From positions 1-64,000 of IMG/VR virus record IMGVR_UViG_2914436621_000001: 64,000 bases of DNA; one strand, given 5' to 3'. Below the pieces are notes generated by a model, which worked only from the letters and a program-made list of their open reading frames with translations, did not search any database and was not told the origin of the DNA. Made by a program: the position numbers and the translations under genes. The number at the start of each line of letters is the position of its first letter. The first letter of the stretch is position 1. The stretch is from a virus. Its lineage: Duplodnaviria; Caudoviricetes. Of this stretch, positions 1-64,000 are shown piece by piece.

Positions 1-192
1 CCCGACCCGCTACTGCCACAGCGCCAGCTTGAAGAAATTGCCGAGCGAGGTTGGGTTGTGGCAACGTCCCAACTCCAGGCAGTCTTGGGAGTCGCGCCAA
101 AGGAGGGCGATCGCTACGGGTTCCAGCTTCAGCGCTGTGGCCGGATTGGCCGGGAGGCCGGCTGGCAGATACTAAAAAACCCTCGCGTGTGA
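1..192 (+). CDS. 3' end of a hypothetical protein (partial, not in ORF track)
   Basis: Open frame from base 1: PDPLLPQRQLEEIAERGWVVATSQLQAVLG...RYGFQLQRCGRIGREAGWQILKNPRV*, TGA at 190-192. Confidence 0.6.
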   Translation, partial: PDPLLPQRQLEEIAERGWVVATSQLQAVLGVAPKEGDRYGFQLQRCGRIGREAGWQILKNPRV

Positions 193-199
193 GCGAGGG
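173..199 (-). terminator. Intrinsic terminator at end of late operon
   Basis: CCCTCGC-TCACAC-GCGAGGG followed by T-tract on minus strand. Confidence 0.65.
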
Positions 200-224
200 C
201 GGGAGCTTGAGTCTTGAGTTGGGC

Positions 225-1196
225 TTATGCGGCTGTTGCTTGCCGCATCGTTTTTGCTACTTTTAGGAGTCCTTCATAGGCTCTTTTCTCGTCAGGCTTG
301 TTGTTATATTTCTTGGCGATCGCTTTAGCGATGCGGCTCAAGAAATCTTTGCCAGCATCCGTTTCGCTGGTGATTTGCACTATATAAAACGACTGCTGCT
401 CCTCATCCTTGGGCAACAGCTTGCTCAGAGTGGGCTGATAGCGATTGCTCACCGATTTGCCAAACCCGCTCGGCAACTTCAGTGCGGAGGATTTTGACTC
501 CTCCTCTACCTCTACAGCGTCTGGCTCATTGATTGTGATTCCTGTCGCCGCACCATTTTGCTTGGCCTCGGTCACGGGTACCACGGGCGCTGGCAGCGAT
601 CGAATCTTCGCCTTCAGCTCGGCTGCCCAATAGTCGATCACCGTGTCGCCTGCGTTTGGGGCAACCGTGTACGTTGTGCCATCAAAATCCATCTCAGGCT
701 TTGCAGCCAGAATTTGTTTGATGATAATCGCGGTTGGCTGCCCGGTGATGCTGGAGATTTGCTCTGCCAACTGGTCAATCGGGACAAAGTTTTCGTTGAT
801 TGCTAGCACCTGTGTTGAAGCAGTTTGAGCCGCTGGTTTCTCCAGAATTGCCGTCCCCATGCCGATATCCTCAATAATGGCGGTTGCGATCGATTCTAGT
901 TCTTCTGAGGATAAGCGGGGTAGTATCTCGCGTGTGGCTTCTGCCCATACACGCTCTTGGTTTAGCCATAAAGTCACCTGCTCACAGCCGGTGATCAACC
1001 AAACCAGGTCTCTCACTTCAGATTTGCGCTGCAACAGGTTGCAAGCCTGGCTCGACTCAATACAGCAGATGTGCATCTGGTAGGCCGAGTCTAGATACAG
1101 AAAGGTGGATGGATGTAGCTGCAACTCGGTGTGGAGCCGCAACTGGCGCGATCGCCGCAGCAGGGAGAAATCTTCTTCAGTCAGCTCAAAAGTCAT
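225..1196 (-). CDS. Hypothetical protein
   Basis: 323-aa ORF preceded by the GTAGGAAC motif. Confidence 0.75.
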   Translation of the reverse strand: MTFELTEEDFSLLRRSRQLRLHTELQLHPSTFLYLDSAYQMHICCIESSQACNLLQRKSEVRDLVWLITGCEQVTLWLNQERVWAEATREILPRLSSEELESIATAIIEDIGMGTAILEKPAAQTASTQVLAINENFVPIDQLAEQISSITGQPTAIIIKQILAAKPEMDFDGTTYTVAPNAGDTVIDYWAAELKAKIRSLPAPVVPVTEAKQNGAATGITINEPDAVEVEEESKSSALKLPSGFGKSVSNRYQPTLSKLLPKDEEQQSFYIVQITSETDAGKDFLSRIAKAIAKKYNNKPDEKRAYEGLLKVAKTMRQATAA

Positions 1197-1225
1197 AGGG
1201 CAGTCTCAACGCTGCCGTATGGTTC

Positions 1226-1756
1226 CTACCCCCATCCAGCGGAGAGGTCGTAAGCGGCGACGGCTTCAATGCTTTCCAGGGAATCGATCGCCTTTTTATG
1301 GTTCTGGCAGTCTGTATGGACTTTCGAGACATGCGCGAACAGCGTTAGCCCCAACGCAACGATCTGAGATGAATCCAGTTCGATTTCCTGGTTATCCGCT
1401 GTTTTCCAGGTGCCCTGCCAGTAGCCCATTTGTGCCACTAGCACGGCCCCTGATATGCGGGTTGTGGAATCGCGATCGCTCTGCCAGACCTCACCGTTCC
1501 ACTCAAATGTGGAAAATTCGTATTGCTCGCGGAGCTGGTCAACTTCGCGCTTGCGGTCGGCCTTGAGGCGATCGATCGCAGTGCCTTCATAGTCCAGTAG
1601 AAGCTGCTCCAGTTCGGCCTGGGTAGGTTCTGGCAGAGTGGGGTGGCTCCAGTCAAAAAGCCTGCCGGATCTGCCGTCTGGGTCAATCTCGCAATTAGCG
1701 ACAAAGCCGTAACGCTTAATGATGGCTTGAGGCAAAAGTAACCAGTTCGTGTTCAT
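1226..1756 (-). CDS. DUF4376-like tail-fibre-associated/assembly protein
   Basis: WQSDRDSTTRI...WKTADN...HKKAIDSLESIEAVAAYD..W pattern, directly after a fibre-like gene. Confidence 0.7.
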   Translation of the reverse strand: MNTNWLLLPQAIIKRYGFVANCEIDPDGRSGRLFDWSHPTLPEPTQAELEQLLLDYEGTAIDRLKADRKREVDQLREQYEFSTFEWNGEVWQSDRDSTTRISGAVLVAQMGYWQGTWKTADNQEIELDSSQIVALGLTLFAHVSKVHTDCQNHKKAIDSLESIEAVAAYDLSAGWG

Positions 1757-2502
1757 GCGAGTTCCATCACTTCAATGAACGTTTTGATCACACCACCATG
1801 CCTGCGGCGATCGTTGCCCCCCCAGTAGCCGTTAATCACGATGTATGGCGCAAAGCCTACCGGAACACCTGTTCTAACGTGAAAGGTTGTGGCGGTTAGC
1901 GAGTTAGACGGTACCGATGCCCCTAGAAGCGCTGGGGCGAGCCGATAAAGCGTTCCCTGCTCGCCCCCGGCACTGGCGATCGCGTTGGCGTTGTTATCTC
2001 GAAACATCGCAAATTGATGCTGCGAATTGTCGGAGGATTCGGTTGATCCGCTACCCCAATACACAACGGCATGAACCCGCAGCTTGCTGGACTCAGACAA
2101 TGGAGTGACCTGGATACTCAAGCCTGGAATTGCCGACCCTTCTGTAATTTGCGGAATCGTGTCGTCCCAGGGAATTTGTGCTGTGGCCGAGGATGAGAAA
2201 GTCATCAGGTTTGTAACCTCTACGACCTTGTGCTGCAACAGCACTCCGCCGCTACCACCAGAACCACCGGACGGCGTAGCATAAACCAGGTTATTGCCAG
2301 CACCTTTTGCCAGCACCTGCCCAACCGTTGCTGCCGCAAAACCGTTGATAATATTGGCTAGCCGATCGTCCAGCAACGTCTCAGACAGCTTGCCATTGCT
2401 GCCTAGAGACGGAATCTTGTTAGCATCAGCAGCGCCCATAGAGCTAACTGCCGTGCTCATCCATTGCCGCACACCGTCTATCAGCGTCAGATAGCGTGTC
2501 AT
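1753..2502 (-). CDS. Tail fibre / receptor-binding-like protein
   Basis: Gly-Ser linker then GVLLQ...ITP....SK...C-terminal beta domain typical of phage fibre tips. Confidence 0.6.
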   Translation of the reverse strand: MTRYLTLIDGVRQWMSTAVSSMGAADANKIPSLGSNGKLSETLLDDRLANIINGFAAATVGQVLAKGAGNNLVYATPSGGSGGSGGVLLQHKVVEVTNLMTFSSSATAQIPWDDTIPQITEGSAIPGLSIQVTPLSESSKLRVHAVVYWGSGSTESSDNSQHQFAMFRDNNANAIASAGGEQGTLYRLAPALLGASVPSNSLTATTFHVRTGVPVGFAPYIVINGYWGGNDRRRHGGVIKTFIEVMELA

Positions 2503-3008
2503 GATGCGATCAAAATATATCCGTCGTATTCAAACAAAATCGCAGTAGCAGAGGGCGCAAACCCCAATTGCTGCACGATGTATCCCGGCGTAGTAGCGGG
2601 GGGAGTAATGCTTGCCGCCCCTGGCGTTGTTGCAGAAAGCCAAACCACGCCCCCAGGCGGCATCCCAGAAACGGCGGTATTCCGCCCCTGGCAAAAAACC
2701 GTAGCGTTCTGCCCATTGGAGACGGCAGACAGCACAAACCCGTTCGCCGCCCGGTTGTTTGAAGCATCGGCCTTGCGAACCTTGCGAGTCCCTGAATCGA
2801 GCCAGATGTTGACAAAATCTCCGGCTGATAGCGCTTCCGAGGCCAGAATTGTGTCGGTGTCAGCCGCAACCCCAATCGGCATCAGCGATTGATCCAACCG
2901 CCCATCTGTTCCGGTTGCCACAATTTTGTTGGCATCTGCTGCCCCACCAGACGCAGTAATCGCGTTGATCAGGGTTCGTATCCCGTCAATGACAGTCAAG
3001 AATTCCAT
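2499..3008 (-). CDS. Virion structural protein
   Basis: Coupled start/stop; ASEALSAGDFVNI..KADAS..A.GFV motif common in phage structural proteins. Confidence 0.6.
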   Translation of the reverse strand: MEFLTVIDGIRTLINAITASGGAADANKIVATGTDGRLDQSLMPIGVAADTDTILASEALSAGDFVNIWLDSGTRKVRKADASNNRAANGFVLSAVSNGQNATVFCQGRNTAVSGMPPGGVVWLSATTPGAASITPPATTPGYIVQQLGFAPSATAILFEYDGYILIAS

Positions 3009-3508
3009 AACTGCGTCGGCTCCTGTTGTTGAATAAAAATTTGAGTGGGCGAAATCACCATCCCCACCATCAGCAAGAAGCCTGATGTTGGTGGAGTCTG
3101 GGTCAATGTGCCGTTGATTCCTAGAAAAATGGGTAGTCCTGGAATCCAGTTCCAGGCCGCATCGCTGAACAGCCCCTCCACCAAAACTGGCACCGCAGCT
3201 CCAGCCTCAACCGCCGATCGCACCAGACCCACGACGCTAAACATCTGCGCCAGATTGCTGCTGTCGGCGTAAATTAAGTTGCCGTTAGAGTCGATCGCCA
3301 CCATTCGCAGCGCACTCAACGCCACTGCGGCGATAATCGGCTCGGTTTCCAGCGCTCGGCTGTTTGTTGTGCCCCGTCCCGGCAAGCCAACGCTGACCCT
3401 GGCCGCAATCCGTACCGCAGCCGGACGCACCACAACCGTGGTTGATTGCTCAATGCCACTCATACCGTCACCTCCCGCGCCACCAAAACCGCCCCTTCCA
3501 GTGGGCAT
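2996..3508 (-). CDS. Virion structural protein (start probably ATG at 3463)
   Basis: Paralogous C-terminal domain to 2499-3008 (W.PG..IFL...G...P..G...VG..S.T.I). Confidence 0.6.
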   Translation of the reverse strand: MPTGRGGFGGAGGDGMSGIEQSTTVVVRPAAVRIAARVSVGLPGRGTTNSRALETEPIIAAVALSALRMVAIDSNGNLIYADSSNLAQMFSVVGLVRSAVEAGAAVPVLVEGLFSDAAWNWIPGLPIFLGINGTLTQTPPTSGFLLMVGMVISPTQIFIQQQEPTQLWNS

Positions 3509-4050
3509 TCAATTCGGCTATCGGGATAAATCAGCTCAACATCCCAGAGGTAGTCGCACGGCTGCGGTTCGCGCAGTTGCAACTCGCTTTCATTGATTGA
3601 TGCGCCTGCAACCAGGTTTGCTGGCAGAGCGCTGGTCTGAATGTTGGTGAGCGACAGCAAGATAAATCCATCTGGGTCGATCGCCGGAGTGAAAATGGCG
3701 ATCAACTCTCCGCTTTGCTTACGAATCTGGGAACGAGCCGTGCAACCAGCCAGATCAGCAACAACCTGTCCTTTCGCGTTGCGCTCCAACGGCAATGGAA
3801 TAGCGACGACGGGTAGGGCGATCGCCCCCAACCCAACGTCCTCACTCAGTTCATAATCAATGCCGTCAAAATCAATGTTGGTTCCCGCAACAAGTGGCGA
3901 TCGCAGCGGTTGAATTGGGATTGCAGGCGCACCGGGTTGCACATCCGCCGACACTTTGATCGGCTCTCCTTGCAGCACTTTGATGCTCAGAGCATAGTCT
4001 GCGCCTTGCTTAATTAATAAGTTGAGCTTGACTGGAATCACAACGCCCAA
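3460..4050 (-). CDS. Phage structural protein (baseplate upper/BppU-like)
   Basis: NLLIKQGADY..., TARSQIRK, YLWDVEL...LEGAV.V..EVT pattern. Confidence 0.55.
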   Translation of the reverse strand: MGVVIPVKLNLLIKQGADYALSIKVLQGEPIKVSADVQPGAPAIPIQPLRSPLVAGTNIDFDGIDYELSEDVGLGAIALPVVAIPLPLERNAKGQVVADLAGCTARSQIRKQSGELIAIFTPAIDPDGFILLSLTNIQTSALPANLVAGASINESELQLREPQPCDYLWDVELIYPDSRIECPLEGAVLVAREVTV

Positions 4051-4077
4051 GGATAGGTGGACGCTCTGTTGTTCCCA

Positions 4078-4392
4078 CTAGCGCGGCATCCCCTTCATGT
4101 AGCCGTAAGGGTTGCTGGCAGGCCGATGCACAGTCACCGCCTTGCCGCTGGCAACCCCACCGCTGGTGATGCTCTCGCAATACATAAACGAACCGTCCGC
4201 ACCCTTCGAGCGATGCAACCCGGTCGAGGCTTCATAGCCCTGGTAGATGGCATTGAACTGGGTTTGGCGATCGCGCCGCTGCTCTTGCAGATTCGATCGC
4301 CTCATATATTGGCTTTGCTGCTGATTTGCCGCCAGGATGGCTATCTGTTTGGCTCGGTTCATATCGGGTTCATATCGGGTAGTAGTTGCCAA
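4078..4392 (-). CDS. Hypothetical tail-region protein
   Basis: 104-aa ORF; shares ITSGGVASGKAV..MPR motif with N-terminus of 4370-6238. Confidence 0.6.
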   Translation of the reverse strand: MATTTRYEPDMNRAKQIAILAANQQQSQYMRRSNLQEQRRDRQTQFNAIYQGYEASTGLHRSKGADGSFMYCESITSGGVASGKAVTVHRPASNPYGYMKGMPR

Positions 4393-6238
4393 GTTCGCCG
4401 TATTGATCGAAGCTTTCCCCGACCAGGGTAAGAGGCGTTCTCATGCTGCTCTCTGGCTGGTCTGCCCGTCTAAATTGGTAGACTCCATCCTCATCCAGGC
4501 TCATCGTCCAAGCCCCGGCATAGTCAGTAGCTGCTAACTCAGGCTGGTTTGGGATAGGGGTAGCGATATAAACCCTGTTTCCAATCCAGGTTGAGCGCTG
4601 TGGAAGGTCAATTACTTTCAGTCCTACAATTGGTAGGCCAGCCATCCCTTCACCTGTGCGCCCGTCAGGTCGATAGATGCTCGCCGGATAGTAGCCCATC
4701 GAATTACGGTTCAACTGTTGCAGCAAGTCGTGGATGCTGCCCGTGTTGCTTACGATCGTGCCGTTTTCAGTTGCCCAGTAGTCCCAGGGAACCCGCACAA
4801 CTCGATCGAACTCGACGGTGATGGAAGTGTATATCCGACTCTCGGGAAGTAGAGGCTCAATAATAAGGTCGTAAGCCGCATCAACAATGGTTCCAAAGCC
4901 TTTAATTGCCCTGGTTCCACCCTCCGCCTGACCTTCTTCTAAGACTGAAACAATTACTTGTAAGCCAATCAACTTATCCCACAGCGGATGTTCGCCTGAA
5001 CCTGTGTCAGCCTCCAGCGCAGCCAACCCTGTGCCTTTTGTATAGGTATGGATTTCATTTGCAACTGGCGGCGAAACCGCCTCTGCGTCAATAAGGGCAT
5101 GAAAAAACGGAATATTGTTGCAGGCTATAAATTCATCATTCTCATATAGCCAAACCCCGTTAACCAAACCCTCCCCATACGTCGCAAACCTATTCGGACT
5201 TTCTAATCCCGATTGACCTCCGATCGCCCGATAAACTAACGCTCTGGACTGAGATTGATCAATTAATAATGTTTGGTGCCAGTCAAAATCGACGTTATAG
5301 CTGTAGCTGCTACTGCCACCCTGCACACTACTAGAGCTAATCGATTGGCGCATCGAGAACGGAATGTTAACAGATTTGAGAATGAACTGCCTGCCCTCGA
5401 TACTAATGTTGTAATCGAATTCCGAAGCGACAACGGTTCCATCCTCAATATATGTGGGATAGAACCCTTGAAACACGCTGAATGTGCCGCCCTCAAAGGC
5501 GATCGCCTCATCGTTAGTGTCAATGGAAATGCCTTCAATCGTTCCGGAATAATCCCACTCAATAGACCCACTGCCGTCTGGGCTAAATCTAAAATCCCCG
5601 CTTGCCGATAGCTGACTGGGTTGAACTAATTCAATCTGGTTGCTTTCAGTTAGCTGCACTTGTGGGATGGCGACACCAACCAGGAGGCCATAGCCGACTG
5701 GGATTGGTCCATAGGTTCTGCTACTTTCAATTTCGCTGATTCCGGCCTGGTTCAGAACAGTAATCGTGGTTGGCTTTTGGATAGAGGCCAAGTTTGCAAT
5801 AAACCGCACTCCATTGATTTGGTGGATTTGAATAGGAATCAATGGGGAGTCTTCAAGCGCCAGTCGCGCCGTTTTGCCGCCCAAATAAGTTTGGTTGTCA
5901 ATGGTGTAGATCCAAAGAAACTTACCAACAGGTGGCGGCAGCGGCGGGATATCCTCTTGCTTTCGCCTCGGCCTCGGCATGGCATCAACTACACTCCCAG
6001 CGCCGTCTATTGCTTGCCCTGCGGCAATGCCCCCAGTGGTAATCAGTTCGCCGGCGGCGATCGCTTCACCCCCAGCACCACGAACGATCGCCACCCCCCA
6101 ATCAGCATCAATGCCCTCCAGGGTGGCAGCACCGCTCATTTCTTCCAGGGCAAGCTGCGCCTCAGTTGCCCGATTCAGATGGTTCGCCCTGGCAGAATCA
6201 GCCCCAAACAGAGCGATCGCCCTGGCTCTAGACTCCAT
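4370..6238 (-). CDS. Tail-tip region protein
   Basis: 622-aa ORF in tail operon, beta-rich C-terminus. Confidence 0.65.
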   Translation of the reverse strand: MESRARAIALFGADSARANHLNRATEAQLALEEMSGAATLEGIDADWGVAIVRGAGGEAIAAGELITTGGIAAGQAIDGAGSVVDAMPRPRRKQEDIPPLPPPVGKFLWIYTIDNQTYLGGKTARLALEDSPLIPIQIHQINGVRFIANLASIQKPTTITVLNQAGISEIESSRTYGPIPVGYGLLVGVAIPQVQLTESNQIELVQPSQLSASGDFRFSPDGSGSIEWDYSGTIEGISIDTNDEAIAFEGGTFSVFQGFYPTYIEDGTVVASEFDYNISIEGRQFILKSVNIPFSMRQSISSSSVQGGSSSYSYNVDFDWHQTLLIDQSQSRALVYRAIGGQSGLESPNRFATYGEGLVNGVWLYENDEFIACNNIPFFHALIDAEAVSPPVANEIHTYTKGTGLAALEADTGSGEHPLWDKLIGLQVIVSVLEEGQAEGGTRAIKGFGTIVDAAYDLIIEPLLPESRIYTSITVEFDRVVRVPWDYWATENGTIVSNTGSIHDLLQQLNRNSMGYYPASIYRPDGRTGEGMAGLPIVGLKVIDLPQRSTWIGNRVYIATPIPNQPELAATDYAGAWTMSLDEDGVYQFRRADQPESSMRTPLTLVGESFDQYGELGNYYPI

Positions 6239-6920
6239 TGGCGTTGCCAGAATTCAAAACGTTGATTTCAACGGCGATCGTTTCGGTATTGCCGTCAGAA
6301 ATAGTGATCAGGTCGTAAGTTGCCACCCAGACCGGGTATCCGTTGGCGAATCGCAACGTATGATCGCCAGCCCCAGCGTTGGTGAGATTCACCTTAGTCA
6401 GCAACGCCTGGTCTTGATATAGCTCAATCAAATTGGCTGAAACCGACTTCAAATAATAAATTTGTGCGGCAATGCCGCCTGGAACGGTGTCGCTGCTGGT
6501 GACGATGACGCGATCGCCATCTGTGCCACCGTGTGCGGCAACCTGCAACTGGCTGTTGACCAGGTCAACTGCGGCGATCGGCTTGTTTGCCGCTCCACTG
6601 CGACCCTGCCACAGCACAGCCTGAACAAATTGAATCGTGCCACCGGCTGCGCTAAACGTTAACATCTCGCTCGGCAGTTCAAACCGCTTTTGAACCGAGT
6701 CATAGGTACCCACGTCAGCCAGATACGGTTGGGGCACATAGCCAGTGGTCTGCGCCACTTCAGAAGCAATTACGTCGTATGCCGAGGATTGACGAGTCAA
6801 TGGAGCAACCGGATTGCACAGCAACAGAGAGAACAGTGCCGGATTGGGTGCGGCAGCTCCACGAAACATAACGTTTCCAACCCGATCTAGAAATGAGTTA
6901 AATGCTGTCCAATCTGACAT
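6228..6920 (-). CDS. Phage tail structural protein
   Basis: 230-aa ORF; contains HG..DGDRV..TS..T.PGG....YY module seen in phage structural proteins. Confidence 0.65.
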   Translation of the reverse strand: MSDWTAFNSFLDRVGNVMFRGAAAPNPALFSLLLCNPVAPLTRQSSAYDVIASEVAQTTGYVPQPYLADVGTYDSVQKRFELPSEMLTFSAAGGTIQFVQAVLWQGRSGAANKPIAAVDLVNSQLQVAAHGGTDGDRVIVTSSDTVPGGIAAQIYYLKSVSANLIELYQDQALLTKVNLTNAGAGDHTLRFANGYPVWVATYDLITISDGNTETIAVEINVLNSGNANGV

Positions 6921-6962
6921 TTCGACTATCCCAAAAGCGGCTGTGCTGTAGTTCCCACGCCG

Positions 6963-9788
6963 CTAGAAGGGGTATTCGTTGCCGATGCCACCGTTGTAGA
7001 GTTCGTCTCGTTCTGCCGAAGTCAGCACACGGTGCCAGAGGTGCAAGGCATCAATGTACGACGTATTTTGCAGCATCAGGGTGGTGTGGTTTTTGCCGAC
7101 TTGCATGGGAGAGTCAAGCCCATACGCCGCATACGGATCAAGCTGATCTCGCTGGTCTGTAGAGGTTGTGCCGTCATTCATGTTTCGAATTTCAAAGCCC
7201 ATCTGATCGTCCGCAAAGCTATGCCAGCAAATGATCAGATACGTTTGTCCTGAGATTAAAGGTGTGCCGTTGAGAATATTGCCACCGCGAGCGAATCTAA
7301 ACGCATTGCCAGACGTGGTGTAGAGGTAATATTCAACCTCCAGCGCGTCAGTTCCTTTATGCAGCAGCGGCCTAGCGCCACCGCGATGCGAATAAATGAG
7401 AGCGATCGTACAGTCGCGATCGCCAATACTCACTGCTGAATTGCTCGGCTGAGTCAGGTATCCCGCCCCATTGAACACAGCCGCATTGCCAATCCAACCG
7501 GGGGCGATCGCCTGTCCGCCAATATTGGTGAAGTGGCTGTTGCCAATGGCATCGTTGAAATTCGTGTCAAACGTCCACGCTCCAACCAATCCAGACGCTA
7601 ACCCGCTGACGACTGGCTGATCGATCGTTGCCCTGCCCCCAAACCCGATCGCTCCTTTTGCCCCATAGCTGCGGCGGCTTCTGCCACCGATACCAAATCC
7701 ACCAAACGCCGCTCTTAAGCGTAGTGCCTTGCCCCCAAAGCCAAACCCGCCAAGCGCTGAAATAGGCGGCAGGGCAATCCCTTTGGCGATCGGGTAATGT
7801 GTGGCACTCCCACTCAGGGCGATCGCCCCTGTAGCCTTCAGGATTAGCCGTTGCAGCGGGATGATGGGTTGCTCTGTCGTGGCGGCTGGATCGGGGTTCG
7901 GCTCTGCCGGGTAAGAGTCGCTTGCGCCAGCAGTCCTGCCCACCCTCATGCAGTCTGCCACGATGAAGGTTTGGTCGTTGGCCAATGTCCATGTCACAGA
8001 ATCAGTCAGCCCTAAATAGATTGCGCCGTTGAACTCAACGTCCAGGCGGCTCATGGGGTGATAACTGAACCAACTATCGTTGAAATCGCTCATCACCCTG
8101 AATCCCTGGTGACGACACTTTAAAAGCTGCCCGAACACCTCAGCGAGTTTATCGGCCTGCTCTTCGCTGGTTAAATAATCAAACTGGTACGTCCGTTCTC
8201 TAGGGCTAAAATCTGCGCCAGTCAACGGTTTGAACTTGGCCTCGCCCTCATACTGCTTTTCTTCCCGGTTCTGTTTTGGCTTGCGGGTATTCGCAGCCGG
8301 TGGCTGTGACTCGCCGGATCGCGATGTGGTGGTGCGATCGCGCACCGTTGCCAGGGACAAAAACGCCGCAATAGAGCCAGTCGAAACCCGTGCGGCCTGC
8401 TGTAATTTCTCCTTTTCCTCCCACTCGCCCTTATTCACCTCTGTCCATTCCTGCCGGGATGTTTCAGCAGTAAATAGCGGATCGGGACTGCCTAACGATT
8501 CGCTCCAGTTGTTCGCCTTGCCTGCAATCTTCCCTAGCGGCTCCAATCTGGTTTTAGCAATGGATTTCGTCTGTGTGCCCGATTTGTATTGATAGCTAGT
8601 TGTGGCCTCACTAGCATTCATCATTGATAAAAATCCAGGATTGTTGTCAGGCGGATTGCTCAGATAGTAGTCGCGCAGGACAACGCCGCGTGGCTCCCTG
8701 GACTTTTCAATGACTTTGTTGAGCCGCCCTTCCTCACTCTGTTCATAGACACTGGTTTCAATGCTGGTCTTACTGGGTCGCAGAGCATAAGGACTGCCGT
8801 CTGGCTTAAAGCCCAACTGCTCATAAAACCCGTTGTCAATCAGCAGTCCTCGCGCCTTCTCTTCGCTAATTTGGCGGACGCGCAGATTGGCACTCCAACC
8901 CCAGGTTTCAATGGTGCGAACGGCCAGCGTTTTCGCGGCTCCCGCCCCCTCAACGATCGATTCCCTGGGCAGATATTCTTCGCTGACCGTGCGCCCCTGG
9001 TCATTGGTAGCGCTGACCACGTATCCTGTGCCGCTGACTTTAACCAGCGGCGCTGGCCGTTCGCCACCCTGGGCCGGTGTGAATCCATCCGCGTCATTCA
9101 CGCCGATGGTTTGCTTAAACAGCCGTTTCGCAGGTTTGAGGTTAATGGTTTGCGCCCGTACTACGCCTTGCTTATCAACCCACAACCCACGCAACCCGCC
9201 GATCGCCACGGCTCCTGCCTGTTTAATGTAACTGGCTTGAGTCTTAGGTATGGGGTAGTTGAGCGGGTATTGCTCCACCGAGCCGTTGAACTCCAGTCCA
9301 ACCGTCTCCAGAAGCGTTGCAATGATGTCAGTTCGGGGAGTGTTGGTGCCAAATTCAATCCCGCTCTTATCGTCATCGGGTTGCCTGAAATCCAGCAGCA
9401 CCAACGCATCACCCAAACTAAGCTCGATCTGCGGGTTGCCTGGATACGGCGGAATCGGGTCTTTCAGAATGAATAAATGGCTTCTAGGATGGAGGCGTAG
9501 GGACTTGCTCTGATCGGCAACTTTGACAATGACATGGTTGCCGATCGCCCATCGTTCCGGGTTCTCCCAGGATGAAAAACTCTCGCCAGTCCAGGCGATC
9601 GGGATTTGCAGGCTGAGCTTACCTGTGGTGCGGAGGATGCCAGTTTCACTGATTTGTTCATCCGTTGCCAGAAAGAATCCTTCAGACGCACCACTACAGG
9701 CTTGAGTGACTTCTAGCCCTGTCGATTCGTCCTCACCGGGTTTGCAAACCCAGATTCGGTAACCCCTCGCGCTGAGATTCACCGTCAT
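6963..9788 (-). CDS. Large tail-tip/hub protein with C-terminal LamG (ConA-like) domain
   Basis: C-terminus GLVGAWTFD...G.IGNAAVFNG...IDALHLWHRVLTSAERDELYN is a LamG signature; Gly-rich GF repeats precede it. Confidence 0.75.
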   Translation of the reverse strand: MTVNLSARGYRIWVCKPGEDESTGLEVTQACSGASEGFFLATDEQISETGILRTTGKLSLQIPIAWTGESFSSWENPERWAIGNHVIVKVADQSKSLRLHPRSHLFILKDPIPPYPGNPQIELSLGDALVLLDFRQPDDDKSGIEFGTNTPRTDIIATLLETVGLEFNGSVEQYPLNYPIPKTQASYIKQAGAVAIGGLRGLWVDKQGVVRAQTINLKPAKRLFKQTIGVNDADGFTPAQGGERPAPLVKVSGTGYVVSATNDQGRTVSEEYLPRESIVEGAGAAKTLAVRTIETWGWSANLRVRQISEEKARGLLIDNGFYEQLGFKPDGSPYALRPSKTSIETSVYEQSEEGRLNKVIEKSREPRGVVLRDYYLSNPPDNNPGFLSMMNASEATTSYQYKSGTQTKSIAKTRLEPLGKIAGKANNWSESLGSPDPLFTAETSRQEWTEVNKGEWEEKEKLQQAARVSTGSIAAFLSLATVRDRTTTSRSGESQPPAANTRKPKQNREEKQYEGEAKFKPLTGADFSPRERTYQFDYLTSEEQADKLAEVFGQLLKCRHQGFRVMSDFNDSWFSYHPMSRLDVEFNGAIYLGLTDSVTWTLANDQTFIVADCMRVGRTAGASDSYPAEPNPDPAATTEQPIIPLQRLILKATGAIALSGSATHYPIAKGIALPPISALGGFGFGGKALRLRAAFGGFGIGGRSRRSYGAKGAIGFGGRATIDQPVVSGLASGLVGAWTFDTNFNDAIGNSHFTNIGGQAIAPGWIGNAAVFNGAGYLTQPSNSAVSIGDRDCTIALIYSHRGGARPLLHKGTDALEVEYYLYTTSGNAFRFARGGNILNGTPLISGQTYLIICWHSFADDQMGFEIRNMNDGTTSTDQRDQLDPYAAYGLDSPMQVGKNHTTLMLQNTSYIDALHLWHRVLTSAERDELYNGGIGNEYPF

Positions 9789-10267
9789 ACTGCCGCCACC
9801 TTGTCGGTTTCAACCAGGGTGAATCGTGCCCCCCAATAAGCGCGCTGATGGTCAAATCGTGGCTCTTGACTGAACCACGCCTTGAACTGAGCGTAATAAA
9901 GACAGTGAGTTGGATTGGGTTCTGGCAGGTCTAGCTGTTCGGTGCCAGGGGCGATCGCCCTCGTTCTGGGTAGTCGTTCTTCGTAATATTGAGTCGTATC
10001 AATGATGGTGACGTTGGCATCCTGGAGCGATCGCCGCCGAAAATCATGCTCGGCATAAATCAGCTTGAGTAGATGCAGTTCCCTGTCTTCAAGCAGCACG
10101 TTGATATCCCAAAGATGCTTGGGTTCGTAGAACGTGCCGCTGCCAACGGGTGTACCCGCAGCGGTGTAGCTGACCTTGCCAATGTCCGCCCGAATTCGTG
10201 GATATTCTTTGCTGGCAAAGACATCGAGGCTGACAGACAGATTGGCGATTTGCAGGATTAGGCTCAT
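9785..10267 (-). CDS. Distal tail (Dit-like position) protein
   Basis: Immediately downstream of tape measure; likely start MSLILQ at 10267, with the promoter motif ~25 nt upstream. Confidence 0.6.
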   Translation of the reverse strand: MSLILQIANLSVSLDVFASKEYPRIRADIGKVSYTAAGTPVGSGTFYEPKHLWDINVLLEDRELHLLKLIYAEHDFRRRSLQDANVTIIDTTQYYEERLPRTRAIAPGTEQLDLPEPNPTHCLYYAQFKAWFSQEPRFDHQRAYWGARFTLVETDKVAAV

Positions 10268-10312
10268 TTTGGTGACTTGCGCTGACCCTGGAATTCCCAC
10301 CCATGCCAGGAA

Positions 10313-10339
10313 CCAAATCCGCAACCGTTGCGGATTTGG
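10313..10339. repeat. Palindrome family A: CCAAATCCGCAAC-C-GTTGCGGATTTGG
   Basis: Perfect 13-1-13 inverted repeat; other copies at 21059, 46298 and 55033. Confidence 0.9.
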
Positions 10340-13300
10340 CTAGATGCCTGAATCCAGCGCGTTAGATCGGCTGATGTCGCTGTAGATTCGACCTGCCAAG
10401 CCCAAATCGTCCACATTGTTAATCGTCAGGTTCGGCCTGCCGTTGGCGCGTTCCGTGGCCTCAATCAGGCGATCGAGCTTCTCCGACAGTTCTGATTGAT
10501 TAATCTGCCCCGCATCGAAGGCCCGTGCCAGCGAGTCGGCCTGCAACTTGCCTTTGAAACCGCCCTCATCCATCAACTCAGCCAGTTTCAGGATGTAGCC
10601 TTGATTGCCACGACTGAGGATTTCCTCAAAGTAAGGATTGTTCTCATTTTGAGAGGCGACGATCGAAGCCGCCGAAGCCGTCCCACCCTGCTCTCTCGCC
10701 TGGTTCAGCATTCGATTAGCGTCTTGCAGTTTGGAGCTTTCTTCGCGACTGAGGATCATCCCGCCACTCTTCAAAAACGCCTGATCCATCTCCATCCGTA
10801 GATTTTGCAGTGACGTTTGATTTAGTTCCTGCAACTGCTCTGCCATGCGGCCAAACTCGGCGCGGGTTAGTTCGCCCTGGCGCTGCAACTCCTGCATCTC
10901 GTGAATGCGCGCTTCAAACCCGGAGCGCATCTCCTGCTCGCGAGCCTGCATCTCCAGTTCCATCGATCGCCACGAATCGCCACCGCCCATCAGCTTTTCG
11001 CGTTCAGCCTGCGCTCGTAGCAACTCGACACCAATGCCGCTCTCTCGCTGCCCAACCTGGAACAGCCGATTTGCTTCAGCTTGCTCAAACTCGTCACGCA
11101 GATTGCCCAATGACACCTGGTTGAGCTGTTCAAGCGTGACCTTCATCCGCTCAAACTCGTCAGCCGTCAGTTGCCCGGTGCGCTTCAACTCACTCAGCTC
11201 ACGCAGTTGCCCGTCGAACTGGGACTGGGTTTCCAGGGTTTTAGCGCGAAAGTCTAAGCCACGGGCGATCGCGCCATCTCCCCGGTTGCGAGCCGCTTGT
11301 GCCTGCGCCCCATAAAGTTGGACATCCAGACCAACCGCACGCTGCTGTGCCTGGAATCCACGCTCTTCCTCCAGCCGCTTGGCTTCCTCAAGCTGGAACT
11401 GCACCGCCTGGTCGTAGGCATCGCGATATTGCTGCATGTTGGACTGCAACACTGCGAGGCGATCGCTAGAGGTGCGGATCGTTTCATCCAATTGCGGCAA
11501 GAATTGCCCCATCTCCTGCGGCAAAATGCCCTGTGAAATGCCCTGCTGAATGGTGGTCTGCAACAGTTCAGCCTGGTCAACGGTCTGTTGCAACCCTCGC
11601 TTAAAGTCGTCCATGCCGCGCAGGCCGTCTTCAAACTCGCGCCCCATGCCGCGCAACGTATTCTGAAGCTGAAGTTCTGGCGTTTCAACCTGGCCGCGAG
11701 CCATCAAATCTTCAACCGTCCGGGTTTGGCCGCGAGCCGAATCATCCATCTGGCGATTGGCGCGCCACAGTCCGTAGCTGGCCTGAGACATCTGCAACTG
11801 TGCCTCAATCTTGGCAAACTGCTGCGATGCGGCGAGCTGTTGGTTGATGGAGTTGACCTGAGTTTGGTAGTTCTGTCCGGCGATCGCCACCGCGCTATTC
11901 ACCCCTTGTTGCCCAAACGTCGCGGCTTGAAGCGGGTTAGCTTGCTGCAATCCCTGAAGATTCATGCCAAACTGCCGCCCATCCGGTGTAATGCCCGGTT
12001 GTGCTGTTGCAGCAGGCACCATGCCCATCTGCGGTGCGGCCTCTCCAGTTGGGAGGGCGATCGGCGCAATTTGCCCATTCAAGTCTGGCAGGTTGTCTGT
12101 TCCGCCGAGATTCTCCTGCTCTTGTGGCATCATCCCTGGCACTGGCGCATATTGGCCTACCACCTGCCCCACAGACGGCAGTTGTTGTTGCAGTTGAAAT
12201 GCCTGCTGGAGCTGGCTGAAGTATTGATTCTGTGCCCCCAGGATTTGCTGTTGAGCGGCGATCGCATCATTCATCGGCTTGCTCAGCGCATCCACCAGTC
12301 CGATAAGCGACTCAACAAAATCTCCAATAAACGATTCCTGGAACCCAACGAGCGCTGATTTCAGTCGGCCTTGTGCCTGGGTCGTCTTGGCCTGAAGTGC
12401 CGTCTGCTGAGCGTTGAGCTGCACCTCCTTAGCTGATTGCTCAATCCCCCGGAAAAAGTCATAAACCTGAGTCGCCGTATCGCGCAACCGTTGAATGGCC
12501 TGAGCCTTGGACTCCTCAATTTGGGCATCGATGCTGACGCTTTCGGTTCGCAGTTGATCGAGCTGCTTTTTCTGATCAGCCGCCTGATTCAGCAAATCTT
12601 TCTGGGGAGAATCGCCCATGACGGCAATCCTGGCCTGCAAACTGGTTGGATTGATTTCATCAACCGATTTAATTCCAACCGAGTCCAATGCTTCCAGCAC
12701 ATCAGGAGTGTTAAGCAGGTTTTCCATTTGGTCTGCTGCCTGCTGATTGGCAGACATGCGAGACTTCATATCATCCTGTTCAATTTGCGATCGCGCAAAC
12801 TCCAGCTCGCCTGGTCGTACCCCGGCAATTTGAGTCGAGGCGATCGACTTCCGGGCAGTAGCAGCGCTGCGATCCAACTCCATGTTGGTTCGTTCGAGCT
12901 GCCCCTGGACATCTGCGAACCCGCGAGTTAAGCGCCCCAATACATCAGCCGTCTTGCCCAAAATTGCATTCAGTTGGTCTTGGCGCTTGATGGCACGCTC
13001 CATTGCAGCGTTTAGACGGTCAACCGTTGACTGATCGCCAGCCTCCTGTGCCTTGACAATTGCCGCTTCATAAAATTCAATCTGCTTGACTTGAGAAGAT
13101 TGGATTTCAGCAACGACTTCTCTTGGCTTCTCCAGTTGTTGAAGCAGTTCCTGCTCTCTGTTATCCAGTGCCCGTCTGCCCTCAACATCACCCGGCAGCA
13201 GCGCTCTACGCTCGGCCTGAACTCCTTCCAAATCTCCTTCAATACGAACAACGTCGGCCAGTGGCCCCTTCCCTCTAGCCTGCTGCTCAAACAGTCCACG

Positions 13301-16300
13301 GACATCATCCTCAATCTTCCAGCCCTGGCTAATCAGATCGTCAGCCGCCAAAGACTGTTGCTCAGCCCGGAGTTGCCCGTAGCTTCTCATTGGCAATGAG
13401 AAGCCAGTCATCTGCCCTAGCTTGTCTTCCTGGATAAAGCGCTCGATCTTGCCCAACCATCCAGGCAGCAACACCTCTCCGGTGTCGCCGATGCCGTTGT
13501 CAACGCTATAACCTGCACCGGGTAAACGCTGCCCTTTGCCAGGTGTCGGTACACTCACATCCTGAAGGCTCTCCAGCTTCATCCGATAGTTGTCAATGTT
13601 CTTGCCAGACTGCTCGGTAAACTTTCGAATCTCGCCCCCAGCGTCAGTGAAGGCTTTGCCAAAGGCGAAGGCAATGTCGATTAACGTGCTGAAAACAAAA
13701 GTTGTTGCAGCCAATTGGGCGATCGCCGGAATTGCGCCACGAATCGCACCCGCAAAAAACTTCATCACAGGCCCAGCGAGTCCCAGTTTAGCCAGCAAGC
13801 CGAGCGTTGATTCAAGCAATACGAGAACGCCTTTGGATACCAAAAGCACTAAGCCAGTCAGCAGGAAGCTCGCTGATTTCTGAGCTACTTCCATACCTTT
13901 AGACAACGCATCTAGCCCGGTATTGCGAGCGGGTAGCAACGGCTTGCCCAAATTCTCTTGCAGTTCCAGAAGGCTACTGTTAAAGCGATTGATTGATGCT
14001 TGAGATGAGCTAGCCGCATCCGGCAACCCAGTGGCCGATTCTGCTGACATTTGGGCGAAAAACTTAGGTATGTATTCTTCGCTGAGCAGCTCTCCACGCT
14101 GCATCATTCCTTCTAGTTCTTGCGTGCTGGTGCCAGCCGCCCGTGCCAAAATCTGATAGCTGGAACTGAAGATACCACCTACCTCCGAGAGTTGCCCCCG
14201 CATCTCCTCCGCACCGATCTTGCCCTTTCCAATCATCTGGGCGATCGCTGTATAGGCGCGTCCCTGCTGTTCATTGGTCAAACCGGAGATGGATACCGCC
14301 TCCTCCATAGATTCGCCCATCTTTTTGGTGATCGACCCCTCCAGTCGGGTGCCCCGTGCCGCCATTGCTAACTGCGCGTTCCCTTCCAATGCAGCTCTCA
14401 CGTCGGTTCCCAACGCCTTTGCCTGCGCTCGCACCTCGCGCATCGCCGACTGGCCCTTTGCCATTGAGCCATAGGCAAAGTTGAAATTGTTGCCGACCTG
14501 CTCCATTGAAGTGGCGACTGCCAGCGATGCAGGCGCGAACTTCATGAACAGGCCAGTTAGCGTCTGTAATACCTTAAAGGCGGCAAACGCGCCTAAAAGG
14601 GAGACTCCCATCGTCTTGCCATCCTTGGCAATCTTGCCGAAGATGCCAGCAATAACTGGGTGAGATTGAGTGAAACTCTGCACCATTGCATCAGTCGCTT
14701 CTGCTGCAATGTCTGAGATATAGTCAAAATCATCTTTTGCCTGAGTTCTTAAGTTGCTAGCAACCGAATTGATGATGTCAGGCGTTTGTTCTTCGAAGCT
14801 GTAGGCATCTGTTTCAGCCGCTTTAATCGTGGCTGATTCTTCTGGCGAAAAAACATAGCCACTGCGCTTGTAGGCTTGTTCCTGGACAGCCTGCAATGAA
14901 TAATTAGCAAGGCTATTTGCTGACTCGCTCGCATCCGATTCGCCAACTAATTCAAGCCCAAACTCTTGTTCTCCGGCTGCAATTTTGGAAATTGACTTCT
15001 GCCCATATCCCAGTTGAGCCGCATGTCTTAATTCATGCGTTAAATCCTTTAATTCATCAGAATATTGAGCCAGCCGACGAGGATTCTCGCTGAGAATTTT
15101 CTCAATTTCTTTAGAGACAATGATTTGATTGCGCTGGAAGTCATAGAGAGCCTTCACTCCCATCTGTTTCAGCTTCTGGTCATCGACTACCAGTTTTGGC
15201 AAGTCGGACGACTTCATCTCGACCTTGCTGAGGCTGGCGATCTCCCGTGCAAACTCGGCGTAGGTTTTGTCAAACGATTTCGCCGTTTGACGTTGCCAGA
15301 TGCGGTTAACTTGCATCGCCTGAGTGATCCGCTTTCTCGCTTCCTGGAAAGAGCGAGTTAGTTGAGCATCTGGAGTGATGCGAACTCTGGCCAAACCGAT
15401 ATCAGCGTCCGATCGCGTTTCGCTTGGTTGGGTTTCATTGGAGGACAGGCGATCGCGTTCATTCTCAATTTGCTCTGGAGTAATCCCCGCCGAAGTGTTG
15501 AGCCGATGTTGAGCACGTCCTTTGACCAGGCCATATTCAGACCGGAAATTGGGCGTTTGGATTTGACCCTGAAGGGCATCCATCATTGAAATATGTTCAA
15601 CGGTGGCCTGCCGCACCGCTTCCAAGGCATTAGTGCGAGCATCGCCCGATAGCTTCTCCGCCTCCTGAAGCTGGCTACCGATCTGCTTTTCAGTTTGGAT
15701 GAAGTCATTGAGCAGCTTGCGCTCCATCGTCATCCGCTTAGCCGCCTCCGCATCAGCGGCAACGATTTTGTCCGATAGCTGACTCTTATTGAGCTTGCTG
15801 GTACCCTTCAGGCTCATGCTTTCAGCGATTCGCTTCAAGTCAATCTTGCTCAGCGCCCCCAGGTCTTGTTTGAGTCCTTCCAGGTCGATGGGTTCTGGTT
15901 GGGGTGACTCAACGGGTTGAGTGATTGGTGCAGGTGTAGGCTGAGTGGTCGGTGCAGGCGTAGGCTGGGCAGCGGATGCATTGGGCATCTTCGATCGCAC
16001 CGTCTGCGCTGCCTGCTGCACTTTCTGGCTGGCATTCTGATTTAAGTCCTGCACCCGCTTGGTCAGCTTTTCCAATGCCGATGCGGCCTCAGGTGCGTCG
16101 TGAGTTAATGCCTGAACTTCCTTGAGCAGCTCAGGTGTGATTCCACCCGCCGTGAACTGCTTCAGCAGTCCCTGAACCTTTGGATCGTCGGCGTAGAGCG
16201 GCAGTTCGTGCCCTCCAACGCCATCCACAATCGGCGATGACGAATCACCGGCATAGCGCAGCGCATCACCGGCTCCCATGAGGGCGATCGCATTATCCTG

Positions 16301-18307
16301 CACGCCCTGAAACGCGCCAACATTGGGCGTGCCCATGCTCAACACACTGGCATCAACGCCCAACTCCTTAAGAATGGCCTGCGCTTCTCTGGCGATTAGC
16401 CCCCCGGCAGAATGCCCAATCAGGTCAACGCCGATGTCAGGATTGGCCTGCTTGTATTGATACGCTTCTGCGGCCATTCGTACCGCAGCCGGGTTATAGC
16501 CGCGATCGACCGTGCCAGAGACTTGATCGAGGACATCGCGAATCCAGCCGGGTACGTTCTTGGCCGCGTCTGTTTCTACTTCAAATTCGCGGTTCTCAAA
16601 CGGGATAACCTTCGCCCCATCAGCAATGTGGGGCTTCAGCGTTTCGGCCATCTTGTGGCTTCGCTGGCCACCTGTTGCAGAGAAGCCCGCCGAGACAAAC
16701 ACCACTCGTTTGGTGTCTGGATCAAGCGCTTCAATTGGAGTCATTGGACTCTGCATCCGGCTCGCCATGTCCTTGGCCGAGTTCTTCGCAGACTGTTTAT
16801 ATCGTGAGATAACGGCTTCTCTGGGATAGGCCGCCATTGACTGAAGCGATCGCGACAAATCCTTTAATGCCTTTGCCTTAGATGCTTCGTTGTCGGAGGT
16901 AGCGATCGCCTTAGCTAAATCGAGAAAGCTCTTCTTGGCAGATTCCAAATCCTGCTGAATAACCGACTCATCCAGGGATTGATTGAGAATGCTGCCCGTT
17001 CGCTGCGATGCCGCAGCGGCCATGTCCAGTGGCCCACCCTGAGCATCTCCAGGCAGCGTAACTCCATATTTCTGGAGGACTGGCGCAAACGCCTCCTTGA
17101 TATCTCCCAACTTATCGATCCGCGTCACCAGGGCATTGAGCGTGTCCACGCCAGACACACCCGCGCCAAATCCCCCGGCCTTGCGCCCTGCATCAACAAC
17201 CGATCGCCCGGTTCGTTCCTCTAGTTTTTCGATCGCTCCTGTTGCAAAGCGTTCGCCATATGCCGAGCCAATGCCTTGATAGAAACCCTCCAGAACGCCG
17301 CGAATCGGTTTGGTCAGGACTTTAGCTGGCAACGTTGCCGCCTTCTCCACCTTGCCCACAACGTCACGCTTGACCTGGCGCTCAAACTTCTCAACTCGCC
17401 CAGTAACGCCACGTTCTGGCGCATACAGCTTTTGGACAGTCTTTTGAAGTCGGTCTACCTCTTTGGCTAAGACATGCCCAATGCCGAGAAACTGGATACC
17501 CCCAAACTGCTTTTTAAGGATGCTGGAGGTCAATCCTAAAACTCTGGTGAATCCTTCCTCCAATGCCAGGTCAACAACGGGGATGAGTGTCCGCTCTAAC
17601 ACGCGCCCAACAATAATGTCAGCCGCCTTCCCGACTACTCCTTCTTTCTGTTGCTCAACAACAACCTGGACTTTTTGCTTAGCGCTGCCGCCTGCTGCGC
17701 CTGCTGGAGCTGCCGGGTTGGATTGATACCTGCCAACCTGCTGTGACGATTTGTAGGTGCGGTTTGTTTGTTCCTGTAGCCCAACGAGTCGCGCCTCTGC
17801 TGCGTCGATGTCGCTGGTGTCTACCCGTGGCTTGATTGGATGATTTTCTAGATAGGTGGAGACCTCCGAAACACGTCTCTTCGTGTCGGCAAGCCGCTGA
17901 TCTAGCTGGTCTAGCGGCTCAAGGTCAACCTCAACCTTGAGCGGATTGCTTTTGAGATAAGTAGAAAGTTCTCTGATCTGCTTTTTGGTATCATCCAGCC
18001 GCCGCTCCAGTAAATCTAGCTCGGCAAAGTTGACGTAAACCTTAAGCGGATTAGCTTTGAAGAATTTCTGAACTGTTTTAGCGTGCCGCACCTTTAAGTC
18101 AAGGTGCTGGTTCAGCTTGGTTAACGCATTGTCGTTAACCTTTGGGGTTAACACGGTCAGGTTGCGATTGGTATGCCGAAAGCTGGCTTCAATCTCTTTG
18201 CCAATTTCGATCGCAACCCGATGCGCTTCTTCCAGGCCAGCGTTATAGCCGGAAGCATCAAGTCCGAGTTCGAGAATCAGACTACCAAGCGTTGTCCCCT
18301 CACTCAT
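10340..18307 (-). CDS. Tape measure protein with embedded alpha/beta-hydrolase and HExxH peptidase-like domains
   Basis: TLGSLILELGLDAS N-terminus; tape-measure core AIAQMIGKGKIGAEEMRGQLSE; GHSAGG and HELRH motifs; ATG at 18307 overlaps upstream stop. Confidence 0.9.
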   Translation of the reverse strand: MSEGTTLGSLILELGLDASGYNAGLEEAHRVAIEIGKEIEASFRHTNRNLTVLTPKVNDNALTKLNQHLDLKVRHAKTVQKFFKANPLKVYVNFAELDLLERRLDDTKKQIRELSTYLKSNPLKVEVDLEPLDQLDQRLADTKRRVSEVSTYLENHPIKPRVDTSDIDAAEARLVGLQEQTNRTYKSSQQVGRYQSNPAAPAGAAGGSAKQKVQVVVEQQKEGVVGKAADIIVGRVLERTLIPVVDLALEEGFTRVLGLTSSILKKQFGGIQFLGIGHVLAKEVDRLQKTVQKLYAPERGVTGRVEKFERQVKRDVVGKVEKAATLPAKVLTKPIRGVLEGFYQGIGSAYGERFATGAIEKLEERTGRSVVDAGRKAGGFGAGVSGVDTLNALVTRIDKLGDIKEAFAPVLQKYGVTLPGDAQGGPLDMAAAASQRTGSILNQSLDESVIQQDLESAKKSFLDLAKAIATSDNEASKAKALKDLSRSLQSMAAYPREAVISRYKQSAKNSAKDMASRMQSPMTPIEALDPDTKRVVFVSAGFSATGGQRSHKMAETLKPHIADGAKVIPFENREFEVETDAAKNVPGWIRDVLDQVSGTVDRGYNPAAVRMAAEAYQYKQANPDIGVDLIGHSAGGLIAREAQAILKELGVDASVLSMGTPNVGAFQGVQDNAIALMGAGDALRYAGDSSSPIVDGVGGHELPLYADDPKVQGLLKQFTAGGITPELLKEVQALTHDAPEAASALEKLTKRVQDLNQNASQKVQQAAQTVRSKMPNASAAQPTPAPTTQPTPAPITQPVESPQPEPIDLEGLKQDLGALSKIDLKRIAESMSLKGTSKLNKSQLSDKIVAADAEAAKRMTMERKLLNDFIQTEKQIGSQLQEAEKLSGDARTNALEAVRQATVEHISMMDALQGQIQTPNFRSEYGLVKGRAQHRLNTSAGITPEQIENERDRLSSNETQPSETRSDADIGLARVRITPDAQLTRSFQEARKRITQAMQVNRIWQRQTAKSFDKTYAEFAREIASLSKVEMKSSDLPKLVVDDQKLKQMGVKALYDFQRNQIIVSKEIEKILSENPRRLAQYSDELKDLTHELRHAAQLGYGQKSISKIAAGEQEFGLELVGESDASESANSLANYSLQAVQEQAYKRSGYVFSPEESATIKAAETDAYSFEEQTPDIINSVASNLRTQAKDDFDYISDIAAEATDAMVQSFTQSHPVIAGIFGKIAKDGKTMGVSLLGAFAAFKVLQTLTGLFMKFAPASLAVATSMEQVGNNFNFAYGSMAKGQSAMREVRAQAKALGTDVRAALEGNAQLAMAARGTRLEGSITKKMGESMEEAVSISGLTNEQQGRAYTAIAQMIGKGKIGAEEMRGQLSEVGGIFSSSYQILARAAGTSTQELEGMMQRGELLSEEYIPKFFAQMSAESATGLPDAASSSQASINRFNSSLLELQENLGKPLLPARNTGLDALSKGMEVAQKSASFLLTGLVLLVSKGVLVLLESTLGLLAKLGLAGPVMKFFAGAIRGAIPAIAQLAATTFVFSTLIDIAFAFGKAFTDAGGEIRKFTEQSGKNIDNYRMKLESLQDVSVPTPGKGQRLPGAGYSVDNGIGDTGEVLLPGWLGKIERFIQEDKLGQMTGFSLPMRSYGQLRAEQQSLAADDLISQGWKIEDDVRGLFEQQARGKGPLADVVRIEGDLEGVQAERRALLPGDVEGRRALDNREQELLQQLEKPREVVAEIQSSQVKQIEFYEAAIVKAQEAGDQSTVDRLNAAMERAIKRQDQLNAILGKTADVLGRLTRGFADVQGQLERTNMELDRSAATARKSIASTQIAGVRPGELEFARSQIEQDDMKSRMSANQQAADQMENLLNTPDVLEALDSVGIKSVDEINPTSLQARIAVMGDSPQKDLLNQAADQKKQLDQLRTESVSIDAQIEESKAQAIQRLRDTATQVYDFFRGIEQSAKEVQLNAQQTALQAKTTQAQGRLKSALVGFQESFIGDFVESLIGLVDALSKPMNDAIAAQQQILGAQNQYFSQLQQAFQLQQQLPSVGQVVGQYAPVPGMMPQEQENLGGTDNLPDLNGQIAPIALPTGEAAPQMGMVPAATAQPGITPDGRQFGMNLQGLQQANPLQAATFGQQGVNSAVAIAGQNYQTQVNSINQQLAASQQFAKIEAQLQMSQASYGLWRANRQMDDSARGQTRTVEDLMARGQVETPELQLQNTLRGMGREFEDGLRGMDDFKRGLQQTVDQAELLQTTIQQGISQGILPQEMGQFLPQLDETIRTSSDRLAVLQSNMQQYRDAYDQAVQFQLEEAKRLEEERGFQAQQRAVGLDVQLYGAQAQAARNRGDGAIARGLDFRAKTLETQSQFDGQLRELSELKRTGQLTADEFERMKVTLEQLNQVSLGNLRDEFEQAEANRLFQVGQRESGIGVELLRAQAEREKLMGGGDSWRSMELEMQAREQEMRSGFEARIHEMQELQRQGELTRAEFGRMAEQLQELNQTSLQNLRMEMDQAFLKSGGMILSREESSKLQDANRMLNQAREQGGTASAASIVASQNENNPYFEEILSRGNQGYILKLAELMDEGGFKGKLQADSLARAFDAGQINQSELSEKLDRLIEATERANGRPNLTINNVDDLGLAGRIYSDISRSNALDSGI

Positions 18308-19534
18308 CGTCTTCTGCCTCCACCAGTTCCACGACCTCTTCGAATTGCCCAATCACTGCGACTACATTGGGCGGTAGTTTGCTGGCGAGAATGGCTTCCG
18401 CCAACACTTGTGCGGTGCGATCGCTCAACCGCCGTTGATGCACTTTTGCTTCAGACGGGAAGGGCAGCAGCTCCCACGGCTCCAGCTTCTTGCTGTCCTT
18501 GCCGCCGAAACCATTGAACAAACCGCTCCAGCCGATCGCATGAATGGAAGATTGAGCATTGGCCTCCTGTCGCTGGCGACGGGTGTAAAACTCAAGCGCT
18601 TGAAATATCAGCCAGTCAGGCTGACTGCCGAAATTCTCGTAATTGAATCGTTCATCTCGGCAGCCGCAATACTGGAGTTGCCAGAAAATCTCGCCCCAAT
18701 CTATTGGGCTGCGGCTGGCAAGGCGCTTGAGGAGTCGGAGGCTAGGTTCTTTCCCTCCGCATCTTCAGCAGGCTTTGCTTCCTCTTGCTCTGCCAGTCCG
18801 GTCATCTCGGCCTGGTAGAAGTTGTAAATGCGGATGATTAATTCTTCGGTTAGACACTCACGGGTGTGGTCTTCAGTCCAGTCAGCATCGCCAATCATGA
18901 GCTTGCCCGTCTCAAACTCACAGAGATAGCCGATCGCTTCATCTGCCAGGTTCTGAGCCAACGACTTGATCGTGACAACTTCTGCGCCAACTTCATGCGC
19001 TCCATCAACCTCAACCTTGAGGTAGCCGAACTTGATTTTTTGACCGTCGGCGATCGCAAAACTCAGCGGCTCTACGGTCAATGAGGTAGAGGTTGCTTTA
19101 GCCGGAACAACTAATTGCACCGGGTAAGCCACCCGATGACGAATGAATAAAGAGGCGGCTTTGATTGCCGTTGAGGCTGTATCTTCTCTCAGGTTCAACA
19201 GGTCAGCCGCCTCATCGGCGCTGAGATGGTCGTAAAGCGAGGGCATCTCTTCATCGGTCGCGCTGCCGTCAGCCGCGTCTTTGGTTGGCATGGCAAACAG
19301 GCGCTTACGAGCCTCAGATTTGCTAATGCCTTCTTCCTGTGCCAGTCGCTTAATCGCTTGCTGGAGAATCAGTTGCACCTTCGCCTGCCGATTACCCGCT
19401 TCTTGCAAATCAACTGGGTTCTCGCAGGGTGAGATGCCACCACGCTTTAGTAGATGAACAATGCCAACTTCGGGAGTACCGATCGCCCGGATTTCAGTCT
19501 TAGGAGCAACCAAAAACGGTAAAGCTTTTTTCAT
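18300..19534 (-). CDS. Tail assembly chaperone G (18701-19534) and -1 frameshift extension G-T (to 18300)
   Basis: G GGA AAG slippery heptamer at 18755-18749; the -1 frame is open without stop into ORF 18300-18521; lies between tail tube and tape measure. Confidence 0.85.
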
Positions 19535-19581
19535 GGAAATTCTCGACTAATGTCTCAACGCTGGTCGAGATTTCCCACGGG

Positions 19582-19842
19582 CTATGCCAGCTTGAATTCC
19601 AGGCGATCGCTCACATCCGTCATCACCACAAAGGTCAACGTTTGTCTGGCGCGGTCTGGCACCCAGATCTCATATTGTTCATCCGAGTTGCCGCCCACAG
19701 GCTGAAGGATCACGGTTTCGTCTAATCCTCTGGAGAACTGAGCCAGTCCACAGGTCAGCCTGCCATCGCCAATCGTGACGTTGACCAGAAGAACCTTCCA
19801 GTCTGCCGATCGCAGCAGTTTATGCGTCAGCGGGTTGCTCAC
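19582..19842 (-). CDS. Hypothetical protein
   Basis: 86-aa ORF in tail operon. Confidence 0.6.
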   Translation of the reverse strand: MSNPLTHKLLRSADWKVLLVNVTIGDGRLTCGLAQFSRGLDETVILQPVGGNSDEQYEIWVPDRARQTLTFVVMTDVSDRLEFKLA

Positions 19843-20149
19843 GTCTACCTCTGCCTCGGCGAGCTGGTGCTACTGTTGGCTCTTCTGCAACCCAAGGGTC
19901 TTGTACTGCTGTGCCAGTAGGGTTCTGACCTGGCGCAGGCGGTTCATCATCAGTCAGGCGATCGCTCGGCACATAGCCATAGAGCGCGGGTTCATCCAAT
20001 GTTTGAACCAGGCATTCTGCGCTAGTTTTCAAGACTTTGACCGGAGTATTGGGGGCGATCGCCACCCGAACTCCAGATAAAACTGGAAATTCACCTTCGT
20101 AGCGCATGAAATCGGGCTGAAAATGCTCGGTTTGTGTGGTCTTCGTCAT
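19820..20149 (-). CDS. Hypothetical protein (SH3-like N-terminal region)
   Basis: 109-aa ORF; NTPVKVL...GYVPSDRL. Confidence 0.55.
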   Translation of the reverse strand: MTKTTQTEHFQPDFMRYEGEFPVLSGVRVAIAPNTPVKVLKTSAECLVQTLDEPALYGYVPSDRLTDDEPPAPGQNPTGTAVQDPWVAEEPTVAPARRGRGRREQPADA

Positions 20150-20241
20150 GGGTCAACCTAATAGCTGAAAACTTCAAAGCTAGGCTCTATTCCTATTAGA
20201 AATAGAGCCTAAAAGCGTTGACAGTAATGAAACTGAGAGAA

Positions 20242-20973
20242 TTAAGCGTTCTTTGCGCTGAGGTACGAAACAGCAGGCGTATAAACGTAGCTCAAGCCTT
20301 GACCTTGCAACTGGAAGGTATATTTCACGATGTCGCGCAGGGCAGCGGAGAAGTTGAGGTTCATCACCTTGCCAGCACCCTCAAACTTTTCGCCAGAAGG
20401 TAAAAGCAGTTCAAAGTAGATTTCGTTCCGCGCCTGGCTGTCATCCAGGATGAGTGGAGCAACGATTTTATCCATTGCGCGATCGCCCTGAATCCGGTTG
20501 CCAGAGCACTGGAAGTTCCGGTTAATGCCCGTCACCACAGACTCTTGACCGAAACCAGACAGGAAGTTTGTTACGTCCACGGTGGTCGTTTCAGCGCTAG
20601 GAGACGCTTCAGTAAGACCGAGCAACGGTAGCAGGGCGCGAGTGCTTGTGGTTGCGCCGCTGGCAATGTTGGCGCTTGTAGGAGCAAGCAGATTGAGAGT
20701 GGTAGGAGTGGTTTGATCCACGATCGCATCATCCCGCACGATGACAGACACCGCACCGAACGTCAGCGAGCTACCCGCCGCGATGTACAGATCATCGTTG
20801 GCTTGCAGGTTACCGCCTGATGCGGTTACAGAAAGAGCCACCGCGCCGCTATTCGCAAGCGTAGTGGTGGTCAGGGTATATTGAGCGGGAACGCGGCTGT
20901 TAGTAGCCAACTTCCCGACAAGAAGCTTTGTGCCCTCGGTGATCACGACGGCTGAAGCGTAATTAATAGGCAT
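20242..20973 (-). CDS. Major tail tube protein
   Basis: ETTTVDVTNF..G...V.GI.....SGN...EIYFELLLPSGEKFEG.G.V...F......Y.F.LQGQG siphoviral tube motif; position in operon. Confidence 0.8.
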   Translation of the reverse strand: MPINYASAVVITEGTKLLVGKLATNSRVPAQYTLTTTTLANSGAVALSVTASGGNLQANDDLYIAAGSSLTFGAVSVIVRDDAIVDQTTPTTLNLLAPTSANIASGATTSTRALLPLLGLTEASPSAETTTVDVTNFLSGFGQESVVTGINRNFQCSGNRIQGDRAMDKIVAPLILDDSQARNEIYFELLLPSGEKFEGAGKVMNLNFSAALRDIVKYTFQLQGQGLSYVYTPAVSYLSAKNA

Positions 20974-21058
20974 ATGGGATATCCCTCTTGCATGGCTGCA
21001 TTGGGGTTCCCACGCCTATTTGGGCTGGGGTGTAGGGCTAGATTGGGCGATCGCCTAT

Positions 21059-21083
21059 CCAAATCCGCAACGGTTGCGGAAAT
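21059..21083. repeat. Palindrome family A copy
   Basis: CCAAATCCGCAACGGTTGCGGAAAT. Confidence 0.85.
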
Positions 21084-21140
21084 GAACAAAAAAATAAGAC
21101 CCTGGCAACCAGAGTCTTACTGTTATCCCGCAAAGCACTT

Positions 21141-21545
21141 TCACTCCAATGGATTGAGCACCTTAGGCGCATAAATCCAAAACTTGCATTGTTCCAGCTT
21201 TAAACTGGTTGGCGGTTGATAGTTCGGTTGTCGCTTCATTGGAAACGCCGCTTCAACCTTGCGTTTGGCGATCGCCAGCGCTGCATCACTGCTGAAATTA
21301 ACCAGCTCCACTACCCAGGAATAATCAGCAAACCTCTGCCCGCTCGACATAGGAGTTACATTCCCGTGGGGCACTGGCTGAATCGTGCAGCGCAGCCCCT
21401 TTGTTTCCAATACCGCAGGCACAACCGTGCCGCGCCAAATGGCAGGATTGCCGTTGTTGAAATCGCCCAACTCATCGACCAGAATCGTTTTTAGCTTGGC
21501 TTCTAGAGCCTCAAGTTCCAGGCGCAGTTGCTCTCGTTCGTCCAT
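21141..21545 (-). CDS. Tail terminator / head-tail joining protein
   Basis: Size and position just upstream of tail tube gene. Confidence 0.55.
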   Translation of the reverse strand: MDEREQLRLELEALEAKLKTILVDELGDFNNGNPAIWRGTVVPAVLETKGLRCTIQPVPHGNVTPMSSGQRFADYSWVVELVNFSSDAALAIAKRKVEAAFPMKRQPNYQPPTSLKLEQCKFWIYAPKVLNPLE

Positions 21546-21940
21546 TATTCAAACTCCAACGATTGAGATCTCTTCAGCTCGCCAGAGTCGTCAATGGTCT
21601 CCCAGTTGGGCGCGTCCTTATGCCGCTTCTTGCCCGTGCTCTTGATATCCCATTGGTGGTGTTCAATGGTCTCTTTAAAGCGATCGCCCAACTCTTCAGC
21701 CGTCGCTTCAAAGGCAGTATTGATATCGCCGTCGTATTTCTCAGCAAACAACTCTTCTAGGTTGGTCTCTGCAATCACCACTTCAGTCCACGGGCGATCG
21801 CGGTCTTTGAACCCTGTCAGGCTTGGCTCGCCGTTGTGAGTTTGCTCTGCGTGTTCAGCTCCCCAAATAAAGGTTGCTTTGCGATCGGTGATATCAGGCG
21901 GATTCCAGTTCAGTTCCATGGCTACTCCGGAATAAACCAA
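21545..21940 (-). CDS. Neck/tail completion protein
   Basis: RPWT and IDDSGELKRSQ motifs typical of HK97 gp10-like neck proteins. Confidence 0.55.
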   Translation of the reverse strand: MVYSGVAMELNWNPPDITDRKATFIWGAEHAEQTHNGEPSLTGFKDRDRPWTEVVIAETNLEELFAEKYDGDINTAFEATAEELGDRFKETIEHHQWDIKSTGKKRHKDAPNWETIDDSGELKRSQSLEFE

Positions 21941-22317
21941 CCGACAATCTTGGTGCCTGTCGCCTGCTCAACGATCGCCCCAATCCCTTCTCTGCCATAG
22001 GGTGGGTTGATTAGCACTAGGCGAAATCTTCCTGACCTGCGGTTGAATGTCAGCGTTGCTTCGGTCTCTTCAGTGATATTCAAAGGCAAAATCATTGGCG
22101 TAATGCAATGCCCTTCCAGGGCGATCGCGTCTCGCTCCACTTGTGGATCGTGCTGCAATAGCCGCTGCGTCGATTCGCTAGCCAGCTTCAGCTTGGCAGA
22201 AACGCTCCGCTGGTTGCAGACAGGCGCAGAGTTGCCAAATTCGTCAGCCTCGCTATCTTCACCCAGCGTCTCGAAGACAATCTGAGCATTCTCAAACCCT
22301 GCAAATACGCCGCTCAT
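21922..22317 (-). CDS. Head-closure-type protein
   Basis: DEFGN motif, size and position. Confidence 0.5.
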   Translation of the reverse strand: MSGVFAGFENAQIVFETLGEDSEADEFGNSAPVCNQRSVSAKLKLASESTQRLLQHDPQVERDAIALEGHCITPMILPLNITEETEATLTFNRRSGRFRLVLINPPYGREGIGAIVEQATGTKIVGWFIPE

Positions 22318-22354
22318 GCGATTCCTCTAACGGATCGCCTCAGAGTTCCCAACC

Positions 22355-22380
22355 ACTCAGTCCGGAATTCCGGACTGAGT
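22355..22380. repeat. Palindrome family B: ACTCAGTCCGGAATTCCGGACTGAGT
   Basis: Perfect 26-bp palindrome; other copies at 44048 and 32085. Confidence 0.9.
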
Positions 22381-22387
22381 TGCCAAT

Positions 22388-22415
22388 AAAAAAGCGCCTT
22401 TGGCAAAAAGGCGCT
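22388..22415 (-). terminator. Intrinsic terminator
   Basis: AGCGCCTTT-TTGCC-AAAGGCGCT followed by T-tract on minus strand. Confidence 0.65.
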
Positions 22416-22433
22416 CCCCTTAATATCTAGCTT

Positions 22434-22838
22434 CTATTTGGATACCCATTTTTTGAGTGACAGTAGCGCGGCATCATATCCTGCTTTGGCTGATGCCGGA
22501 TCGATTTGCCCTATTTCATCCTCGATCGCCTCAAACCCCTCTGGCACAATCAACGCATTGTCGAGCGATCGCTGCAACTCCAGTAGGGAGGCGATCGGCA
22601 CAACCTGCCCGGTGAACTTCACATCATCGGCCTCTTTGATGGTCTGATCGCGGCGCGACTGCTGCAAAAATCGTGCTGCGACGTAGAAGGGGCGATACTC
22701 TATCCCGTTGTCAGCCAGCCGAATGCCAGACGACATCTCCAATAGTTCAGTGAGATACAGGTCATCCGCCGTGGATGCCGCCGCCCTTTCCCTGGCACGC
22801 TTGAGCGCAATCTGGATGTCGCCGTATCCCACCATCAC
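22434..22838 (-). CDS. Head-tail connector-region protein
   Basis: 134-aa ORF, YRPFYVAARFL, position. Confidence 0.55.
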   Translation of the reverse strand: MMVGYGDIQIALKRARERAAASTADDLYLTELLEMSSGIRLADNGIEYRPFYVAARFLQQSRRDQTIKEADDVKFTGQVVPIASLLELQRSLDNALIVPEGFEAIEDEIGQIDPASAKAGYDAALLSLKKWVSK

Positions 22839-23317
22839 GCCTCCAATGTTTGATAGACCAGAATTGCAGCCACCGCTGCCTTAATATTTCGCGTCTGTGG
22901 CGTATCCTCAGCAAAATCGAATCCCGCCGTATACGTGGCGCGAATCTCAGTGGCGATCGCCAGTCCTCCAGCCAATTGCAGCCGCCCTGTTCCGTAGTCC
23001 AGGTCATAGCCGTCCACCGGTACCACTTGCCAAGCCGAGATGGGATAGAGCCGCCCAAACCCATCCTTGTGCCCACCGCATCTGGCTTCAATCTTGGGTT
23101 CCGGCAGTTCTGCGATCGGAATTCGAGACAGGTAACAACTCTGTGCTGTTATGTGGAGCTGTTTGACTTCAACATGGCCCTGTAGTTCCAGCGGACGGTT
23201 TGCACCTTTGCTGGATTCAGCCGTCATTTGAGAGCGAGCGATCGCCGCTCTCAATGCCGAGCCAGACAGCTTCACCTCTGGAAACCAGAGCGCCTTATCG
23301 CCAGGGGTCAAGATCAT
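22835..23317 (-). CDS. Head-tail adaptor-like protein
   Basis: IRATYTAGF....P..IKAAVAAI motif typical of gp6-like adaptors. Confidence 0.65.
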   Translation of the reverse strand: MILTPGDKALWFPEVKLSGSALRAAIARSQMTAESSKGANRPLELQGHVEVKQLHITAQSCYLSRIPIAELPEPKIEARCGGHKDGFGRLYPISAWQVVPVDGYDLDYGTGRLQLAGGLAIATEIRATYTAGFDFAEDTPQTRNIKAAVAAILVYQTLEA

Positions 23318-24012
23318 GCGGATTCGTAGGCTCCTGCCGCCATAAATGTAATCTGACTATTCAGCAGGCCGAGACTGGTCAGGCCATAGGTGACCAATCC
23401 CGTAACACTGCCTGCAACCTTGGAACCCACCTCTAGATAACCCGTCCCACCCCGAACAAACCCCGTGTTCCCTGCCAATCCCAGTGACCCCTGCACCGTC
23501 GTGCCCGTCAGCTCCACGTCACCCAGGAGGGCGATCGCCTGTTTCGGCAGGCTAATTCTGAGCGTGTCGGTCAGCCCGGTCTTGCTAATCTGGGTGGTCT
23601 TGAAACTGCAATAGAACAGCACAATTTTGCCCAACTCGGCATATCGACCCACCCGGTTAGCGTAGGTCACGGTTGGATTGCTGGACGCTCCAAGCAGCGT
23701 TGGGCTGTAGTCAGTCCATTTAAAGCTGTTTTGGATGGTGGCAAGCAGGGCAGTCAGTTGGGCGATCGCCTGTTGCATGTTGGCGATCGATGTACTCATA
23801 CCCGTTTCCATGCCGGAGACGAAGGCTGCCATTTGGGCAATCTCTTGCTGTGTATGGTTTGCCGAAGCGCCCGCATTCTGCTGCAAGCCCACCAGCAGGG
23901 CGGCGAGTTGGTCGATCGCTGCCTGTGTGCTGGTTGCTGATAGAGGACTGCCTGGAATCGGCTGATACATCTGAGCGGCTGCCGGAACGCTGCCAGGATT
24001 GCTGAGCGGCAT
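23314..24012 (-). CDS. Head fibre/decoration-like protein
   Basis: Coiled-coil then WTDYSPTL....GRY..LG..V fibre-head-like domain. Confidence 0.55.
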   Translation of the reverse strand: MPLSNPGSVPAAAQMYQPIPGSPLSATSTQAAIDQLAALLVGLQQNAGASANHTQQEIAQMAAFVSGMETGMSTSIANMQQAIAQLTALLATIQNSFKWTDYSPTLLGASSNPTVTYANRVGRYAELGKIVLFYCSFKTTQISKTGLTDTLRISLPKQAIALLGDVELTGTTVQGSLGLAGNTGFVRGGTGYLEVGSKVAGSVTGLVTYGLTSLGLLNSQITFMAAGAYESA

Positions 24013-24014
24013 GG

Positions 24015-24371
24015 CTAGCTGCACTCCTCTCCAGTGACTGCACCAGTTCCCGCCCAGACGCTGACAACGCCTCGATACAAATTAGTGGAGTTGATCTCGT
24101 ACACACCCCCATTGGCTTTGAGGATAATGCCACGATTCGACCCCATTGGATCGGTTGTGGGGCCACGATGCAGCACGATGTCGTCACTGCCATTGTTGAT
24201 AAAGATCGCCGAAGTTCGGTTTGGGTTGGCAGGCAGCACAACCTTAGCGTTGCCAACGCTAAGCACTTCTATAAAGGTGGCGCAGGTGTTGACAATCAGC
24301 GCTCCGCCGCTCCCACCGGTTTGAAGGTTCCGGGCGATTTGCTGGAGGTAATGGTTATCGGTTTCCGACAT
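24015..24371 (-). CDS. Phage structural hypothetical protein
   Basis: LPANPNR..AIFINNG...GI.LKANGG motif. Confidence 0.6.
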   Translation of the reverse strand: MSETDNHYLQQIARNLQTGGSGGALIVNTCATFIEVLSVGNAKVVLPANPNRTSAIFINNGSDDIVLHRGPTTDPMGSNRGIILKANGGVYEINSTNLYRGVVSVWAGTGAVTGEECS

Positions 24372-24372
24372 C

Positions 24373-24615
24373 TCACCTCTCCAGCCGTGGGCATTCAGGT
24401 TCGGCGATCGCGCACATCAATTCGCCATACAAATCAGTGCGAATCTTCTCACCGCAGCGAGGACACTGATTGTCATGGGGCGGATAGATGCACTCTGAAT
24501 CAACGATGGCGATCGCTGGCTCAACATCAGAGGATTCGTCAGATTCAGACGGCTCAATGTCCGAATCTACCTCTTCAGGCGGCAAGGGTGCGGTTTGTCT
24601 TTTACGTTCTGCCAT
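24373..24615 (-). CDS. Small acidic protein with CxxC zinc ribbon
   Basis: CPRCGE...C....C; directly after capsid gene. Confidence 0.55.
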   Translation of the reverse strand: MAERKRQTAPLPPEEVDSDIEPSESDESSDVEPAIAIVDSECIYPPHDNQCPRCGEKIRTDLYGELMCAIAEPECPRLER

Positions 24616-24623
24616 TGCAGCCT

Positions 24624-26441
24624 CTACAAAGTGACATCTACTGTACGAACGTCAATCACCCGCAACTGTTGCGGCACAGTGCTGGCATCAGAGTAGCCAG
24701 TTGGGTCAACGTCCAACGGACAGAACCCTTCCTCCGATCGCCAAATATAAGAGTCACTGCGCTGAAAATCATCATCATTGGAGCGGCGAATCTCCATCTC
24801 CTGACCCACGCCACGCCCAATCGTGTCCGAGCCAAATGCATAGGATGTACGGGTTGCCCTGCTTCCAGCACCCAACGTTTCAGTCTGCACACCCTCTGTG
24901 CCAGGAGCGCCCATCGAGAAGGCGTTGGTTTCAAAGATATGGAAGTTCGATATCTTGCCCAGGTAGCCACTAACCTTGCCCATCTCGCCACTGTTGGCAG
25001 TGTTGAGGATGTTAGTAACTTCTTCAATTGACTGCTCCGAGGGGAACTGGAAGCGGTTGCCGAGGGATTTACGAACCTGCGATCGCCCTTTGGAATGAGT
25101 CGCCATACCATAACAGCCATCCTCATAGGTTGGGATCTGTAAGCCGCGCATGTAGCTGTACAGCTCATCCATGAAACCCTCGGTCAACGTGCCGTCATCC
25201 CCTGCGCCTACATCACCTGGCGTTGCTGTGACGGAGCTGCGATCGTTGTAAACCACGCGGCTCGTCGGGTCCCATAATCCACGAATCGTCAGGTCTTCCC
25301 ATACCTGATAGTCATAGTTGAGGTTGCGATCGAGCACCTGTTCCAAGTCCAGCAGCGAGTTAGCGGAGACAAACTGCGGAATCAGAATCGGCGGGGAGTT
25401 GTTATCCAGTCCCAGTCCCCACTCTTCCAACACACAGGAGACGCTGCCCTGGGTCAAGCCCTGGCGCGAGTTGGTGATTCGGGCATAGGTGCCAGAACCG
25501 CTGAGCTTACGAGCCGCACTGTTGGCAGGCGCAGAGTTGTAGGCAAATCGAGGGATCTTGACCGTATCCCCCTGGCCCTTACCCATGTCCAATTTCACCT
25601 TTACAAACTGGTGAAAGATGAAGCTGGGAGTGTGCGTCAGCCGCATCACAGTGCTGAGATAGGCCAGGAATCCATCAGGAATCGTGACCTTGGTCGTGTT
25701 GTCTCGCCCCATACCCGATCGCAACAGTCCATTTGCCTTGGCGAACTGCTCCATATCCTTTCGCACAGCAGCGGCATTGTCGCGCACAAACCGCTTCAGA
25801 TTGGTGTAGTCCTTGGAAACAACGATCTGACCCTGCGTGTTTTCGTGGCTGTACTTCGGGGTCTGATCCGAATTTTCCAGGATGTCGAAAAAGTCTGCGG
25901 CAGCACCGGGGGCTTTATCCGATCGCGTCGATGTAACTGTGTTGACCATGACTGTGGTGCGATCGCCACCACTCGCCACCGGGTTAGCACTCCCCATCAC
26001 CTGAAACACTCCTGCTAGCCGTGAAGCCTCGTCTTTTGCCGACTGCAACTGCTGTGTCGTCGCGTCGAGCTGCGCCTGGGTTTGGTCGAGCCGCTCTTGA
26101 ATTGGCGCGATCGCCTGGTTAACAGCGGTGTTGATGCTGTCGCCGAGTAAAGCCTGTAGCTCCTCTGGCTTCAACGTCACCATCTGCGGTAGTGGCTGAC
26201 TGTCCGTCGCTGGCTGTCCATTGGCGCTATCGCTGCCCGTTACAGAAACAGGTGTGGCGGGTGTTTCTGTTGCAGTGTCAGACTGTGCTGCCGTGTCGCC
26301 ACTGCCATTGGGTCGCTTCAACTTGTCATTGTTGAGCGCATTGATCGCGTCTTTCTCGGAGCTACCAGCGGCGATCGCATCGCTTCCGGTGGTTTTAGTC
26401 GTTCTAGCGGAGGAAGTTCTCGGTTTGGTTGCCATATTCAA
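24624..26441 (-). CDS. Major capsid protein with N-terminal scaffold-like coiled coil
   Basis: 605 aa; low-complexity/coiled-coil N-terminus; KGQGDTVKIPRF and GEMGKVSGYLGKISNFHIFETN HK97-fold-like motifs; position after protease. Confidence 0.8.
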   Translation of the reverse strand: MNMATKPRTSSARTTKTTGSDAIAAGSSEKDAINALNNDKLKRPNGSGDTAAQSDTATETPATPVSVTGSDSANGQPATDSQPLPQMVTLKPEELQALLGDSINTAVNQAIAPIQERLDQTQAQLDATTQQLQSAKDEASRLAGVFQVMGSANPVASGGDRTTVMVNTVTSTRSDKAPGAAADFFDILENSDQTPKYSHENTQGQIVVSKDYTNLKRFVRDNAAAVRKDMEQFAKANGLLRSGMGRDNTTKVTIPDGFLAYLSTVMRLTHTPSFIFHQFVKVKLDMGKGQGDTVKIPRFAYNSAPANSAARKLSGSGTYARITNSRQGLTQGSVSCVLEEWGLGLDNNSPPILIPQFVSANSLLDLEQVLDRNLNYDYQVWEDLTIRGLWDPTSRVVYNDRSSVTATPGDVGAGDDGTLTEGFMDELYSYMRGLQIPTYEDGCYGMATHSKGRSQVRKSLGNRFQFPSEQSIEEVTNILNTANSGEMGKVSGYLGKISNFHIFETNAFSMGAPGTEGVQTETLGAGSRATRTSYAFGSDTIGRGVGQEMEIRRSNDDDFQRSDSYIWRSEEGFCPLDVDPTGYSDASTVPQQLRVIDVRTVDVTL

Positions 26442-26556
26442 GAGGGTGGTGCAATTGCTCCCCTTAAATTGCCCGATCGCCTTCTATCCCCTGTTAGTTT
26501 TGAGAAGATGATGCATACTCTGATATATCATCTGATGCGAATTATGTAGTTTCAGT

Positions 26557-26796
26557 ATGGAAGCCGAAGCCGAGCAGATTGAATACTCTGAATTGATCCG
26601 TCAGATGCGCTGGCGGCTCGGACTGACTCAGGAAGATCTCGCCATCAAGCTAAAAGTGAGACTCGTAACGGTCAACCGTTGGGAAAACGGGCACACCTCT
26701 CCGTCTCGCATGGCATTCGATCGCATTGAAACAGTACTGAGTGAGATGGGCGATCGCGGTCGTGACCTGCTAGACCGCTATTTCATCTCAGACTAA
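26557..26796 (+). CDS. XRE-family HTH regulator
   Basis: IRQMRWRLGLTQEDLAIKLKVRLVTVNRWENG. Confidence 0.9.
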   Translation: MEAEAEQIEYSELIRQMRWRLGLTQEDLAIKLKVRLVTVNRWENGHTSPSRMAFDRIETVLSEMGDRGRDLLDRYFISD

Positions 26797-27512
26797 ATCC
26801 TTGAGCCTGTAATCACGCCAGCGTTCGGCGCGGCTGGCGTTGCCACCAGGCTGATTTCAAGTAAATCAATTAGTCCAATCCGCTCATAGTAGGGAGCGGT
26901 CAGCTTCCGCACCTCTGGGTCATTCAGATCCATCCAGGGATTCGGAATCAGGTGAGGACATTTCTCGTCGGCAAAAGAGGTCTTGCAGTGCGGACAGCCC
27001 AACATCGTGAAGTTGAACCCGCCGACGCTTACCTCGCGCAACCGACCAAACCGTAGCCCTTGGATAACAGAACTGTTCAGTTCAAAGTAGATATTGCAAA
27101 CAGTCTGCACCAGGCCGTCGCGATCGACAATCTTCTTGTTCCAGGCAAAATAACCGGCGCGATCGAGCACTTCTTTAGGAGCCGTGGCGCTCTTCTGGAC
27201 TTCCGCCTCCAACACGCGCCCAACTACCTTGCCCACATCACCCCAGTCATGATCGAGCGTTGCCGGGAGTCCTGGCAGCATGTCAGCCATCTTGTAGAGG
27301 TCTGGCTCTGTCCAGGTGCCAATGTTGCGGGTCACCAAATTATTAGCGGCCACGAACGATAGAACGATGACCTCATCAGCCGTCAGCGGCTCCATGCCCT
27401 GCGGCACATGTTGATTGATTAGTTCAAGCTGGCGATCGCTCGGTCGAATAGAAGCGGCGATCGCGGGTTGGCTGGAGACAGCATCATTGGCAGGAACGAA
27501 ACGCTTAGACAT
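26793..27512 (-). CDS. Prohead protease
   Basis: LDHDW, REVSVG and LLEISLVATPA catalytic-type motifs of phage maturation proteases. Confidence 0.75.
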   Translation of the reverse strand: MSKRFVPANDAVSSQPAIAASIRPSDRQLELINQHVPQGMEPLTADEVIVLSFVAANNLVTRNIGTWTEPDLYKMADMLPGLPATLDHDWGDVGKVVGRVLEAEVQKSATAPKEVLDRAGYFAWNKKIVDRDGLVQTVCNIYFELNSSVIQGLRFGRLREVSVGGFNFTMLGCPHCKTSFADEKCPHLIPNPWMDLNDPEVRKLTAPYYERIGLIDLLEISLVATPAAPNAGVITGSRI

Positions 27513-27549
27513 GACGGCAGTGAGTAAACTGCCGTAGCATTCCTACCCA

Positions 27550-28230
27550 TCAAAATGGGCTGCGATAATCCGGCTCCTGTAGTGGCTTGCCATCCTCCCA
27601 ATCGGGGCAACTATCCTCTTCAGCTCCATAGGGATGCATTCCACAAACCAACATGTTGCCGCCATAGACGCGACCGTGATAGTGGCAACAGCCCTGGCAG
27701 GATTCAGGCTGAGGCGGCTTCTGGCTAGTTACTATGCGCCCAACAAAAGAAAAGCCATAGGTTGTTATATCCACATAACACCCCTCCTCATGCTCATAGG
27801 TGTGCTGTGGAACGATGTTGTATTCAAGCGTTGTGAGTGGCGATCGCCCTCCACTAAGCCATTGCCTTCTACCGGTTCGGAATTCGTAAATTCGTTCTCC
27901 ATTCTCAATGGACACGAACGATTCGATGAGATTGAGGCAAATCGTCAGTGTGGCGCGGCGATCGCCCCAATATGAACTACCAAATTCAAACTCCAGAATG
28001 TCACCAATGATTCGCAGATCATCAATCATTGGATGCGGCCTATCACCGGAAACCGCACAGCGTTGATGGGCGGTTGGGTGCAGCATAACAATAGCAACAG
28101 CAGTATGAAGACGCACTCGGGAGGCAGGGATTTCGACTGAGCGATCGCCCTCAGAAACCCTGGCCGTCATCACTGATTCAGTACAGCGAATCGTCCAATT
28201 CTGCTCGGGGTGCGGTGGAAGAACTGCCAT
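27550..28230 (-). CDS. Hypothetical protein with C-terminal DUF6464-like Cys/His domain
   Basis: CQGCCHY...VCGMHPYG...CPDW. Confidence 0.55.
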   Translation of the reverse strand: MAVLPPHPEQNWTIRCTESVMTARVSEGDRSVEIPASRVRLHTAVAIVMLHPTAHQRCAVSGDRPHPMIDDLRIIGDILEFEFGSSYWGDRRATLTICLNLIESFVSIENGERIYEFRTGRRQWLSGGRSPLTTLEYNIVPQHTYEHEEGCYVDITTYGFSFVGRIVTSQKPPQPESCQGCCHYHGRVYGGNMLVCGMHPYGAEEDSCPDWEDGKPLQEPDYRSPF

Positions 28231-28239
28231 ACAAGCCCT

Positions 28240-28928
28240 CTATGATGCCTTTAAATGGTGGGAAATCCTGTGTCCGATCATGCCCCATCGCCGACTCAGC
28301 ATGTCGCCAGGCTTCTCTTTAGCAAACTCCTTGGTGCATTTGCAGGATGAGCCACAGGTACAGCGATCGCCCGGATTGGGTAGCGATCGAATGGCTTGCC
28401 AACCCTGAGCCGCATAGTCAATGCAGGGTGAGCAACTGTCTCTTGCATGGCGCAACCGCCGCTCCCAGTTATAGCCATCCTGCGCGTGGGATTCAGTGCG
28501 TGCCAGCTCATAGGCGTGTCGGGTATCAGCCGCATACAGGTTGAGCCGTTGCCACAACTGGCCTTCGGTGAGCTTCCCCGCAATCAAATCTTCACTGAAT
28601 CCCCGCAGATAGCGATACTGCTCTTTCAGCCGTTGCCCAATCAGCCCATAATCTCGCTGATTTAAACGGCCACTACCGCCTTTTCCGATCGCATACTGGT
28701 TGATTTCAATGGTTTTCAGCGTCTTGGCGGTTGCTTCCTCCCAGGTTCCAACGCTAATTTTGCGCTTCAACAGCAGATTGCCGATGGTTTTCAGGTCATC
28801 TTTGGCCTGTCGAATCGTCTTCTGGGTCAGAGCATCGACTGCTTCTTTGCTGAGGAACTGCCCCTTCCCCGCGCCGCTGCTGATCCGATAGCGCTGGCTG
28901 TTGCGATCGAACTTAAATTCATTCGCCA
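28240..28928 (-). CDS. Minor head (Mu gpF/SPP1 gp7-like) protein
   Basis: C-terminal CSPC...C.CG..CKC; follows portal. Confidence 0.65.
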
Positions 28929-29110
28929 TCGATCGCATCCAATAGGTTGATGTACTCTTCATCGGGTGGATTATCCTTCCACTCCGTCGCAGCTGCGTCT
29001 ACGTCAACATCTGTGACAGTGGCGATCGCTAGGAGATCCTCAAGGTCGGGTAGTGATTCGTCAGAAAATTCAAGTCTCGGTTTCTCGGTCATGGCGATCG
29101 CCTCGGTCAT
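28919..29110 (-). CDS. Small acidic hypothetical protein
   Basis: 63-aa ORF coupled to neighbours. Confidence 0.55.
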   Translation of the reverse strand: MTEAIAMTEKPRLEFSDESLPDLEDLLAIATVTDVDVDAAATEWKDNPPDEEYINLLDAIDGE

Positions 29111-29123
29111 TTTTCAATCCTCA

Positions 29124-30431
29124 TTAATAACGAGCGGGCTTCCTTCGAGAAGAGGCTTTGGGTTTTCTGCCATTGGTCGCTCCGTTGCTTGGTGTGGATT
29201 CCTCTTCGCTTTCGCTCTCCTCGTCTGGAGCCGCTTGCGCTGCTGCTGCCATCGGGTCGGTGAGCAGCACTGGATAACTGAGCTGATACTTGCCGCGCTC
29301 TAGAAACGCCTCGTAGCCTAGCCGCAGAATCAATTCTGTGTTGAGGATTTGCTTGATGCCGGGGGTGAGGACGAGCGATCGCAGAGAATTAATGTATCGG
29401 GCATAAGCTTTGGCGGGTTGGCCGCTGATGTCCTTCGCCCCATCAATTTTGAACCCGGCATAGCGCCATAGCGGGATCTGAGCAGGCATAATCAGCCGCG
29501 TGCGCCGAAACAGCACATTATCTGCCAGCGCAGAGAGGTTGGGATTGTAGTTCGCCAGTTTGCGAATGTCGCCACCCGCCAGCGTGTAATAGTTCGTGAT
29601 CACGCCATCTTCCAGACGCGCCTCATGGTCTTGCTGGTAGGCATCCTTGTAGTCACCCTCAACTCCCTCTGGCATCTCATGCACGTTTGGATTAATCCCC
29701 AACTCCCGCGCCGCTGTTGCCATGTCGGCAGTCCCCTCCTTCAGCTTCTGCCAATCATCGCCGGATTGTCGCCAGATGGATTGTCCATAGAGCGTCTGCC
29801 TGCGGTGACGAAAATGCACAATCTGTGGCGGATAAAAATAGTGGAGCGGCTCTCCTTGCAGCCTCACCCGCTGTTCGTAGCCCAACAGCAGGCCGTTATC
29901 TTCTTCGAGTCGAAACATCGTCCAGGTCGGCAGCGCCAATGTTCGGCTGATGCCCAACTGCCCCTTGCGTGTTCCGTCGCGATCGATTCCAATCGAGAGG
30001 AATGCATCGCCATCGCCTAAGGCGCGATCGATGATTTGCCCCAGCGTCGCAATATCGAGCACGTCTAGACGGTTGAACAAATCAGTGCAGATCGCCTTCA
30101 CGTCCGGGTCTACAGGCGTTTCATCGTCTTCCAGAGTGTCGGAGATGGTCAATCCCAATGAGTCGCCATTCTCCGAGCCGAGAATGTCATCTCGCAGGAT
30201 TGAGAGCGTTGTGGCGACTTCCGGGCACCAGGTTCGCATTTCAACCAATTGCCGCGCCAGTAAATAATCCCTAACCACCACCTCTTGAATTTCTAAATCG
30301 AAGTTTCGGTGGTGAATGGTGGCAGTCGCATTTCGTCTAGGTCGCTGCGTGCCGGTGATGGTCGTCGGACGGCTAAAGCCAAGCGCTCTGCCGATGACTT
30401 GAATGATGTTTGGTCTGCCGGGGGTAAGCAT
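29124..30431 (-). CDS. Portal protein
   Basis: GDAFL, QIVHFRH...LYGQS motifs; follows TerL. Confidence 0.85.
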   Translation of the reverse strand: MLTPGRPNIIQVIGRALGFSRPTTITGTQRPRRNATATIHHRNFDLEIQEVVVRDYLLARQLVEMRTWCPEVATTLSILRDDILGSENGDSLGLTISDTLEDDETPVDPDVKAICTDLFNRLDVLDIATLGQIIDRALGDGDAFLSIGIDRDGTRKGQLGISRTLALPTWTMFRLEEDNGLLLGYEQRVRLQGEPLHYFYPPQIVHFRHRRQTLYGQSIWRQSGDDWQKLKEGTADMATAARELGINPNVHEMPEGVEGDYKDAYQQDHEARLEDGVITNYYTLAGGDIRKLANYNPNLSALADNVLFRRTRLIMPAQIPLWRYAGFKIDGAKDISGQPAKAYARYINSLRSLVLTPGIKQILNTELILRLGYEAFLERGKYQLSYPVLLTDPMAAAAQAAPDEESESEEESTPSNGATNGRKPKASSRRKPARY

Positions 30432-30469
30432 GGCAAATGGTTGAAGACTGCATCTAGCTTGCCCTGAGA

Positions 30470-31813
30470 TTAGCGTTTCTTAGATGTGAACGATGACGAG
30501 TAAGCAATTTTGCTGCTCAACATTACCGGCTCTAAAGCGTAGCGAGCCGCATCCCAGCAATGATTGAACTTATCCACAACAATCGGGAGAATCTCACCAC
30601 TGAGGCGATCGACCTTATAACAGTAGAGCCGTGCTTCCTCAATCGTGTGCTTGCAGCGAGGGTGAATCACGATCTGGTCGTACGATCGCAGATGAGCAAT
30701 GCCATCCTCAACAGAGCCAGCGCCCTTGGTTGCGGCGACTAGTTTCGGGATAGGCGGAATGCCGTTCTCACCTGGCCTGCCTCGCTTGACGTGACTGATC
30801 GATTCAGGGCGAGAATTGTCGGCTCGCACTGAATACTGGTCAATTTCAGGAACGTCCTCAAGCCAGCGCTTAGCTGTATCATCCAGCTCGAGATGATAAG
30901 CGTAGGATTCGTACTCCACATAAAGTTTACGGTTGTGAACCCAGCAACGAACTGCTGTTGTTGGATCTGAGCCAAATCCCCAGTCTGCTCCGTGATACGG
31001 GCCATCCCAGCGATCGCTCGCAACAAATTCCTCAATGACCCACTTACCGTTGAGAATCTGCGCGTCTGATTTCTCCCAGAACCCGCCTTCCCAAATATGG
31101 TTGTAGGCTGCCGGGTCAGTTGCGGCTAGCGATCGCCGCTCGTCATCCAGAACTGAAGGGAAATGCGGGTTATCGTTCCAGTTGACCTGGCGAACATAGA
31201 CGTTCGATCGCTCCTTCGCAACCAGCTCCGTCCACACCGTGTCGGTGGGGTTAAGTGGGTTGAACGTGACCCAAATCTCGCTACCCTCTTCCCGAATTGT
31301 CGGGATGAGTACCTGCCACGATTCAGCGCTGATGGTTTGCGCCTCTTCTAGCCACAAGTGTGTCAACCCAGCCATCGACTTGATGGATTGAACGTTGTGG
31401 CGAACGCCCTTGAAGATAAACTGCGAGCCGTTTGCGCCGAGAATTGTGTCGCGCTGCGCTTCGTAGAAATCGTCTAGTCCTAAGGCATTGATGCGCTCGG
31501 AGAGTAGCGCGTGAACTGATTCCTTGATCGATACTTGAAATTCACGAGCGCAGAGCACTCGAATCTTGCGCTTTAGCCCTTCAATCAGCAATGCATCGGC
31601 GGCAGCGTAGCTCTTGCCCGATCCACGCCCACCCCATAGGCACTTGTAGCGTCGGGGGATAAACAGCGGCTGCGCCCAATCAGCCAGTTTGAGCGAAAGG
31701 GATTCTGCCAACTCGGTGCGATCGCCTGCCGTCTCATCCAAATCCAGGCCGATCGCCGCTGCTGCTTCTGCTGCAAACTCAGCTCGGCGCTTTTTTACGC
31801 TCGCTCCTGCCAT
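30470..31813 (-). CDS. terL: Terminase large subunit (PBSX family)
   Basis: GGRGSGKS Walker A, WLEEA Walker B, TFNP, GADWGF.DP and NHCWDAARYA nuclease motifs. Confidence 0.95.
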   Translation of the reverse strand: MAGASVKKRRAEFAAEAAAAIGLDLDETAGDRTELAESLSLKLADWAQPLFIPRRYKCLWGGRGSGKSYAAADALLIEGLKRKIRVLCAREFQVSIKESVHALLSERINALGLDDFYEAQRDTILGANGSQFIFKGVRHNVQSIKSMAGLTHLWLEEAQTISAESWQVLIPTIREEGSEIWVTFNPLNPTDTVWTELVAKERSNVYVRQVNWNDNPHFPSVLDDERRSLAATDPAAYNHIWEGGFWEKSDAQILNGKWVIEEFVASDRWDGPYHGADWGFGSDPTTAVRCWVHNRKLYVEYESYAYHLELDDTAKRWLEDVPEIDQYSVRADNSRPESISHVKRGRPGENGIPPIPKLVAATKGAGSVEDGIAHLRSYDQIVIHPRCKHTIEEARLYCYKVDRLSGEILPIVVDKFNHCWDAARYALEPVMLSSKIAYSSSFTSKKR

Positions 31814-32286
31814 TTTTCTTGCAGGGTGAGGATGAATTCTCTGGGGCTGATGTCTAGGGCGATCGCCATGTCTGCCAGGTCAGCCGCAGACTTCGGCATA
31901 ACTTTGCGCCGGTACTCCAACAGCCGCACCAGTGCGCCCGCGATGCTGCCGAGCGATCGCGCATCGGTTTCGCCACCGCTTAGAGTTGCGGATAGGTCGC
32001 TGATCGCCAGGTCGATAATTTCTAGTTCATCAATGTCACCGCCACCCCGCTGCCGTCGCGGAGCTGGCTCTTTTTTGGGGGATGAGTCCAGAATTCCGGA
32101 CTGCTTGGGTTTGGCATTGATGGAAATAACTTTTTGCTCTCGCCAGTTGCCATCGTCTGCCCAACGTTCGATCGTGCGGCGGCTGACCCCTAATCGCTGA
32201 GCGATTGAGGCGATCGTTTCTCCGGCTAAAAGTGCTTGTTTGGCTACCTGCTTGCGTGGATCGTCCTGCGACATTGGCTGCGACAC
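31795..32286 (-). CDS. terS: Terminase small subunit
   Basis: N-terminal HTH IAQRLGVSRRTIERW..W; overlaps terL. Confidence 0.75.
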   Translation of the reverse strand: MSQPMSQDDPRKQVAKQALLAGETIASIAQRLGVSRRTIERWADDGNWREQKVISINAKPKQSGILDSSPKKEPAPRRQRGGGDIDELEIIDLAISDLSATLSGGETDARSLGSIAGALVRLLEYRRKVMPKSAADLADMAIALDISPREFILTLQEKWQERA

Positions 32287-32435
32287 TGCGACATCGACAT
32301 CGCCAGAATTCCTACAGCGTCAATGGTTCAGCCAATGTCGTAGCTGTGAAAATGCGTCACGGGGGCGATCACTCCTAGCAAAACCCCAGCCGCGATGGAC
32401 TGGGGCATCATTTCCTTTAGCAATCAATCCGTCGG

Positions 32436-32666
32436 CTAGAGTCGCCAGGTCGTAGAGCCGAGACTGTCTTGTGTCTCGGCTCCCCACACTTCAAATCCGA
32501 GGTTGCGGAGTTGGAATGCGGCCTCCTCAAGGCTCAACGATCGTACAACACAAAACACGTAGAGCGCCGTATGGTGGCGGCAGGCGGCAACAGGCACTGC
32601 CCAGCCCACCTGAAAAATGCTGTGATCGGGATTCTTGAGAATGAGCCGAAGAGTAGTAGGCACCAT
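32436..32666 (-). CDS. Hypothetical protein
   Basis: 76-aa ORF abutting recombinase stop. Confidence 0.45.
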   Translation of the reverse strand: MVPTTLRLILKNPDHSIFQVGWAVPVAACRHHTALYVFCVVRSLSLEEAAFQLRNLGFEVWGAETQDSLGSTTWRL

Positions 32667-32667
32667 G

Positions 32668-33717
32668 TCAATCGATCAAATCTGATAGCAGCCCTGTCAC
32701 GCCTGCCTGAACCCCGGCACGGTTATCGTCATAAATCATGACGGTCTCGATTTTGGAGTGGCGGCTTAACTTTTGTACGCGCCGCACGTCCCCTCCGGTT
32801 GCATCCAATGCTGCGGTAATGGCGCTGTGGCGACATCGATGGGGAGACATGACCTTATTAATGCCAGCCGCCTCAGCCGTCTCTCGCACTAATTTATAGA
32901 TGGCGTTGCCGCTGAGTCGGTGCCCGTAGGAGACGCGATCGAGCGCAATAAATAGAGGATCGGTCGCCAATCCAGTGCCCTGTGCCAGCATCCAGGCGGC
33001 GATCGCCTCCGTTGACTTGCTTGATAGATCAATGGTTTGCGCCTGCGTGCCTCGCCCCTTGCCCAAAACCTTGAGCTTGCGGGCATCTGGGTCGAAGTCG
33101 CCGCGATCGCACTTCGACACCTCGCCCCGCCGCAGCGCATTGTCCCAGAGCAGCCGGAGGATGGCGTAGTCGCGCTTTCCTTTGAGAGTGGCGCGATCGG
33201 GCACGGCCAACAGTTTGCGATATTGCGCCTGGTCTACGCCGCTGGTGTCTCGATAGACCTGAACTTTCTCGCCTTGAACCTCCTCCAGGCTCCATTCACA
33301 CTTGCCGATTTTTTGGGCGAATTGAACCAGCGATCGAATTGCCGCCAGCCGTCGGTTGACCGTGGCCTCCTTCAACCCTCGCTGAATCAGATGCGATTTG
33401 TAATTGAGAACCAGGCCGATTGCCGTGAATCTCTCCAGCCGGAGGAATTCGCTGACCAGTTGGGGTGTGGGGTCGCGATCGCTGATGACGTGGAAGAAAT
33501 CGTTCAGGTCGCGTCGATAGGCTCGTTTGGTTTCCAGGCTGCGCTTGTCCTCTAGCAGCTCGGCAAGGATATCGCGCTCTTGAACTTTAAAGAAGCTGGA
33601 AGATGGAGCCTGGAAAGAGAGGGACGAAAGAGATTCAGCCACACTGCACTTCCTCGTGTATCTGGGAAAGACGCTGGATTGAAGCTGCGTGGAATTTAGG
33701 ATCTCGCTCCACTGCAA
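32668..33717 (-). CDS. Tyrosine recombinase (XerC/D-like resolvase type)
   Basis: LRRGEV (R), GKG (K), HRCRH (HxxR), SRH...Y catalytic set; SAM-like N-terminal domain. Confidence 0.92.
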   Translation of the reverse strand: MQWSEILNSTQLQSSVFPRYTRKCSVAESLSSLSFQAPSSSFFKVQERDILAELLEDKRSLETKRAYRRDLNDFFHVISDRDPTPQLVSEFLRLERFTAIGLVLNYKSHLIQRGLKEATVNRRLAAIRSLVQFAQKIGKCEWSLEEVQGEKVQVYRDTSGVDQAQYRKLLAVPDRATLKGKRDYAILRLLWDNALRRGEVSKCDRGDFDPDARKLKVLGKGRGTQAQTIDLSSKSTEAIAAWMLAQGTGLATDPLFIALDRVSYGHRLSGNAIYKLVRETAEAAGINKVMSPHRCRHSAITAALDATGGDVRRVQKLSRHSKIETVMIYDDNRAGVQAGVTGLLSDLID

Positions 33718-34423
33718 TGAAGTTGCGCCCAGTCGTTAAGCAGGCCGCAGCGGTAGAGCCAGACCCGCTGAATGGATCAAGGACGACTCCTCCGAGATCC
33801 GTGTAACTCAGCACCAGCCACTTCATCAGCTCTAATGGTTTTTGAGTAGGGTGGTAGGCTGCCTCCCCATTACGAAAGCCGCCAGAAACGTTATTGAACT
33901 TCAATACATCTCGTGGGTAGCGATCACCCGTGTTGTCTGTCTTCCTGCCAGCATGTCTACCATAGTGCTGGCAGACATGCTCGGAACTCTTTGCCTTATA
34001 AGGTTTTCCGGGGGTTTTCTGCGGGTTGTAAGTGCAGCGGGAGTCTGCATCCTTACCTCGGAAGCGGTGGCAGAAAACCAAAATCAACTCATGGCAGCGC
34101 AAGGGACGAATGTTGGCATCTAGAAACCCTAGAGCCATCGGTTTCTCCCAAACCAACTCATAGCGAAATTGTTTTCGGTTGCTAACAATTAACTCTGTCG
34201 CGAACGGCTGTTGAGCGAACAAGGCTTTGATGGCCTTTGGCTTACAAATCCGTTCTGCCTCACTCCAAAACAACTGCCAGTCAACCTTGGTATCCCAGGT
34301 GAAGTTGGTCGTGTTGTACGGCGGATCGCTAATTAATGCATCAATACATCCATCGGGCAGCGACCTCATTACCTCGATCGCTTCTCCTAACACCACTTGA
34401 TTCATCGGTAATGCGGAACTCAT
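33635..34423 (-). CDS. DNA N6/N4 methyltransferase (beta class)
   Basis: DPPY before HPTQKP and DPFSGSGST. Confidence 0.93.
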   Translation of the reverse strand: MSSALPMNQVVLGEAIEVMRSLPDGCIDALISDPPYNTTNFTWDTKVDWQLFWSEAERICKPKAIKALFAQQPFATELIVSNRKQFRYELVWEKPMALGFLDANIRPLRCHELILVFCHRFRGKDADSRCTYNPQKTPGKPYKAKSSEHVCQHYGRHAGRKTDNTGDRYPRDVLKFNNVSGGFRNGEAAYHPTQKPLELMKWLVLSYTDLGGVVLDPFSGSGSTAAACLTTGRNFIAVERDPKFHAASIQRLSQIHEEVQCG

Positions 34424-34658
34424 AATTCAAAACTCAGAACTCGTCGCCGCAGGGTTCCTACTGCAAGGGTGTGGTAATGGACATTTACGCACCCTTGTCT
34501 GAGTATTTTTTCTCTAGACAAGGTAGCCAACTTTACAAAAACATTACGTAATTGCTAAGGCTTTGTAAATTACACGCCAACTCAGCAAAACCACAGAGCG
34601 AGAGTCTTTGTGGCAGCGGGTATGACTGAGATATGAGAGTGCAGGAGAAGCCCCCCCT

Positions 34659-35483
34659 TTGCCTCGATCGCTACAAACTTGGGCAAGGATGACAGCAATG
34701 GAACGGACACGCATGGCAACTGAGCAGGTTTGGTCTCGATATCGCAAAGTTGCAACCAGACGGGCGGAATTAACCACTCTGCGAAATAACATCGCGACGG
34801 CAAATGACAAGCTGGCGCTCAAAATCGCACACCGGATGGCCGCTCAGAGTGCGGAGCCGATTGACGATCTCATTCAACTGGCGAGAATTGGTCTGTTGAA
34901 GGCGGTTGAGAAATTCGATCCGACCAAGGGCGTGGCATTCAGCAGCTTTGCGGTGCCTTATATCCAGGGCGAGATCCTCCACTTCCAACGCGACCACTGG
35001 AGCCACGTCAAGGTACCGCGCCGCAGCCGCGAATTTTTTGCCAGGGTTAAGGCCACGCAGCGCAAGCTGGCTGCCAAAGGTCAAACGGTGGATGCTGAGA
35101 AAATTGCAATTTCTTTGTTGCTCAACGGGCGATATGCCACGCAGGAGGCGATCGCCGCTGCACGGGGGAAATGGCAACAGATTCAGGAAGAATGCGAGCG
35201 CAAGCCACTGCTGACGCTAGATGAGGTTCTGCATCATTCCGGTGCGGATGAGTTGGAGGATGAGTCAGAGGATGAGGCACTACGCAAAGAAGTGCGCCAA
35301 AACCTGGCTAAACTGCCCGATCGTCTGCGTCGCTGTATTGTGGAGCGCTATTTCGATGACCTCAGCGAAGAGCAAATCGCCAAACAGCAGAATGTGACGG
35401 TGGACGTGGTGCAGAGCTGGCTGAATGAAGGGTTGCAACGCCTGCGGATCGGGCATGATGGAGATCAGCAGCGCTTGGGTTAA
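34659..35483 (+). CDS. RNA polymerase sigma factor, SigB/F/G type
   Basis: DDLIQLARIGLLKAVEKFDP..G..FSSFAVPYIQGEILH..RD region 2; region 4 HTH. Confidence 0.92.
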   Translation: MPRSLQTWARMTAMERTRMATEQVWSRYRKVATRRAELTTLRNNIATANDKLALKIAHRMAAQSAEPIDDLIQLARIGLLKAVEKFDPTKGVAFSSFAVPYIQGEILHFQRDHWSHVKVPRRSREFFARVKATQRKLAAKGQTVDAEKIAISLLLNGRYATQEAIAAARGKWQQIQEECERKPLLTLDEVLHHSGADELEDESEDEALRKEVRQNLAKLPDRLRRCIVERYFDDLSEEQIAKQQNVTVDVVQSWLNEGLQRLRIGHDGDQQRLG

Positions 35484-35486
35484 AAA

Positions 35487-36260
35487 ATGGCGACAGCAGT
35501 AGAAGTGTTGTATGACTTCGACTACAACCAGCTCGATGTAGAGCAGCGGGTTGTTGTGCAGCAGCGGACGAGCGAGATTAAGTCTCTGCTACGACACAGG
35601 GCACAAAATGCTGTTGAGATTGGACAGAAGTTGTTGGAAACCAAAGAAATTCTTGGTTATGGACATTACCGAGCCTGGATAGAATCTGAATTTGCCTTAG
35701 GCAAAACGATCGCCAATCATTTCGAGAATGTCGCCAAACAGTTTGCCAACGTCCCTAATGTGGACAGTTTCGACTCTAGTGCGCTCCGAGTGTTGGCAGC
35801 TCCGTCTGTTCCTGAGGAGATTAGACAAGAGGCGATCGCCCTGGCCGCTGCGGGGGAGTATGTCTCCCATGCCAAAGCCAAAGAGTTGACTGGCAAGGCC
35901 AAACCTGAAGCAAAGGAACTGTTTCAGCCCGGTCAGGCCGTTCAGGTAACGGATTTCGCGGCCAGCCACCAGGGAGAAACGGTAGAGGTATTAGAGGTCA
36001 GCCGAGACCTGATTGAATGCAAAACGCCAGACGGGGAAACGGTTTCGTTCTTTCGCTCTGATCTGGACACTGGCGAGGCAGCTCCATCCGCAAAGCCAGC
36101 ACCCAAACCGAAAGCTTCTAAGCCGCATCCGATCGCCACACTGGATGCCAAGTTAGACCTCGCCAGCACCCGACTGGAGTTGATGGCTGATTTGTTGCGG
36201 CGATCGCTCATCTATCTGCCACCCGAACTGAAGGCGGAGGCTGAAGAGCTTTTAAACTAA
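35487..36260 (+). CDS. DUF3102-like protein with C-terminal KOW/SH3-like region
   Basis: EIGQKLLETKEILGYGHYRAWIESEF. Confidence 0.8.
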   Translation: MATAVEVLYDFDYNQLDVEQRVVVQQRTSEIKSLLRHRAQNAVEIGQKLLETKEILGYGHYRAWIESEFALGKTIANHFENVAKQFANVPNVDSFDSSALRVLAAPSVPEEIRQEAIALAAAGEYVSHAKAKELTGKAKPEAKELFQPGQAVQVTDFAASHQGETVEVLEVSRDLIECKTPDGETVSFFRSDLDTGEAAPSAKPAPKPKASKPHPIATLDAKLDLASTRLELMADLLRRSLIYLPPELKAEAEELLN

Positions 36261-36584
36261 GGTCGTGCGCTTAATTTCTTGACCCATCTCCTCTAGAGCA
36301 TTTGCCCAAGGCAATAGTGCTACTGCCTCGGTTGTGGCAGGAATGTGAGCAAACATCCATCTCCACAAACCGGCCTTAAGTGATTCGTCTTCTGCCGGGG
36401 GCGCTTCAATTTCAATCTGGTGTGCGGCACAGTAGCGGATTGCAGTTGCAGTTCTAATCAACAGCTCAACTACTTCTACTGCCTTGTGATCGTGCAAACA
36501 AATCCCAACCCTGTCGGCTAGCCAGTAGCGCAATTTGCTCTTGATGGAGCCGACAAGTGCCAAATCGATGTGCTGTACTTCCAT
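36252..36584 (-). CDS. Hypothetical protein
   Basis: 110-aa ORF. Confidence 0.55.
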   Translation of the reverse strand: MEVQHIDLALVGSIKSKLRYWLADRVGICLHDHKAVEVVELLIRTATAIRYCAAHQIEIEAPPAEDESLKAGLWRWMFAHIPATTEAVALLPWANALEEMGQEIKRTTLV

Positions 36585-36674
36585 AATTCATGAGCGCTAT
36601 ACGATCGCGCCTCTCCTAAATCAGGATGCCCTTGCCGTAGGGAACGCTGGAGTTGCAGATTTACTCTCCCCTCC

Positions 36675-36848
36675 ATGCTCACCCGGCTACAAAAGCTTGA
36701 TCCAGATGCCATTACGACAATGGCTGGCATTGCAGGCGCGATAACGACTTATCTTGCCGCCCAACAGGTCTTAGACAGCCATACAGCTCAACTGATCAGC
36801 GCCGTGCTATTGCTGATCAACGGCTACTACACCAACCGCAGAGGGTAA
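36675..36848 (+). CDS. Small holin-like membrane protein (not in ORF track)
   Basis: MLTRLQKLDPDAITTMAGIAGAITTYLAAQQVLDSHTAQLISAVLLLINGYYTNRRG*; two hydrophobic segments, basic C-terminus, GTAGGGAAC motif upstream. Confidence 0.6.
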   Translation: MLTRLQKLDPDAITTMAGIAGAITTYLAAQQVLDSHTAQLISAVLLLINGYYTNRRG

Positions 36849-36852
36849 GCGA

Positions 36853-37236
36853 GTGCCCTACAGACGCGCCTTACTCAGCCGTTATTTACGCAGCGAAATC
36901 TGGTTGGTGATCCTTTTCCTAGCGTTTGATTTCATAGCCTTTCCAACCCAAGTTGCTCAACGGCTGAATTTAGGCTGGGCATCTGTCGGTACATGGACTG
37001 TTTGGTTGACCGTAACGGCAGCGATTGGGCTGGTTGCCATCCACCGGAAAAGTGGGCGGCTGTGGCGGCTGTTCTGCGCCACTTCAATCTTTTTACTGCT
37101 GACCCTGGCAACGATTTGCCTTCTAGCCAAGGGATACACCGGGTTCACAACCTACGGCACGCTGGCCTACAGTGCCTTGCTGCGGCTGCTTGAGATTCCC
37201 TCATTCACCCTGTTTGGCACCAGACGGGAGGAATGA
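36853..37236 (+). CDS. Multi-pass membrane protein
   Basis: 3-4 hydrophobic segments. Confidence 0.6.
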   Translation: MPYRRALLSRYLRSEIWLVILFLAFDFIAFPTQVAQRLNLGWASVGTWTVWLTVTAAIGLVAIHRKSGRLWRLFCATSIFLLLTLATICLLAKGYTGFTTYGTLAYSALLRLLEIPSFTLFGTRREE

Positions 37237-37586
37237 TGGACCCACAAATTTATCCGTATCTGGCTGGACTGGTTGGCGCGATCGCTGGCTCATGCATTTC
37301 TCTAATTAAGGAGCGGCGATCGGGCAAAACGCTGGATTTGGAATATGTGCGCGGTTTGATTGATGAACAGATTGAAGACCTGCGGACGGAGCGCGATAAG
37401 AGCAGGTCAGAGATGGTCAAACTGCGCGAGCGGATTGCTGTAATGGAATCCCATCTGCGAGCGATGGAGCAAAGAAAGAATTTAGAAATTGCCCAATTGC
37501 GTGAGGAAAACCAGGGACTGAGGCGGCTGAATGCCAAGCTGGCGGCTGAAAATGTGCAGTTCAAGGCTCGTCTTGGTGTAACCTGA
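37233..37586 (+). CDS. N-terminal TM plus coiled-coil protein (lysis-cassette-like)
   Basis: TM YLAGLVGAIAGSCISLI followed by heptad repeats. Confidence 0.65.
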   Translation: MMDPQIYPYLAGLVGAIAGSCISLIKERRSGKTLDLEYVRGLIDEQIEDLRTERDKSRSEMVKLRERIAVMESHLRAMEQRKNLEIAQLREENQGLRRLNAKLAAENVQFKARLGVT

Positions 37587-37640
37587 CCACTAAAAAACCC
37601 CGTCAATGGCGGGGTGTTCAGGGTGCATTTACTAGCCCTA

Positions 37641-38069
37641 TTATGTGCTCTGAGTCTTCCGTTGCTTCAGTTGGCGCAATAGTGCCACGGCTTTATCTGG
37701 TAGTGGATCAGCTTCAATTTTCACTTCCTTAAAGGTAACGAGCCGCTCGTAAATTGTTTCATCCCCGTCCTTTCCGGTGGCGCGACTGTACCAAATGGCA
37801 ACTCCAAACTTATTAACAGGGCAACGGCGAGTGTAAATTTTGCCGCCATGCCTGACTGCGATCGCGCCATGCTTGTCTTTGGCAATGATTTCGGCATTGA
37901 TTGAGTTCCAGGCAAACCCAGGATAGTCGGCTAAGTCTCTTACGATATCTGGTGCGGGTTGGGGCTGCGCTTCAAGTACGGTGGCAATCCGTTCGAGCTG
38001 AATGCAAATTTGGGCAAGGATGTCTGGGGTATCCATTGGGGTGGGGCACTCCTGATTGCCGTGGGTCAA
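37641..38069 (-). CDS. DdrB-like single-stranded DNA-binding protein
   Basis: FAWNSINA..VRHGGKIYTRR..AIWYSR..YERLVTFK parallels Deinococcus DdrB FDWSLIGA..HRGHAYRRR..AIKYSR..Y.SL..FR (from recall). Confidence 0.65.
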   Translation of the reverse strand: MTHGNQECPTPMDTPDILAQICIQLERIATVLEAQPQPAPDIVRDLADYPGFAWNSINAEIIAKDKHGAIAVRHGGKIYTRRCPVNKFGVAIWYSRATGKDGDETIYERLVTFKEVKIEADPLPDKAVALLRQLKQRKTQST

Positions 38070-38128
38070 TGGTTTCTTTTAAAGCAATCGCCCCCTGCTG
38101 GTGACAAGAGGGCGATCGCCATCAAACG

Positions 38129-38389
38129 CTAGCTAGATTGTTTTGGTTGACAGGTTCCAGTCTCCTGATCCCATTGCCCTCCTAAACTTGTGCAAGTGTA
38201 GGTCGCAATTTGTGGAGCGGGTTCTGCGAGGGCAGGTTCAAACTGACACCGACCAGAGGTCTTGCGACAGCCTTCTGGCTGGGCAGGTTCACCCTGCTCA
38301 TCGCCACGTTGATTGATTTGGCCATCGTTGACGAGGGGAGGAGTGGATTGAACGAATAGACCGATTGAGATTGAAAGTTCAAGTAGCAT
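38129..38389 (-). CDS. Small secreted Cys-containing protein
   Basis: Hydrophobic N-terminus, CTSLGGQWDQETGTC. Confidence 0.45.
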   Translation of the reverse strand: MLLELSISIGLFVQSTPPLVNDGQINQRGDEQGEPAQPEGCRKTSGRCQFEPALAEPAPQIATYTCTSLGGQWDQETGTCQPKQSS

Positions 38390-38494
38390 GGTATTGCCTG
38401 TTAGCAGAATAGGTATCCAGCCGCTGACCCGTGGAAAGAGAGGCGGCTGGGTTAACTGGGGCAACCTTGGAGAGGGGCTTCTTACAGGTGAAGA

Positions 38495-38845
38495 TTAGGC
38501 GCTGGCAGTACGCAACTCCATGATGGCGATCGCATGTCTCTGCTCTAACTTCGCGACAGAGAAGCGGTTGAGCAGAAGTTGCAATTCAATCTCCATCTCA
38601 GCATGTTTATCCTTGGCAGCTTGATAGACTTCAGCCACTTCCAAATATTCCGGAGACTCCAGCAATTCAGTTCGTTTCGCTTTGCGCTGAGCATCGTTTT
38701 TGAGGTCAGCATCAAAGGCGATCGCACTGTCAATCTTTGCAGTGAGCCGAGTTAGCTGCTCTTGCAATCGGCGCACAGTTCGTTCAGCCAGGAGTAGTTG
38801 GAATTGGGACTGAGCGATCGCTTCTGGATAGTTGGAAAGATTCAT
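38495..38845 (-). CDS. Coiled-coil hypothetical protein
   Basis: MNLSNYPEAIA...LKNDAQRKA... Confidence 0.65.
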   Translation of the reverse strand: MNLSNYPEAIAQSQFQLLLAERTVRRLQEQLTRLTAKIDSAIAFDADLKNDAQRKAKRTELLESPEYLEVAEVYQAAKDKHAEMEIELQLLLNRFSVAKLEQRHAIAIMELRTASA

Positions 38846-38850
38846 GTTGG

Positions 38851-39117
38851 TCACCATTTGAAATTGCAAATCCAGCAGAGGCGTGGGGTGTTCTTCTGGC
38901 GCTTGAGTTGACGCTCTAGAGAGCGATCGCCAATCCATTCGCGTGCAACGATGAAGCCGATATCACGTTCTTTTGCCACTTGGCACAACCGTGAACCGTG
39001 ACCTCGTTCGTGCTGTGTAATGCGGTTCTCGATGTTGTCGCTATAGCCGAGATAATGCTGTGCGGTGTGGCGATCGCTGATGGGTCGATCGAAGTGGAGG
39101 AGGTAGCAGCCTTGCAT
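38851..39117 (-). CDS. GIY-YIG nuclease family protein
   Basis: CYLLHF...HYLGYSDNIENRITQHERG...ERQLK. Confidence 0.8.
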   Translation of the reverse strand: MQGCYLLHFDRPISDRHTAQHYLGYSDNIENRITQHERGHGSRLCQVAKERDIGFIVAREWIGDRSLERQLKRQKNTPRLCWICNFKW

Positions 39118-39200
39118 CTACTACCTCCCTGACCCACGGTGGAAGCAGAGGGCAGCGGTGGAAGCTGCCCAGATGATTGGGTTCATCTGAGCAGTTCCTA

Positions 39201-39533
39201 CTAGCTAGCGATCGGAACCAGGTGAATCTTCATACCGTTTTGGCGAAGGTGCTCACTCTGCTGAGCGAATACCTCCTTCATGAATCCGAACTCAACTGCC
39301 ATGCTTTTGACGTTTGATTGAACCAGGGCAAACAGTTCGGTCAGTTCGGTAGGGTTGTCGCCGCGATCGTTCGCCTTCAACAACTCTTGAATGTGATCGG
39401 CCAGCATGGCTAGATCGTCAAGCACCAGGTCGTCAATTAATTCGGGTTCGGGGGCGATCGCTTCTGCTTGTGTCTCAAGCAATTGGTTTAATTCAGCTTG
39501 AGCGATCGTTTGGGTGTCGAGAGTGTATGTCAT
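39201..39533 (-). CDS. Hypothetical protein
   Basis: 110-aa acidic ORF after structured leader. Confidence 0.6.
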   Translation of the reverse strand: MTYTLDTQTIAQAELNQLLETQAEAIAPEPELIDDLVLDDLAMLADHIQELLKANDRGDNPTELTELFALVQSNVKSMAVEFGFMKEVFAQQSEHLRQNGMKIHLVPIAS

Positions 39534-39656
39534 ATTGGTTCTAGACCTTTAATTAAGGGTTCACTCAACCCGCTCCTTCTGCCGTTCCGCCAAGTTCGAT
39601 AGGAAGGAAGCGGGTTTTGGTTTGGCTGTTCTTCGCCTCACCTGAATTAAATATAA

Positions 39657-39692
39657 CTCCAATTATTTGGATATGTCAATATTGATTGGATA
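39657..39692. promoter_or_regulatory. Candidate operators between divergent genes
   Basis: TCCAATTATTTGGA imperfect palindrome followed by TCAATATTGATTGGA. Confidence 0.4.
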
Positions 39693-39744
39693 TTTGTGCT
39701 TTACTTGGAGTGCAAGCATTTTGTGATGTTCCAAGGAGGGATAT

Positions 39745-40005
39745 ATGCTGATTGTTGGAGTTCAACAACAGCCCGTGAAGTTAAGCTTTTCTGAGTGGCT
39801 CAAGGTGACACGCGATCGCACAGGAGTGACGCAGGCTCGATTAGCAGCAGAGTTGCAGGTCAGGCCGCAAACGATTAGCAACTGGGAGAACGGAGTATCT
39901 TCTCCGAGCCTTGATCCTGTTCAAATGCTCAAGCTCTGCACTTTGCTCAAGGTGAGCCTTGAAGAATTGGCGATTGCGTATCAAAGCGAAGGGCACGATG
40001 CCTAA
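39745..40005 (+). CDS. XRE-family HTH regulator
   Basis: TQARLAAELQVRPQTISNWENG. Confidence 0.88.
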   Translation: MLIVGVQQQPVKLSFSEWLKVTRDRTGVTQARLAAELQVRPQTISNWENGVSSPSLDPVQMLKLCTLLKVSLEELAIAYQSEGHDA

Positions 40006-40104
40006 ATACAAAAAACCGCCCCATGTGGGACAGCAAAGCAGTTAGTAGTGTAAGTGCGTGGCTCTCGAACGGAAAACCATTTACAAGGCTAGCGTTCCCG
40101 ATTC

Positions 40105-40139
40105 AAACAAAAGCACCCTGCCGAGGGTGCTTTTGTTTT
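40105..40139. terminator. Bidirectional terminator
   Basis: AAACAAAAGCACCCT-GCCG-AGGGTGCTTTTGTTT between convergent units. Confidence 0.75.
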
Positions 40140-40158
40140 GCGGTGGTGGGGCGATCGC

Positions 40159-40350
40159 TCATCCGTTTGAAATCAGATGAGAAACAGTGTCTGAGGCAAG
40201 CTGCACTAAGGTTCTTGCTTGCAGAAGCTTGCCGTCACTGCTGCATTCATAGAGTCCGAGCTTTTCATTTTTGCTGGCCTCTGAAACGCCGAAAGGCTGA
40301 AATATCTTGTTAAATCCAGCTACCGATATGTTTGAGCCTTGCCAAGTCAT
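40159..40350 (-). CDS. Small hypothetical protein
   Basis: MTWQGSNISVAG... with GGAGG RBS. Confidence 0.5.
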   Translation of the reverse strand: MTWQGSNISVAGFNKIFQPFGVSEASKNEKLGLYECSSDGKLLQARTLVQLASDTVSHLISNG

Positions 40351-40360
40351 CCGTACCTCC

Positions 40361-40777
40361 TTACTTTTTGCTTTGCTGTGGTGGGGCGATCGCCGCCCAA
40401 TCAAGACATTGAGGCTGTGGCTTTTCCACAGGATGAACTGAGCAGGGATTAGCTAGATAGTCGATCGCCGCCACGCTGAAATACTTGCAGTTAAAGCATT
40501 CTGCACATTCCTCAATCTCTTCGCGATCGCTGTAATGGCGGATCGCCAGACAACCGCCTACCAGCACCCAGGTCAGGCTAAGTCCCGTTGCGGTAGCTGA
40601 GGTCTGAACCACTCCAATAATTTGACCTTCCCGATGGTCGCTGATAAAAGGGCTGGCAACAAACAGGGTACTGGTGGATAGCAAGGTTGCAGCCAAAGCA
40701 CTCAGAAAGGTTGAAGCAGCGGCGCAGCAGTTAGCGCCAATGAGCTTTTCTGCAATGGTTCTTTTGGGGTCGGTCAT
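40361..40777 (-). CDS. Membrane protein with C-terminal DUF6464-like Cys/His domain
   Basis: Two TM segments; CFNCKYF...CSVHP....C.DW. Confidence 0.6.
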   Translation of the reverse strand: MTDPKRTIAEKLIGANCCAAASTFLSALAATLLSTSTLFVASPFISDHREGQIIGVVQTSATATGLSLTWVLVGGCLAIRHYSDREEIEECAECFNCKYFSVAAIDYLANPCSVHPVEKPQPQCLDWAAIAPPQQSKK

Positions 40778-40795
40778 GAATCAGTCCTTATCGAT

Positions 40796-42388
40796 CTATC
40801 TGGTTTCTTCAACCTGAAATTTGGCGAGCAAGCTATCAATGTATTTAGAAATTTCCTGCCGCTTCCTGCCGCTGGTTACTCCCATGTGTTGCTCAATAAA
40901 TCTGGTTCGCCCCATGCCTTTGCTGAGCGTCAAAAACAATCCGAGAAAACTCCGCTCGCTCAGGCCAGCCCAATTTTGTCCCAATTCTTGAATCAACCCT
41001 AAAACGGGTTTGTCCACCAGTCCATGCGGGTTGTCCGGGTTTTGTCCAGCGCTTGTCCCGGTTTTGTCCGGGTTTTGTCCATCTCTGTCCGGTGTTTGTC
41101 TTGACCCATTTGAGCTGGTCAGTTCAGGGAATCGAGTTAACATCCAAACCACTGGATCTGGATGCCCATACTCATTAGTTTCGGTGAGAATCCATGATGG
41201 CAACTCCCATCGGTCTTCTCTACCGTTTCGATCGATCAGATATTTGCCAGTGGGCGATCGCTCACCCATTTCGTCTTCAGTGTGAACGGCAAAGATGCCA
41301 ACACGACCACTGCGCCAGGTCGCATCCATGCCTTTCAACCCATGAGCGCCGGAGGTGTCATTTTGGCTGATGCCGATGAAACCTATGCCGCTCTTTGGTC
41401 CTTTCATCAGCACAGCGGTGAGCAGCTTCTGCAAATCGATTTCGTATTGGCTAGCAGCGGCCAGCATTTCGTCAAAAATGACAGACTGATGCTTTAAAGA
41501 ATGTTTTGAGGCGGATTCAATAGCACGGGTCATCCGGTCAACACCCTGAGAGTAAGCTCGAAAGTTGCTGGCTACCTCGCTCCAGGCAATTCGTTTGGGG
41601 TAATCATCGTCGGTGCTAAAATAGCCAACCTGATGATCTAAGGCTAACCGGGCGATCGCCAGCATCAAGGCAGCGGTTGTTTTCCCGCTTTGGGACGCGC
41701 CATAAAACCAGACAAACGGATGGTGGATTAGCGACCCAAGCGGGAAACCGTCACGACCTAGCACCGTGAGCAGATCCACCATCCGCGCCCTGGGGTCAGG
41801 GTTGGATAAGTCAGGCTCCATTGAGCGCTGCTCATCGCTATCATCTGGCTCATCATTGGCAGGTAGGTCAATCGACCTTTCTTCTGACTCTGATCCAACG
41901 GCTTGATTGGTGAAGGCAGACGGAGTAAGCGTTGCAGGTTCAAGCAATTTATTTAATGACTCCTTCCGCTGAGGCTTAGGCTTCTCCTGACGCTGCCTCC
42001 AAAGGTTGAGCAACGCCTCTGCATCGGGCGATAGCCGCAACCCTTTCTTCTCCGCCCATATCAACTGCGCGATCGCAGTCTCGTCGCCATACTGTTCGCA
42101 ATACTCGCCTAGCGAATGACCTTCTAACTCATGAGCAACGCAGCCATACTGCTGGATGGCTGTCTGACTCTCGCTCATTTCTTTGTTCCGTCGCCAAGCA
42201 GTGTGGATGCCGATGATAGCAGGCGGCAAGAATGCGAAACCTGTTCCAGTAACTGCCGCGAGGGCAACCCCCGCAACAATGCCACTCACCCCAATCAATC
42301 CAGTGTGGGTGCCCTTAGCGGCTTTGAGGTAAGCATGCTCGATCCATTGTTCATCTGTCAGTTTTGCTGATTCCATAGAGAATTTCAT
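40796..42388 (-). CDS. Membrane-anchored FtsK/HerA-like P-loop ATPase
   Basis: N-terminal TM hairpin; GASQSGKT Walker A; VIFDE Walker B; IGISQ conserved Gln; small C-terminal helical domain. Confidence 0.75.
   Translation of the reverse strand: MKFSMESAKLTDEQWIEHAYLKAAKGTHTGLIGVSGIVAGVALAAVTGTGFAFLPPAIIGIHTAWRRNKEMSESQTAIQQYGCVAHELEGHSLGEYCEQYGDETAIAQLIWAEKKGLRLSPDAEALLNLWRQRQEKPKPQRKESLNKLLEPATLTPSAFTNQAVGSESEERSIDLPANDEPDDSDEQRSMEPDLSNPDPRARMVDLLTVLGRDGFPLGSLIHHPFVWFYGASQSGKTTAALMLAIARLALDHQVGYFSTDDDYPKRIAWSEVASNFRAYSQGVDRMTRAIESASKHSLKHQSVIFDEMLAAASQYEIDLQKLLTAVLMKGPKSGIGFIGISQNDTSGAHGLKGMDATWRSGRVGIFAVHTEDEMGERSPTGKYLIDRNGREDRWELPSWILTETNEYGHPDPVVWMLTRFPELTSSNGSRQTPDRDGQNPDKTGTSAGQNPDNPHGLVDKPVLGLIQELGQNWAGLSERSFLGLFLTLSKGMGRTRFIEQHMGVTSGRKRQEISKYIDSLLAKFQVEETR
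40977..41100. repeat. Helically phased direct repeats (minus-strand consensus GGACAAAACCC)
   Basis: TGTCC cores at 40977, 41011, 41032, 41043, 41054, 41065, 41076 and 41086, plus TGTC at 41097. Confidence 0.85.
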
Positions 42389-42401
42389 ACGTCAGCACCT
42401 T

Positions 42402-43145
42402 CTAGCGGTGAGCCTTGAGATGGGTGATTAGGTTGGACAAGCCGAACATCACTTTGACCAGGAACTCGACGCAGTACAGGCAGAAGCCGATCGCTGCCAC
42501 GTTACCCCAGTTGATTTGATTCCACTGCCCGGTCATCAGGACTAACCACGCTCTATCAAACCCACCTTCAATTGGCGGGTAAATGGTGCTAACAACGCAG
42601 AAGTCGAGAATGTACGCAAAGCAGGCGGCATTCCTGGCTGTTGCAACCGTTTGCAGTGGTAAGCGGTTGTAGACTTTTTTCAAGGATTGAAGCAACGGGT
42701 CTTCCCAGGGGCGAACGCTATATTTTCTGCCGGACTCAGCATCATTGATGATGCCTTGCATCAAAATTCGGTTGCGTTCAACAAAGACTGGAGCCGTCTC
42801 GCAAATCTGGATGAATAGCCAAAGAATTGCTCCCAAGAGCCAGAAGATGATGCTCAAAGGAATGCCAGCCAGCCAAGCGACTACTCCACTAGTCGGGACA
42901 ACTCCAGTCAGGCCGACGAGATACTCAACGGCTCTACTGTAGGGGAAGATGTTCAACCAGCAAAAGAATAGTGCAATGAGTGCGGCTGTCCAATATAGGA
43001 GACTGAAGATCCAGGTGTCTTTTAACGCGGAAAGCCATCGTCGGCCCTGCCATTTGCCGCTGCTGCTATCCGCTGGCTCTTGCCAGTTAGATTGCGGTGC
43101 CTGGTAGTCCTCTTCATGCCGTCTGGTTCTGGATTGATAGGCCAT
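42402..43145 (-). CDS. Multi-pass membrane protein
   Basis: About four hydrophobic segments; in operon with ATPase. Confidence 0.75.
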   Translation of the reverse strand: MAYQSRTRRHEEDYQAPQSNWQEPADSSSGKWQGRRWLSALKDTWIFSLLYWTAALIALFFCWLNIFPYSRAVEYLVGLTGVVPTSGVVAWLAGIPLSIIFWLLGAILWLFIQICETAPVFVERNRILMQGIINDAESGRKYSVRPWEDPLLQSLKKVYNRLPLQTVATARNAACFAYILDFCVVSTIYPPIEGGFDRAWLVLMTGQWNQINWGNVAAIGFCLYCVEFLVKVMFGLSNLITHLKAHR

Positions 43146-43148
43146 TAG

Positions 43149-43661
43149 TTAGTTCCTCACGGGGTTTGAGTAAGTGCCTTCTGCAAACTGGCGTTGCTCT
43201 GCTTCTCGAACGATCGCCTTGTTGCCTGTATAGGCAGGCAGGCTGATTTTGCTGTTGCCATCTAGGATTGCAGTGTTGCCGTTAGCGTCGCAGACCACCG
43301 TGCCAGGTGGCAGTGGTGAGCCATCGACCGGATCGACCACGCGTGCCCCAACGGCAACATTGGCGTATTGATTGGGAGTGTCTGCAAAGTAAATGAACAT
43401 ACAGCCTGCGACGTATCGCCCTTCGGCGATCGCGGCCTGCTGTTCAGCGAAAAGGGTGGAAGCTTCTGCCTCGGCGCTCAAAGCCGCATTGGCTTTGATT
43501 TGCTGCGCTCGAACTTCAGACGCTTTCATGTTTTCGAGAATGTTTTGATGGTTCATTGCTGCGATCGCTGCCGTGGCCACCAATGCGAGGGAAAGCATGG
43601 GATTTCGCTGCGCCCAGTTTTTACGGCTGGTATTGGACTGGAGTTCTTGGAATAAGCTCAT
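43149..43661 (-). CDS. Single-TM / exported protein
   Basis: N-terminal hydrophobic helix, coiled-coil, C-terminal domain with two Cys. Confidence 0.7.
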   Translation of the reverse strand: MSLFQELQSNTSRKNWAQRNPMLSLALVATAAIAAMNHQNILENMKASEVRAQQIKANAALSAEAEASTLFAEQQAAIAEGRYVAGCMFIYFADTPNQYANVAVGARVVDPVDGSPLPPGTVVCDANGNTAILDGNSKISLPAYTGNKAIVREAEQRQFAEGTYSNPVRN

Positions 43662-43996
43662 CAGGCGAACACTCCTTGCTGAACCTGAGCAATGAGGGCA
43701 GCGAGTAGATCAAGGAGGTCGCGTTCGGGCAGATCGAAGATATCGATTAAGGCTTCATCCAGGCCAACAGCCTTCAGTTCGTCCTCGACTACGTACTGGA
43801 GCGGGAATTCGACGTACTGTTCGGGCGACAGATATAATTCCAGTTCGTCTGTCGCTAGCACAGAACCGATCGCCCCGACCAGTGTGAGCTTGCAGCGTTT
43901 GGTCATCTTTTGGAAGGTGGAGCCAAACTCCTGGGTCAATCCTTCACAAATTTCTGTGTAGGTAGGGCTTTCTGGATAAGTAGCGTTTTCTGGCAT
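43661..43996 (-). CDS. Acidic hypothetical protein
   Basis: 111 aa; GAGG RBS; coupled to downstream gene. Confidence 0.65.
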   Translation of the reverse strand: MPENATYPESPTYTEICEGLTQEFGSTFQKMTKRCKLTLVGAIGSVLATDELELYLSPEQYVEFPLQYVVEDELKAVGLDEALIDIFDLPERDLLDLLAALIAQVQQGVFA

Positions 43997-44047
43997 GTTG
44001 GAATCCTCTTGGCTATATGGGCTGGATTGAATAGCTGGACCGGAATT

Positions 44048-44069
44048 CCAGTCCGGAATTCCGGACTGG
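44048..44069. repeat. Palindrome family B copy
   Basis: CCAGTCCGGAATTCCGGACTGG, preceded by overlapping partial copy GGACCGGAATTCC. Confidence 0.88.
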
Positions 44070-44319
44070 GTTAGCGACTGGAATAACGATTGAGCAAAGC
44101 CATGTAGTTGGCTTTAGTAATGCGCCGCCTGCCGCCATCGGGCAAAAGGGCGTAATAGATGCGATTCTTTCCGGTTTCTCCGTTGTTGGTTATTCCGCAG
44201 CATTCATTTGCTGCAACTCGTTTCAGTGCCATTGTTTTGTGAGCATAAAGGGCTGTTGAAGAGATGCCATGCGGTGAGGACGGAACCCACCAGCATGGCG
44301 AGGACGAGCGCTTTGCAGA

Positions 44320-44769
44320 TCAGGAACCCGTTAGATTCCGCTGGATTGGGATTCCGGGAAGCGCGAAAAAATCCCCAAACTCCACCTCAAATACCTGTGA
44401 ATCTGCGATTTGCTCTGGCTTTTCATACTGGCGATCGAGGTTTTCGATCTTTTCCACAGCAGCGGCAAAGATGCGAGCTTTGGTTGTGCGATGCAGCTCA
44501 ACCAACACGTCAGAGGCTTGCTCCACGTAGCGCTGATTTGCCTGAATTGCACCTGCCAGCTCTTGATTTAGTTCGGCAGTTTGCTGGTGAAATCGGTTGG
44601 CAGTAATACGCGTGTTGTCGGCATAGACACGAGCAATCTCTCCGGTTTCAACAGGCTGAAATGCTTTATCAGTCTGCTTTTGGCTAGGGTGAATTGGTCG
44701 CTTAATCTGCTGCTTTTGGTTGTTTAGAACAGCTTGCTCTTCGGGGGTTAAATTGCTGTGTTCAGTCAT
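44320..44769 (-). CDS. Coiled-coil protein
   Basis: Likely start MTEHSN overlapping upstream stop. Confidence 0.65.
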   Translation of the reverse strand: MTEHSNLTPEEQAVLNNQKQQIKRPIHPSQKQTDKAFQPVETGEIARVYADNTRITANRFHQQTAELNQELAGAIQANQRYVEQASDVLVELHRTTKARIFAAAVEKIENLDRQYEKPEQIADSQVFEVEFGDFFALPGIPIQRNLTGS

Positions 44770-45070
44770 TGGGGTACCTTTCAGGGTGTTGATTAAGGTC
44801 TTTAAGTAGCGCAGTTTTTGCTCGCTCAAGGGAGCGATCGCGCTTTAGGTGATTGGCAATAAAGAGGAACTTAGCGACATCGCGCTTGCCATATAGCGGC
44901 TTACGTTGCACCAGACAGAAGGGGAGCCACTCATAAAACTGGGAGACGCTTAACTCGCGATCAGCCCATATCAGTAGCTCTCGCCTAACGTCATCTCTGG
45001 TGTAGTCCTCTAGTAGTTGTGCTGTGGGCATTTCAGGCTCTCGGCTGAATGTCACCGGAATCTCAAGCAA
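44762..45070 (-). CDS. Putative DNA-binding protein (MerR/wHTH-like)
   Basis: YTRDDVRREL...LSVSQFYEWL...YGKRDVAKF pattern. Confidence 0.5.
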   Translation of the reverse strand: MLEIPVTFSREPEMPTAQLLEDYTRDDVRRELLIWADRELSVSQFYEWLPFCLVQRKPLYGKRDVAKFLFIANHLKRDRSLERAKTALLKDLNQHPERYPND

Positions 45071-45121
45071 TTCTGATCAGATTCGGGTGACATTCCGGAT
45101 ACATGCAAAATAGCACATTTT

Positions 45122-45180
45122 TAGTAGCTGTAAAGCTACTAGATAGTAGCTAGCTAAAGTTTTTAAGCTGAATAGTAGCC
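45122..45180. promoter_or_regulatory. TAGTAGC repeat operator between divergent operons
   Basis: TAGTAGCT-GTAA-AGCTACTA palindrome plus further TAGTAGC copies. Confidence 0.6.
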
Positions 45181-45229
45181 AAACGGCTGTTAGTTCTTAC
45201 GATGGAAAGGAAGCAACAACGGAGCGTAT

Positions 45230-45631
45230 GTGAGCAAGCGCGTATTTTTAACCTTGCCTGACGGCGTAGCTGCCGACTTGAAGCGATGGGCTGATAGCGA
45301 AAGCAATAATTCTGCTGGATTGGCAGGTTTCCTGGTAGAGCAAGCGGTGCGCCAGGCGAAGGAGGAGGGCAAGATTCCTCCACCTCCTGGTGGGTCACCA
45401 CTACCGGAATACAAATCCCTATCTCAGCTAGTTATGCACAACCTCAGCAAGCTAGCCGAGTCAGGCAAGCTACCACAAAAGCGGCTGAAGGAGCTGATGG
45501 ACGGCGATCGCCCCACAGAAGTCGAAGTTTTGCGGATTGCTCTGTTACTGGAGTTGACCGAAGAGTACGTTTCAGACCTGCCAATCAATGGAGGAGTGAA
45601 TGGCGACAAAACAAAAACTGGAACTAAATGA
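45230..45631 (+). CDS. Ribbon-helix-helix (CopG/Arc-like) regulator with C-terminal HTH-like domain
   Basis: KRVFLTLPDGVAADLKRWAD....AGLAGFLVEQAV. Confidence 0.75.
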   Translation: MSKRVFLTLPDGVAADLKRWADSESNNSAGLAGFLVEQAVRQAKEEGKIPPPPGGSPLPEYKSLSQLVMHNLSKLAESGKLPQKRLKELMDGDRPTEVEVLRIALLLELTEEYVSDLPINGGVNGDKTKTGTK

Positions 45632-46295
45632 TTACTTGCCAAGCAATTGGCAAGTTCTACCAACAGCTAATGGCGTTCGCCTGGTGGCACCTAACGGTAT
45701 GGATGCTCAGTTCTTCTATGAAGGAGCAAGAGAGTATTTAAAGCTTTCGGCGCAAACTCTTGGCTCAATCGAATTGCTCTGGGATGGCTGCGCTCAGCCA
45801 ATCAAGGTGGAAGGCATGGCTAGCGCTAAGTCACCAAGCATCGACAGCTACGCTCCCTCTAAAATCAGCCCTGATGCTAACCATGAGGCGGTGGCAGACT
45901 TCATCAAAGGCAAAAAAGCTGAAGGGCTAATTGTCACCATTACCAGCATGGTGAGCGATAAATGTTTACTGGTTAACGATCTTCAGGTATTCGATCGCGG
46001 CGGTGGCTGGACCGGCGATGACTGGATTGGATTGGATTTCAAAAAGCTATGGCGAGACTCGTTTCAGATTGGCAAGACCAACTACTACGGGCAGCTCGTT
46101 CAAGCAATTGAACGCGATCGCGGTATTTCAGATTTTCACTATCACATCCGCCGCCCGTCCGGAGCGCTGGCAGAATATAGCAGCAGCTACCACTTTGTAG
46201 AAAACTTTTTGGAAGTGCCCGTCAGGATTGCAGTATCCAAGGTGGGTGACTGGAGAGTTATTGAGAGTGCAACTGACGGCAGTGAAACGATCTAG
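45600..46295 (+). CDS. Hypothetical protein with PAS-like C-terminal domain
   Basis: LLVND.....GWTGDDWIGLDFKKLW...L..AI......Y.IRRPSG PAS-type pattern. Confidence 0.55.
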   Translation: MATKQKLELNDYLPSNWQVLPTANGVRLVAPNGMDAQFFYEGAREYLKLSAQTLGSIELLWDGCAQPIKVEGMASAKSPSIDSYAPSKISPDANHEAVADFIKGKKAEGLIVTITSMVSDKCLLVNDLQVFDRGGGWTGDDWIGLDFKKLWRDSFQIGKTNYYGQLVQAIERDRGISDFHYHIRRPSGALAEYSSSYHFVENFLEVPVRIAVSKVGDWRVIESATDGSETI

Positions 46296-46297
46296 AT

Positions 46298-46322
46298 CAA
46301 ATCCGCAACCGTTGCGGATTTG
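46298..46322. repeat. Palindrome family A copy
   Basis: CAAATCCGCAACCGTTGCGGATTTG. Confidence 0.9.
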
Positions 46323-46627
46323 GAAGAGTCGATCGCCCCTACCTCTTCTTGCTACTCTTTACCCGTCGCCACGCCCAACGCAGCGGCCAGGTGACAAGCC
46401 AGAGCAACCAAAGGACGATCGCAACATCATAACGGCGGGTAAATCGATGCATGAAGTCTCCTGATTTCGCTGGGTTCAGCGTGCCCAAATTCGCAATGGG
46501 GCACAATGGAAACAACTGTTCTACGACAGCCAGCGGCGGTTGCTCTTCCAAGGGGTAGCAGCCGCTTTTGCGTTAGATGGAGCTGGCGGTTGGGGACTTT
46601 AAACCAGAACCCCTTGGAAGAAACAAC

Positions 46628-46858
46628 ATGACAACACAACCATCTGGACAACCCAACTCTCAGAACCCAACATTGATGGAGCTGCGATCGCTACGGCGTG
46701 AGTTTGCAGAACTCAAATCAGAAGTAACTGGATTACGTGCAGACCTCAATAACAAGAAACCGCTTGACATCACAGACCAGGTAGCGAAGGGTGTCGTGGT
46801 TGCAGGTTTCTTCTGGATTGTGATGGCTGCGTTCTTTCAGGCTTGTATGTCTCTCTAG
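46628..46858 (+). CDS. Small coiled-coil protein with C-terminal TM
   Basis: MTTQPSG...ELRSLRREFAELKSEV...GVVVAGFFWIVMAAFF. Confidence 0.55.
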   Translation: MTTQPSGQPNSQNPTLMELRSLRREFAELKSEVTGLRADLNNKKPLDITDQVAKGVVVAGFFWIVMAAFFQACMSL

Positions 46859-46951
46859 CGTGGTGAGCGGTCGAACAGGCTGAACCAAACAACTGAAGAC
46901 GGAAGAAGTCAGTAACCCTAGCTACTCCAGCTAGGGTTACTGACTCGATCT

Positions 46952-47659
46952 TTAGAGCATCCAACTATGTTCAGGGCAGTAAGCATTGATGGCGGCTACA
47001 TTAATTGCTGCAAGAAGTGAAGCAGGCACATCGCTAGCGGCCTGTTGTCGTAATACAACCTGCAAAGAGCCATGTGCTTGAACGGTTGGGCAAATCATAC
47101 GTGCATACGAAACGATCGTTGCAGGTTCAACAGATCTAGCAGACTCTAATACTCTTGGGTAATCTGCTCCAATGCCTGAGAAAATAGCCCAAAACTGCTC
47201 GTCCAAAACACCAGAAGCAGTAACAGGAGCGGCAGCAACAGGCTGTGAATAGCCGCTAGTTGATGGTGTTGTGGTTTGAGGTCTTGCACTTTCAACCGAT
47301 GCAAGTGCTCTATCCCAATCAAACGATTGTCCCGATGCTTGTTGAGAAGATGGTTGAATGACAGTGGATGTTGATTGGCATCTCGGATCGCTGCTTCGAG
47401 CGTATTCCACCCTGGAAGCTCGGTAACCATCTAACTGGCTGCGATAAGCAACGAGCTGTTGGCGATAATCTGGAGTAATTTCGGCAGAACCAATTAGTTG
47501 TTGTATGGCAGCTATGGCATTATTCCAATCACTCGCACAGACAGAATTTTGCAGTTGAGACTGTAATTGTTGGACGTTGCTGACTTGAGCGATCGCAGGC
47601 GACATAATTGCTACGGCAAGAGATGCTACAGCAGCGGGCAGAGCACAAACCTTCAGCAT
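46952..47659 (-). CDS. Secreted protein with DUF732-like C-terminus
   Basis: Signal peptide ending PAIA-Q; C-terminal ARMIC...AAINAYCPEH. Confidence 0.65.
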   Translation of the reverse strand: MLKVCALPAAVASLAVAIMSPAIAQVSNVQQLQSQLQNSVCASDWNNAIAAIQQLIGSAEITPDYRQQLVAYRSQLDGYRASRVEYARSSDPRCQSTSTVIQPSSQQASGQSFDWDRALASVESARPQTTTPSTSGYSQPVAAAPVTASGVLDEQFWAIFSGIGADYPRVLESARSVEPATIVSYARMICPTVQAHGSLQVVLRQQAASDVPASLLAAINVAAINAYCPEHSWML

Positions 47660-47830
47660 ATTGAAGAGGAAGAAAACGCTATACGCTCAACGTGCCCGAG
47701 ACCTATGAACCTAAAACGCAACAAGAGTAAAGCTTGAATAAAGCCTTAGTTTCTCCCACGATCGGGTGATATTTCGGTGTTTCCAACTGACACAGTGACA
47801 TCACTTAAAGCTGATTTGTTACCTTAGCAA

Positions 47831-48217
47831 ATGCATCCGTCAACATCAGGGATGCACATGAAATTGACTCGGATTGAATACCGAAACTGGATAATTTTGG
47901 TTTTGCCTGTCGGAAGTAGGTGGAGGTTTTCATGCTCTCCTCCCAGCGGAGGAAGCATTACAGACAACAAGATTTATCAAGACCTTCATATCACCTGCGC
48001 GATCGCCAAAGCCCTTGTAGATCGCATCATTATTCGATGTGAAATAACAGGACTGCTTGACACTTGGCTGGAGTCAGGTCAAATTGCCACGGGGCAGTAC
48101 TTTGAAATTAGTCGCTTGATATCAGCACTAGTTAAGTCACAGCTTTCCGTTCATCTAGAAGACGATCAAACACGACCCTCGCCACCTCCGAAAAATCATC
48201 CCGACCCATCGCTCTGA
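47831..48217 (+). CDS. Hypothetical protein
   Basis: 128-aa ORF. Confidence 0.45.
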   Translation: MHPSTSGMHMKLTRIEYRNWIILVLPVGSRWRFSCSPPSGGSITDNKIYQDLHITCAIAKALVDRIIIRCEITGLLDTWLESGQIATGQYFEISRLISALVKSQLSVHLEDDQTRPSPPPKNHPDPSL

Positions 48218-48488
48218 TTTCTTGCAGGACTTCATCTAGTAACTTTTGCGGCTGCACCGGGATGTCATCCAAATATGACTCCAATTCCACTGGAGTCATA
48301 TTTAGGACGGGTGCAATAGATTCTCTTGTTTCTTGGCTTGGATAGGTCACCGCATCAAGATAAGCCAATGCACTTGGCTGACTTACACCTAATCTCCGAG
48401 CGAGTTGCCGCCCCGACAAATTATTTTCTTGCATGTATCGGATCAGCAGCGCTGCGAGCCGATCTTTTTTTGCCTGAAGCCTAGACAA
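48132..48488 (-). CDS. Cro/CI-type HTH repressor
   Basis: LSGRQLARRLGVSQPSALAYL; divergent from early operon. Confidence 0.8.
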   Translation of the reverse strand: MSRLQAKKDRLAALLIRYMQENNLSGRQLARRLGVSQPSALAYLDAVTYPSQETRESIAPVLNMTPVELESYLDDIPVQPQKLLDEVLQEIRAMGRDDFSEVARVVFDRLLDERKAVT

Positions 48489-48636
48489 GCTTTAATCCAA
48501 ACGCCCTTACGAGCATCTAATCACGCATATAACAGGTGGTTGTTACAAGATTTGATGAAAGGTTATTGTGATCGTTTTGATAGCAGGAAGCTATAATCCA
48601 ATTGAAAGAGCTTTTGCGTTCAGGTGTAAAAACATC

Positions 48637-48849
48637 ATGCCTAGGCTGAAACCGTTGAAACCGCTGAGAGTGCGGCGAACCGTTTACATTCTTGACTCTG
48701 TGGATAAAGCGCTAGGTCACACCTCTATTGAGGTCGGCCAGGACAAGAGCGATCTAGTGACCGAAGCACTGCGCCAATATCTACCTAAAATCTCCAACCT
48801 GCCCGTTGTGCTTGAGCTTCTCGAAAGAGATCGACAAATCGCCTCATAG
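48637..48849 (+). CDS. Ribbon-helix-helix regulator (Cro-like position)
   Basis: RRTVYILDSVDKAL.....GQDKSDLVTEALRQYL. Confidence 0.75.
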   Translation: MPRLKPLKPLRVRRTVYILDSVDKALGHTSIEVGQDKSDLVTEALRQYLPKISNLPVVLELLERDRQIAS

Positions 48850-48852
48850 CAA

Positions 48853-48885
48853 GACCGCCCCAGTTGCAGGACTGGAGCGGTTTTT
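48853..48885 (+). terminator. Intrinsic terminator
   Basis: ACCGCCCCAGT...ACTGGAGCGGT followed by TTTT. Confidence 0.55.
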
Positions 48886-49199
48886 GAATATTTCTGAATA
48901 AGGCGAGAAAGCCGCCAAAAGTTTCTCAGACCGTAACGGCTCTCTCAGACCTCTAGTTATCCCGTGCCCATTAGCGAGATACCACCCAACAGGCAAAACC
49001 TGCCGAAAGAAGTACACCCGGTGATCAACAGCCGCCCCGCCTTGAAAGTGTGACGGCTGTTGTCTGCCCTAACGGACAACAAAATGTTTCACATAACTAC
49101 AAGCATACCAGCCCCAAATCCGGACTGTCAGCCACAAGCGACACTTCTGCCCTTAAACAATTCTCTCTCTAGAGGAAGAATGACTGTCGGAGGTGCGGC

Positions 49200-49532
49200 A
49201 TGAACGCCATCGACCTGCTTGGCACCTGGGGCAAACTCGAACCTGACCAATATAAAGCCTGGGTTGAGCGTTCTCAGGGGATGGACGATCGCGCCGCCCA
49301 AGCCGAACTACTCCAAACCCTGCTGGAGGCGATCGCCTCCAGCGAAAGTGCCAGAGTGCGCCTTGAAAATTCGTCCCAAGGGTGGCACGCCACCCTTGGG
49401 AAACGGCTTCCAGATTCAAACAGCTTCCAGTTTTTAGTATTTGCCAAAGATCCTGATCCTGCCCTGGCACTGCTAACGGCCTGGGTTGAGTTCCTGGAGA
49501 AAGCAGCGATTGCCTCGGAGGTAGCCCAATGA
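49200..49532 (+). CDS. Hypothetical protein
   Basis: GGAGG RBS; ATGA overlap with rep gene. Confidence 0.7.
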   Translation: MNAIDLLGTWGKLEPDQYKAWVERSQGMDDRAAQAELLQTLLEAIASSESARVRLENSSQGWHATLGKRLPDSNSFQFLVFAKDPDPALALLTAWVEFLEKAAIASEVAQ

Positions 49533-52500
49533 CCTCTACCACTCGTTTCACTACTGAACTCGATCGCATTGACCTTCAAGCCATCAAACCGGATCACATC
49601 ACCGTCAAGCACTGGAATGAGTGGTGTGTAGAAAGCGCTGTCGATCCAGACATCACACGGCTCAACATCCGCAGTATCAGCGATTTAGAAGTTGACCCCG
49701 TCACCCGTGAGGTGTCTACACCAATCGCCGATCTGCTCAATTGGCGATATACCCGCTTTGGGCAACGTGCCAAAACAAATTTAGAGGGCTGGCTCTGCCA
49801 GGGAGTTGACCCTCTAAATAACTGCCAGCCGATGGATTGGGTCAGGTTCAAACCCAACCTCCCATTGCTGGACGAAAACGGCAAACCTAAAAGATATCTT
49901 GCCCCCAAAAACGTGTCGAGCCGCGCTACGTTCTTGCGGGTGAGCTGGAAAGCTGGCCTTAAAATCGCGAGGAGCTTAGGACATGAAGAAGTCTACGTCA
50001 AACGGATTTTGCAAGCGCACCAGGGCAGCGAAGCAGAAACGCAGAGCCGAGAAACGCATCCAGCAATTGAAGAGATCGGGAATTTCAGCGACGCTGTGTT
50101 ACATTCCGGAGCTGGACGAGTGGCATCCTCAGTGCTACCTGCGGGATCTGCCCTCCAGCATGAAGACCCAGATTTTTGGGAATGGGTTTTTACAAACGGA
50201 CTCCCAATCACCCTGACTGAAGGCGAAAAGAAGGCTGGCTGTTTGCTTACGCAAGGGGTGGTCGCGATCGCCCTCCCTGGTATCACAATGGGCGCTCGCA
50301 GTAAAGATGAGCATGGCAACCCATGCCTGCCCCGACTGATTCCAGAGTTAGAGCATTTCGCCACCAAAGACCGAGAATGGCTTATCTGCTTCGACTATGA
50401 GACCAAGGCAAAAACCGCATGGGCGGTTCGACGTGAAACAGAAAAGCTGTGCCGCTTAGCCCAACTGGCAGGCTGCACAGCCAAAGTTGTGCCCCTACCC
50501 GGCCCCGAAAAAGGCGTTGATGATTTCATCGTGGCACAGGGCGCAGAGGCGTTTAGATCCTGTTATGAAGCGGCTCTACCGCACGAAGTCTGGCAGATTG
50601 AGCATTACACCAAGCTCAGCCATACTCCCACCCTGGAACTCAATCAACGATACCTGGGGGCAATGTGCCTGCTGAACAACCCCAAACTGCTAGCCATTAA
50701 GTCACCAAAGGGCACTGGCAAGACAGAAAGTTTCGTTGAGTTAGTTTCTGAAGCAGTTCAAACCGGGCAGCGGGTTCTACTGCTCACCCACCGCACTCAA
50801 CTAGGACAGGCCATCTGCGATCGCATTGGAATCGATTTCGTATCGGAAATTCGCGTTTCCGAGACCCGTGGACTGCTCGGCTATGGACTCTGCCTGGACT
50901 CCCTGCATCCAGGCTCTCAGGCGCGGTTTGACGCTGAACACTGGAATGATGCCATCGTCATCATTGACGAATGTGAGCAGGTCTTCTGGCATCTGTTCTC
51001 CGCTGAAACTGAAATCAGCAAACACCGCATTGCCGTCTTACGCCAACTCCGCCAACTGCTCATCAACACACTGGAGAGCGATCGCGGAATGGTCATCCTA
51101 TCCGATGCTGACCTATCCGATCTGAGTATCGAGTTTGTTCAGAAACATACCGAAATCAGGACTGCCCCCTACTTAATCGTCAACCATTGGAGACCCGGAT
51201 CTGAGCAAAGCTGGGAGATCTACCACTACAGCCAGACCGAACCAACCGAATGGTACAACTCCCTGGTTGGTGCGATCGCTCAGGGTGGACACCACTTTGT
51301 CTGCACCCACTCCCAAAGAACGAAGAGCCGCTGGAGTACCTGCACAATGGAGTCTCACCTCCGCAGGCGGTTTCCAGACAAGCGAATCCTCCGGATTGAT
51401 AGCAAGAGCATCGGCGACAAAACACACCCAGCCTACGGTTGCATTAGCCGACTGAATGAAATCGTAGGCAACTACGACATAATTCTCGCCTCTCCCAGTA
51501 TCGAAACCGGGGTCAGCGTTGATATTAAGGGGCACTTCACAGCAGTCTGGGGCTGCTTTCAGGGCTGCACCCCAGAAAATACCGTAAGACAATCCCTGGC
51601 ACGGGTAAGAGAACCCGTTGAGCGGCACATCTGGATCGCCAAACACGGACTTGGCAAAGTGGGCAGTGGTGCCACCTCGCCACAAGCGCTGCTGAAATCT
51701 CAGCAAAAGATGGCGCAAGCCAGTTTAAAGCTGGTAGATCTCGATTTTGACTCAACAACAGGCGAATTCTTCAGCCACCATGCCGCCCTCAACACTTGGG
51801 CAAAAATGGCCGCCCGAATCAACATTGGTATGATTCGCTACCGAGAAGTGGTGCTCTACGGACTTCGGGGGGAGGGACACCAAATCTTTGAATTCGGCTG
51901 GAAGGTCGATCGCTCCGAGCTAAAGGAAGAGATCACAGCTGTTCGAGATGAGGAGTATTTAAAGGAGCGGGAGGCCATCACTACTGCCGATGAGATCACC
52001 CCCAGCCAATACGAAACCCTTAAATCTCAGAAAAATAAAAGAATGGAGGAGTGGCATAAAGAGCGAAAACATAAGCTGCAACAGCGCTACGGGTCAGAAG
52101 TCACACCAGAACTAATCGAGAAGGACGACAAGGGCTGGCACCCCCAGATCCGGCTCCACTACTATCTGGTGTATGGCCGCCAATTCCTCAAAGACCGCGA
52201 TCGGGCTGTTGTGGATGCGGCTGTGCAAAGCCATGAAATCTGGCTACCGTCCCTAAATCACGCTCAACTTGGCGTTCAAATTGGGGCATTGGAGTTTTTG
52301 GGGATTCCACAACTACTAGACCCAAATCGGGAATTCCGCTGCACCGATGCTGACTTAATCGAATTTGCCAAAAAAGCGAAGGCACACGCCTACGACCTGA
52401 AAACCGTTCTCAATGTCACGATTTCTCAAAAAGATACGCCGATTGCGATCGTGCAAACACTGTTGGGCAAGATTGGGCAGCGGCTTACCTATGACCGGAG

Positions 52501-52651
52501 GGAGGGGTCAAGGGGCAATCGCGTCCGGGTCTATCTGTATCGTCCAGCCAGAGACGGCAGGGACGAGGTTTACTTGCGCTGGATAGAGCGTGACCAGATT
52601 AAAAGTCAATCAGCGGTGTCCAGCCCCGGTATAGATCAAATAACAGCGTAG
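49529..52651 (+). CDS. CyRepA1-family replication protein (DUF3854 TOPRIM-like primase plus helicase)
   Basis: TEGEKKAG, ICFD, KGVDDFI TOPRIM motifs; KSPKGTGKT Walker A; IIDECEQ Walker B; SPSIETGVS; QSLARVR. Confidence 0.9.
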   Translation: MTSTTRFTTELDRIDLQAIKPDHITVKHWNEWCVESAVDPDITRLNIRSISDLEVDPVTREVSTPIADLLNWRYTRFGQRAKTNLEGWLCQGVDPLNNCQPMDWVRFKPNLPLLDENGKPKRYLAPKNVSSRATFLRVSWKAGLKIARSLGHEEVYVKRILQAHQGSEAETQSRETHPAIEEIGNFSDAVLHSGAGRVASSVLPAGSALQHEDPDFWEWVFTNGLPITLTEGEKKAGCLLTQGVVAIALPGITMGARSKDEHGNPCLPRLIPELEHFATKDREWLICFDYETKAKTAWAVRRETEKLCRLAQLAGCTAKVVPLPGPEKGVDDFIVAQGAEAFRSCYEAALPHEVWQIEHYTKLSHTPTLELNQRYLGAMCLLNNPKLLAIKSPKGTGKTESFVELVSEAVQTGQRVLLLTHRTQLGQAICDRIGIDFVSEIRVSETRGLLGYGLCLDSLHPGSQARFDAEHWNDAIVIIDECEQVFWHLFSAETEISKHRIAVLRQLRQLLINTLESDRGMVILSDADLSDLSIEFVQKHTEIRTAPYLIVNHWRPGSEQSWEIYHYSQTEPTEWYNSLVGAIAQGGHHFVCTHSQRTKSRWSTCTMESHLRRRFPDKRILRIDSKSIGDKTHPAYGCISRLNEIVGNYDIILASPSIETGVSVDIKGHFTAVWGCFQGCTPENTVRQSLARVREPVERHIWIAKHGLGKVGSGATSPQALLKSQQKMAQASLKLVDLDFDSTTGEFFSHHAALNTWAKMAARINIGMIRYREVVLYGLRGEGHQIFEFGWKVDRSELKEEITAVRDEEYLKEREAITTADEITPSQYETLKSQKNKRMEEWHKERKHKLQQRYGSEVTPELIEKDDKGWHPQIRLHYYLVYGRQFLKDRDRAVVDAAVQSHEIWLPSLNHAQLGVQIGALEFLGIPQLLDPNREFRCTDADLIEFAKKAKAHAYDLKTVLNVTISQKDTPIAIVQTLLGKIGQRLTYDRREGSRGNRVRVYLYRPARDGRDEVYLRWIERDQIKSQSAVSSPGIDQITA

Positions 52652-52664
52652 GTGGACACAGAAC

Positions 52665-53054
52665 ATGAACACCACCCTACCGCCCTGGCTTCAATCCAAC
52701 TGCCCCGCATACCACAGGCCGACTGGCACTCTGTTCATCGCCAGCAGGCTAGTCCGCTGCCCCACCACGGGCGAATACCTCCTGATGGATGCCCCCAGAG
52801 GGTGCAAAGGCAACAGCTATCGCCTCAGCGAGTGTTGCGAACCCACCATCAAGCATCTATACGCTGGCTTGATGGTGGTCAACGGCAAGGCGCTGAGCGT
52901 GAGCGTCGATCGCAACCTCATCACCATTGCCGACGGGCAGCGCCGCATCGGTGTGCGAATTCCTGAGCAATCTCCTGAAACTGAGGATTTGAAGGCGATC
53001 GCCCAAAACTTCGCCCAATTCTTCAATGGCAAAATTATTGAGGAGGTGACCTGA
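52665..53054 (+). CDS. Hypothetical protein
   Basis: 129-aa ORF coupled to downstream gene. Confidence 0.6.
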   Translation: MNTTLPPWLQSNCPAYHRPTGTLFIASRLVRCPTTGEYLLMDAPRGCKGNSYRLSECCEPTIKHLYAGLMVVNGKALSVSVDRNLITIADGQRRIGVRIPEQSPETEDLKAIAQNFAQFFNGKIIEEVT

Positions 53055-53536
53055 TGCCGATGGATCGTCGTCGCTATCCCAAGGCATGGGAGTCGATCGC
53101 CCTCCAGATCAAAACTGCCGCCAACTGGACATGCGAAGCCTGTAACCGTCCATGTCGGCGACCTGGCGAGTTGGATGCCGAACTGGTTGAACGCATCGAA
53201 ACAGACCATTCCGCATGGGCGAAAGACCTATACGAATGGCAAGAAACTGAGGAATTTGGGGCGATCGAAATCCCAAAGCTCACCCGATTCACGCTGACGA
53301 CTGCCCATCCAAACCACGACCCGGAGAACCCAGACGCTGAGCTGAAAGCGTGGTGCTCTCCATGCCATTGTCGCTACGACCTCAAAGCAATGGGGACTAA
53401 GAAACGGCTGAAGTTGGAGCGTAGCGGCCAACTCACGATTGATTTGATAGGCATCACTGACCCAATACCAGCAGGGCAGGGCAAAGATCCGACACGAATT
53501 CAATTACCCCTTCGCGAAGAATTAGGAGGCTTATGA
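53054..53536 (+). CDS. HNH-like endonuclease
   Basis: CEAC...LTTAHPNHDPEN....L.AWCSPCH. Confidence 0.8.
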   Translation: MPMDRRRYPKAWESIALQIKTAANWTCEACNRPCRRPGELDAELVERIETDHSAWAKDLYEWQETEEFGAIEIPKLTRFTLTTAHPNHDPENPDAELKAWCSPCHCRYDLKAMGTKKRLKLERSGQLTIDLIGITDPIPAGQGKDPTRIQLPLREELGGL

Positions 53537-53570
53537 AAGCACACAATCAACTTGTCGGGAGGGCTTCGTA

Positions 53571-55583
53571 ATGGTCGCTTCCGCTGAAAAGGATATTCGT
53601 AAAAAGTTTTCCGTTGGCGCGACGTTGCTCGACAGGAACGGGAGAGTGGGGAAGGTGACAAAACACATCAGTAGCGCCCTGCTCGAAATTAGCTGGCAGG
53701 GTGAGGCTCCCACCAAGCATCATCGGGATTCGATCACATCTCTAGATGTCCGTGAAATCGAACAACTCAGCGCGGATGAACAGGGTGAGGCTCCCGAAGT
53801 GGCTCCTATTCAAAAATTCCGAAGAGACGATCGCGTCTTCCCGTCCAAACCCGTCGAGGTCAGCGCCGTTGCCGTTTACCAGGGCGAAGCTTACTACAGC
53901 GAAGGCAAGCAAGGCGCATGGCGCACCGCTACTCCAGACGACATCAAAAACCTAAAAAAGGGCGATCGCGTCTCAATAGCCAACCAAAACTGGGTCTACA
54001 CCTATGTGCGATGGGATTCAGTTGAGGCTGAAGCTGTAGTGAAATTTGTGGGCTACAACTTTCGCACCCGGATTCCGGTGGCAAAACTTCAGGTGGAGGG
54101 GTTGAAAACGCCTGAACCAGAGACTTTTCATGACAACGATGTCGCTGAGGGCGAGGTGATCGCCCTTGCTGAACCTAGCAAAGTTCCGGAAGAGGAGCCG
54201 CCTGGGGATATTAACGCTGCTTTGCTGGCAGCACTAAAAAGCGATAAGTGGAAGGAATTTCAGGATCAAGGAGCTAGCGATGAGCAATTGAAGTGGGCGA
54301 TCGCTGACCATTTTGGGATTGAAGTAGGCAGCTCTAGCCCACACTGGTGGCGCGCCAAAGGCGGTAAAAATCCCAGGTTTTGGAACCGATCATCGTCCCA
54401 GGGTAAGCCTGATTTGCAAGGCAAAGCGCTGGTGGCGCGAGTGAGGGAGTTGCTAGGGATTCCTAAATTAAGCGATCGCCCTGCCACAGTTGAAGACCCT
54501 GTATCCTCTCTAGAGCCAATTCATCAACAGATTGCGCGACTAGCAACTGTTCCCTCTAACTGTCACGGCGACGAACTTGCGCTACGTCAAGGCTGGAAGC
54601 TTGATTTGCAAGGTAAAGCGCCAGTGGGAGCGATCGCTACCGATAATAAGCCCCTAACTATTATTGAAAGCCCTACTGAATCGATAACAAGGCTTGATGC
54701 CCTCGCCACCGAAATCAACGCCCTCTACGGACAGTTAGAGGAAGCGGAGGAAGTCGCCAGCAGCGCCGCCCGTAGCGCTCTCACCTTTGCCCGTGAGATG
54801 GGGCAAAAGCTGCTAGAGGCTAAGAAACAATGTGGGCACGGCAACTGGGAGGAATGGCGCAAACAACTCGTTTCATCCCGCTCTGGCAAGCCGCTCCCCA
54901 GCTCCACGGCCAGCCTCTACCAGCGCATCGCCAAACGTTGGGAGGAGGTTGAGCAGGCCGAAACCCTTAGAGATGCGGCTGCACTGCTGAAGAGCGATCG
55001 CCAACTCTCATCATCTGTAAATAAATCCACTTCCAAATCCGCAACGGAAGTGTCGATGGTTGCGGATTTGAAGAAAGAGGTGGTGCCAGCCGAGCAAATC
55101 GTCAGCGTCACTCACTCCGGCTGGATACAAACCAAAGAAGGGCGATCGCTAAACCCTGAACACTACGAACCGGAACAACCGCTGGTCTGCAAACCCTCTA
55201 TCACACCGGAGGAGTTTAACCGAGAGATGACAGCAGACAACTGTTTTAGCGGTTGCCATAGCTGTAGGCACCGGATGCTGGCAGGCAGCGGCGATCGCTA
55301 CCGCTGCGAGATGGATGAGTTTGGTGAGGGAATCAAAACTCTCTCGCTCAAAGAAAACTGGTTTGAGCTAAACGAAGGGTGCAAAAACTACAGCGGAGGT
55401 GGCACTCAGCCCACTATGGCGATCGCCACCACTAATAGTTGCGCTGGGATGCCAGCCATTCAAAAAGCGGTTTGGGAATGGCTAAACCTCAACGGAATTG
55501 AGGCCGATGAGGTTGCTGCCAGCAACGCGGCTGATGCGATTTATGAATACCTACACGGCCAATTTCTGGAGGTTGAAGACTGA
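53571..55583 (+). CDS. Multidomain protein with DUF3102-like domain
   Basis: AREMGQKLLEAKKQCGHGNWEEW; N-terminal KOW-like repeats; C-terminal CxxC cluster. Confidence 0.75.
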   Translation: MVASAEKDIRKKFSVGATLLDRNGRVGKVTKHISSALLEISWQGEAPTKHHRDSITSLDVREIEQLSADEQGEAPEVAPIQKFRRDDRVFPSKPVEVSAVAVYQGEAYYSEGKQGAWRTATPDDIKNLKKGDRVSIANQNWVYTYVRWDSVEAEAVVKFVGYNFRTRIPVAKLQVEGLKTPEPETFHDNDVAEGEVIALAEPSKVPEEEPPGDINAALLAALKSDKWKEFQDQGASDEQLKWAIADHFGIEVGSSSPHWWRAKGGKNPRFWNRSSSQGKPDLQGKALVARVRELLGIPKLSDRPATVEDPVSSLEPIHQQIARLATVPSNCHGDELALRQGWKLDLQGKAPVGAIATDNKPLTIIESPTESITRLDALATEINALYGQLEEAEEVASSAARSALTFAREMGQKLLEAKKQCGHGNWEEWRKQLVSSRSGKPLPSSTASLYQRIAKRWEEVEQAETLRDAAALLKSDRQLSSSVNKSTSKSATEVSMVADLKKEVVPAEQIVSVTHSGWIQTKEGRSLNPEHYEPEQPLVCKPSITPEEFNREMTADNCFSGCHSCRHRMLAGSGDRYRCEMDEFGEGIKTLSLKENWFELNEGCKNYSGGGTQPTMAIATTNSCAGMPAIQKAVWEWLNLNGIEADEVAASNAADAIYEYLHGQFLEVED

Positions 55584-55584
55584 T

Positions 55585-55809
55585 ATGCATAAACTCAGAA
55601 TTTTTCTATGGGCCGCACTTCATCATGAGCAGTTCCGATACTGCTATCTGATTCTGCCGATCACCATTCGGTTCTATCAGGCACAGCCACACACATGGAG
55701 GTTAGAACTCAGGCTGCAAACTTTCTCAACCTACGTTCCTTGGACTGTCCAGAGCGCCTATCTCGGAGCCAAAGGATACAAGCCTGACCTTGAAGACATC
55801 CCGTTCTAG
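55585..55809 (+). CDS. Hypothetical protein
   Basis: MHKLRIF...DIPF*, starts 1 nt after upstream stop. Confidence 0.5.
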   Translation: MHKLRIFLWAALHHEQFRYCYLILPITIRFYQAQPHTWRLELRLQTFSTYVPWTVQSAYLGAKGYKPDLEDIPF

Positions 55810-55817
55810 CCGCAGCC

Positions 55818-56162
55818 ATGCCGAACTCCAGATATGACCCCTCAGACTCCCGATACTGGGAGGAACCTGAAAGCAACGAAGACCTAGATCCAGGCTACTA
55901 CTACGCTGAAGACCACTACGACGAGGACGACGATTCAATGAACACGTTAATTGAAAAACAAGCAGAAATTATCCAAACCCTTCAAGCAAAAGCGCTTGAA
56001 GATCCTTCGCCACAGACAATCGCATCATTGACCGCTGCAACATTGGCATTGAAAAACTTGCTAGAGATTAAGCAGGTAGTGGATCGCGATGGTTTGCCTA
56101 CCGTTGAGGAATTGGTGGGGATTTTGGCCGATAGAAATAAGAAGGGCGATCGCAATGACTAA
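55818..56162 (+). CDS. Hypothetical protein with acidic N-terminus
   Basis: 114-aa ORF. Confidence 0.55.
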   Translation: MPNSRYDPSDSRYWEEPESNEDLDPGYYYAEDHYDEDDDSMNTLIEKQAEIIQTLQAKALEDPSPQTIASLTAATLALKNLLEIKQVVDRDGLPTVEELVGILADRNKKGDRND

Positions 56163-56373
56163 GCAAGGAGCAGCTTATGAATTCGGAGAAATTGTAAAAA
56201 CGCCACACAACGAACTAGGGGAGGTTATTGGCATTTGGAAGGACGGTGCGCGGTGGCGTTACAGACTTAAATACCTTCACCATTGGACGGATTCGTGGTG
56301 GAAGGAAGACCAGCTTACCCGCGCCACTATTAATCAGGAACAACAGAGGATAGAGGAGGGCGATCGCCAGTGA
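56155..56373 (+). CDS. Small KOW/SH3-like protein
   Basis: YEFGEIV....GEVIG...WRYRL...WWKEDQL. Confidence 0.6.
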   Translation: MTKQGAAYEFGEIVKTPHNELGEVIGIWKDGARWRYRLKYLHHWTDSWWKEDQLTRATINQEQQRIEEGDRQ

Positions 56374-56711
56374 CCAAACCCAACATCGGAGAATTAAATC
56401 AACGGCTAGCCCTGCTGGAAGCTCAACAAGAATGGATCACTGCCATTCTTCAGGCGTATGGCATACAGGGAGTATGGCTCTCACCAGGTAAGGCAGCCAG
56501 CATCCTCGGAGTCACCCGCGATCGCATCATGGGCGAGATCCGCCGCGCCGAGCGGTTGAGAGCCGTCCGCAAAAGAGGGGATTGTCTATATGATGTCCAT
56601 TACCGTGACGATCGAGATCCAGAAGAAGGCGTGGAGCCTGTCTGGAAAGCAAACATCATCGAATTTCGCAAACTCCTGGCAATCCCACCCGATGAACGAA
56701 AACTGCCCTAA
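56370..56711 (+). CDS. Excisionase-like HTH protein
   Basis: WLSPGKAASILGVTRDRI; convergent with integrase, stop codons overlapping. Confidence 0.6.
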   Translation: MTKPNIGELNQRLALLEAQQEWITAILQAYGIQGVWLSPGKAASILGVTRDRIMGEIRRAERLRAVRKRGDCLYDVHYRDDRDPEEGVEPVWKANIIEFRKLLAIPPDERKLP

Positions 56712-57802
56712 GAACGCCGCCTCATTACCTCCTGATACACCTTCAGATAGGGTTGTTCTCCCCACCACGCCCGATATTTAGTCAGATGAGTGTCAAGGCT
56801 GTGCCCCATTGACTTAGCGAGAAAGTCTGGCGGGAAACCAAACTCAAACCCGCGCCGAGCATAACAATGGCGCAAATCATAGGGAGTGAATCCAACCTCA
56901 AGTTGGCGAAATCTTTGAGAAAGAGACATCCCTAATTGATTGTTATTTCGCCCCTCGATCTTTATGGATGGAATCTGATAATTTTGAACATCAAATTCCC
57001 AAAAGTCGGCGGGAATTGGGAAGGCGGTATGTTGTCCAGTTTTGGTTTCTTCTGGAACTTCCAACACCGCTGGCTCCTGGCCTAGTCGGTCGGTATGCAC
57101 CACAAACGCTTCATGAGGGCGCAAACCATAAACGCACAAAGCATCGTAAAGCCACACCCAGCCGTAAGATTGAAATTTTTTTCTAGCCGCAGCGATGAGG
57201 CGATCGCTAGGCAGATCTCGTGGATTAACCGATCTAGACGCAGAATATCCCTTACCCATCTCCTTCAGGTCATCCGCCCCTACCAGCTCAGCAAACTCTG
57301 CCAGCAGTCGAAACGCCATTGCATATCCCTGCCTGCTTCGAGTTCCTGGATCGCTGCGCTCCAAAATAATTCGCTTCAACAGCTCCAGGCTCAACGGCTC
57401 ATCTAGCGGTAGGTGACGAAACTTCAGTTCATAATCCTTGTGCCACGAATTGAGCGTGGAAGGAGTTTGTTTGGTATTGTTCCAATGATGATCTGTAAAC
57501 TTCTCAACCCACTCCCCTACTGTCTCGGAGGGTTTTTGCTTGCCCTTGAGATAGGGCGTCCAGTCAAATTTCTCCTTAATTAGTTGACTTTCCATCTCCT
57601 GAGCAATGGCGAACGCCATCCGCAACCCAGCAAACGTAGCTGGCTTACCCGCACTAATCTCGTAAGATTTAGCATGACTACCGTCCCCTGGCTTTGGCGG
57701 AAATGTGCCACGAATCGATAGCCGTTTACCTCTAATGCGAATGCTGACCAACGACAAGAGTTGGTTGGTTTCGGCCAGACGCTCATCAAATCCAGTTCCC
57801 AT
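56708..57802 (-). CDS. int: Phage integrase (tyrosine recombinase)
   Basis: YGLRPHE, KTG, YDLRH and MGHS....Y motifs; adjacent to tRNA-fragment att site. Confidence 0.92.
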   Translation of the reverse strand: MGTGFDERLAETNQLLSLVSIRIRGKRLSIRGTFPPKPGDGSHAKSYEISAGKPATFAGLRMAFAIAQEMESQLIKEKFDWTPYLKGKQKPSETVGEWVEKFTDHHWNNTKQTPSTLNSWHKDYELKFRHLPLDEPLSLELLKRIILERSDPGTRSRQGYAMAFRLLAEFAELVGADDLKEMGKGYSASRSVNPRDLPSDRLIAAARKKFQSYGWVWLYDALCVYGLRPHEAFVVHTDRLGQEPAVLEVPEETKTGQHTAFPIPADFWEFDVQNYQIPSIKIEGRNNNQLGMSLSQRFRQLEVGFTPYDLRHCYARRGFEFGFPPDFLAKSMGHSLDTHLTKYRAWWGEQPYLKVYQEVMRRRS

Positions 57803-58040
57803 TTGCCCAAAATTTGCCCAAAAAATAACCTCAGACAGACCTAGTTTTTGATTAAAAACCTATTCTGTCTGAGGCAAGCTTAAGGCTAAAACCTAGAAAC
57901 GGAGAGGGAGGGATTCGAACCCTCGGATACCCCTAAAGGCATCAACAGATTAGCAATCTACTCAACAATTCTTCTAAGGCTTGATGCAGAAGCCTTGTGA
58001 AAATTGCCAAAAAACAAATTCCCCCATTTCTCCCCCAAAT
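57802..58040. other. att site with candidate arm-type repeats
   Basis: TTTGCCCAAAA twice at 57802-57824; CCTCAGACAGA..TCTGTCTGAGG inverted repeat; ATTGCCAAAA and TCCCCCA(T/A) repeats at 58000-58040 flank the tRNA core. Confidence 0.65.
57900..57959 (-). tRNA. 3' fragment of tRNA-Ser(GCT) serving as att core; not an intact tRNA
   Basis: Minus strand AGATTGCTAATCT (anticodon arm), long variable arm, GAGGGTTCGAATCCCTC (T arm), CCTCTCCG; no D arm or 5' acceptor strand upstream. Confidence 0.88.
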
Positions 58041-58192
58041 AGGGTGTTTTAAGCCCTTCACATCTGTCGCTATTCGGGGGTGTGGGGCGCTAGTCGAGCT
58101 AATTGAGCGGATCGCTCCGCCGCTCTAGGCCGGGTAAGCTTACAACAAAATTTGATGGTTGCTCTGCACATATTTGTCAGCGATCGCATTAA

Positions 58193-58714
58193 TCAGTTCC
58201 TCCCACCTAATTTCATCGTCGTGAAAGAGGAGAAGCTGTTGAGCGAGATCGGCGGCAATGAATCGAGCGTAATGATTGGGATGCTTAAGGGTCTGAATCC
58301 CAACAAGATCGCAGAGATAAGCAAACCGAACGCGAACTCGAATGGTCTTTGTGAGGGGATCGGGAATCCTTGCCACCTCAACCAATGCAAGAATATGCGT
58401 CGGTGTCGGATGGCGACGAGCGGAAAGTGCGACATCCCAAGATGCTCTAACACTTCCCGGCTCAAGGGATCGGCGCTCTCCAGCTCCGTTAGGTGATGCC
58501 GTCCATCTAACCTGATCGCAGGTAAGGAGTAGGTCATATTGCCCTTGATAGGCTGGGATGAATCGGTAAGTGGCCGCAGCTCCCGCCACCGATCGCTTGA
58601 GTCGATGGAGAACTCCGAGATTGGATTGCCAGCTTCGTTCGACGGAGACAGTTTCTCGTTGCGATCGTCTGGCGAGTCGCTTAATCCATCGGAGTAGTCG
58701 CGTGAGCCAGTCAT
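58193..58714 (-). CDS. Hypothetical protein with C-terminal hydrophobic segment
   Basis: ATGA-coupled to upstream gene; an alternative frame 58140-58820 is also open. Confidence 0.45.
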   Translation of the reverse strand: MTGSRDYSDGLSDSPDDRNEKLSPSNEAGNPISEFSIDSSDRWRELRPLTDSSQPIKGNMTYSLPAIRLDGRHHLTELESADPLSREVLEHLGMSHFPLVAIRHRRIFLHWLRWQGFPIPSQRPFEFAFGLLISAILLGFRPLSIPIITLDSLPPISLNSFSSFTTMKLGGRN

Positions 58715-58968
58715 TGTTGTGTTGTGCCACTATCGTCGGGCATGGTTGGGCTTGAGATGGCACGATCGACCGGGGCGATCGTCTGTGCAATTTTTTCATC
58801 CAATGAGCGGGTTGGAGCAAGCCACGCGCCCGTCATAACCGTCAGGCCAAGCGAGATTTGAGCCGACGGGTCGTAGTCGGAAACCAGATTGGATTTGTGC
58901 AGGGCTTGCGCGATGATCAGCAATCCTGCTACAACCCCAAAAGACTCCACTGAGAGAAATTTACGCAT
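58711..58968 (-). CDS. Small two-TM membrane protein (holin-like)
   Basis: MRKFLSVESFGVVAGLLIIAQAL...ISLGLTVMTGAWL. Confidence 0.5.
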   Translation of the reverse strand: MRKFLSVESFGVVAGLLIIAQALHKSNLVSDYDPSAQISLGLTVMTGAWLAPTRSLDEKIAQTIAPVDRAISSPTMPDDSGTTQQ

Positions 58969-58972
58969 TGTT

Positions 58973-59491
58973 CTAGGGGATAGGTTGGAGATCAAAATCG
59001 TCTGGATTGAAGCCGTGGATTTCGAGGCGCGATCGCAGCCATTCCAGCTCTTCGGCTGTGAAGTCTCCAATGCCCGCAATGCCTCGCAATCCATCACGAA
59101 CATCAGCAATAGCAGTCGCGAAATCGCTCAGATGATGGGTGGTCGTCAGGGTGCCATAGAGCAAAGTGAACGCTTTATTCGCCTTTAAAGTTCGCCCCGC
59201 TCCTTCGTAGACCTTTGCCCAAGGCATCGATCGTCGCAGATCCTCAACTAGGCCATCCCAATTCTGTAAAGGCATAGGAACCGGAAGTGGAGGCAATTCC
59301 CAACTGCTCTCATTCCAGTAGTGTAGTGAGCTGGGTTGAGGCGGTTTTGCAACAACTGCCGTGCCGTCAAAATAAGCTTCTGCGGGTTCTAGCTCTTCAC
59401 CTTCTGCTAAAGCAAATCCCACAGGCAGCACCTCAGGCTTGGTGTCCATCGGCGGACTTACCACCTGATTATCAGCAATGAAATACCACAT
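58973..59491 (-). CDS. Tail fibre assembly-like protein
   Basis: KPPQPSSLHYWNESSWEL motif; follows fibre genes. Confidence 0.6.
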   Translation of the reverse strand: MWYFIADNQVVSPPMDTKPEVLPVGFALAEGEELEPAEAYFDGTAVVAKPPQPSSLHYWNESSWELPPLPVPMPLQNWDGLVEDLRRSMPWAKVYEGAGRTLKANKAFTLLYGTLTTTHHLSDFATAIADVRDGLRGIAGIGDFTAEELEWLRSRLEIHGFNPDDFDLQPIP

Positions 59492-59492
59492 A

Positions 59493-60827
59493 TCAGCCCA
59501 CCGGTAAGAGAGTTCGATTTGTTAGCAGGCCAGCGACTCCAGCTCCTTGGTGGCTGCCACCTGCCCCACCAAAGCCACCACCACCACCGCCTGCATAGCC
59601 TGTTCCCGTGCTTGTGCCAGCAGTCCCACCTGTCAGCAGAATTGTTCCTGATGGAGAATTGTTGGGCGACAGAAAAGCGCCATGCCCACCACCGCCACCG
59701 CCACCACCAAAACTGCCAGAACTGCCAGTTCCGCCAACAGCGTTGCTGCCATTGCCACCGCGCACGTCAACGGTTGAGCCTGCTTGCAGCGTGATCGAGA
59801 TGAGCGATTTTACAAGCACCAACCCACCAGAACCACCTCCTGATCCGCCAAGGGTTCCAGATGACGTGCCTAGCGTTCCAACAACGGCATTGCCGCCTCT
59901 AGCGAGAATCGAGCCGGTTGATCCCAGGATGAATGCTCCAGCGCAATCAAAAATCAATGTTCCGCCCGCATCTCCCCCCTTCGAACCAGAACCGCCTGTT
60001 CCGACGGCAGTTAAGAAGATCGTGCCGTTTGCGCCGCTTGATCCAATTGGATTGAGGAAGTAGTTGTAGGCGCTACCACCAAACACCTCGCCACCCAAAC
60101 CGCTGCCTAAGCCAGGGTTGGCAACAATAATTGTGTTGGCGTAGGCGAGTGTTCTTGCCCCGGCTCCTGCTAGGGATGTCGTAACATTTATCGTGCCATT
60201 GATAGTGCAGGTGCCACTGATATGGATCTTTGCGCCAGCAGAGATGGTCAGGGTGGCAGCAGATTCAATCGTGAAGTTGCGAAAGTAATACTCGCCCTGG
60301 TTAAACGTGGCGGTTGTGGTGAGCAAATAATCGCCTTGATCCCCACTCCCCCCAAAAACTCGGATTGCTTCTGCTCGGGGTAGTACCGGCTGTGCATCTC
60401 TCGGAAAAGCAGGGACGATCGCAGTAACAACGCCTGCCACCGTCGTCACTTGCGCTAGTGGTACAGACGCGACAGGACGTAGGATGGCTGTACTGACAAC
60501 GCCAGTTGTGGAAATGAAGACAAAAGAGGTGCTGTTGTCAGGCAGTGCTAAAGCCCCTGGAGCAATGGTGGTGATCGCCCCGTTAGGCAGCGTGATCGCA
60601 CCTCCGGTATGGTTGATGCTTAAACCGATACCAGCCGTGACCTTGAGCACGTCCCTGAACGTGCGCCATTCCTGCTTGATCTGCCCTGCCGCATTGCTCA
60701 GTTCATCGTCGGTAAGTCGAGGGTAATGCCCATCGATATCTTGGTCGTCGAAGACAAGGTTTTGGATGGCATTAAACCAAGCTGCATAAGCCCTAGAGCC
60801 ATTGGCGTAGACTGTTTTCGCCATCAA
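59493..60827 (-). CDS. Glycine-rich tail fibre-like protein
   Basis: GGSGGGSGG/GGGGGGG repeats. Confidence 0.75.
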   Translation of the reverse strand: MMAKTVYANGSRAYAAWFNAIQNLVFDDQDIDGHYPRLTDDELSNAAGQIKQEWRTFRDVLKVTAGIGLSINHTGGAITLPNGAITTIAPGALALPDNSTSFVFISTTGVVSTAILRPVASVPLAQVTTVAGVVTAIVPAFPRDAQPVLPRAEAIRVFGGSGDQGDYLLTTTATFNQGEYYFRNFTIESAATLTISAGAKIHISGTCTINGTINVTTSLAGAGARTLAYANTIIVANPGLGSGLGGEVFGGSAYNYFLNPIGSSGANGTIFLTAVGTGGSGSKGGDAGGTLIFDCAGAFILGSTGSILARGGNAVVGTLGTSSGTLGGSGGGSGGLVLVKSLISITLQAGSTVDVRGGNGSNAVGGTGSSGSFGGGGGGGGHGAFLSPNNSPSGTILLTGGTAGTSTGTGYAGGGGGGFGGAGGSHQGAGVAGLLTNRTLLPVG

Positions 60828-62200
60828 TCAATTCTCCATAACTCAACTTCGGTAAAGATTTCGGAAATAGTTGCTTCCCCGCACGCTCCTCCCAAACCGC
60901 TGCCTGCGAAGGCATTAAGGCAGTAATGGCGGATCTCAAAGTCGGTATTTGCAGCGATCGTAAAAGTGCCTTGCAGCAAGGAAAGGGAGGCTACTACATC
61001 AGTCGAGTTAGAGTAGCTTGGCTTGCCATCGATCGTTCGCGTCGAACTAGTTGCATTCCACAGAAAAATTCGATGAGCGTTAACCGCAATTCCGGGAGCA
61101 GACGCAAAAATGCGGTACGTGCCAGCTCTTAAGGTGAAGCGGTTTGAACTCAGGTTGGTGACATCGCCTGAGTTGGTAACAATCGAGTTCAGGGTTCGAG
61201 TCTGAATTCCTGCAAATGCTGACCCACCGTTTGTTCCTGATGCCTTACTATCCACAATTCGGGAATAGCGATGAACGCTATCTTTCACAAACTTGCAGTT
61301 CGCAACCCTCCCTCCATTCGTGGCGATCGCCACGTTCTGATCCTGATTGGGAGTAGTCGGGTTGCCCGTCAAAGCAGCATTGTTCAGCCGACTGACGATT
61401 TCTGCAACTGTAAATGCTGTTGTTGCCAGTCGGGTTGTGTTATTCCCAACGGTTTGTGTTGGAGCAGTCGGATTCCCTGTTAATGCCGCATTGGCTAGGG
61501 GTGCTAGCGTCACCAGAAAATCTCGCACCGCATTCGCACTGGGTGCCCACAGCGCTCCATCCCACCCGGCTGAATTGAAGGCCGTATCCTGCCCCCCGGT
61601 GCCCCCTGAATCACCTTTCGCGCCAGATTGCATCCAGTTTGAGTTAGCGATCGCGGGTGTTTGGCCTGCGGCTGGAGTGGCGCTAATCCAAATCCAGCTC
61701 GATCCCGCATAAGAAACGCAGTCGTCAAGCTGATAGTGAGTTGCAGCGTTATATTCCCCCAGGTACCTCGGCCCACCTCGTAATGCTGCGGCGTATTGCT
61801 GATTTGTGGTCAACAGCCGCGCCAACCGAGCGATCGCCGTATCCAGGGAATCGGTGCTAACGCCAGTGGGAATCAGCTCTGAGAAGTCAACCGATGCCAA
61901 ATTCGGGACAAAAGCGTGAAAGTCAATCAGCGGATCGTTGTCTAATCCGGTTTCAGTTGCAGCATTTGTTGCCCAAAACTGGAAATGATAGGTGACTCGC
62001 GCCGTCTCACTTTCGTGCAGGTTGATGTTGAGGTTGCTAGCAGTGGCAGCGATTGCAAACTTGTACAGGCGCGGCAAGACAGTGGTGTGAGGCGTTGTGG
62101 ACGAATTCACAACTGCGCTATCAGCCTGCACCCAAAGTTGACCCGCTAGAAGCTGCCCTCCAGAATCCTGAAGAGTGCCTTTAATATTGCAAAGGGACAT
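60824..62200 (-). CDS. Tail fibre protein
   Basis: Two ALTGNPT(A/T)P repeats, TRLATTAF, Y...D.V.Y.GSSW module. Confidence 0.8.
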   Translation of the reverse strand: MSLCNIKGTLQDSGGQLLAGQLWVQADSAVVNSSTTPHTTVLPRLYKFAIAATASNLNINLHESETARVTYHFQFWATNAATETGLDNDPLIDFHAFVPNLASVDFSELIPTGVSTDSLDTAIARLARLLTTNQQYAAALRGGPRYLGEYNAATHYQLDDCVSYAGSSWIWISATPAAGQTPAIANSNWMQSGAKGDSGGTGGQDTAFNSAGWDGALWAPSANAVRDFLVTLAPLANAALTGNPTAPTQTVGNNTTRLATTAFTVAEIVSRLNNAALTGNPTTPNQDQNVAIATNGGRVANCKFVKDSVHRYSRIVDSKASGTNGGSAFAGIQTRTLNSIVTNSGDVTNLSSNRFTLRAGTYRIFASAPGIAVNAHRIFLWNATSSTRTIDGKPSYSNSTDVVASLSLLQGTFTIAANTDFEIRHYCLNAFAGSGLGGACGEATISEIFTEVELWRID

Positions 62201-62203
62201 TTG

Positions 62204-62830
62204 TTAAGCCTCAAAAACCGGATCACCGCAGGCGCTGAAACCCACGTAAAAAGCGTCGTAACAGACCAGCGAATCGCAAAACGCAGGGGAATAAAGCCGA
62301 TTCAGCTTCTCTGCCAGCTTGAACTCGGAACTCTCCCGCAGATATTTCAGTGGCAGCAGGAGATAATAAACCCATTCCGGGCTGCCCAACGTGCCTGGTA
62401 GTTCAGAAATGCCAACCAGGAATGAAGCTCCCAGCCAAACTTCATGATCGATATCAAATAGCTCAAGCAGGTAGGCTAAGACAACCTCGCTGCCTTTGTT
62501 TGCCCAGATATCAACGCCGTCGAAGGCGTTGGCAATGAGCGATCGCTTCACCTCGTCTGACCACGCCTTATCCCAGTACTCGCCAGTGAACCCGCAGAGC
62601 AGTCTCAGGAAATCCAGCCATGCCGGATCGCAAGTCGCGGGATTGAGCTGTCGGGGCAGATCGCCAACGGTAGTTTTGGTTGCAATTAGGAGTTCATCAA
62701 AGTAGACCGTTAACCAGTCTGCGATCGGTTCTCCTTCTTCTTTGCGGTAACCCTCATTGACTCCCGGCAGGCGGCTATAGATGGGGCGACCGGATTGCCA
62801 CGCTTCATAGGTGCTAGACATAGTCCTCAC
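62204..62830 (-). CDS. Phage tail protein I (P2 gpI-like baseplate wedge)
   Basis: LNPATCDPAWLDFL...W...KRSLI.....KGS motif; follows baseplate J. Confidence 0.8.
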   Translation of the reverse strand: MRTMSSTYEAWQSGRPIYSRLPGVNEGYRKEEGEPIADWLTVYFDELLIATKTTVGDLPRQLNPATCDPAWLDFLRLLCGFTGEYWDKAWSDEVKRSLIANAFDGVDIWANKGSEVVLAYLLELFDIDHEVWLGASFLVGISELPGTLGSPEWVYYLLLPLKYLRESSEFKLAEKLNRLYSPAFCDSLVCYDAFYVGFSACGDPVFEA

Positions 62831-63980
62831 CCGCTCCCTTCAAGATGGCGTATTGATTGCCAATGTCATCAATCAGCGTGCAGTAAAGGCTGTGAGCCTT
62901 GGGCAGCGAGTAGGGGTAGGGCATTGGCAAGTTGGTCGTTTGCTCGTTTAGAGTCAATGCCTGTATATAGCCGATGCCCCCGGCCAGCCGCAGTGCGTAC
63001 TCCACCTCTTTGTGAATCACACTGCTGCCTGTAGAGAACTTAGTTGGCGCAAGATAATCTTGGTACGCTTCCCAGAGGCGTTGCGCCACATCGGTTGGAT
63101 CTTCTCCAACTCCAAGCTTTGCGACCAAATCTGCATCAACGTTGACTAGGTCGATCGAGCTGACATAGAGCGACGTGCCGATCTGCGTTCTAGGGGCGAT
63201 CGCTTCATAAACCTGGCTCAACTGAGCAGAATTTGCCGCCTCTCCACTCTGGTTGAGCATAAACAAATGAACTGCCCCAAGCTGGTAGCTGATCTTGTCT
63301 CCCGATAGGAGTCCGATCGCTTTTACAACTGAGCCTTCCCCTAGAACAGCTTTGGCTTCCTGCTCATAGTCATCCGCTGTGACAATGTTGCGACGGCGAA
63401 TGGCATTCAACCCACGGGCGATCGCACTCTCTTGAGACTCCTCATCCGTTCCTCCAGCGGCGGCTTCCAGATTGATGACCGAGGCCAGATAGGTCAACGG
63501 CTGGGTGAAGCGGGTGATGGTGTAGGCAGGCAGGTTGCTTGTTGTGCCGATCGCCTCTGCTGTAGCTGGTACCGTGCCGCTAATTCCACCAGGTGGGATG
63601 GTGAGCAGGGCATTGGTTGTAAAAGTAACGCGGTTGCTGCTATCAGCGACCTGAAACCCCTGAGGAATCGTATAGGGTGTCGATAGAGGCTGAGCCAGGG
63701 TGAAGGTGACATTGACAGTTGCTTTGGTTCCTAGACGACGTTCAACGCCTGCATTCCTCAAAAACGCAATGAGCAGGGCTGCGGGCAGTTTGTTGACATG
63801 CCACAACATCTCGGCGGCACAAAATCCCATCCCCTCAACAAAGACCCTCACCACGCTGCTGGTAGAGAAGTCGTTGAGCTTTCTCTCGCTGGCGTTATAG
63901 GTTCTGACTAGCGATTGTTCTACAAGCTGGCGCTCATTCCTCGGATCTAGAACCGGGTATTCAAGTGGCTGGCTATCCAT
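62814..63980 (-). CDS. Baseplate J/gp47 family protein
   Basis: TIPQGFQV, V.N..AA.GGTDEES, VTADDYE motifs. Confidence 0.9.
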   Translation of the reverse strand: MDSQPLEYPVLDPRNERQLVEQSLVRTYNASERKLNDFSTSSVVRVFVEGMGFCAAEMLWHVNKLPAALLIAFLRNAGVERRLGTKATVNVTFTLAQPLSTPYTIPQGFQVADSSNRVTFTTNALLTIPPGGISGTVPATAEAIGTTSNLPAYTITRFTQPLTYLASVINLEAAAGGTDEESQESAIARGLNAIRRRNIVTADDYEQEAKAVLGEGSVVKAIGLLSGDKISYQLGAVHLFMLNQSGEAANSAQLSQVYEAIAPRTQIGTSLYVSSIDLVNVDADLVAKLGVGEDPTDVAQRLWEAYQDYLAPTKFSTGSSVIHKEVEYALRLAGGIGYIQALTLNEQTTNLPMPYPYSLPKAHSLYCTLIDDIGNQYAILKGAGEDYV

Positions 63981-64000
63981 GTTCTAGGGGAAGCTAATTG

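Follow-up and report, generated by a model that had tools for sequence, protein, structure and literature searches.

An intragenic repeat array and a membrane ATPase on a cyanobacterial prophage: a candidate DNA-handling module resembling TraB/clt/Spd in part

What might a tailed phage of cyanobacteria do with an operon of membrane proteins and an ATPase? We analyzed such an operon in a 64-kb stretch of viral DNA, here called the window. It comprises eight minus-strand genes, g1 to g8, that run from 45070 to 40159, with a promoter/operator region at the head and a hairpin terminator at the end (Table 1). A sequence-only reading had listed seven of these genes and had proposed a DNA-spreading module like TraB/Spd of Streptomyces. 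All seven are present on the minus strand, and an eighth, g8, was added at the 40159 end. None of the eight operon proteins was matched in Pfam, PHROGs, NCBIfam, or PADLOC. Overall, the TraB/Spd-like interpretation is partly supported.

Table 1. Features of the operon and its surroundings (positions in the window)
Feature	Position	Strand	Description
CyRepA1-family plasmid replication protein	49529..52651	+	DUF3854 Toprim-like domain and helicase; divergent from operon
Promoter/operator region	45047..45152	-	Consensus matches; common to operon and divergent RHH gene 45230-45631
Promoter-like site	45134->45107	-	TTTACA-16-TATTTT, TG preceding second hexamer
Second palindrome upstream of g1	45111-45152
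Palindrome upstream of g1	45047-45095		17-nt arms, 94% complementary
g1	44762..45070	-	102 aa, not conserved
g2	44320..44829	-	169 aa, sequence not conserved
g2-g3 gap	44048..44232	-	Doubtful 53-aa ORF 44071-44232, then perfect palindrome CCAGTCCGGAATTCCGGACTGG at 44048-44069
g3	43661..43996	-	111 aa, acidic, pI 4.05, sequence not conserved
g4, core member 1	43149..43661	-	170 aa, bitopic; homologues in L006, L014, P0118
g5, core member 2	42402..43145	-	247 aa, polytopic, ~4 TM; directly upstream of ATPase gene
g6, core member 3	40796..42388	-	530 aa, membrane-anchored ATPase
Direct-repeat array inside g6	40976..41080	-	7 GGACAA boxes; candidate cis site (clt- or centromere-like)
g7	40361..40777	-	138 aa, 2 hydrophobic segments, 8 Cys, 3 His, not conserved
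g8	40159..40350	-	Most likely 63 aa; ATG 40350, GGAGG 5 nt upstream
Hairpin terminator closing operon	40105..40138	-	Perfect 15-bp stem

The operon lies in a variable slot of a tailed prophage

Profile matches to TerL (7e-39), tape measure (9e-18), and major tail (1.5e-6) proteins identify the carrier, on sequence grounds, as a siphovirus-like tailed prophage of a cyanobacterium, and the phage origin proposed earlier is upheld. The prophage appears to be tandemly integrated beside a sister element on the same contig. The operon occupies a variable accessory slot of the prophage, and the equivalent slot of the sister holds unrelated genes, including those for DUF5131, a nuclease, and a DnaJ-domain protein. 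The prophage also carries a CyRepA1-family plasmid replication gene divergent from the operon (Table 1), and plasmid relatives of the operon likewise have a large primase-helicase gene that is divergent from it.

A search for VirB4 and relaxase with PF03135 and PF03389 gave zero matches anywhere in the genome. PF03432, PF08751, and PF10412 matched on contigs C38, C53, C117, and C121 alone and not on the operon contig, C148, which has no match to the tested relaxase, VirB4, or T4CP families. The earlier statement that relaxase and VirB4 genes are absent holds for the families searched on this contig. Canonical FtsK (PF01580) had no match above the cut-off in the window's own genome and is sparse across cyanobacteria, with 11 of 41 genomes above the cut-off.

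Three genes form the conserved core

Three of the eight proteins, g4, g5, and g6, are conserved elsewhere at the sequence level; g1 to g3, g7, and g8 are variable accessories. So the seven-protein module put forward earlier is a three-gene core plus variable genes. The gene order bitopic protein, 4-TM protein, ATPase occurs in the window and in loci L006, L014, L002 (contig cut), L004, L045, L046, L162, and L163, on phage and plasmid alike. One phage carrier of this order is a complete 70.8-kb genome with direct terminal repeats and terminase, and other cyanobacterial contigs also keep it. At three loci, the window, L162, and L163, the module adjoins a Rep gene, the Rep types being DUF3854, PrimPol+DUF3987, and D5_N.

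A hydrophobic helix at the N terminus of g4 is followed by a helical stretch and then by a small C-terminal domain, which bears the motif VVCDxxGxT..ID. The protein had been described as having a single TM segment. The hydrophobic stretch is clear in its L006 and L014 homologues, but in g4 itself it falls below the Kyte-Doolittle cut-off used. Protein g5, with 4 to 5 hydrophobic segments, agrees with its earlier 4-TM assignment and has homologues in L006, L002, and L014; the ESM Atlas gave no informative neighbor. Homology between the phage-type and plasmid-type partner proteins was not demonstrable (hhalign 11% and 2.9%).

A phased repeat array lies inside the ATPase gene

The seven GGACAA boxes of the array lie within 105 nt and are the only copies in g6. 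They are spaced by 11, 11, 11, 11, 21, and 34 nt and are read in frames 0, 2, 1, 0, 2, 2, and 0. Because all three frames are used, the constraint is on the DNA and not on the peptide. The array falls in the 3' part of g6, where it codes for a disordered linker (residues 437 to 473). The longer word GGACAAAAC has three exact matches in the 64-kb window, all within the array. This array is absent from the sequence-only reading.

Arrays at the same position, each with a different word, were found in L002, L006, L004, L046, and L162. Among the first 11 loci there were six clear arrays, counting the window, versus 0 to 0.04 clusters per shuffled region. Five of eight further plasmid loci also had one, for a total of 11 of 19. 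No array was detected in the other eight (L003, L005, L014 [weak], L045, L163, L166, L167, and L171). The repeat words are 6 to 13 nt long across loci and lie inside the coding region in phage-type genes, and the word CGATACC is common to five of the six plasmids that have one particular C-terminal domain. In L163, L004, and L006, separate repeat clusters also precede the operon's first gene. The TraB analogy calls for a repeat locus like clt, and the phased, element-specific array at the 3' end of g6 is a candidate for it; the eight loci without a detected array count against the analogy.

The ATPase has a RecA-type core of distant affinity

Protein g6 starts with a hydrophobic hairpin (residues 30 to 61), followed by a helical and acidic disordered linker. 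Residues 190 to 425 form an ASCE/RecA-fold ATPase core. Beyond it are a disordered linker (426 to 462) and a variable helical C-terminal domain (463 to 528), whose model had a low confidence of about 57 and which matched no Pfam family and no PDB sequence, so that a winged-helix fold for it would be conjectural. The motifs reported earlier were located as Walker A GASQSGKT (230 to 237), Walker B VIFDE (303 to 307), and ISQ (340 to 342). G235, K236, D306, and E307 are invariant across 49 family members, and S341 and Q342 are invariant across 12 close homologues. Conservation sets in only some 35 residues ahead of Walker A; therefore, g6 has no counterpart of the FtsK alpha-domain.

The core model (pLDDT 96.1, pTM 0.93) had EccC (4nh0) as its top Foldseek match in the PDB (E 2.7e-6, TM 0.53), with several EssC/EccC domains ranked behind. 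TM-scores were 0.52 to 0.56 against the FtsK motor (2ius/6t8b), 0.51 against TcpA (6o1w_B), and 0.42 to 0.48 against RecA, RadA, and KaiC. The predicted core is thus structurally closest to EccC, FtsK, and TcpA, with RecA and RadA slightly further away, and scores that are all near 0.5 amount to a common RecA fold. An earlier, low-confidence model (pLDDT 56.5) had ranked RecA first. The ESM Atlas leads, HerA/DUF87 (0.90) and FtsK_SpoIIIE (0.88 to 0.89), agreed with the high-confidence core model and were all flagged "under the bar."

Profile comparison gave another order. The hhalign value for g6 was 90.3% over 169 columns with RadA, 80.1% with FtsK over only 90 columns (Walker A to Walker B), and 18% over 27 columns with cyanobacterial TrwB-type T4CPs. 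The RadA alignment takes in both Walker motifs, the sensor strand, and the region of the KNRFG hairpin, and it pairs the YxTxDxD strand with YvSxEES of RadA. AAA_25 matched 2 of the 12 close homologues (4.3e-7).

Membership of g6 in Pfam FtsK_SpoIIIE (PF01580) was considered and rejected, as the Pfam scan gave no match at an E value of ≤1. The genome also had no PF01580 match at ≤1e-3, and none of the 49 family members had one at ≤0.01. The earlier label of an FtsK/TraB-like ATPase survives in the N-terminal anchor and in the RecA-fold core nearest EccC, FtsK, and TcpA, but not in family membership, and profiles slightly favor RadA. The likeness to FtsK and TraB would be one of working alike, not of belonging to the family.

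These scores bear on two other readings. In the first, which we regard as quite improbable, g6 is a membrane-tethered hexameric helicase of the RadA/DnaB/AAA_25 (RepA-like) type at an iteron-like array, which would be an origin or the membrane-attachment site of the replisome. RadA is the best profile-profile match, and the AAA_25 matches and adjoining Rep gene fit as well. However, these elements already code for a large primase-helicase, and the better g6 model is nearer FtsK, EccC, and TcpA than RadA or RecA, whose group has structural scores below those of FtsK-type proteins. Unlike RecA-type proteins, g6 is membrane anchored and has DE instead of D-S/T in Walker B. It lacks the zinc finger and Lon-like domain of RadA, and the KNRFG motif is not conserved in its family. 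The obligatory polytopic partners would be left unexplained.

In the second, which we consider very improbable, g6 is a secretion ATPase like EccC/EssC, g4 and g5 form the channel that exports small acidic proteins such as g3, and the repeats in the DNA are incidental. The EccC and EssC ranks in Foldseek suggest it, as does the small acidic protein coded just upstream in the window and L014. Against it, g6 has a single ATPase domain, Pfam recognizes nothing else of a secretion system among the operon proteins, and g3 is not conserved. Moreover, an array with 11-nt phasing, boxes in three frames, and different words at the same position elsewhere is hard to call incidental.

Plasmid relatives, and partition and defense as alternatives

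A distant subtype of the module occurs on 70 Nostocales plasmids, 41 of them typed mobilizable and 13 conjugative; many carry relaxases and some carry a T4SS. Therefore, this subtype is not simply replacing classical conjugation. The proposal of DNA transfer without classical conjugation genes agrees with C148, which has none of those searched, but not with the plasmids that carry them. On small plasmids, the module belongs to the backbone, beside Rep. Tolypothrix PCC 7601 has at least six plasmid records, each with its own copy. Among 401 cyanobacterial genomes, five matched the module at an E value of ≤1e-5, only two of them strongly.

The plasmid operons open with a protein of 339 to 394 aa that has actin/ParM phosphate-1, phosphate-2, and adenosine motifs, as read by eye. 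Those of L162, L045, L046, and L004 are mutually related. Sharing of the plasmid operon with a ParM-like gene may point to a role in segregation.

The main rival, which we think unlikely but worth serious attention, is membrane-tethered partition or positioning. Here g6 would bind the array as a centromere and hold or move the replicon at the membrane for inheritance by the daughters. On plasmids it would work with the ParM-like actin, whereas its role in the phage would be to maintain an extrachromosomal state driven by CyRepA1. The related ParM-like proteins at the operon heads speak for this, as does the adjoining Rep gene, though the Rep types differ. Several plasmids per strain, each with a copy, are typical of replicon-specific maintenance, and classical centromeres, too, consist of an array beside the gene for the protein that binds it. 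Like ParMRC, the plasmid relatives combine a ParM-like gene, small proteins, and upstream repeat clusters. However, Pfam does not recognize the ParM-like proteins, the window operon lacks such a gene, its prophage appears integrated, and g6 differs in kind from ParA, ParM, and TubZ. The upstream clusters in L163, L004, and L006 could serve the ParM system as its centromere, leaving the downstream array to do something else. To our knowledge, no partition system relies on a RecA/FtsK-fold ATPase that is anchored in the membrane and has polytopic partners, and we count this against partition.

Exclusion or defense, in which the ATPase and its membrane partners would block or expel competing phage or plasmid DNA and the repeats would mark self, seems improbable to us. 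The variable slot, the rarity of the module, and membrane proteins with an ATPase on mobile elements would suit it. However, PADLOC gave zero matches, and the loci examined are phages, plasmids, and mobile-element contigs, with the gene in the backbone beside Rep on small plasmids. A copy on each of several plasmids in one strain is unexpected for defense, and element-specific arrays within or after a gene are not a known defense feature.

A TraB/clt/Spd-like machine is the favored reading

We read the core and array, common to cyanobacterial tailed phages and Nostocales plasmids, as a candidate membrane-embedded machine of mobile elements. Our favored, still tentative, interpretation is that g4 to g6 and the GGACAA array handle DNA in a sequence-directed way, with TraB/clt/Spd as the likeliest analogue. 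According to Thoma et al. (2015; PMC4447253), TraB binds clt, a set of direct 8-bp repeats, via its C terminus; SpdB2 is a 4-TM pore-forming partner of TraB; and actinophages carry SpdB2 homologues. The features shared with systems such as that of pSVH1 are a motor ATPase that is anchored in the membrane and has a C-terminal domain set apart from the motor, element-specific short direct repeats within or adjoining the 3' end of the ATPase gene, and co-operonic small membrane proteins, one with 4 TM helices. They also include a carrier without relaxase or T4SS, multicellular filamentous hosts, and Spd homologues on phages. In contrast to TraB, g6 has no detectable FtsK_SpoIIIE sequence membership, and the module words, of varying length, lie inside the coding region in phage-type genes. 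The host is a diderm cyanobacterium, unlike Streptomyces, and plasmid relatives often carry relaxases.

Two other systems are instructive. Like FtsK/SpoIIIE, g6 combines a membrane domain at its N terminus with a long linker and a RecA-fold motor. The C-terminal DNA-reading domain of FtsK/SpoIIIE recognizes 8-nt words (KOPS/SRS). The module words instead form a single cluster on the element and are not spread or polarized along a chromosome; neither PF01580 nor the gamma-domain family matches g6, and its gene, unlike canonical FtsK, is borne by mobile elements. TcpA of pCW3 resembles g6 in having two N-terminal TM helices and one FtsK-like ATPase domain at a similar size, whereas with the families searched C148 shows neither a relaxase nor VirB4 nor any further Tcp/T4SS partner for such a T4CP.

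In the favored scenario, the N-terminal hairpin, hydrophobic by sequence, would anchor g6 in the cytoplasmic membrane with a topology that we predict. The core, which has a RecA fold and in which the Walker A, Walker B, and sensor motifs are intact, would hydrolyze ATP and presumably oligomerize. The variable C-terminal domain may then dock on the phased, element-specific array that is present near the 3' end of the gene encoding it. With g5 and g4, the motor would move or hold the double-stranded DNA of the element at the membrane, most likely by pumping it across septal membranes into the neighboring cell as TraB/clt/Spd does. Cell-to-cell spread of DNA is something we purely infer. We count against the favored reading the missing PF01580 match, RadA ahead of FtsK in profile comparison, TM-scores that amount to a common RecA fold, the low-confidence C-terminal model, the 8 of 19 loci without an array, the plasmid relaxases, the ParM-like operon gene, and the low hhalign values of the partners.

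Variable genes and regulatory sites

The number of promoter-like sites in the 45047..45152 region was not above that in shuffles. Protein g1, the putative DNA-binding-like protein of the earlier reading, matched no family in any library searched and had no homologue in the pooled loci. Protein g2, the putative coiled-coil protein, also had no match in any library searched; its position is held in L003, L006, and L014 by a family of 186 to 208 aa with an N-terminal HTH and then a coiled coil, as judged by eye. At the g3 position, L014 has a 68-aa acidic ORF. The acidic character of g3 and the two-TM, Cys/His-rich character of g7 noted earlier were borne out (Table 1). A 28-nt direct repeat (40131-40158 and 40366-40393, 93% identical) brackets g8, which therefore looks like an inserted cassette.

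A predicted pump-like ATPase

The operon consists of eight minus-strand genes (g1 to g8, 45070 to 40159). g6 (40796 to 42388, 530 aa) encodes the ATPase, g4 a bitopic membrane protein of 170 aa, and g5 a 247-aa protein with about four transmembrane (TM) segments. No operon protein had a significant match in Pfam, PHROGs, NCBIfam or PADLOC (all E ≥ 0.013 against the PADLOC defence models), and none of the eight appears to belong to a described family. The sequence-only reading is borne out for g3 (acidic, pI 4.05), g5 (about four TM segments), g7 (Cys-rich, with two TM segments) and g6 (ATPase motifs). g6 begins with a hydrophobic hairpin (residues 30 to 61), and most of its homologues likewise have N-terminal hydrophobic segments.

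The FtsK_SpoIIIE family (PF01580) did not match g6 in a Pfam scan at E ≤ 1. It matched none of 49 g6-family members at E ≤ 0.01 and nothing in the whole genome that carries the window at E ≤ 1e-3. AAA_25 matched 2 of 12 close homologues (4.3e-7) and not g6 itself. We compared profiles by hhalign, using small reference alignments built from cyanobacterial genomes. The g6-family profile scored 90.3% against RadA over 169 columns and 80.1% against FtsK over 90 columns, followed by a second RadA-like set (64.8%), AAA_25 (32%), HerA (27%), T4CP (18%), RecA (4%) and DnaB (1%). Control comparisons among these small alignments gave 34 to 97% for true relatives (FtsK-HerA, 51; FtsK-T4CP, 69; DnaB-RadA, 97) and 0.5 to 14% for cross-superfamily pairs. 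Therefore, the g6 family is unusual in scoring with both the RadA and the FtsK camps. A grouping with VirD4-type T4CP, named in the sequence-only reading as grounds for refutation, was not seen. The motifs that align to those of RadA are altered in the g6 family (YxTxDxD, and EDxxGxxxPSGxY where RadA has KNRFG).

The full-length model of g6 was poor (pLDDT 56.5) and ranked RecA first. A core-only model from 61 sequences had a pLDDT of 96.1 and a pTM of 0.93. The first structure match of the core was EccC (E 2.7e-6; TM-score 0.53), and the top TM-scores in the list were to the FtsK motor (2ius/6t8b, 0.52 to 0.56); TcpA scored 0.51, and RecA, RadA, KaiC and FlaH scored 0.42 to 0.48. The ESM Atlas leads for g6, HerA and FtsK_SpoIIIE, agree with the core model and were flagged as below the Atlas bar. 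Structural matches in BFVD were to mixed families and include a 712-aa Nodularia phage protein that is similar to g6. PDB sequence searches with g6, profiles A1 and A2, and the C-terminal 76 aa of g6 gave P-loop-length matches or nothing. We conclude that g6 represents an undescribed family of ATPases with the ASCE/RecA fold. The core model places it structurally nearest to the FtsK/EccC/TcpA pumps, and the FtsK_SpoIIIE profile itself places it outside that family. The FtsK/TraB likeness put forward in the sequence-only reading may thus extend to the fold of the modelled core (TM-scores of 0.52 to 0.56 to FtsK), but PF01580 is unmatched and RadA scores above FtsK in the profile comparison.

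Type VII EccC/EssC proteins have tandem FtsK-like ATPase domains, whereas g6 has one. They also have EccB/D/E or EssA/B partners and WXG100 substrates, but Pfam finds no partner family in the operon. EccC is the top fold match despite the single domain and the missing partners. The C-terminal domain of g6 was modelled as four helices (463 to 528) at a pLDDT of about 57 and had no Pfam or PDB sequence match. By eye, the C-termini of several homologues resemble a winged helix.

Conserved g4-g5-g6 core

In a collection of 5.8 billion proteins, g6 has 12 relatives at E ≤ 1e-3, and the named ones are cyanobacterial. The g6-family profile found 108 representatives (at 50% identity) among 1.84 billion proteins. 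The family is rare in genomes, being present in 5 of 401 cyanobacterial genomes at E ≤ 1e-5 and strong in only 2. A core-profile search of the window's own genome found no paralogue (next-best matches weak, E 6.5e-5 and above). A scan of metagenome contigs produced 97 pattern matches and 0 confirmed cases, and tblastn of g6 and of its plasmid-type relative against 50,697 phage records gave no match.

Only g4, g5 and g6 recur among the fetched loci of g6 relatives. All three are found in L006 and L014; L002 has g5 and g6, and its contig is cut there. L006 is part of a viral record of 70.8 kb that is rated 100% complete and has direct terminal repeats and its own terminase, so a second complete tailed phage carries the triad. 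Conservation of the operon elsewhere therefore extends to this triad, on phage and other loci, and not to g1, g2, g3, g7 and g8, which had no homologue in the fetched loci. The homologue search with g4 returned one protein apart from g4 itself, and g5 had no informative neighbour in the ESM Atlas. A MotA/ExbB-ExbD-type stator, considered for g5 and g4 because of their sizes, was rejected: Pfam was negative, the gene order is reversed, and the g4 helix has no Asp by eye.

In L003, the gene upstream of the ATPase (2595 to 4184) encodes a 529-aa protein with three to four hydrophobic segments in its C-terminal part and, by eye, a retropepsin-like DTG motif in its N-terminal part. It is possibly the polytopic partner in a fused form.

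Repeat arrays at the 3' end of the ATPase gene

We scanned k-mers at each locus for at least three exact 8-mers within 150 nt, a criterion under which shuffles gave 0 to 0.04 clusters per region. Clusters of short direct repeats lay either in the last third of the ATPase gene or immediately past its stop. All seven GGACAA copies of the 1593-nt g6 fall within nt 1308 to 1412 (window 40976 to 41080), with spacings of 11, 11, 11, 11, 21 and 34 nt and in frames 0, 2, 1, 0, 2, 2 and 0. Exact GGACAAAAC occurs three times in the 64-kb window, each time inside this array. The boxes occupy three reading frames, which argues that it is the DNA, rather than the peptide, that is constrained. The 11-nt period matches one helical turn.

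The array word is GGTTCA in L002 (10 of the gene's 11 copies), CCGAAAA in L006 (6/6 copies), ACCCGACAG in L004 (12 of 13 matches in 20.7 kb) and a 13-mer in L162 (5/5 matches in 22.6 kb). In L046 it is CAMGGCAG, and all seven exact matches in 24.8 kb fall at most 293 nt past the stop. The L014 array is weak. The word TGGATGCT in L003 was rejected as a coding coincidence, since it codes for the peptide WML within the conserved core. A looser repeat scan of L003, L005, L045 and L163 gave counts no higher than shuffles.

For eight further plasmid loci the criterion differed slightly (four or more exact 7-mers within 160 nt), and three of these loci had no array. The other five have a CGATACC array 180 to 370 nt before the stop, and all five are among six loci that share one C-terminal domain. 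Because these plasmids are close kin, the common word is no independent evidence. Overall, an array is present in 11 of 19 loci. Streptomyces clt regions consist of direct 8-bp repeats that are read by the TraB C terminus (PMC4447253, in excerpt). By analogy, the arrays represent a clt-like feature, element specific and with words that differ between loci at the same place, and are candidate docking sites.

A second direct-repeat cluster lies just upstream of the first operon gene in L163, L004 and L006 (words CATGAAAC, TTTGACTCA and ATGGAACG, respectively). This cluster, which is separate from the 3' array of the ATPase gene, may serve as an operator or be parC-like.

A distant plasmid subtype

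g6 matches six plasmid records at about 26% identity. The plasmid-type ATPase matches 70 plasmid records, all from Nostocales: Nostoc (37), Tolypothrix (17), Microchaete (5), Calothrix (4), Aulosira (3), Trichormus (2), Scytonema (1) and Fischerella (1). A single strain often has several ATPase-bearing plasmids. MOB-suite typed 41 of the 70 as mobilizable, 16 as non-mobilizable and 13 as conjugative. CyRepA1-type plasmids are also found in unicellular genera (Synechococcus, 24; Acaryochloris, 21; Synechocystis, 8; Geminocystis, 7) and in non-heterocystous filamentous genera (Planktothrix, 11; Leptolyngbya, 10; Pseudanabaena, 8). None of the ATPase matches came from these seven genera, and the plasmid subtype is thus confined to Nostocales. 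This distribution fits the filamentous hosts expected in the sequence-only reading, but it is confounded with phylogeny, and for that reason we do not treat it as a test of enrichment.

The gene order on plasmids is the same, with an N-terminal-TM protein (130 to 143 aa), a 4-TM protein (233 to 258 aa) and the ATPase. The partner proteins of the phage type showed no significant homology to those of the plasmid type (hhalign, 11% and 2.9%). In L004, a window-type ATPase (51% identity) is paired with a 4-TM protein of the plasmid type, which suggests that the two types of partner may be interchangeable.

Upstream in the plasmid operons are small genes and a 339- to 394-aa protein with actin/ParM nucleotide-binding motifs, seen by eye. 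Pfam had no family for these ParM-like proteins and nothing for 10 plasmid-operon proteins; the ParM-like first genes may represent an unrecognised clade on cyanobacterial plasmids. The operon adjoins and diverges from a large primase-helicase gene (PrimPol+DUF3987 in L162, D5_N in L163). This context, in which the module has a ParM-like gene, sits beside Rep and is present in one copy per plasmid, keeps membrane-tethered partition a serious rival to DNA transfer, albeit an unlikely one. Under partition too, the module would be a new kind of maintenance machine and part of the backbone of many Nostocales plasmids.

Likeness to the Streptomyces TraB/clt/Spd system

The g4-g6 module shares the layout of the Streptomyces system: a membrane anchor, a pump-like motor with a variable C-terminal domain, a phased element-specific array at the 3' end of the ATPase gene, 4-TM and bitopic partners, mobile-element carriers, and no relaxase or T4SS genes on C148, the contig that carries the window. 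The last point had been claimed from the window, and it was confirmed on C148 for the families searched. In the same genome, PF10412 (T4CP) was found only on contigs C38 and C53, with none on C148, and relaxase families only on C38, C53, C117 and C121; PF03135 was not found. The likeness of g5 to SpdB2, SpdB3 and Spd79 is in 4-TM architecture only, with Pfam and the Atlas negative.

From these combined features, we consider a sequence-directed DNA pump to be the most likely mechanism of the module, a tentative preference somewhat short of an even chance. For this pump we infer array binding, oligomerisation, topology and any DNA movement. The pump would carry the replicating genome of a phage or plasmid across the septa between the cells of a filament, and would need neither virions nor a type IV secretion system. 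The full proposal is that a relaxase-independent, TraB/clt-like dsDNA pump, built on an ATPase family outside FtsK_SpoIIIE and used for such septal spread, is common to tailed cyanophages and Nostocales plasmids; we regard this proposal as somewhat unlikely. If it is true, spreading in multicellular bacteria was invented a second, independent time, and the combination of motor, docking repeats and membrane partners known from Streptomyces arose or persisted on another ATPase scaffold in a multicellular phylum distant from it. There would also be a route of gene flow and phage propagation inside cyanobacterial filaments that is invisible to current mobility typing, in which the 16 carrier plasmids noted are labelled non-mobilizable.

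The pump hypothesis is directly testable. Its components (array, C-terminal domain and three genes) are all small and well delimited. Anabaena/Nostoc and Leptolyngbya are genetically tractable. The abstracts and literature excerpts consulted contain no description of the g6 family or of a TraB-like system in cyanobacteria, and neither is described in the corresponding excerpts of a 2025 review of plasmid mobility (PMC12282955).

The carrier prophage and its neighbour

The window spans bases 3 to 64002 of C148 (167,253 bp), in a 7.3-Mb cyanobacterial genome. The operon is indeed carried by a cyanophage, as first proposed, and this phage uses a plasmid-type replication gene. After the virion module come genes for a tyrosine integrase, a DNA methylase and a sigma factor, then the ATPase operon, and then genes for an RHH regulator and the DUF3854 protein. 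By tblastn, the DUF3854 protein groups with proteins annotated "plasmid replication protein, CyRepA1 family" on 254 plasmids, and its best identity is 44.5%, to a Nostoc plasmid (for CyRepA replication proteins, see PMC10079941, in excerpt). The presence of this gene in a tailed prophage suggests that the element lives as a phage-plasmid or has captured the backbone of a plasmid. The very long tape measure gene implies an unusually long tail.

Coordinates of features in the window and at loci of g6 relatives
Feature	Sequence	Coordinates	Strand	Details
Virion module	window	225-32286	minus	
Terminase large subunit	window, virion module			PF04466, 7e-39
Tape measure protein	window	10340-18352		2670 aa; PHROG E 9e-18
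Major tail protein	window, virion module			1.5e-6
Sigma-70-family factor, prophage-encoded	window	34659-35483		regions 2 and 4
28-nt direct repeat bracketing g8	window	40131-40158; 40366-40393		93% identical; ends in HIP1 octamer GCGATCGC
Perfect 22-nt palindrome	window	44048-44069		CCAGTCCGGAATTCCGGACTGG; in g2-g3 gap
CyRepA1-family plasmid replication protein	window	49529-52651		1040 aa; DUF3854 (E 5.7e-43) and helicase
ParM-like first operon gene	L004	6118-7209		
ParM-like first operon gene	L162	14116-15135		
ParM-like first operon gene	L163	6966-8150		
ParM-like first operon gene	L046	7507-8535		
Upstream direct-repeat cluster	L163	6804-6895		
Upstream direct-repeat cluster	L004	5935-6030		
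Upstream direct-repeat cluster	L006	7046-7101		

Two related prophage-like elements lie in tandem, the first at window 1 to 57804 and the second at C148 58142 to 125545; window 58140 to 64000 is the start of the second. Both have a minus-strand virion module, a XerC-like integrase, several common early genes and a terminal integrase-like gene. The XerC-like integrases are 57% identical, and the terminal integrase-like genes (364 and 367 aa) are 50% identical. The ATPase operon is in the first element only, and the corresponding slot of the second holds unrelated genes.

Small features of the operon

Upstream of the operon are one promoter-like site and two palindromes, and a perfect 15-bp hairpin lies 3' of g8, the last gene. 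g8 was absent from the sequence-only list; its most likely start is the ATG at 40350, preceded by GGAGG. Bracketed as it is by the 28-nt direct repeat, g8 looks like a cassette inserted between g7 and the terminator. The gap between g2 and g3 is 323 nt long, and the palindrome within it, with no T-run following, may form a structure in the RNA or bind a protein.
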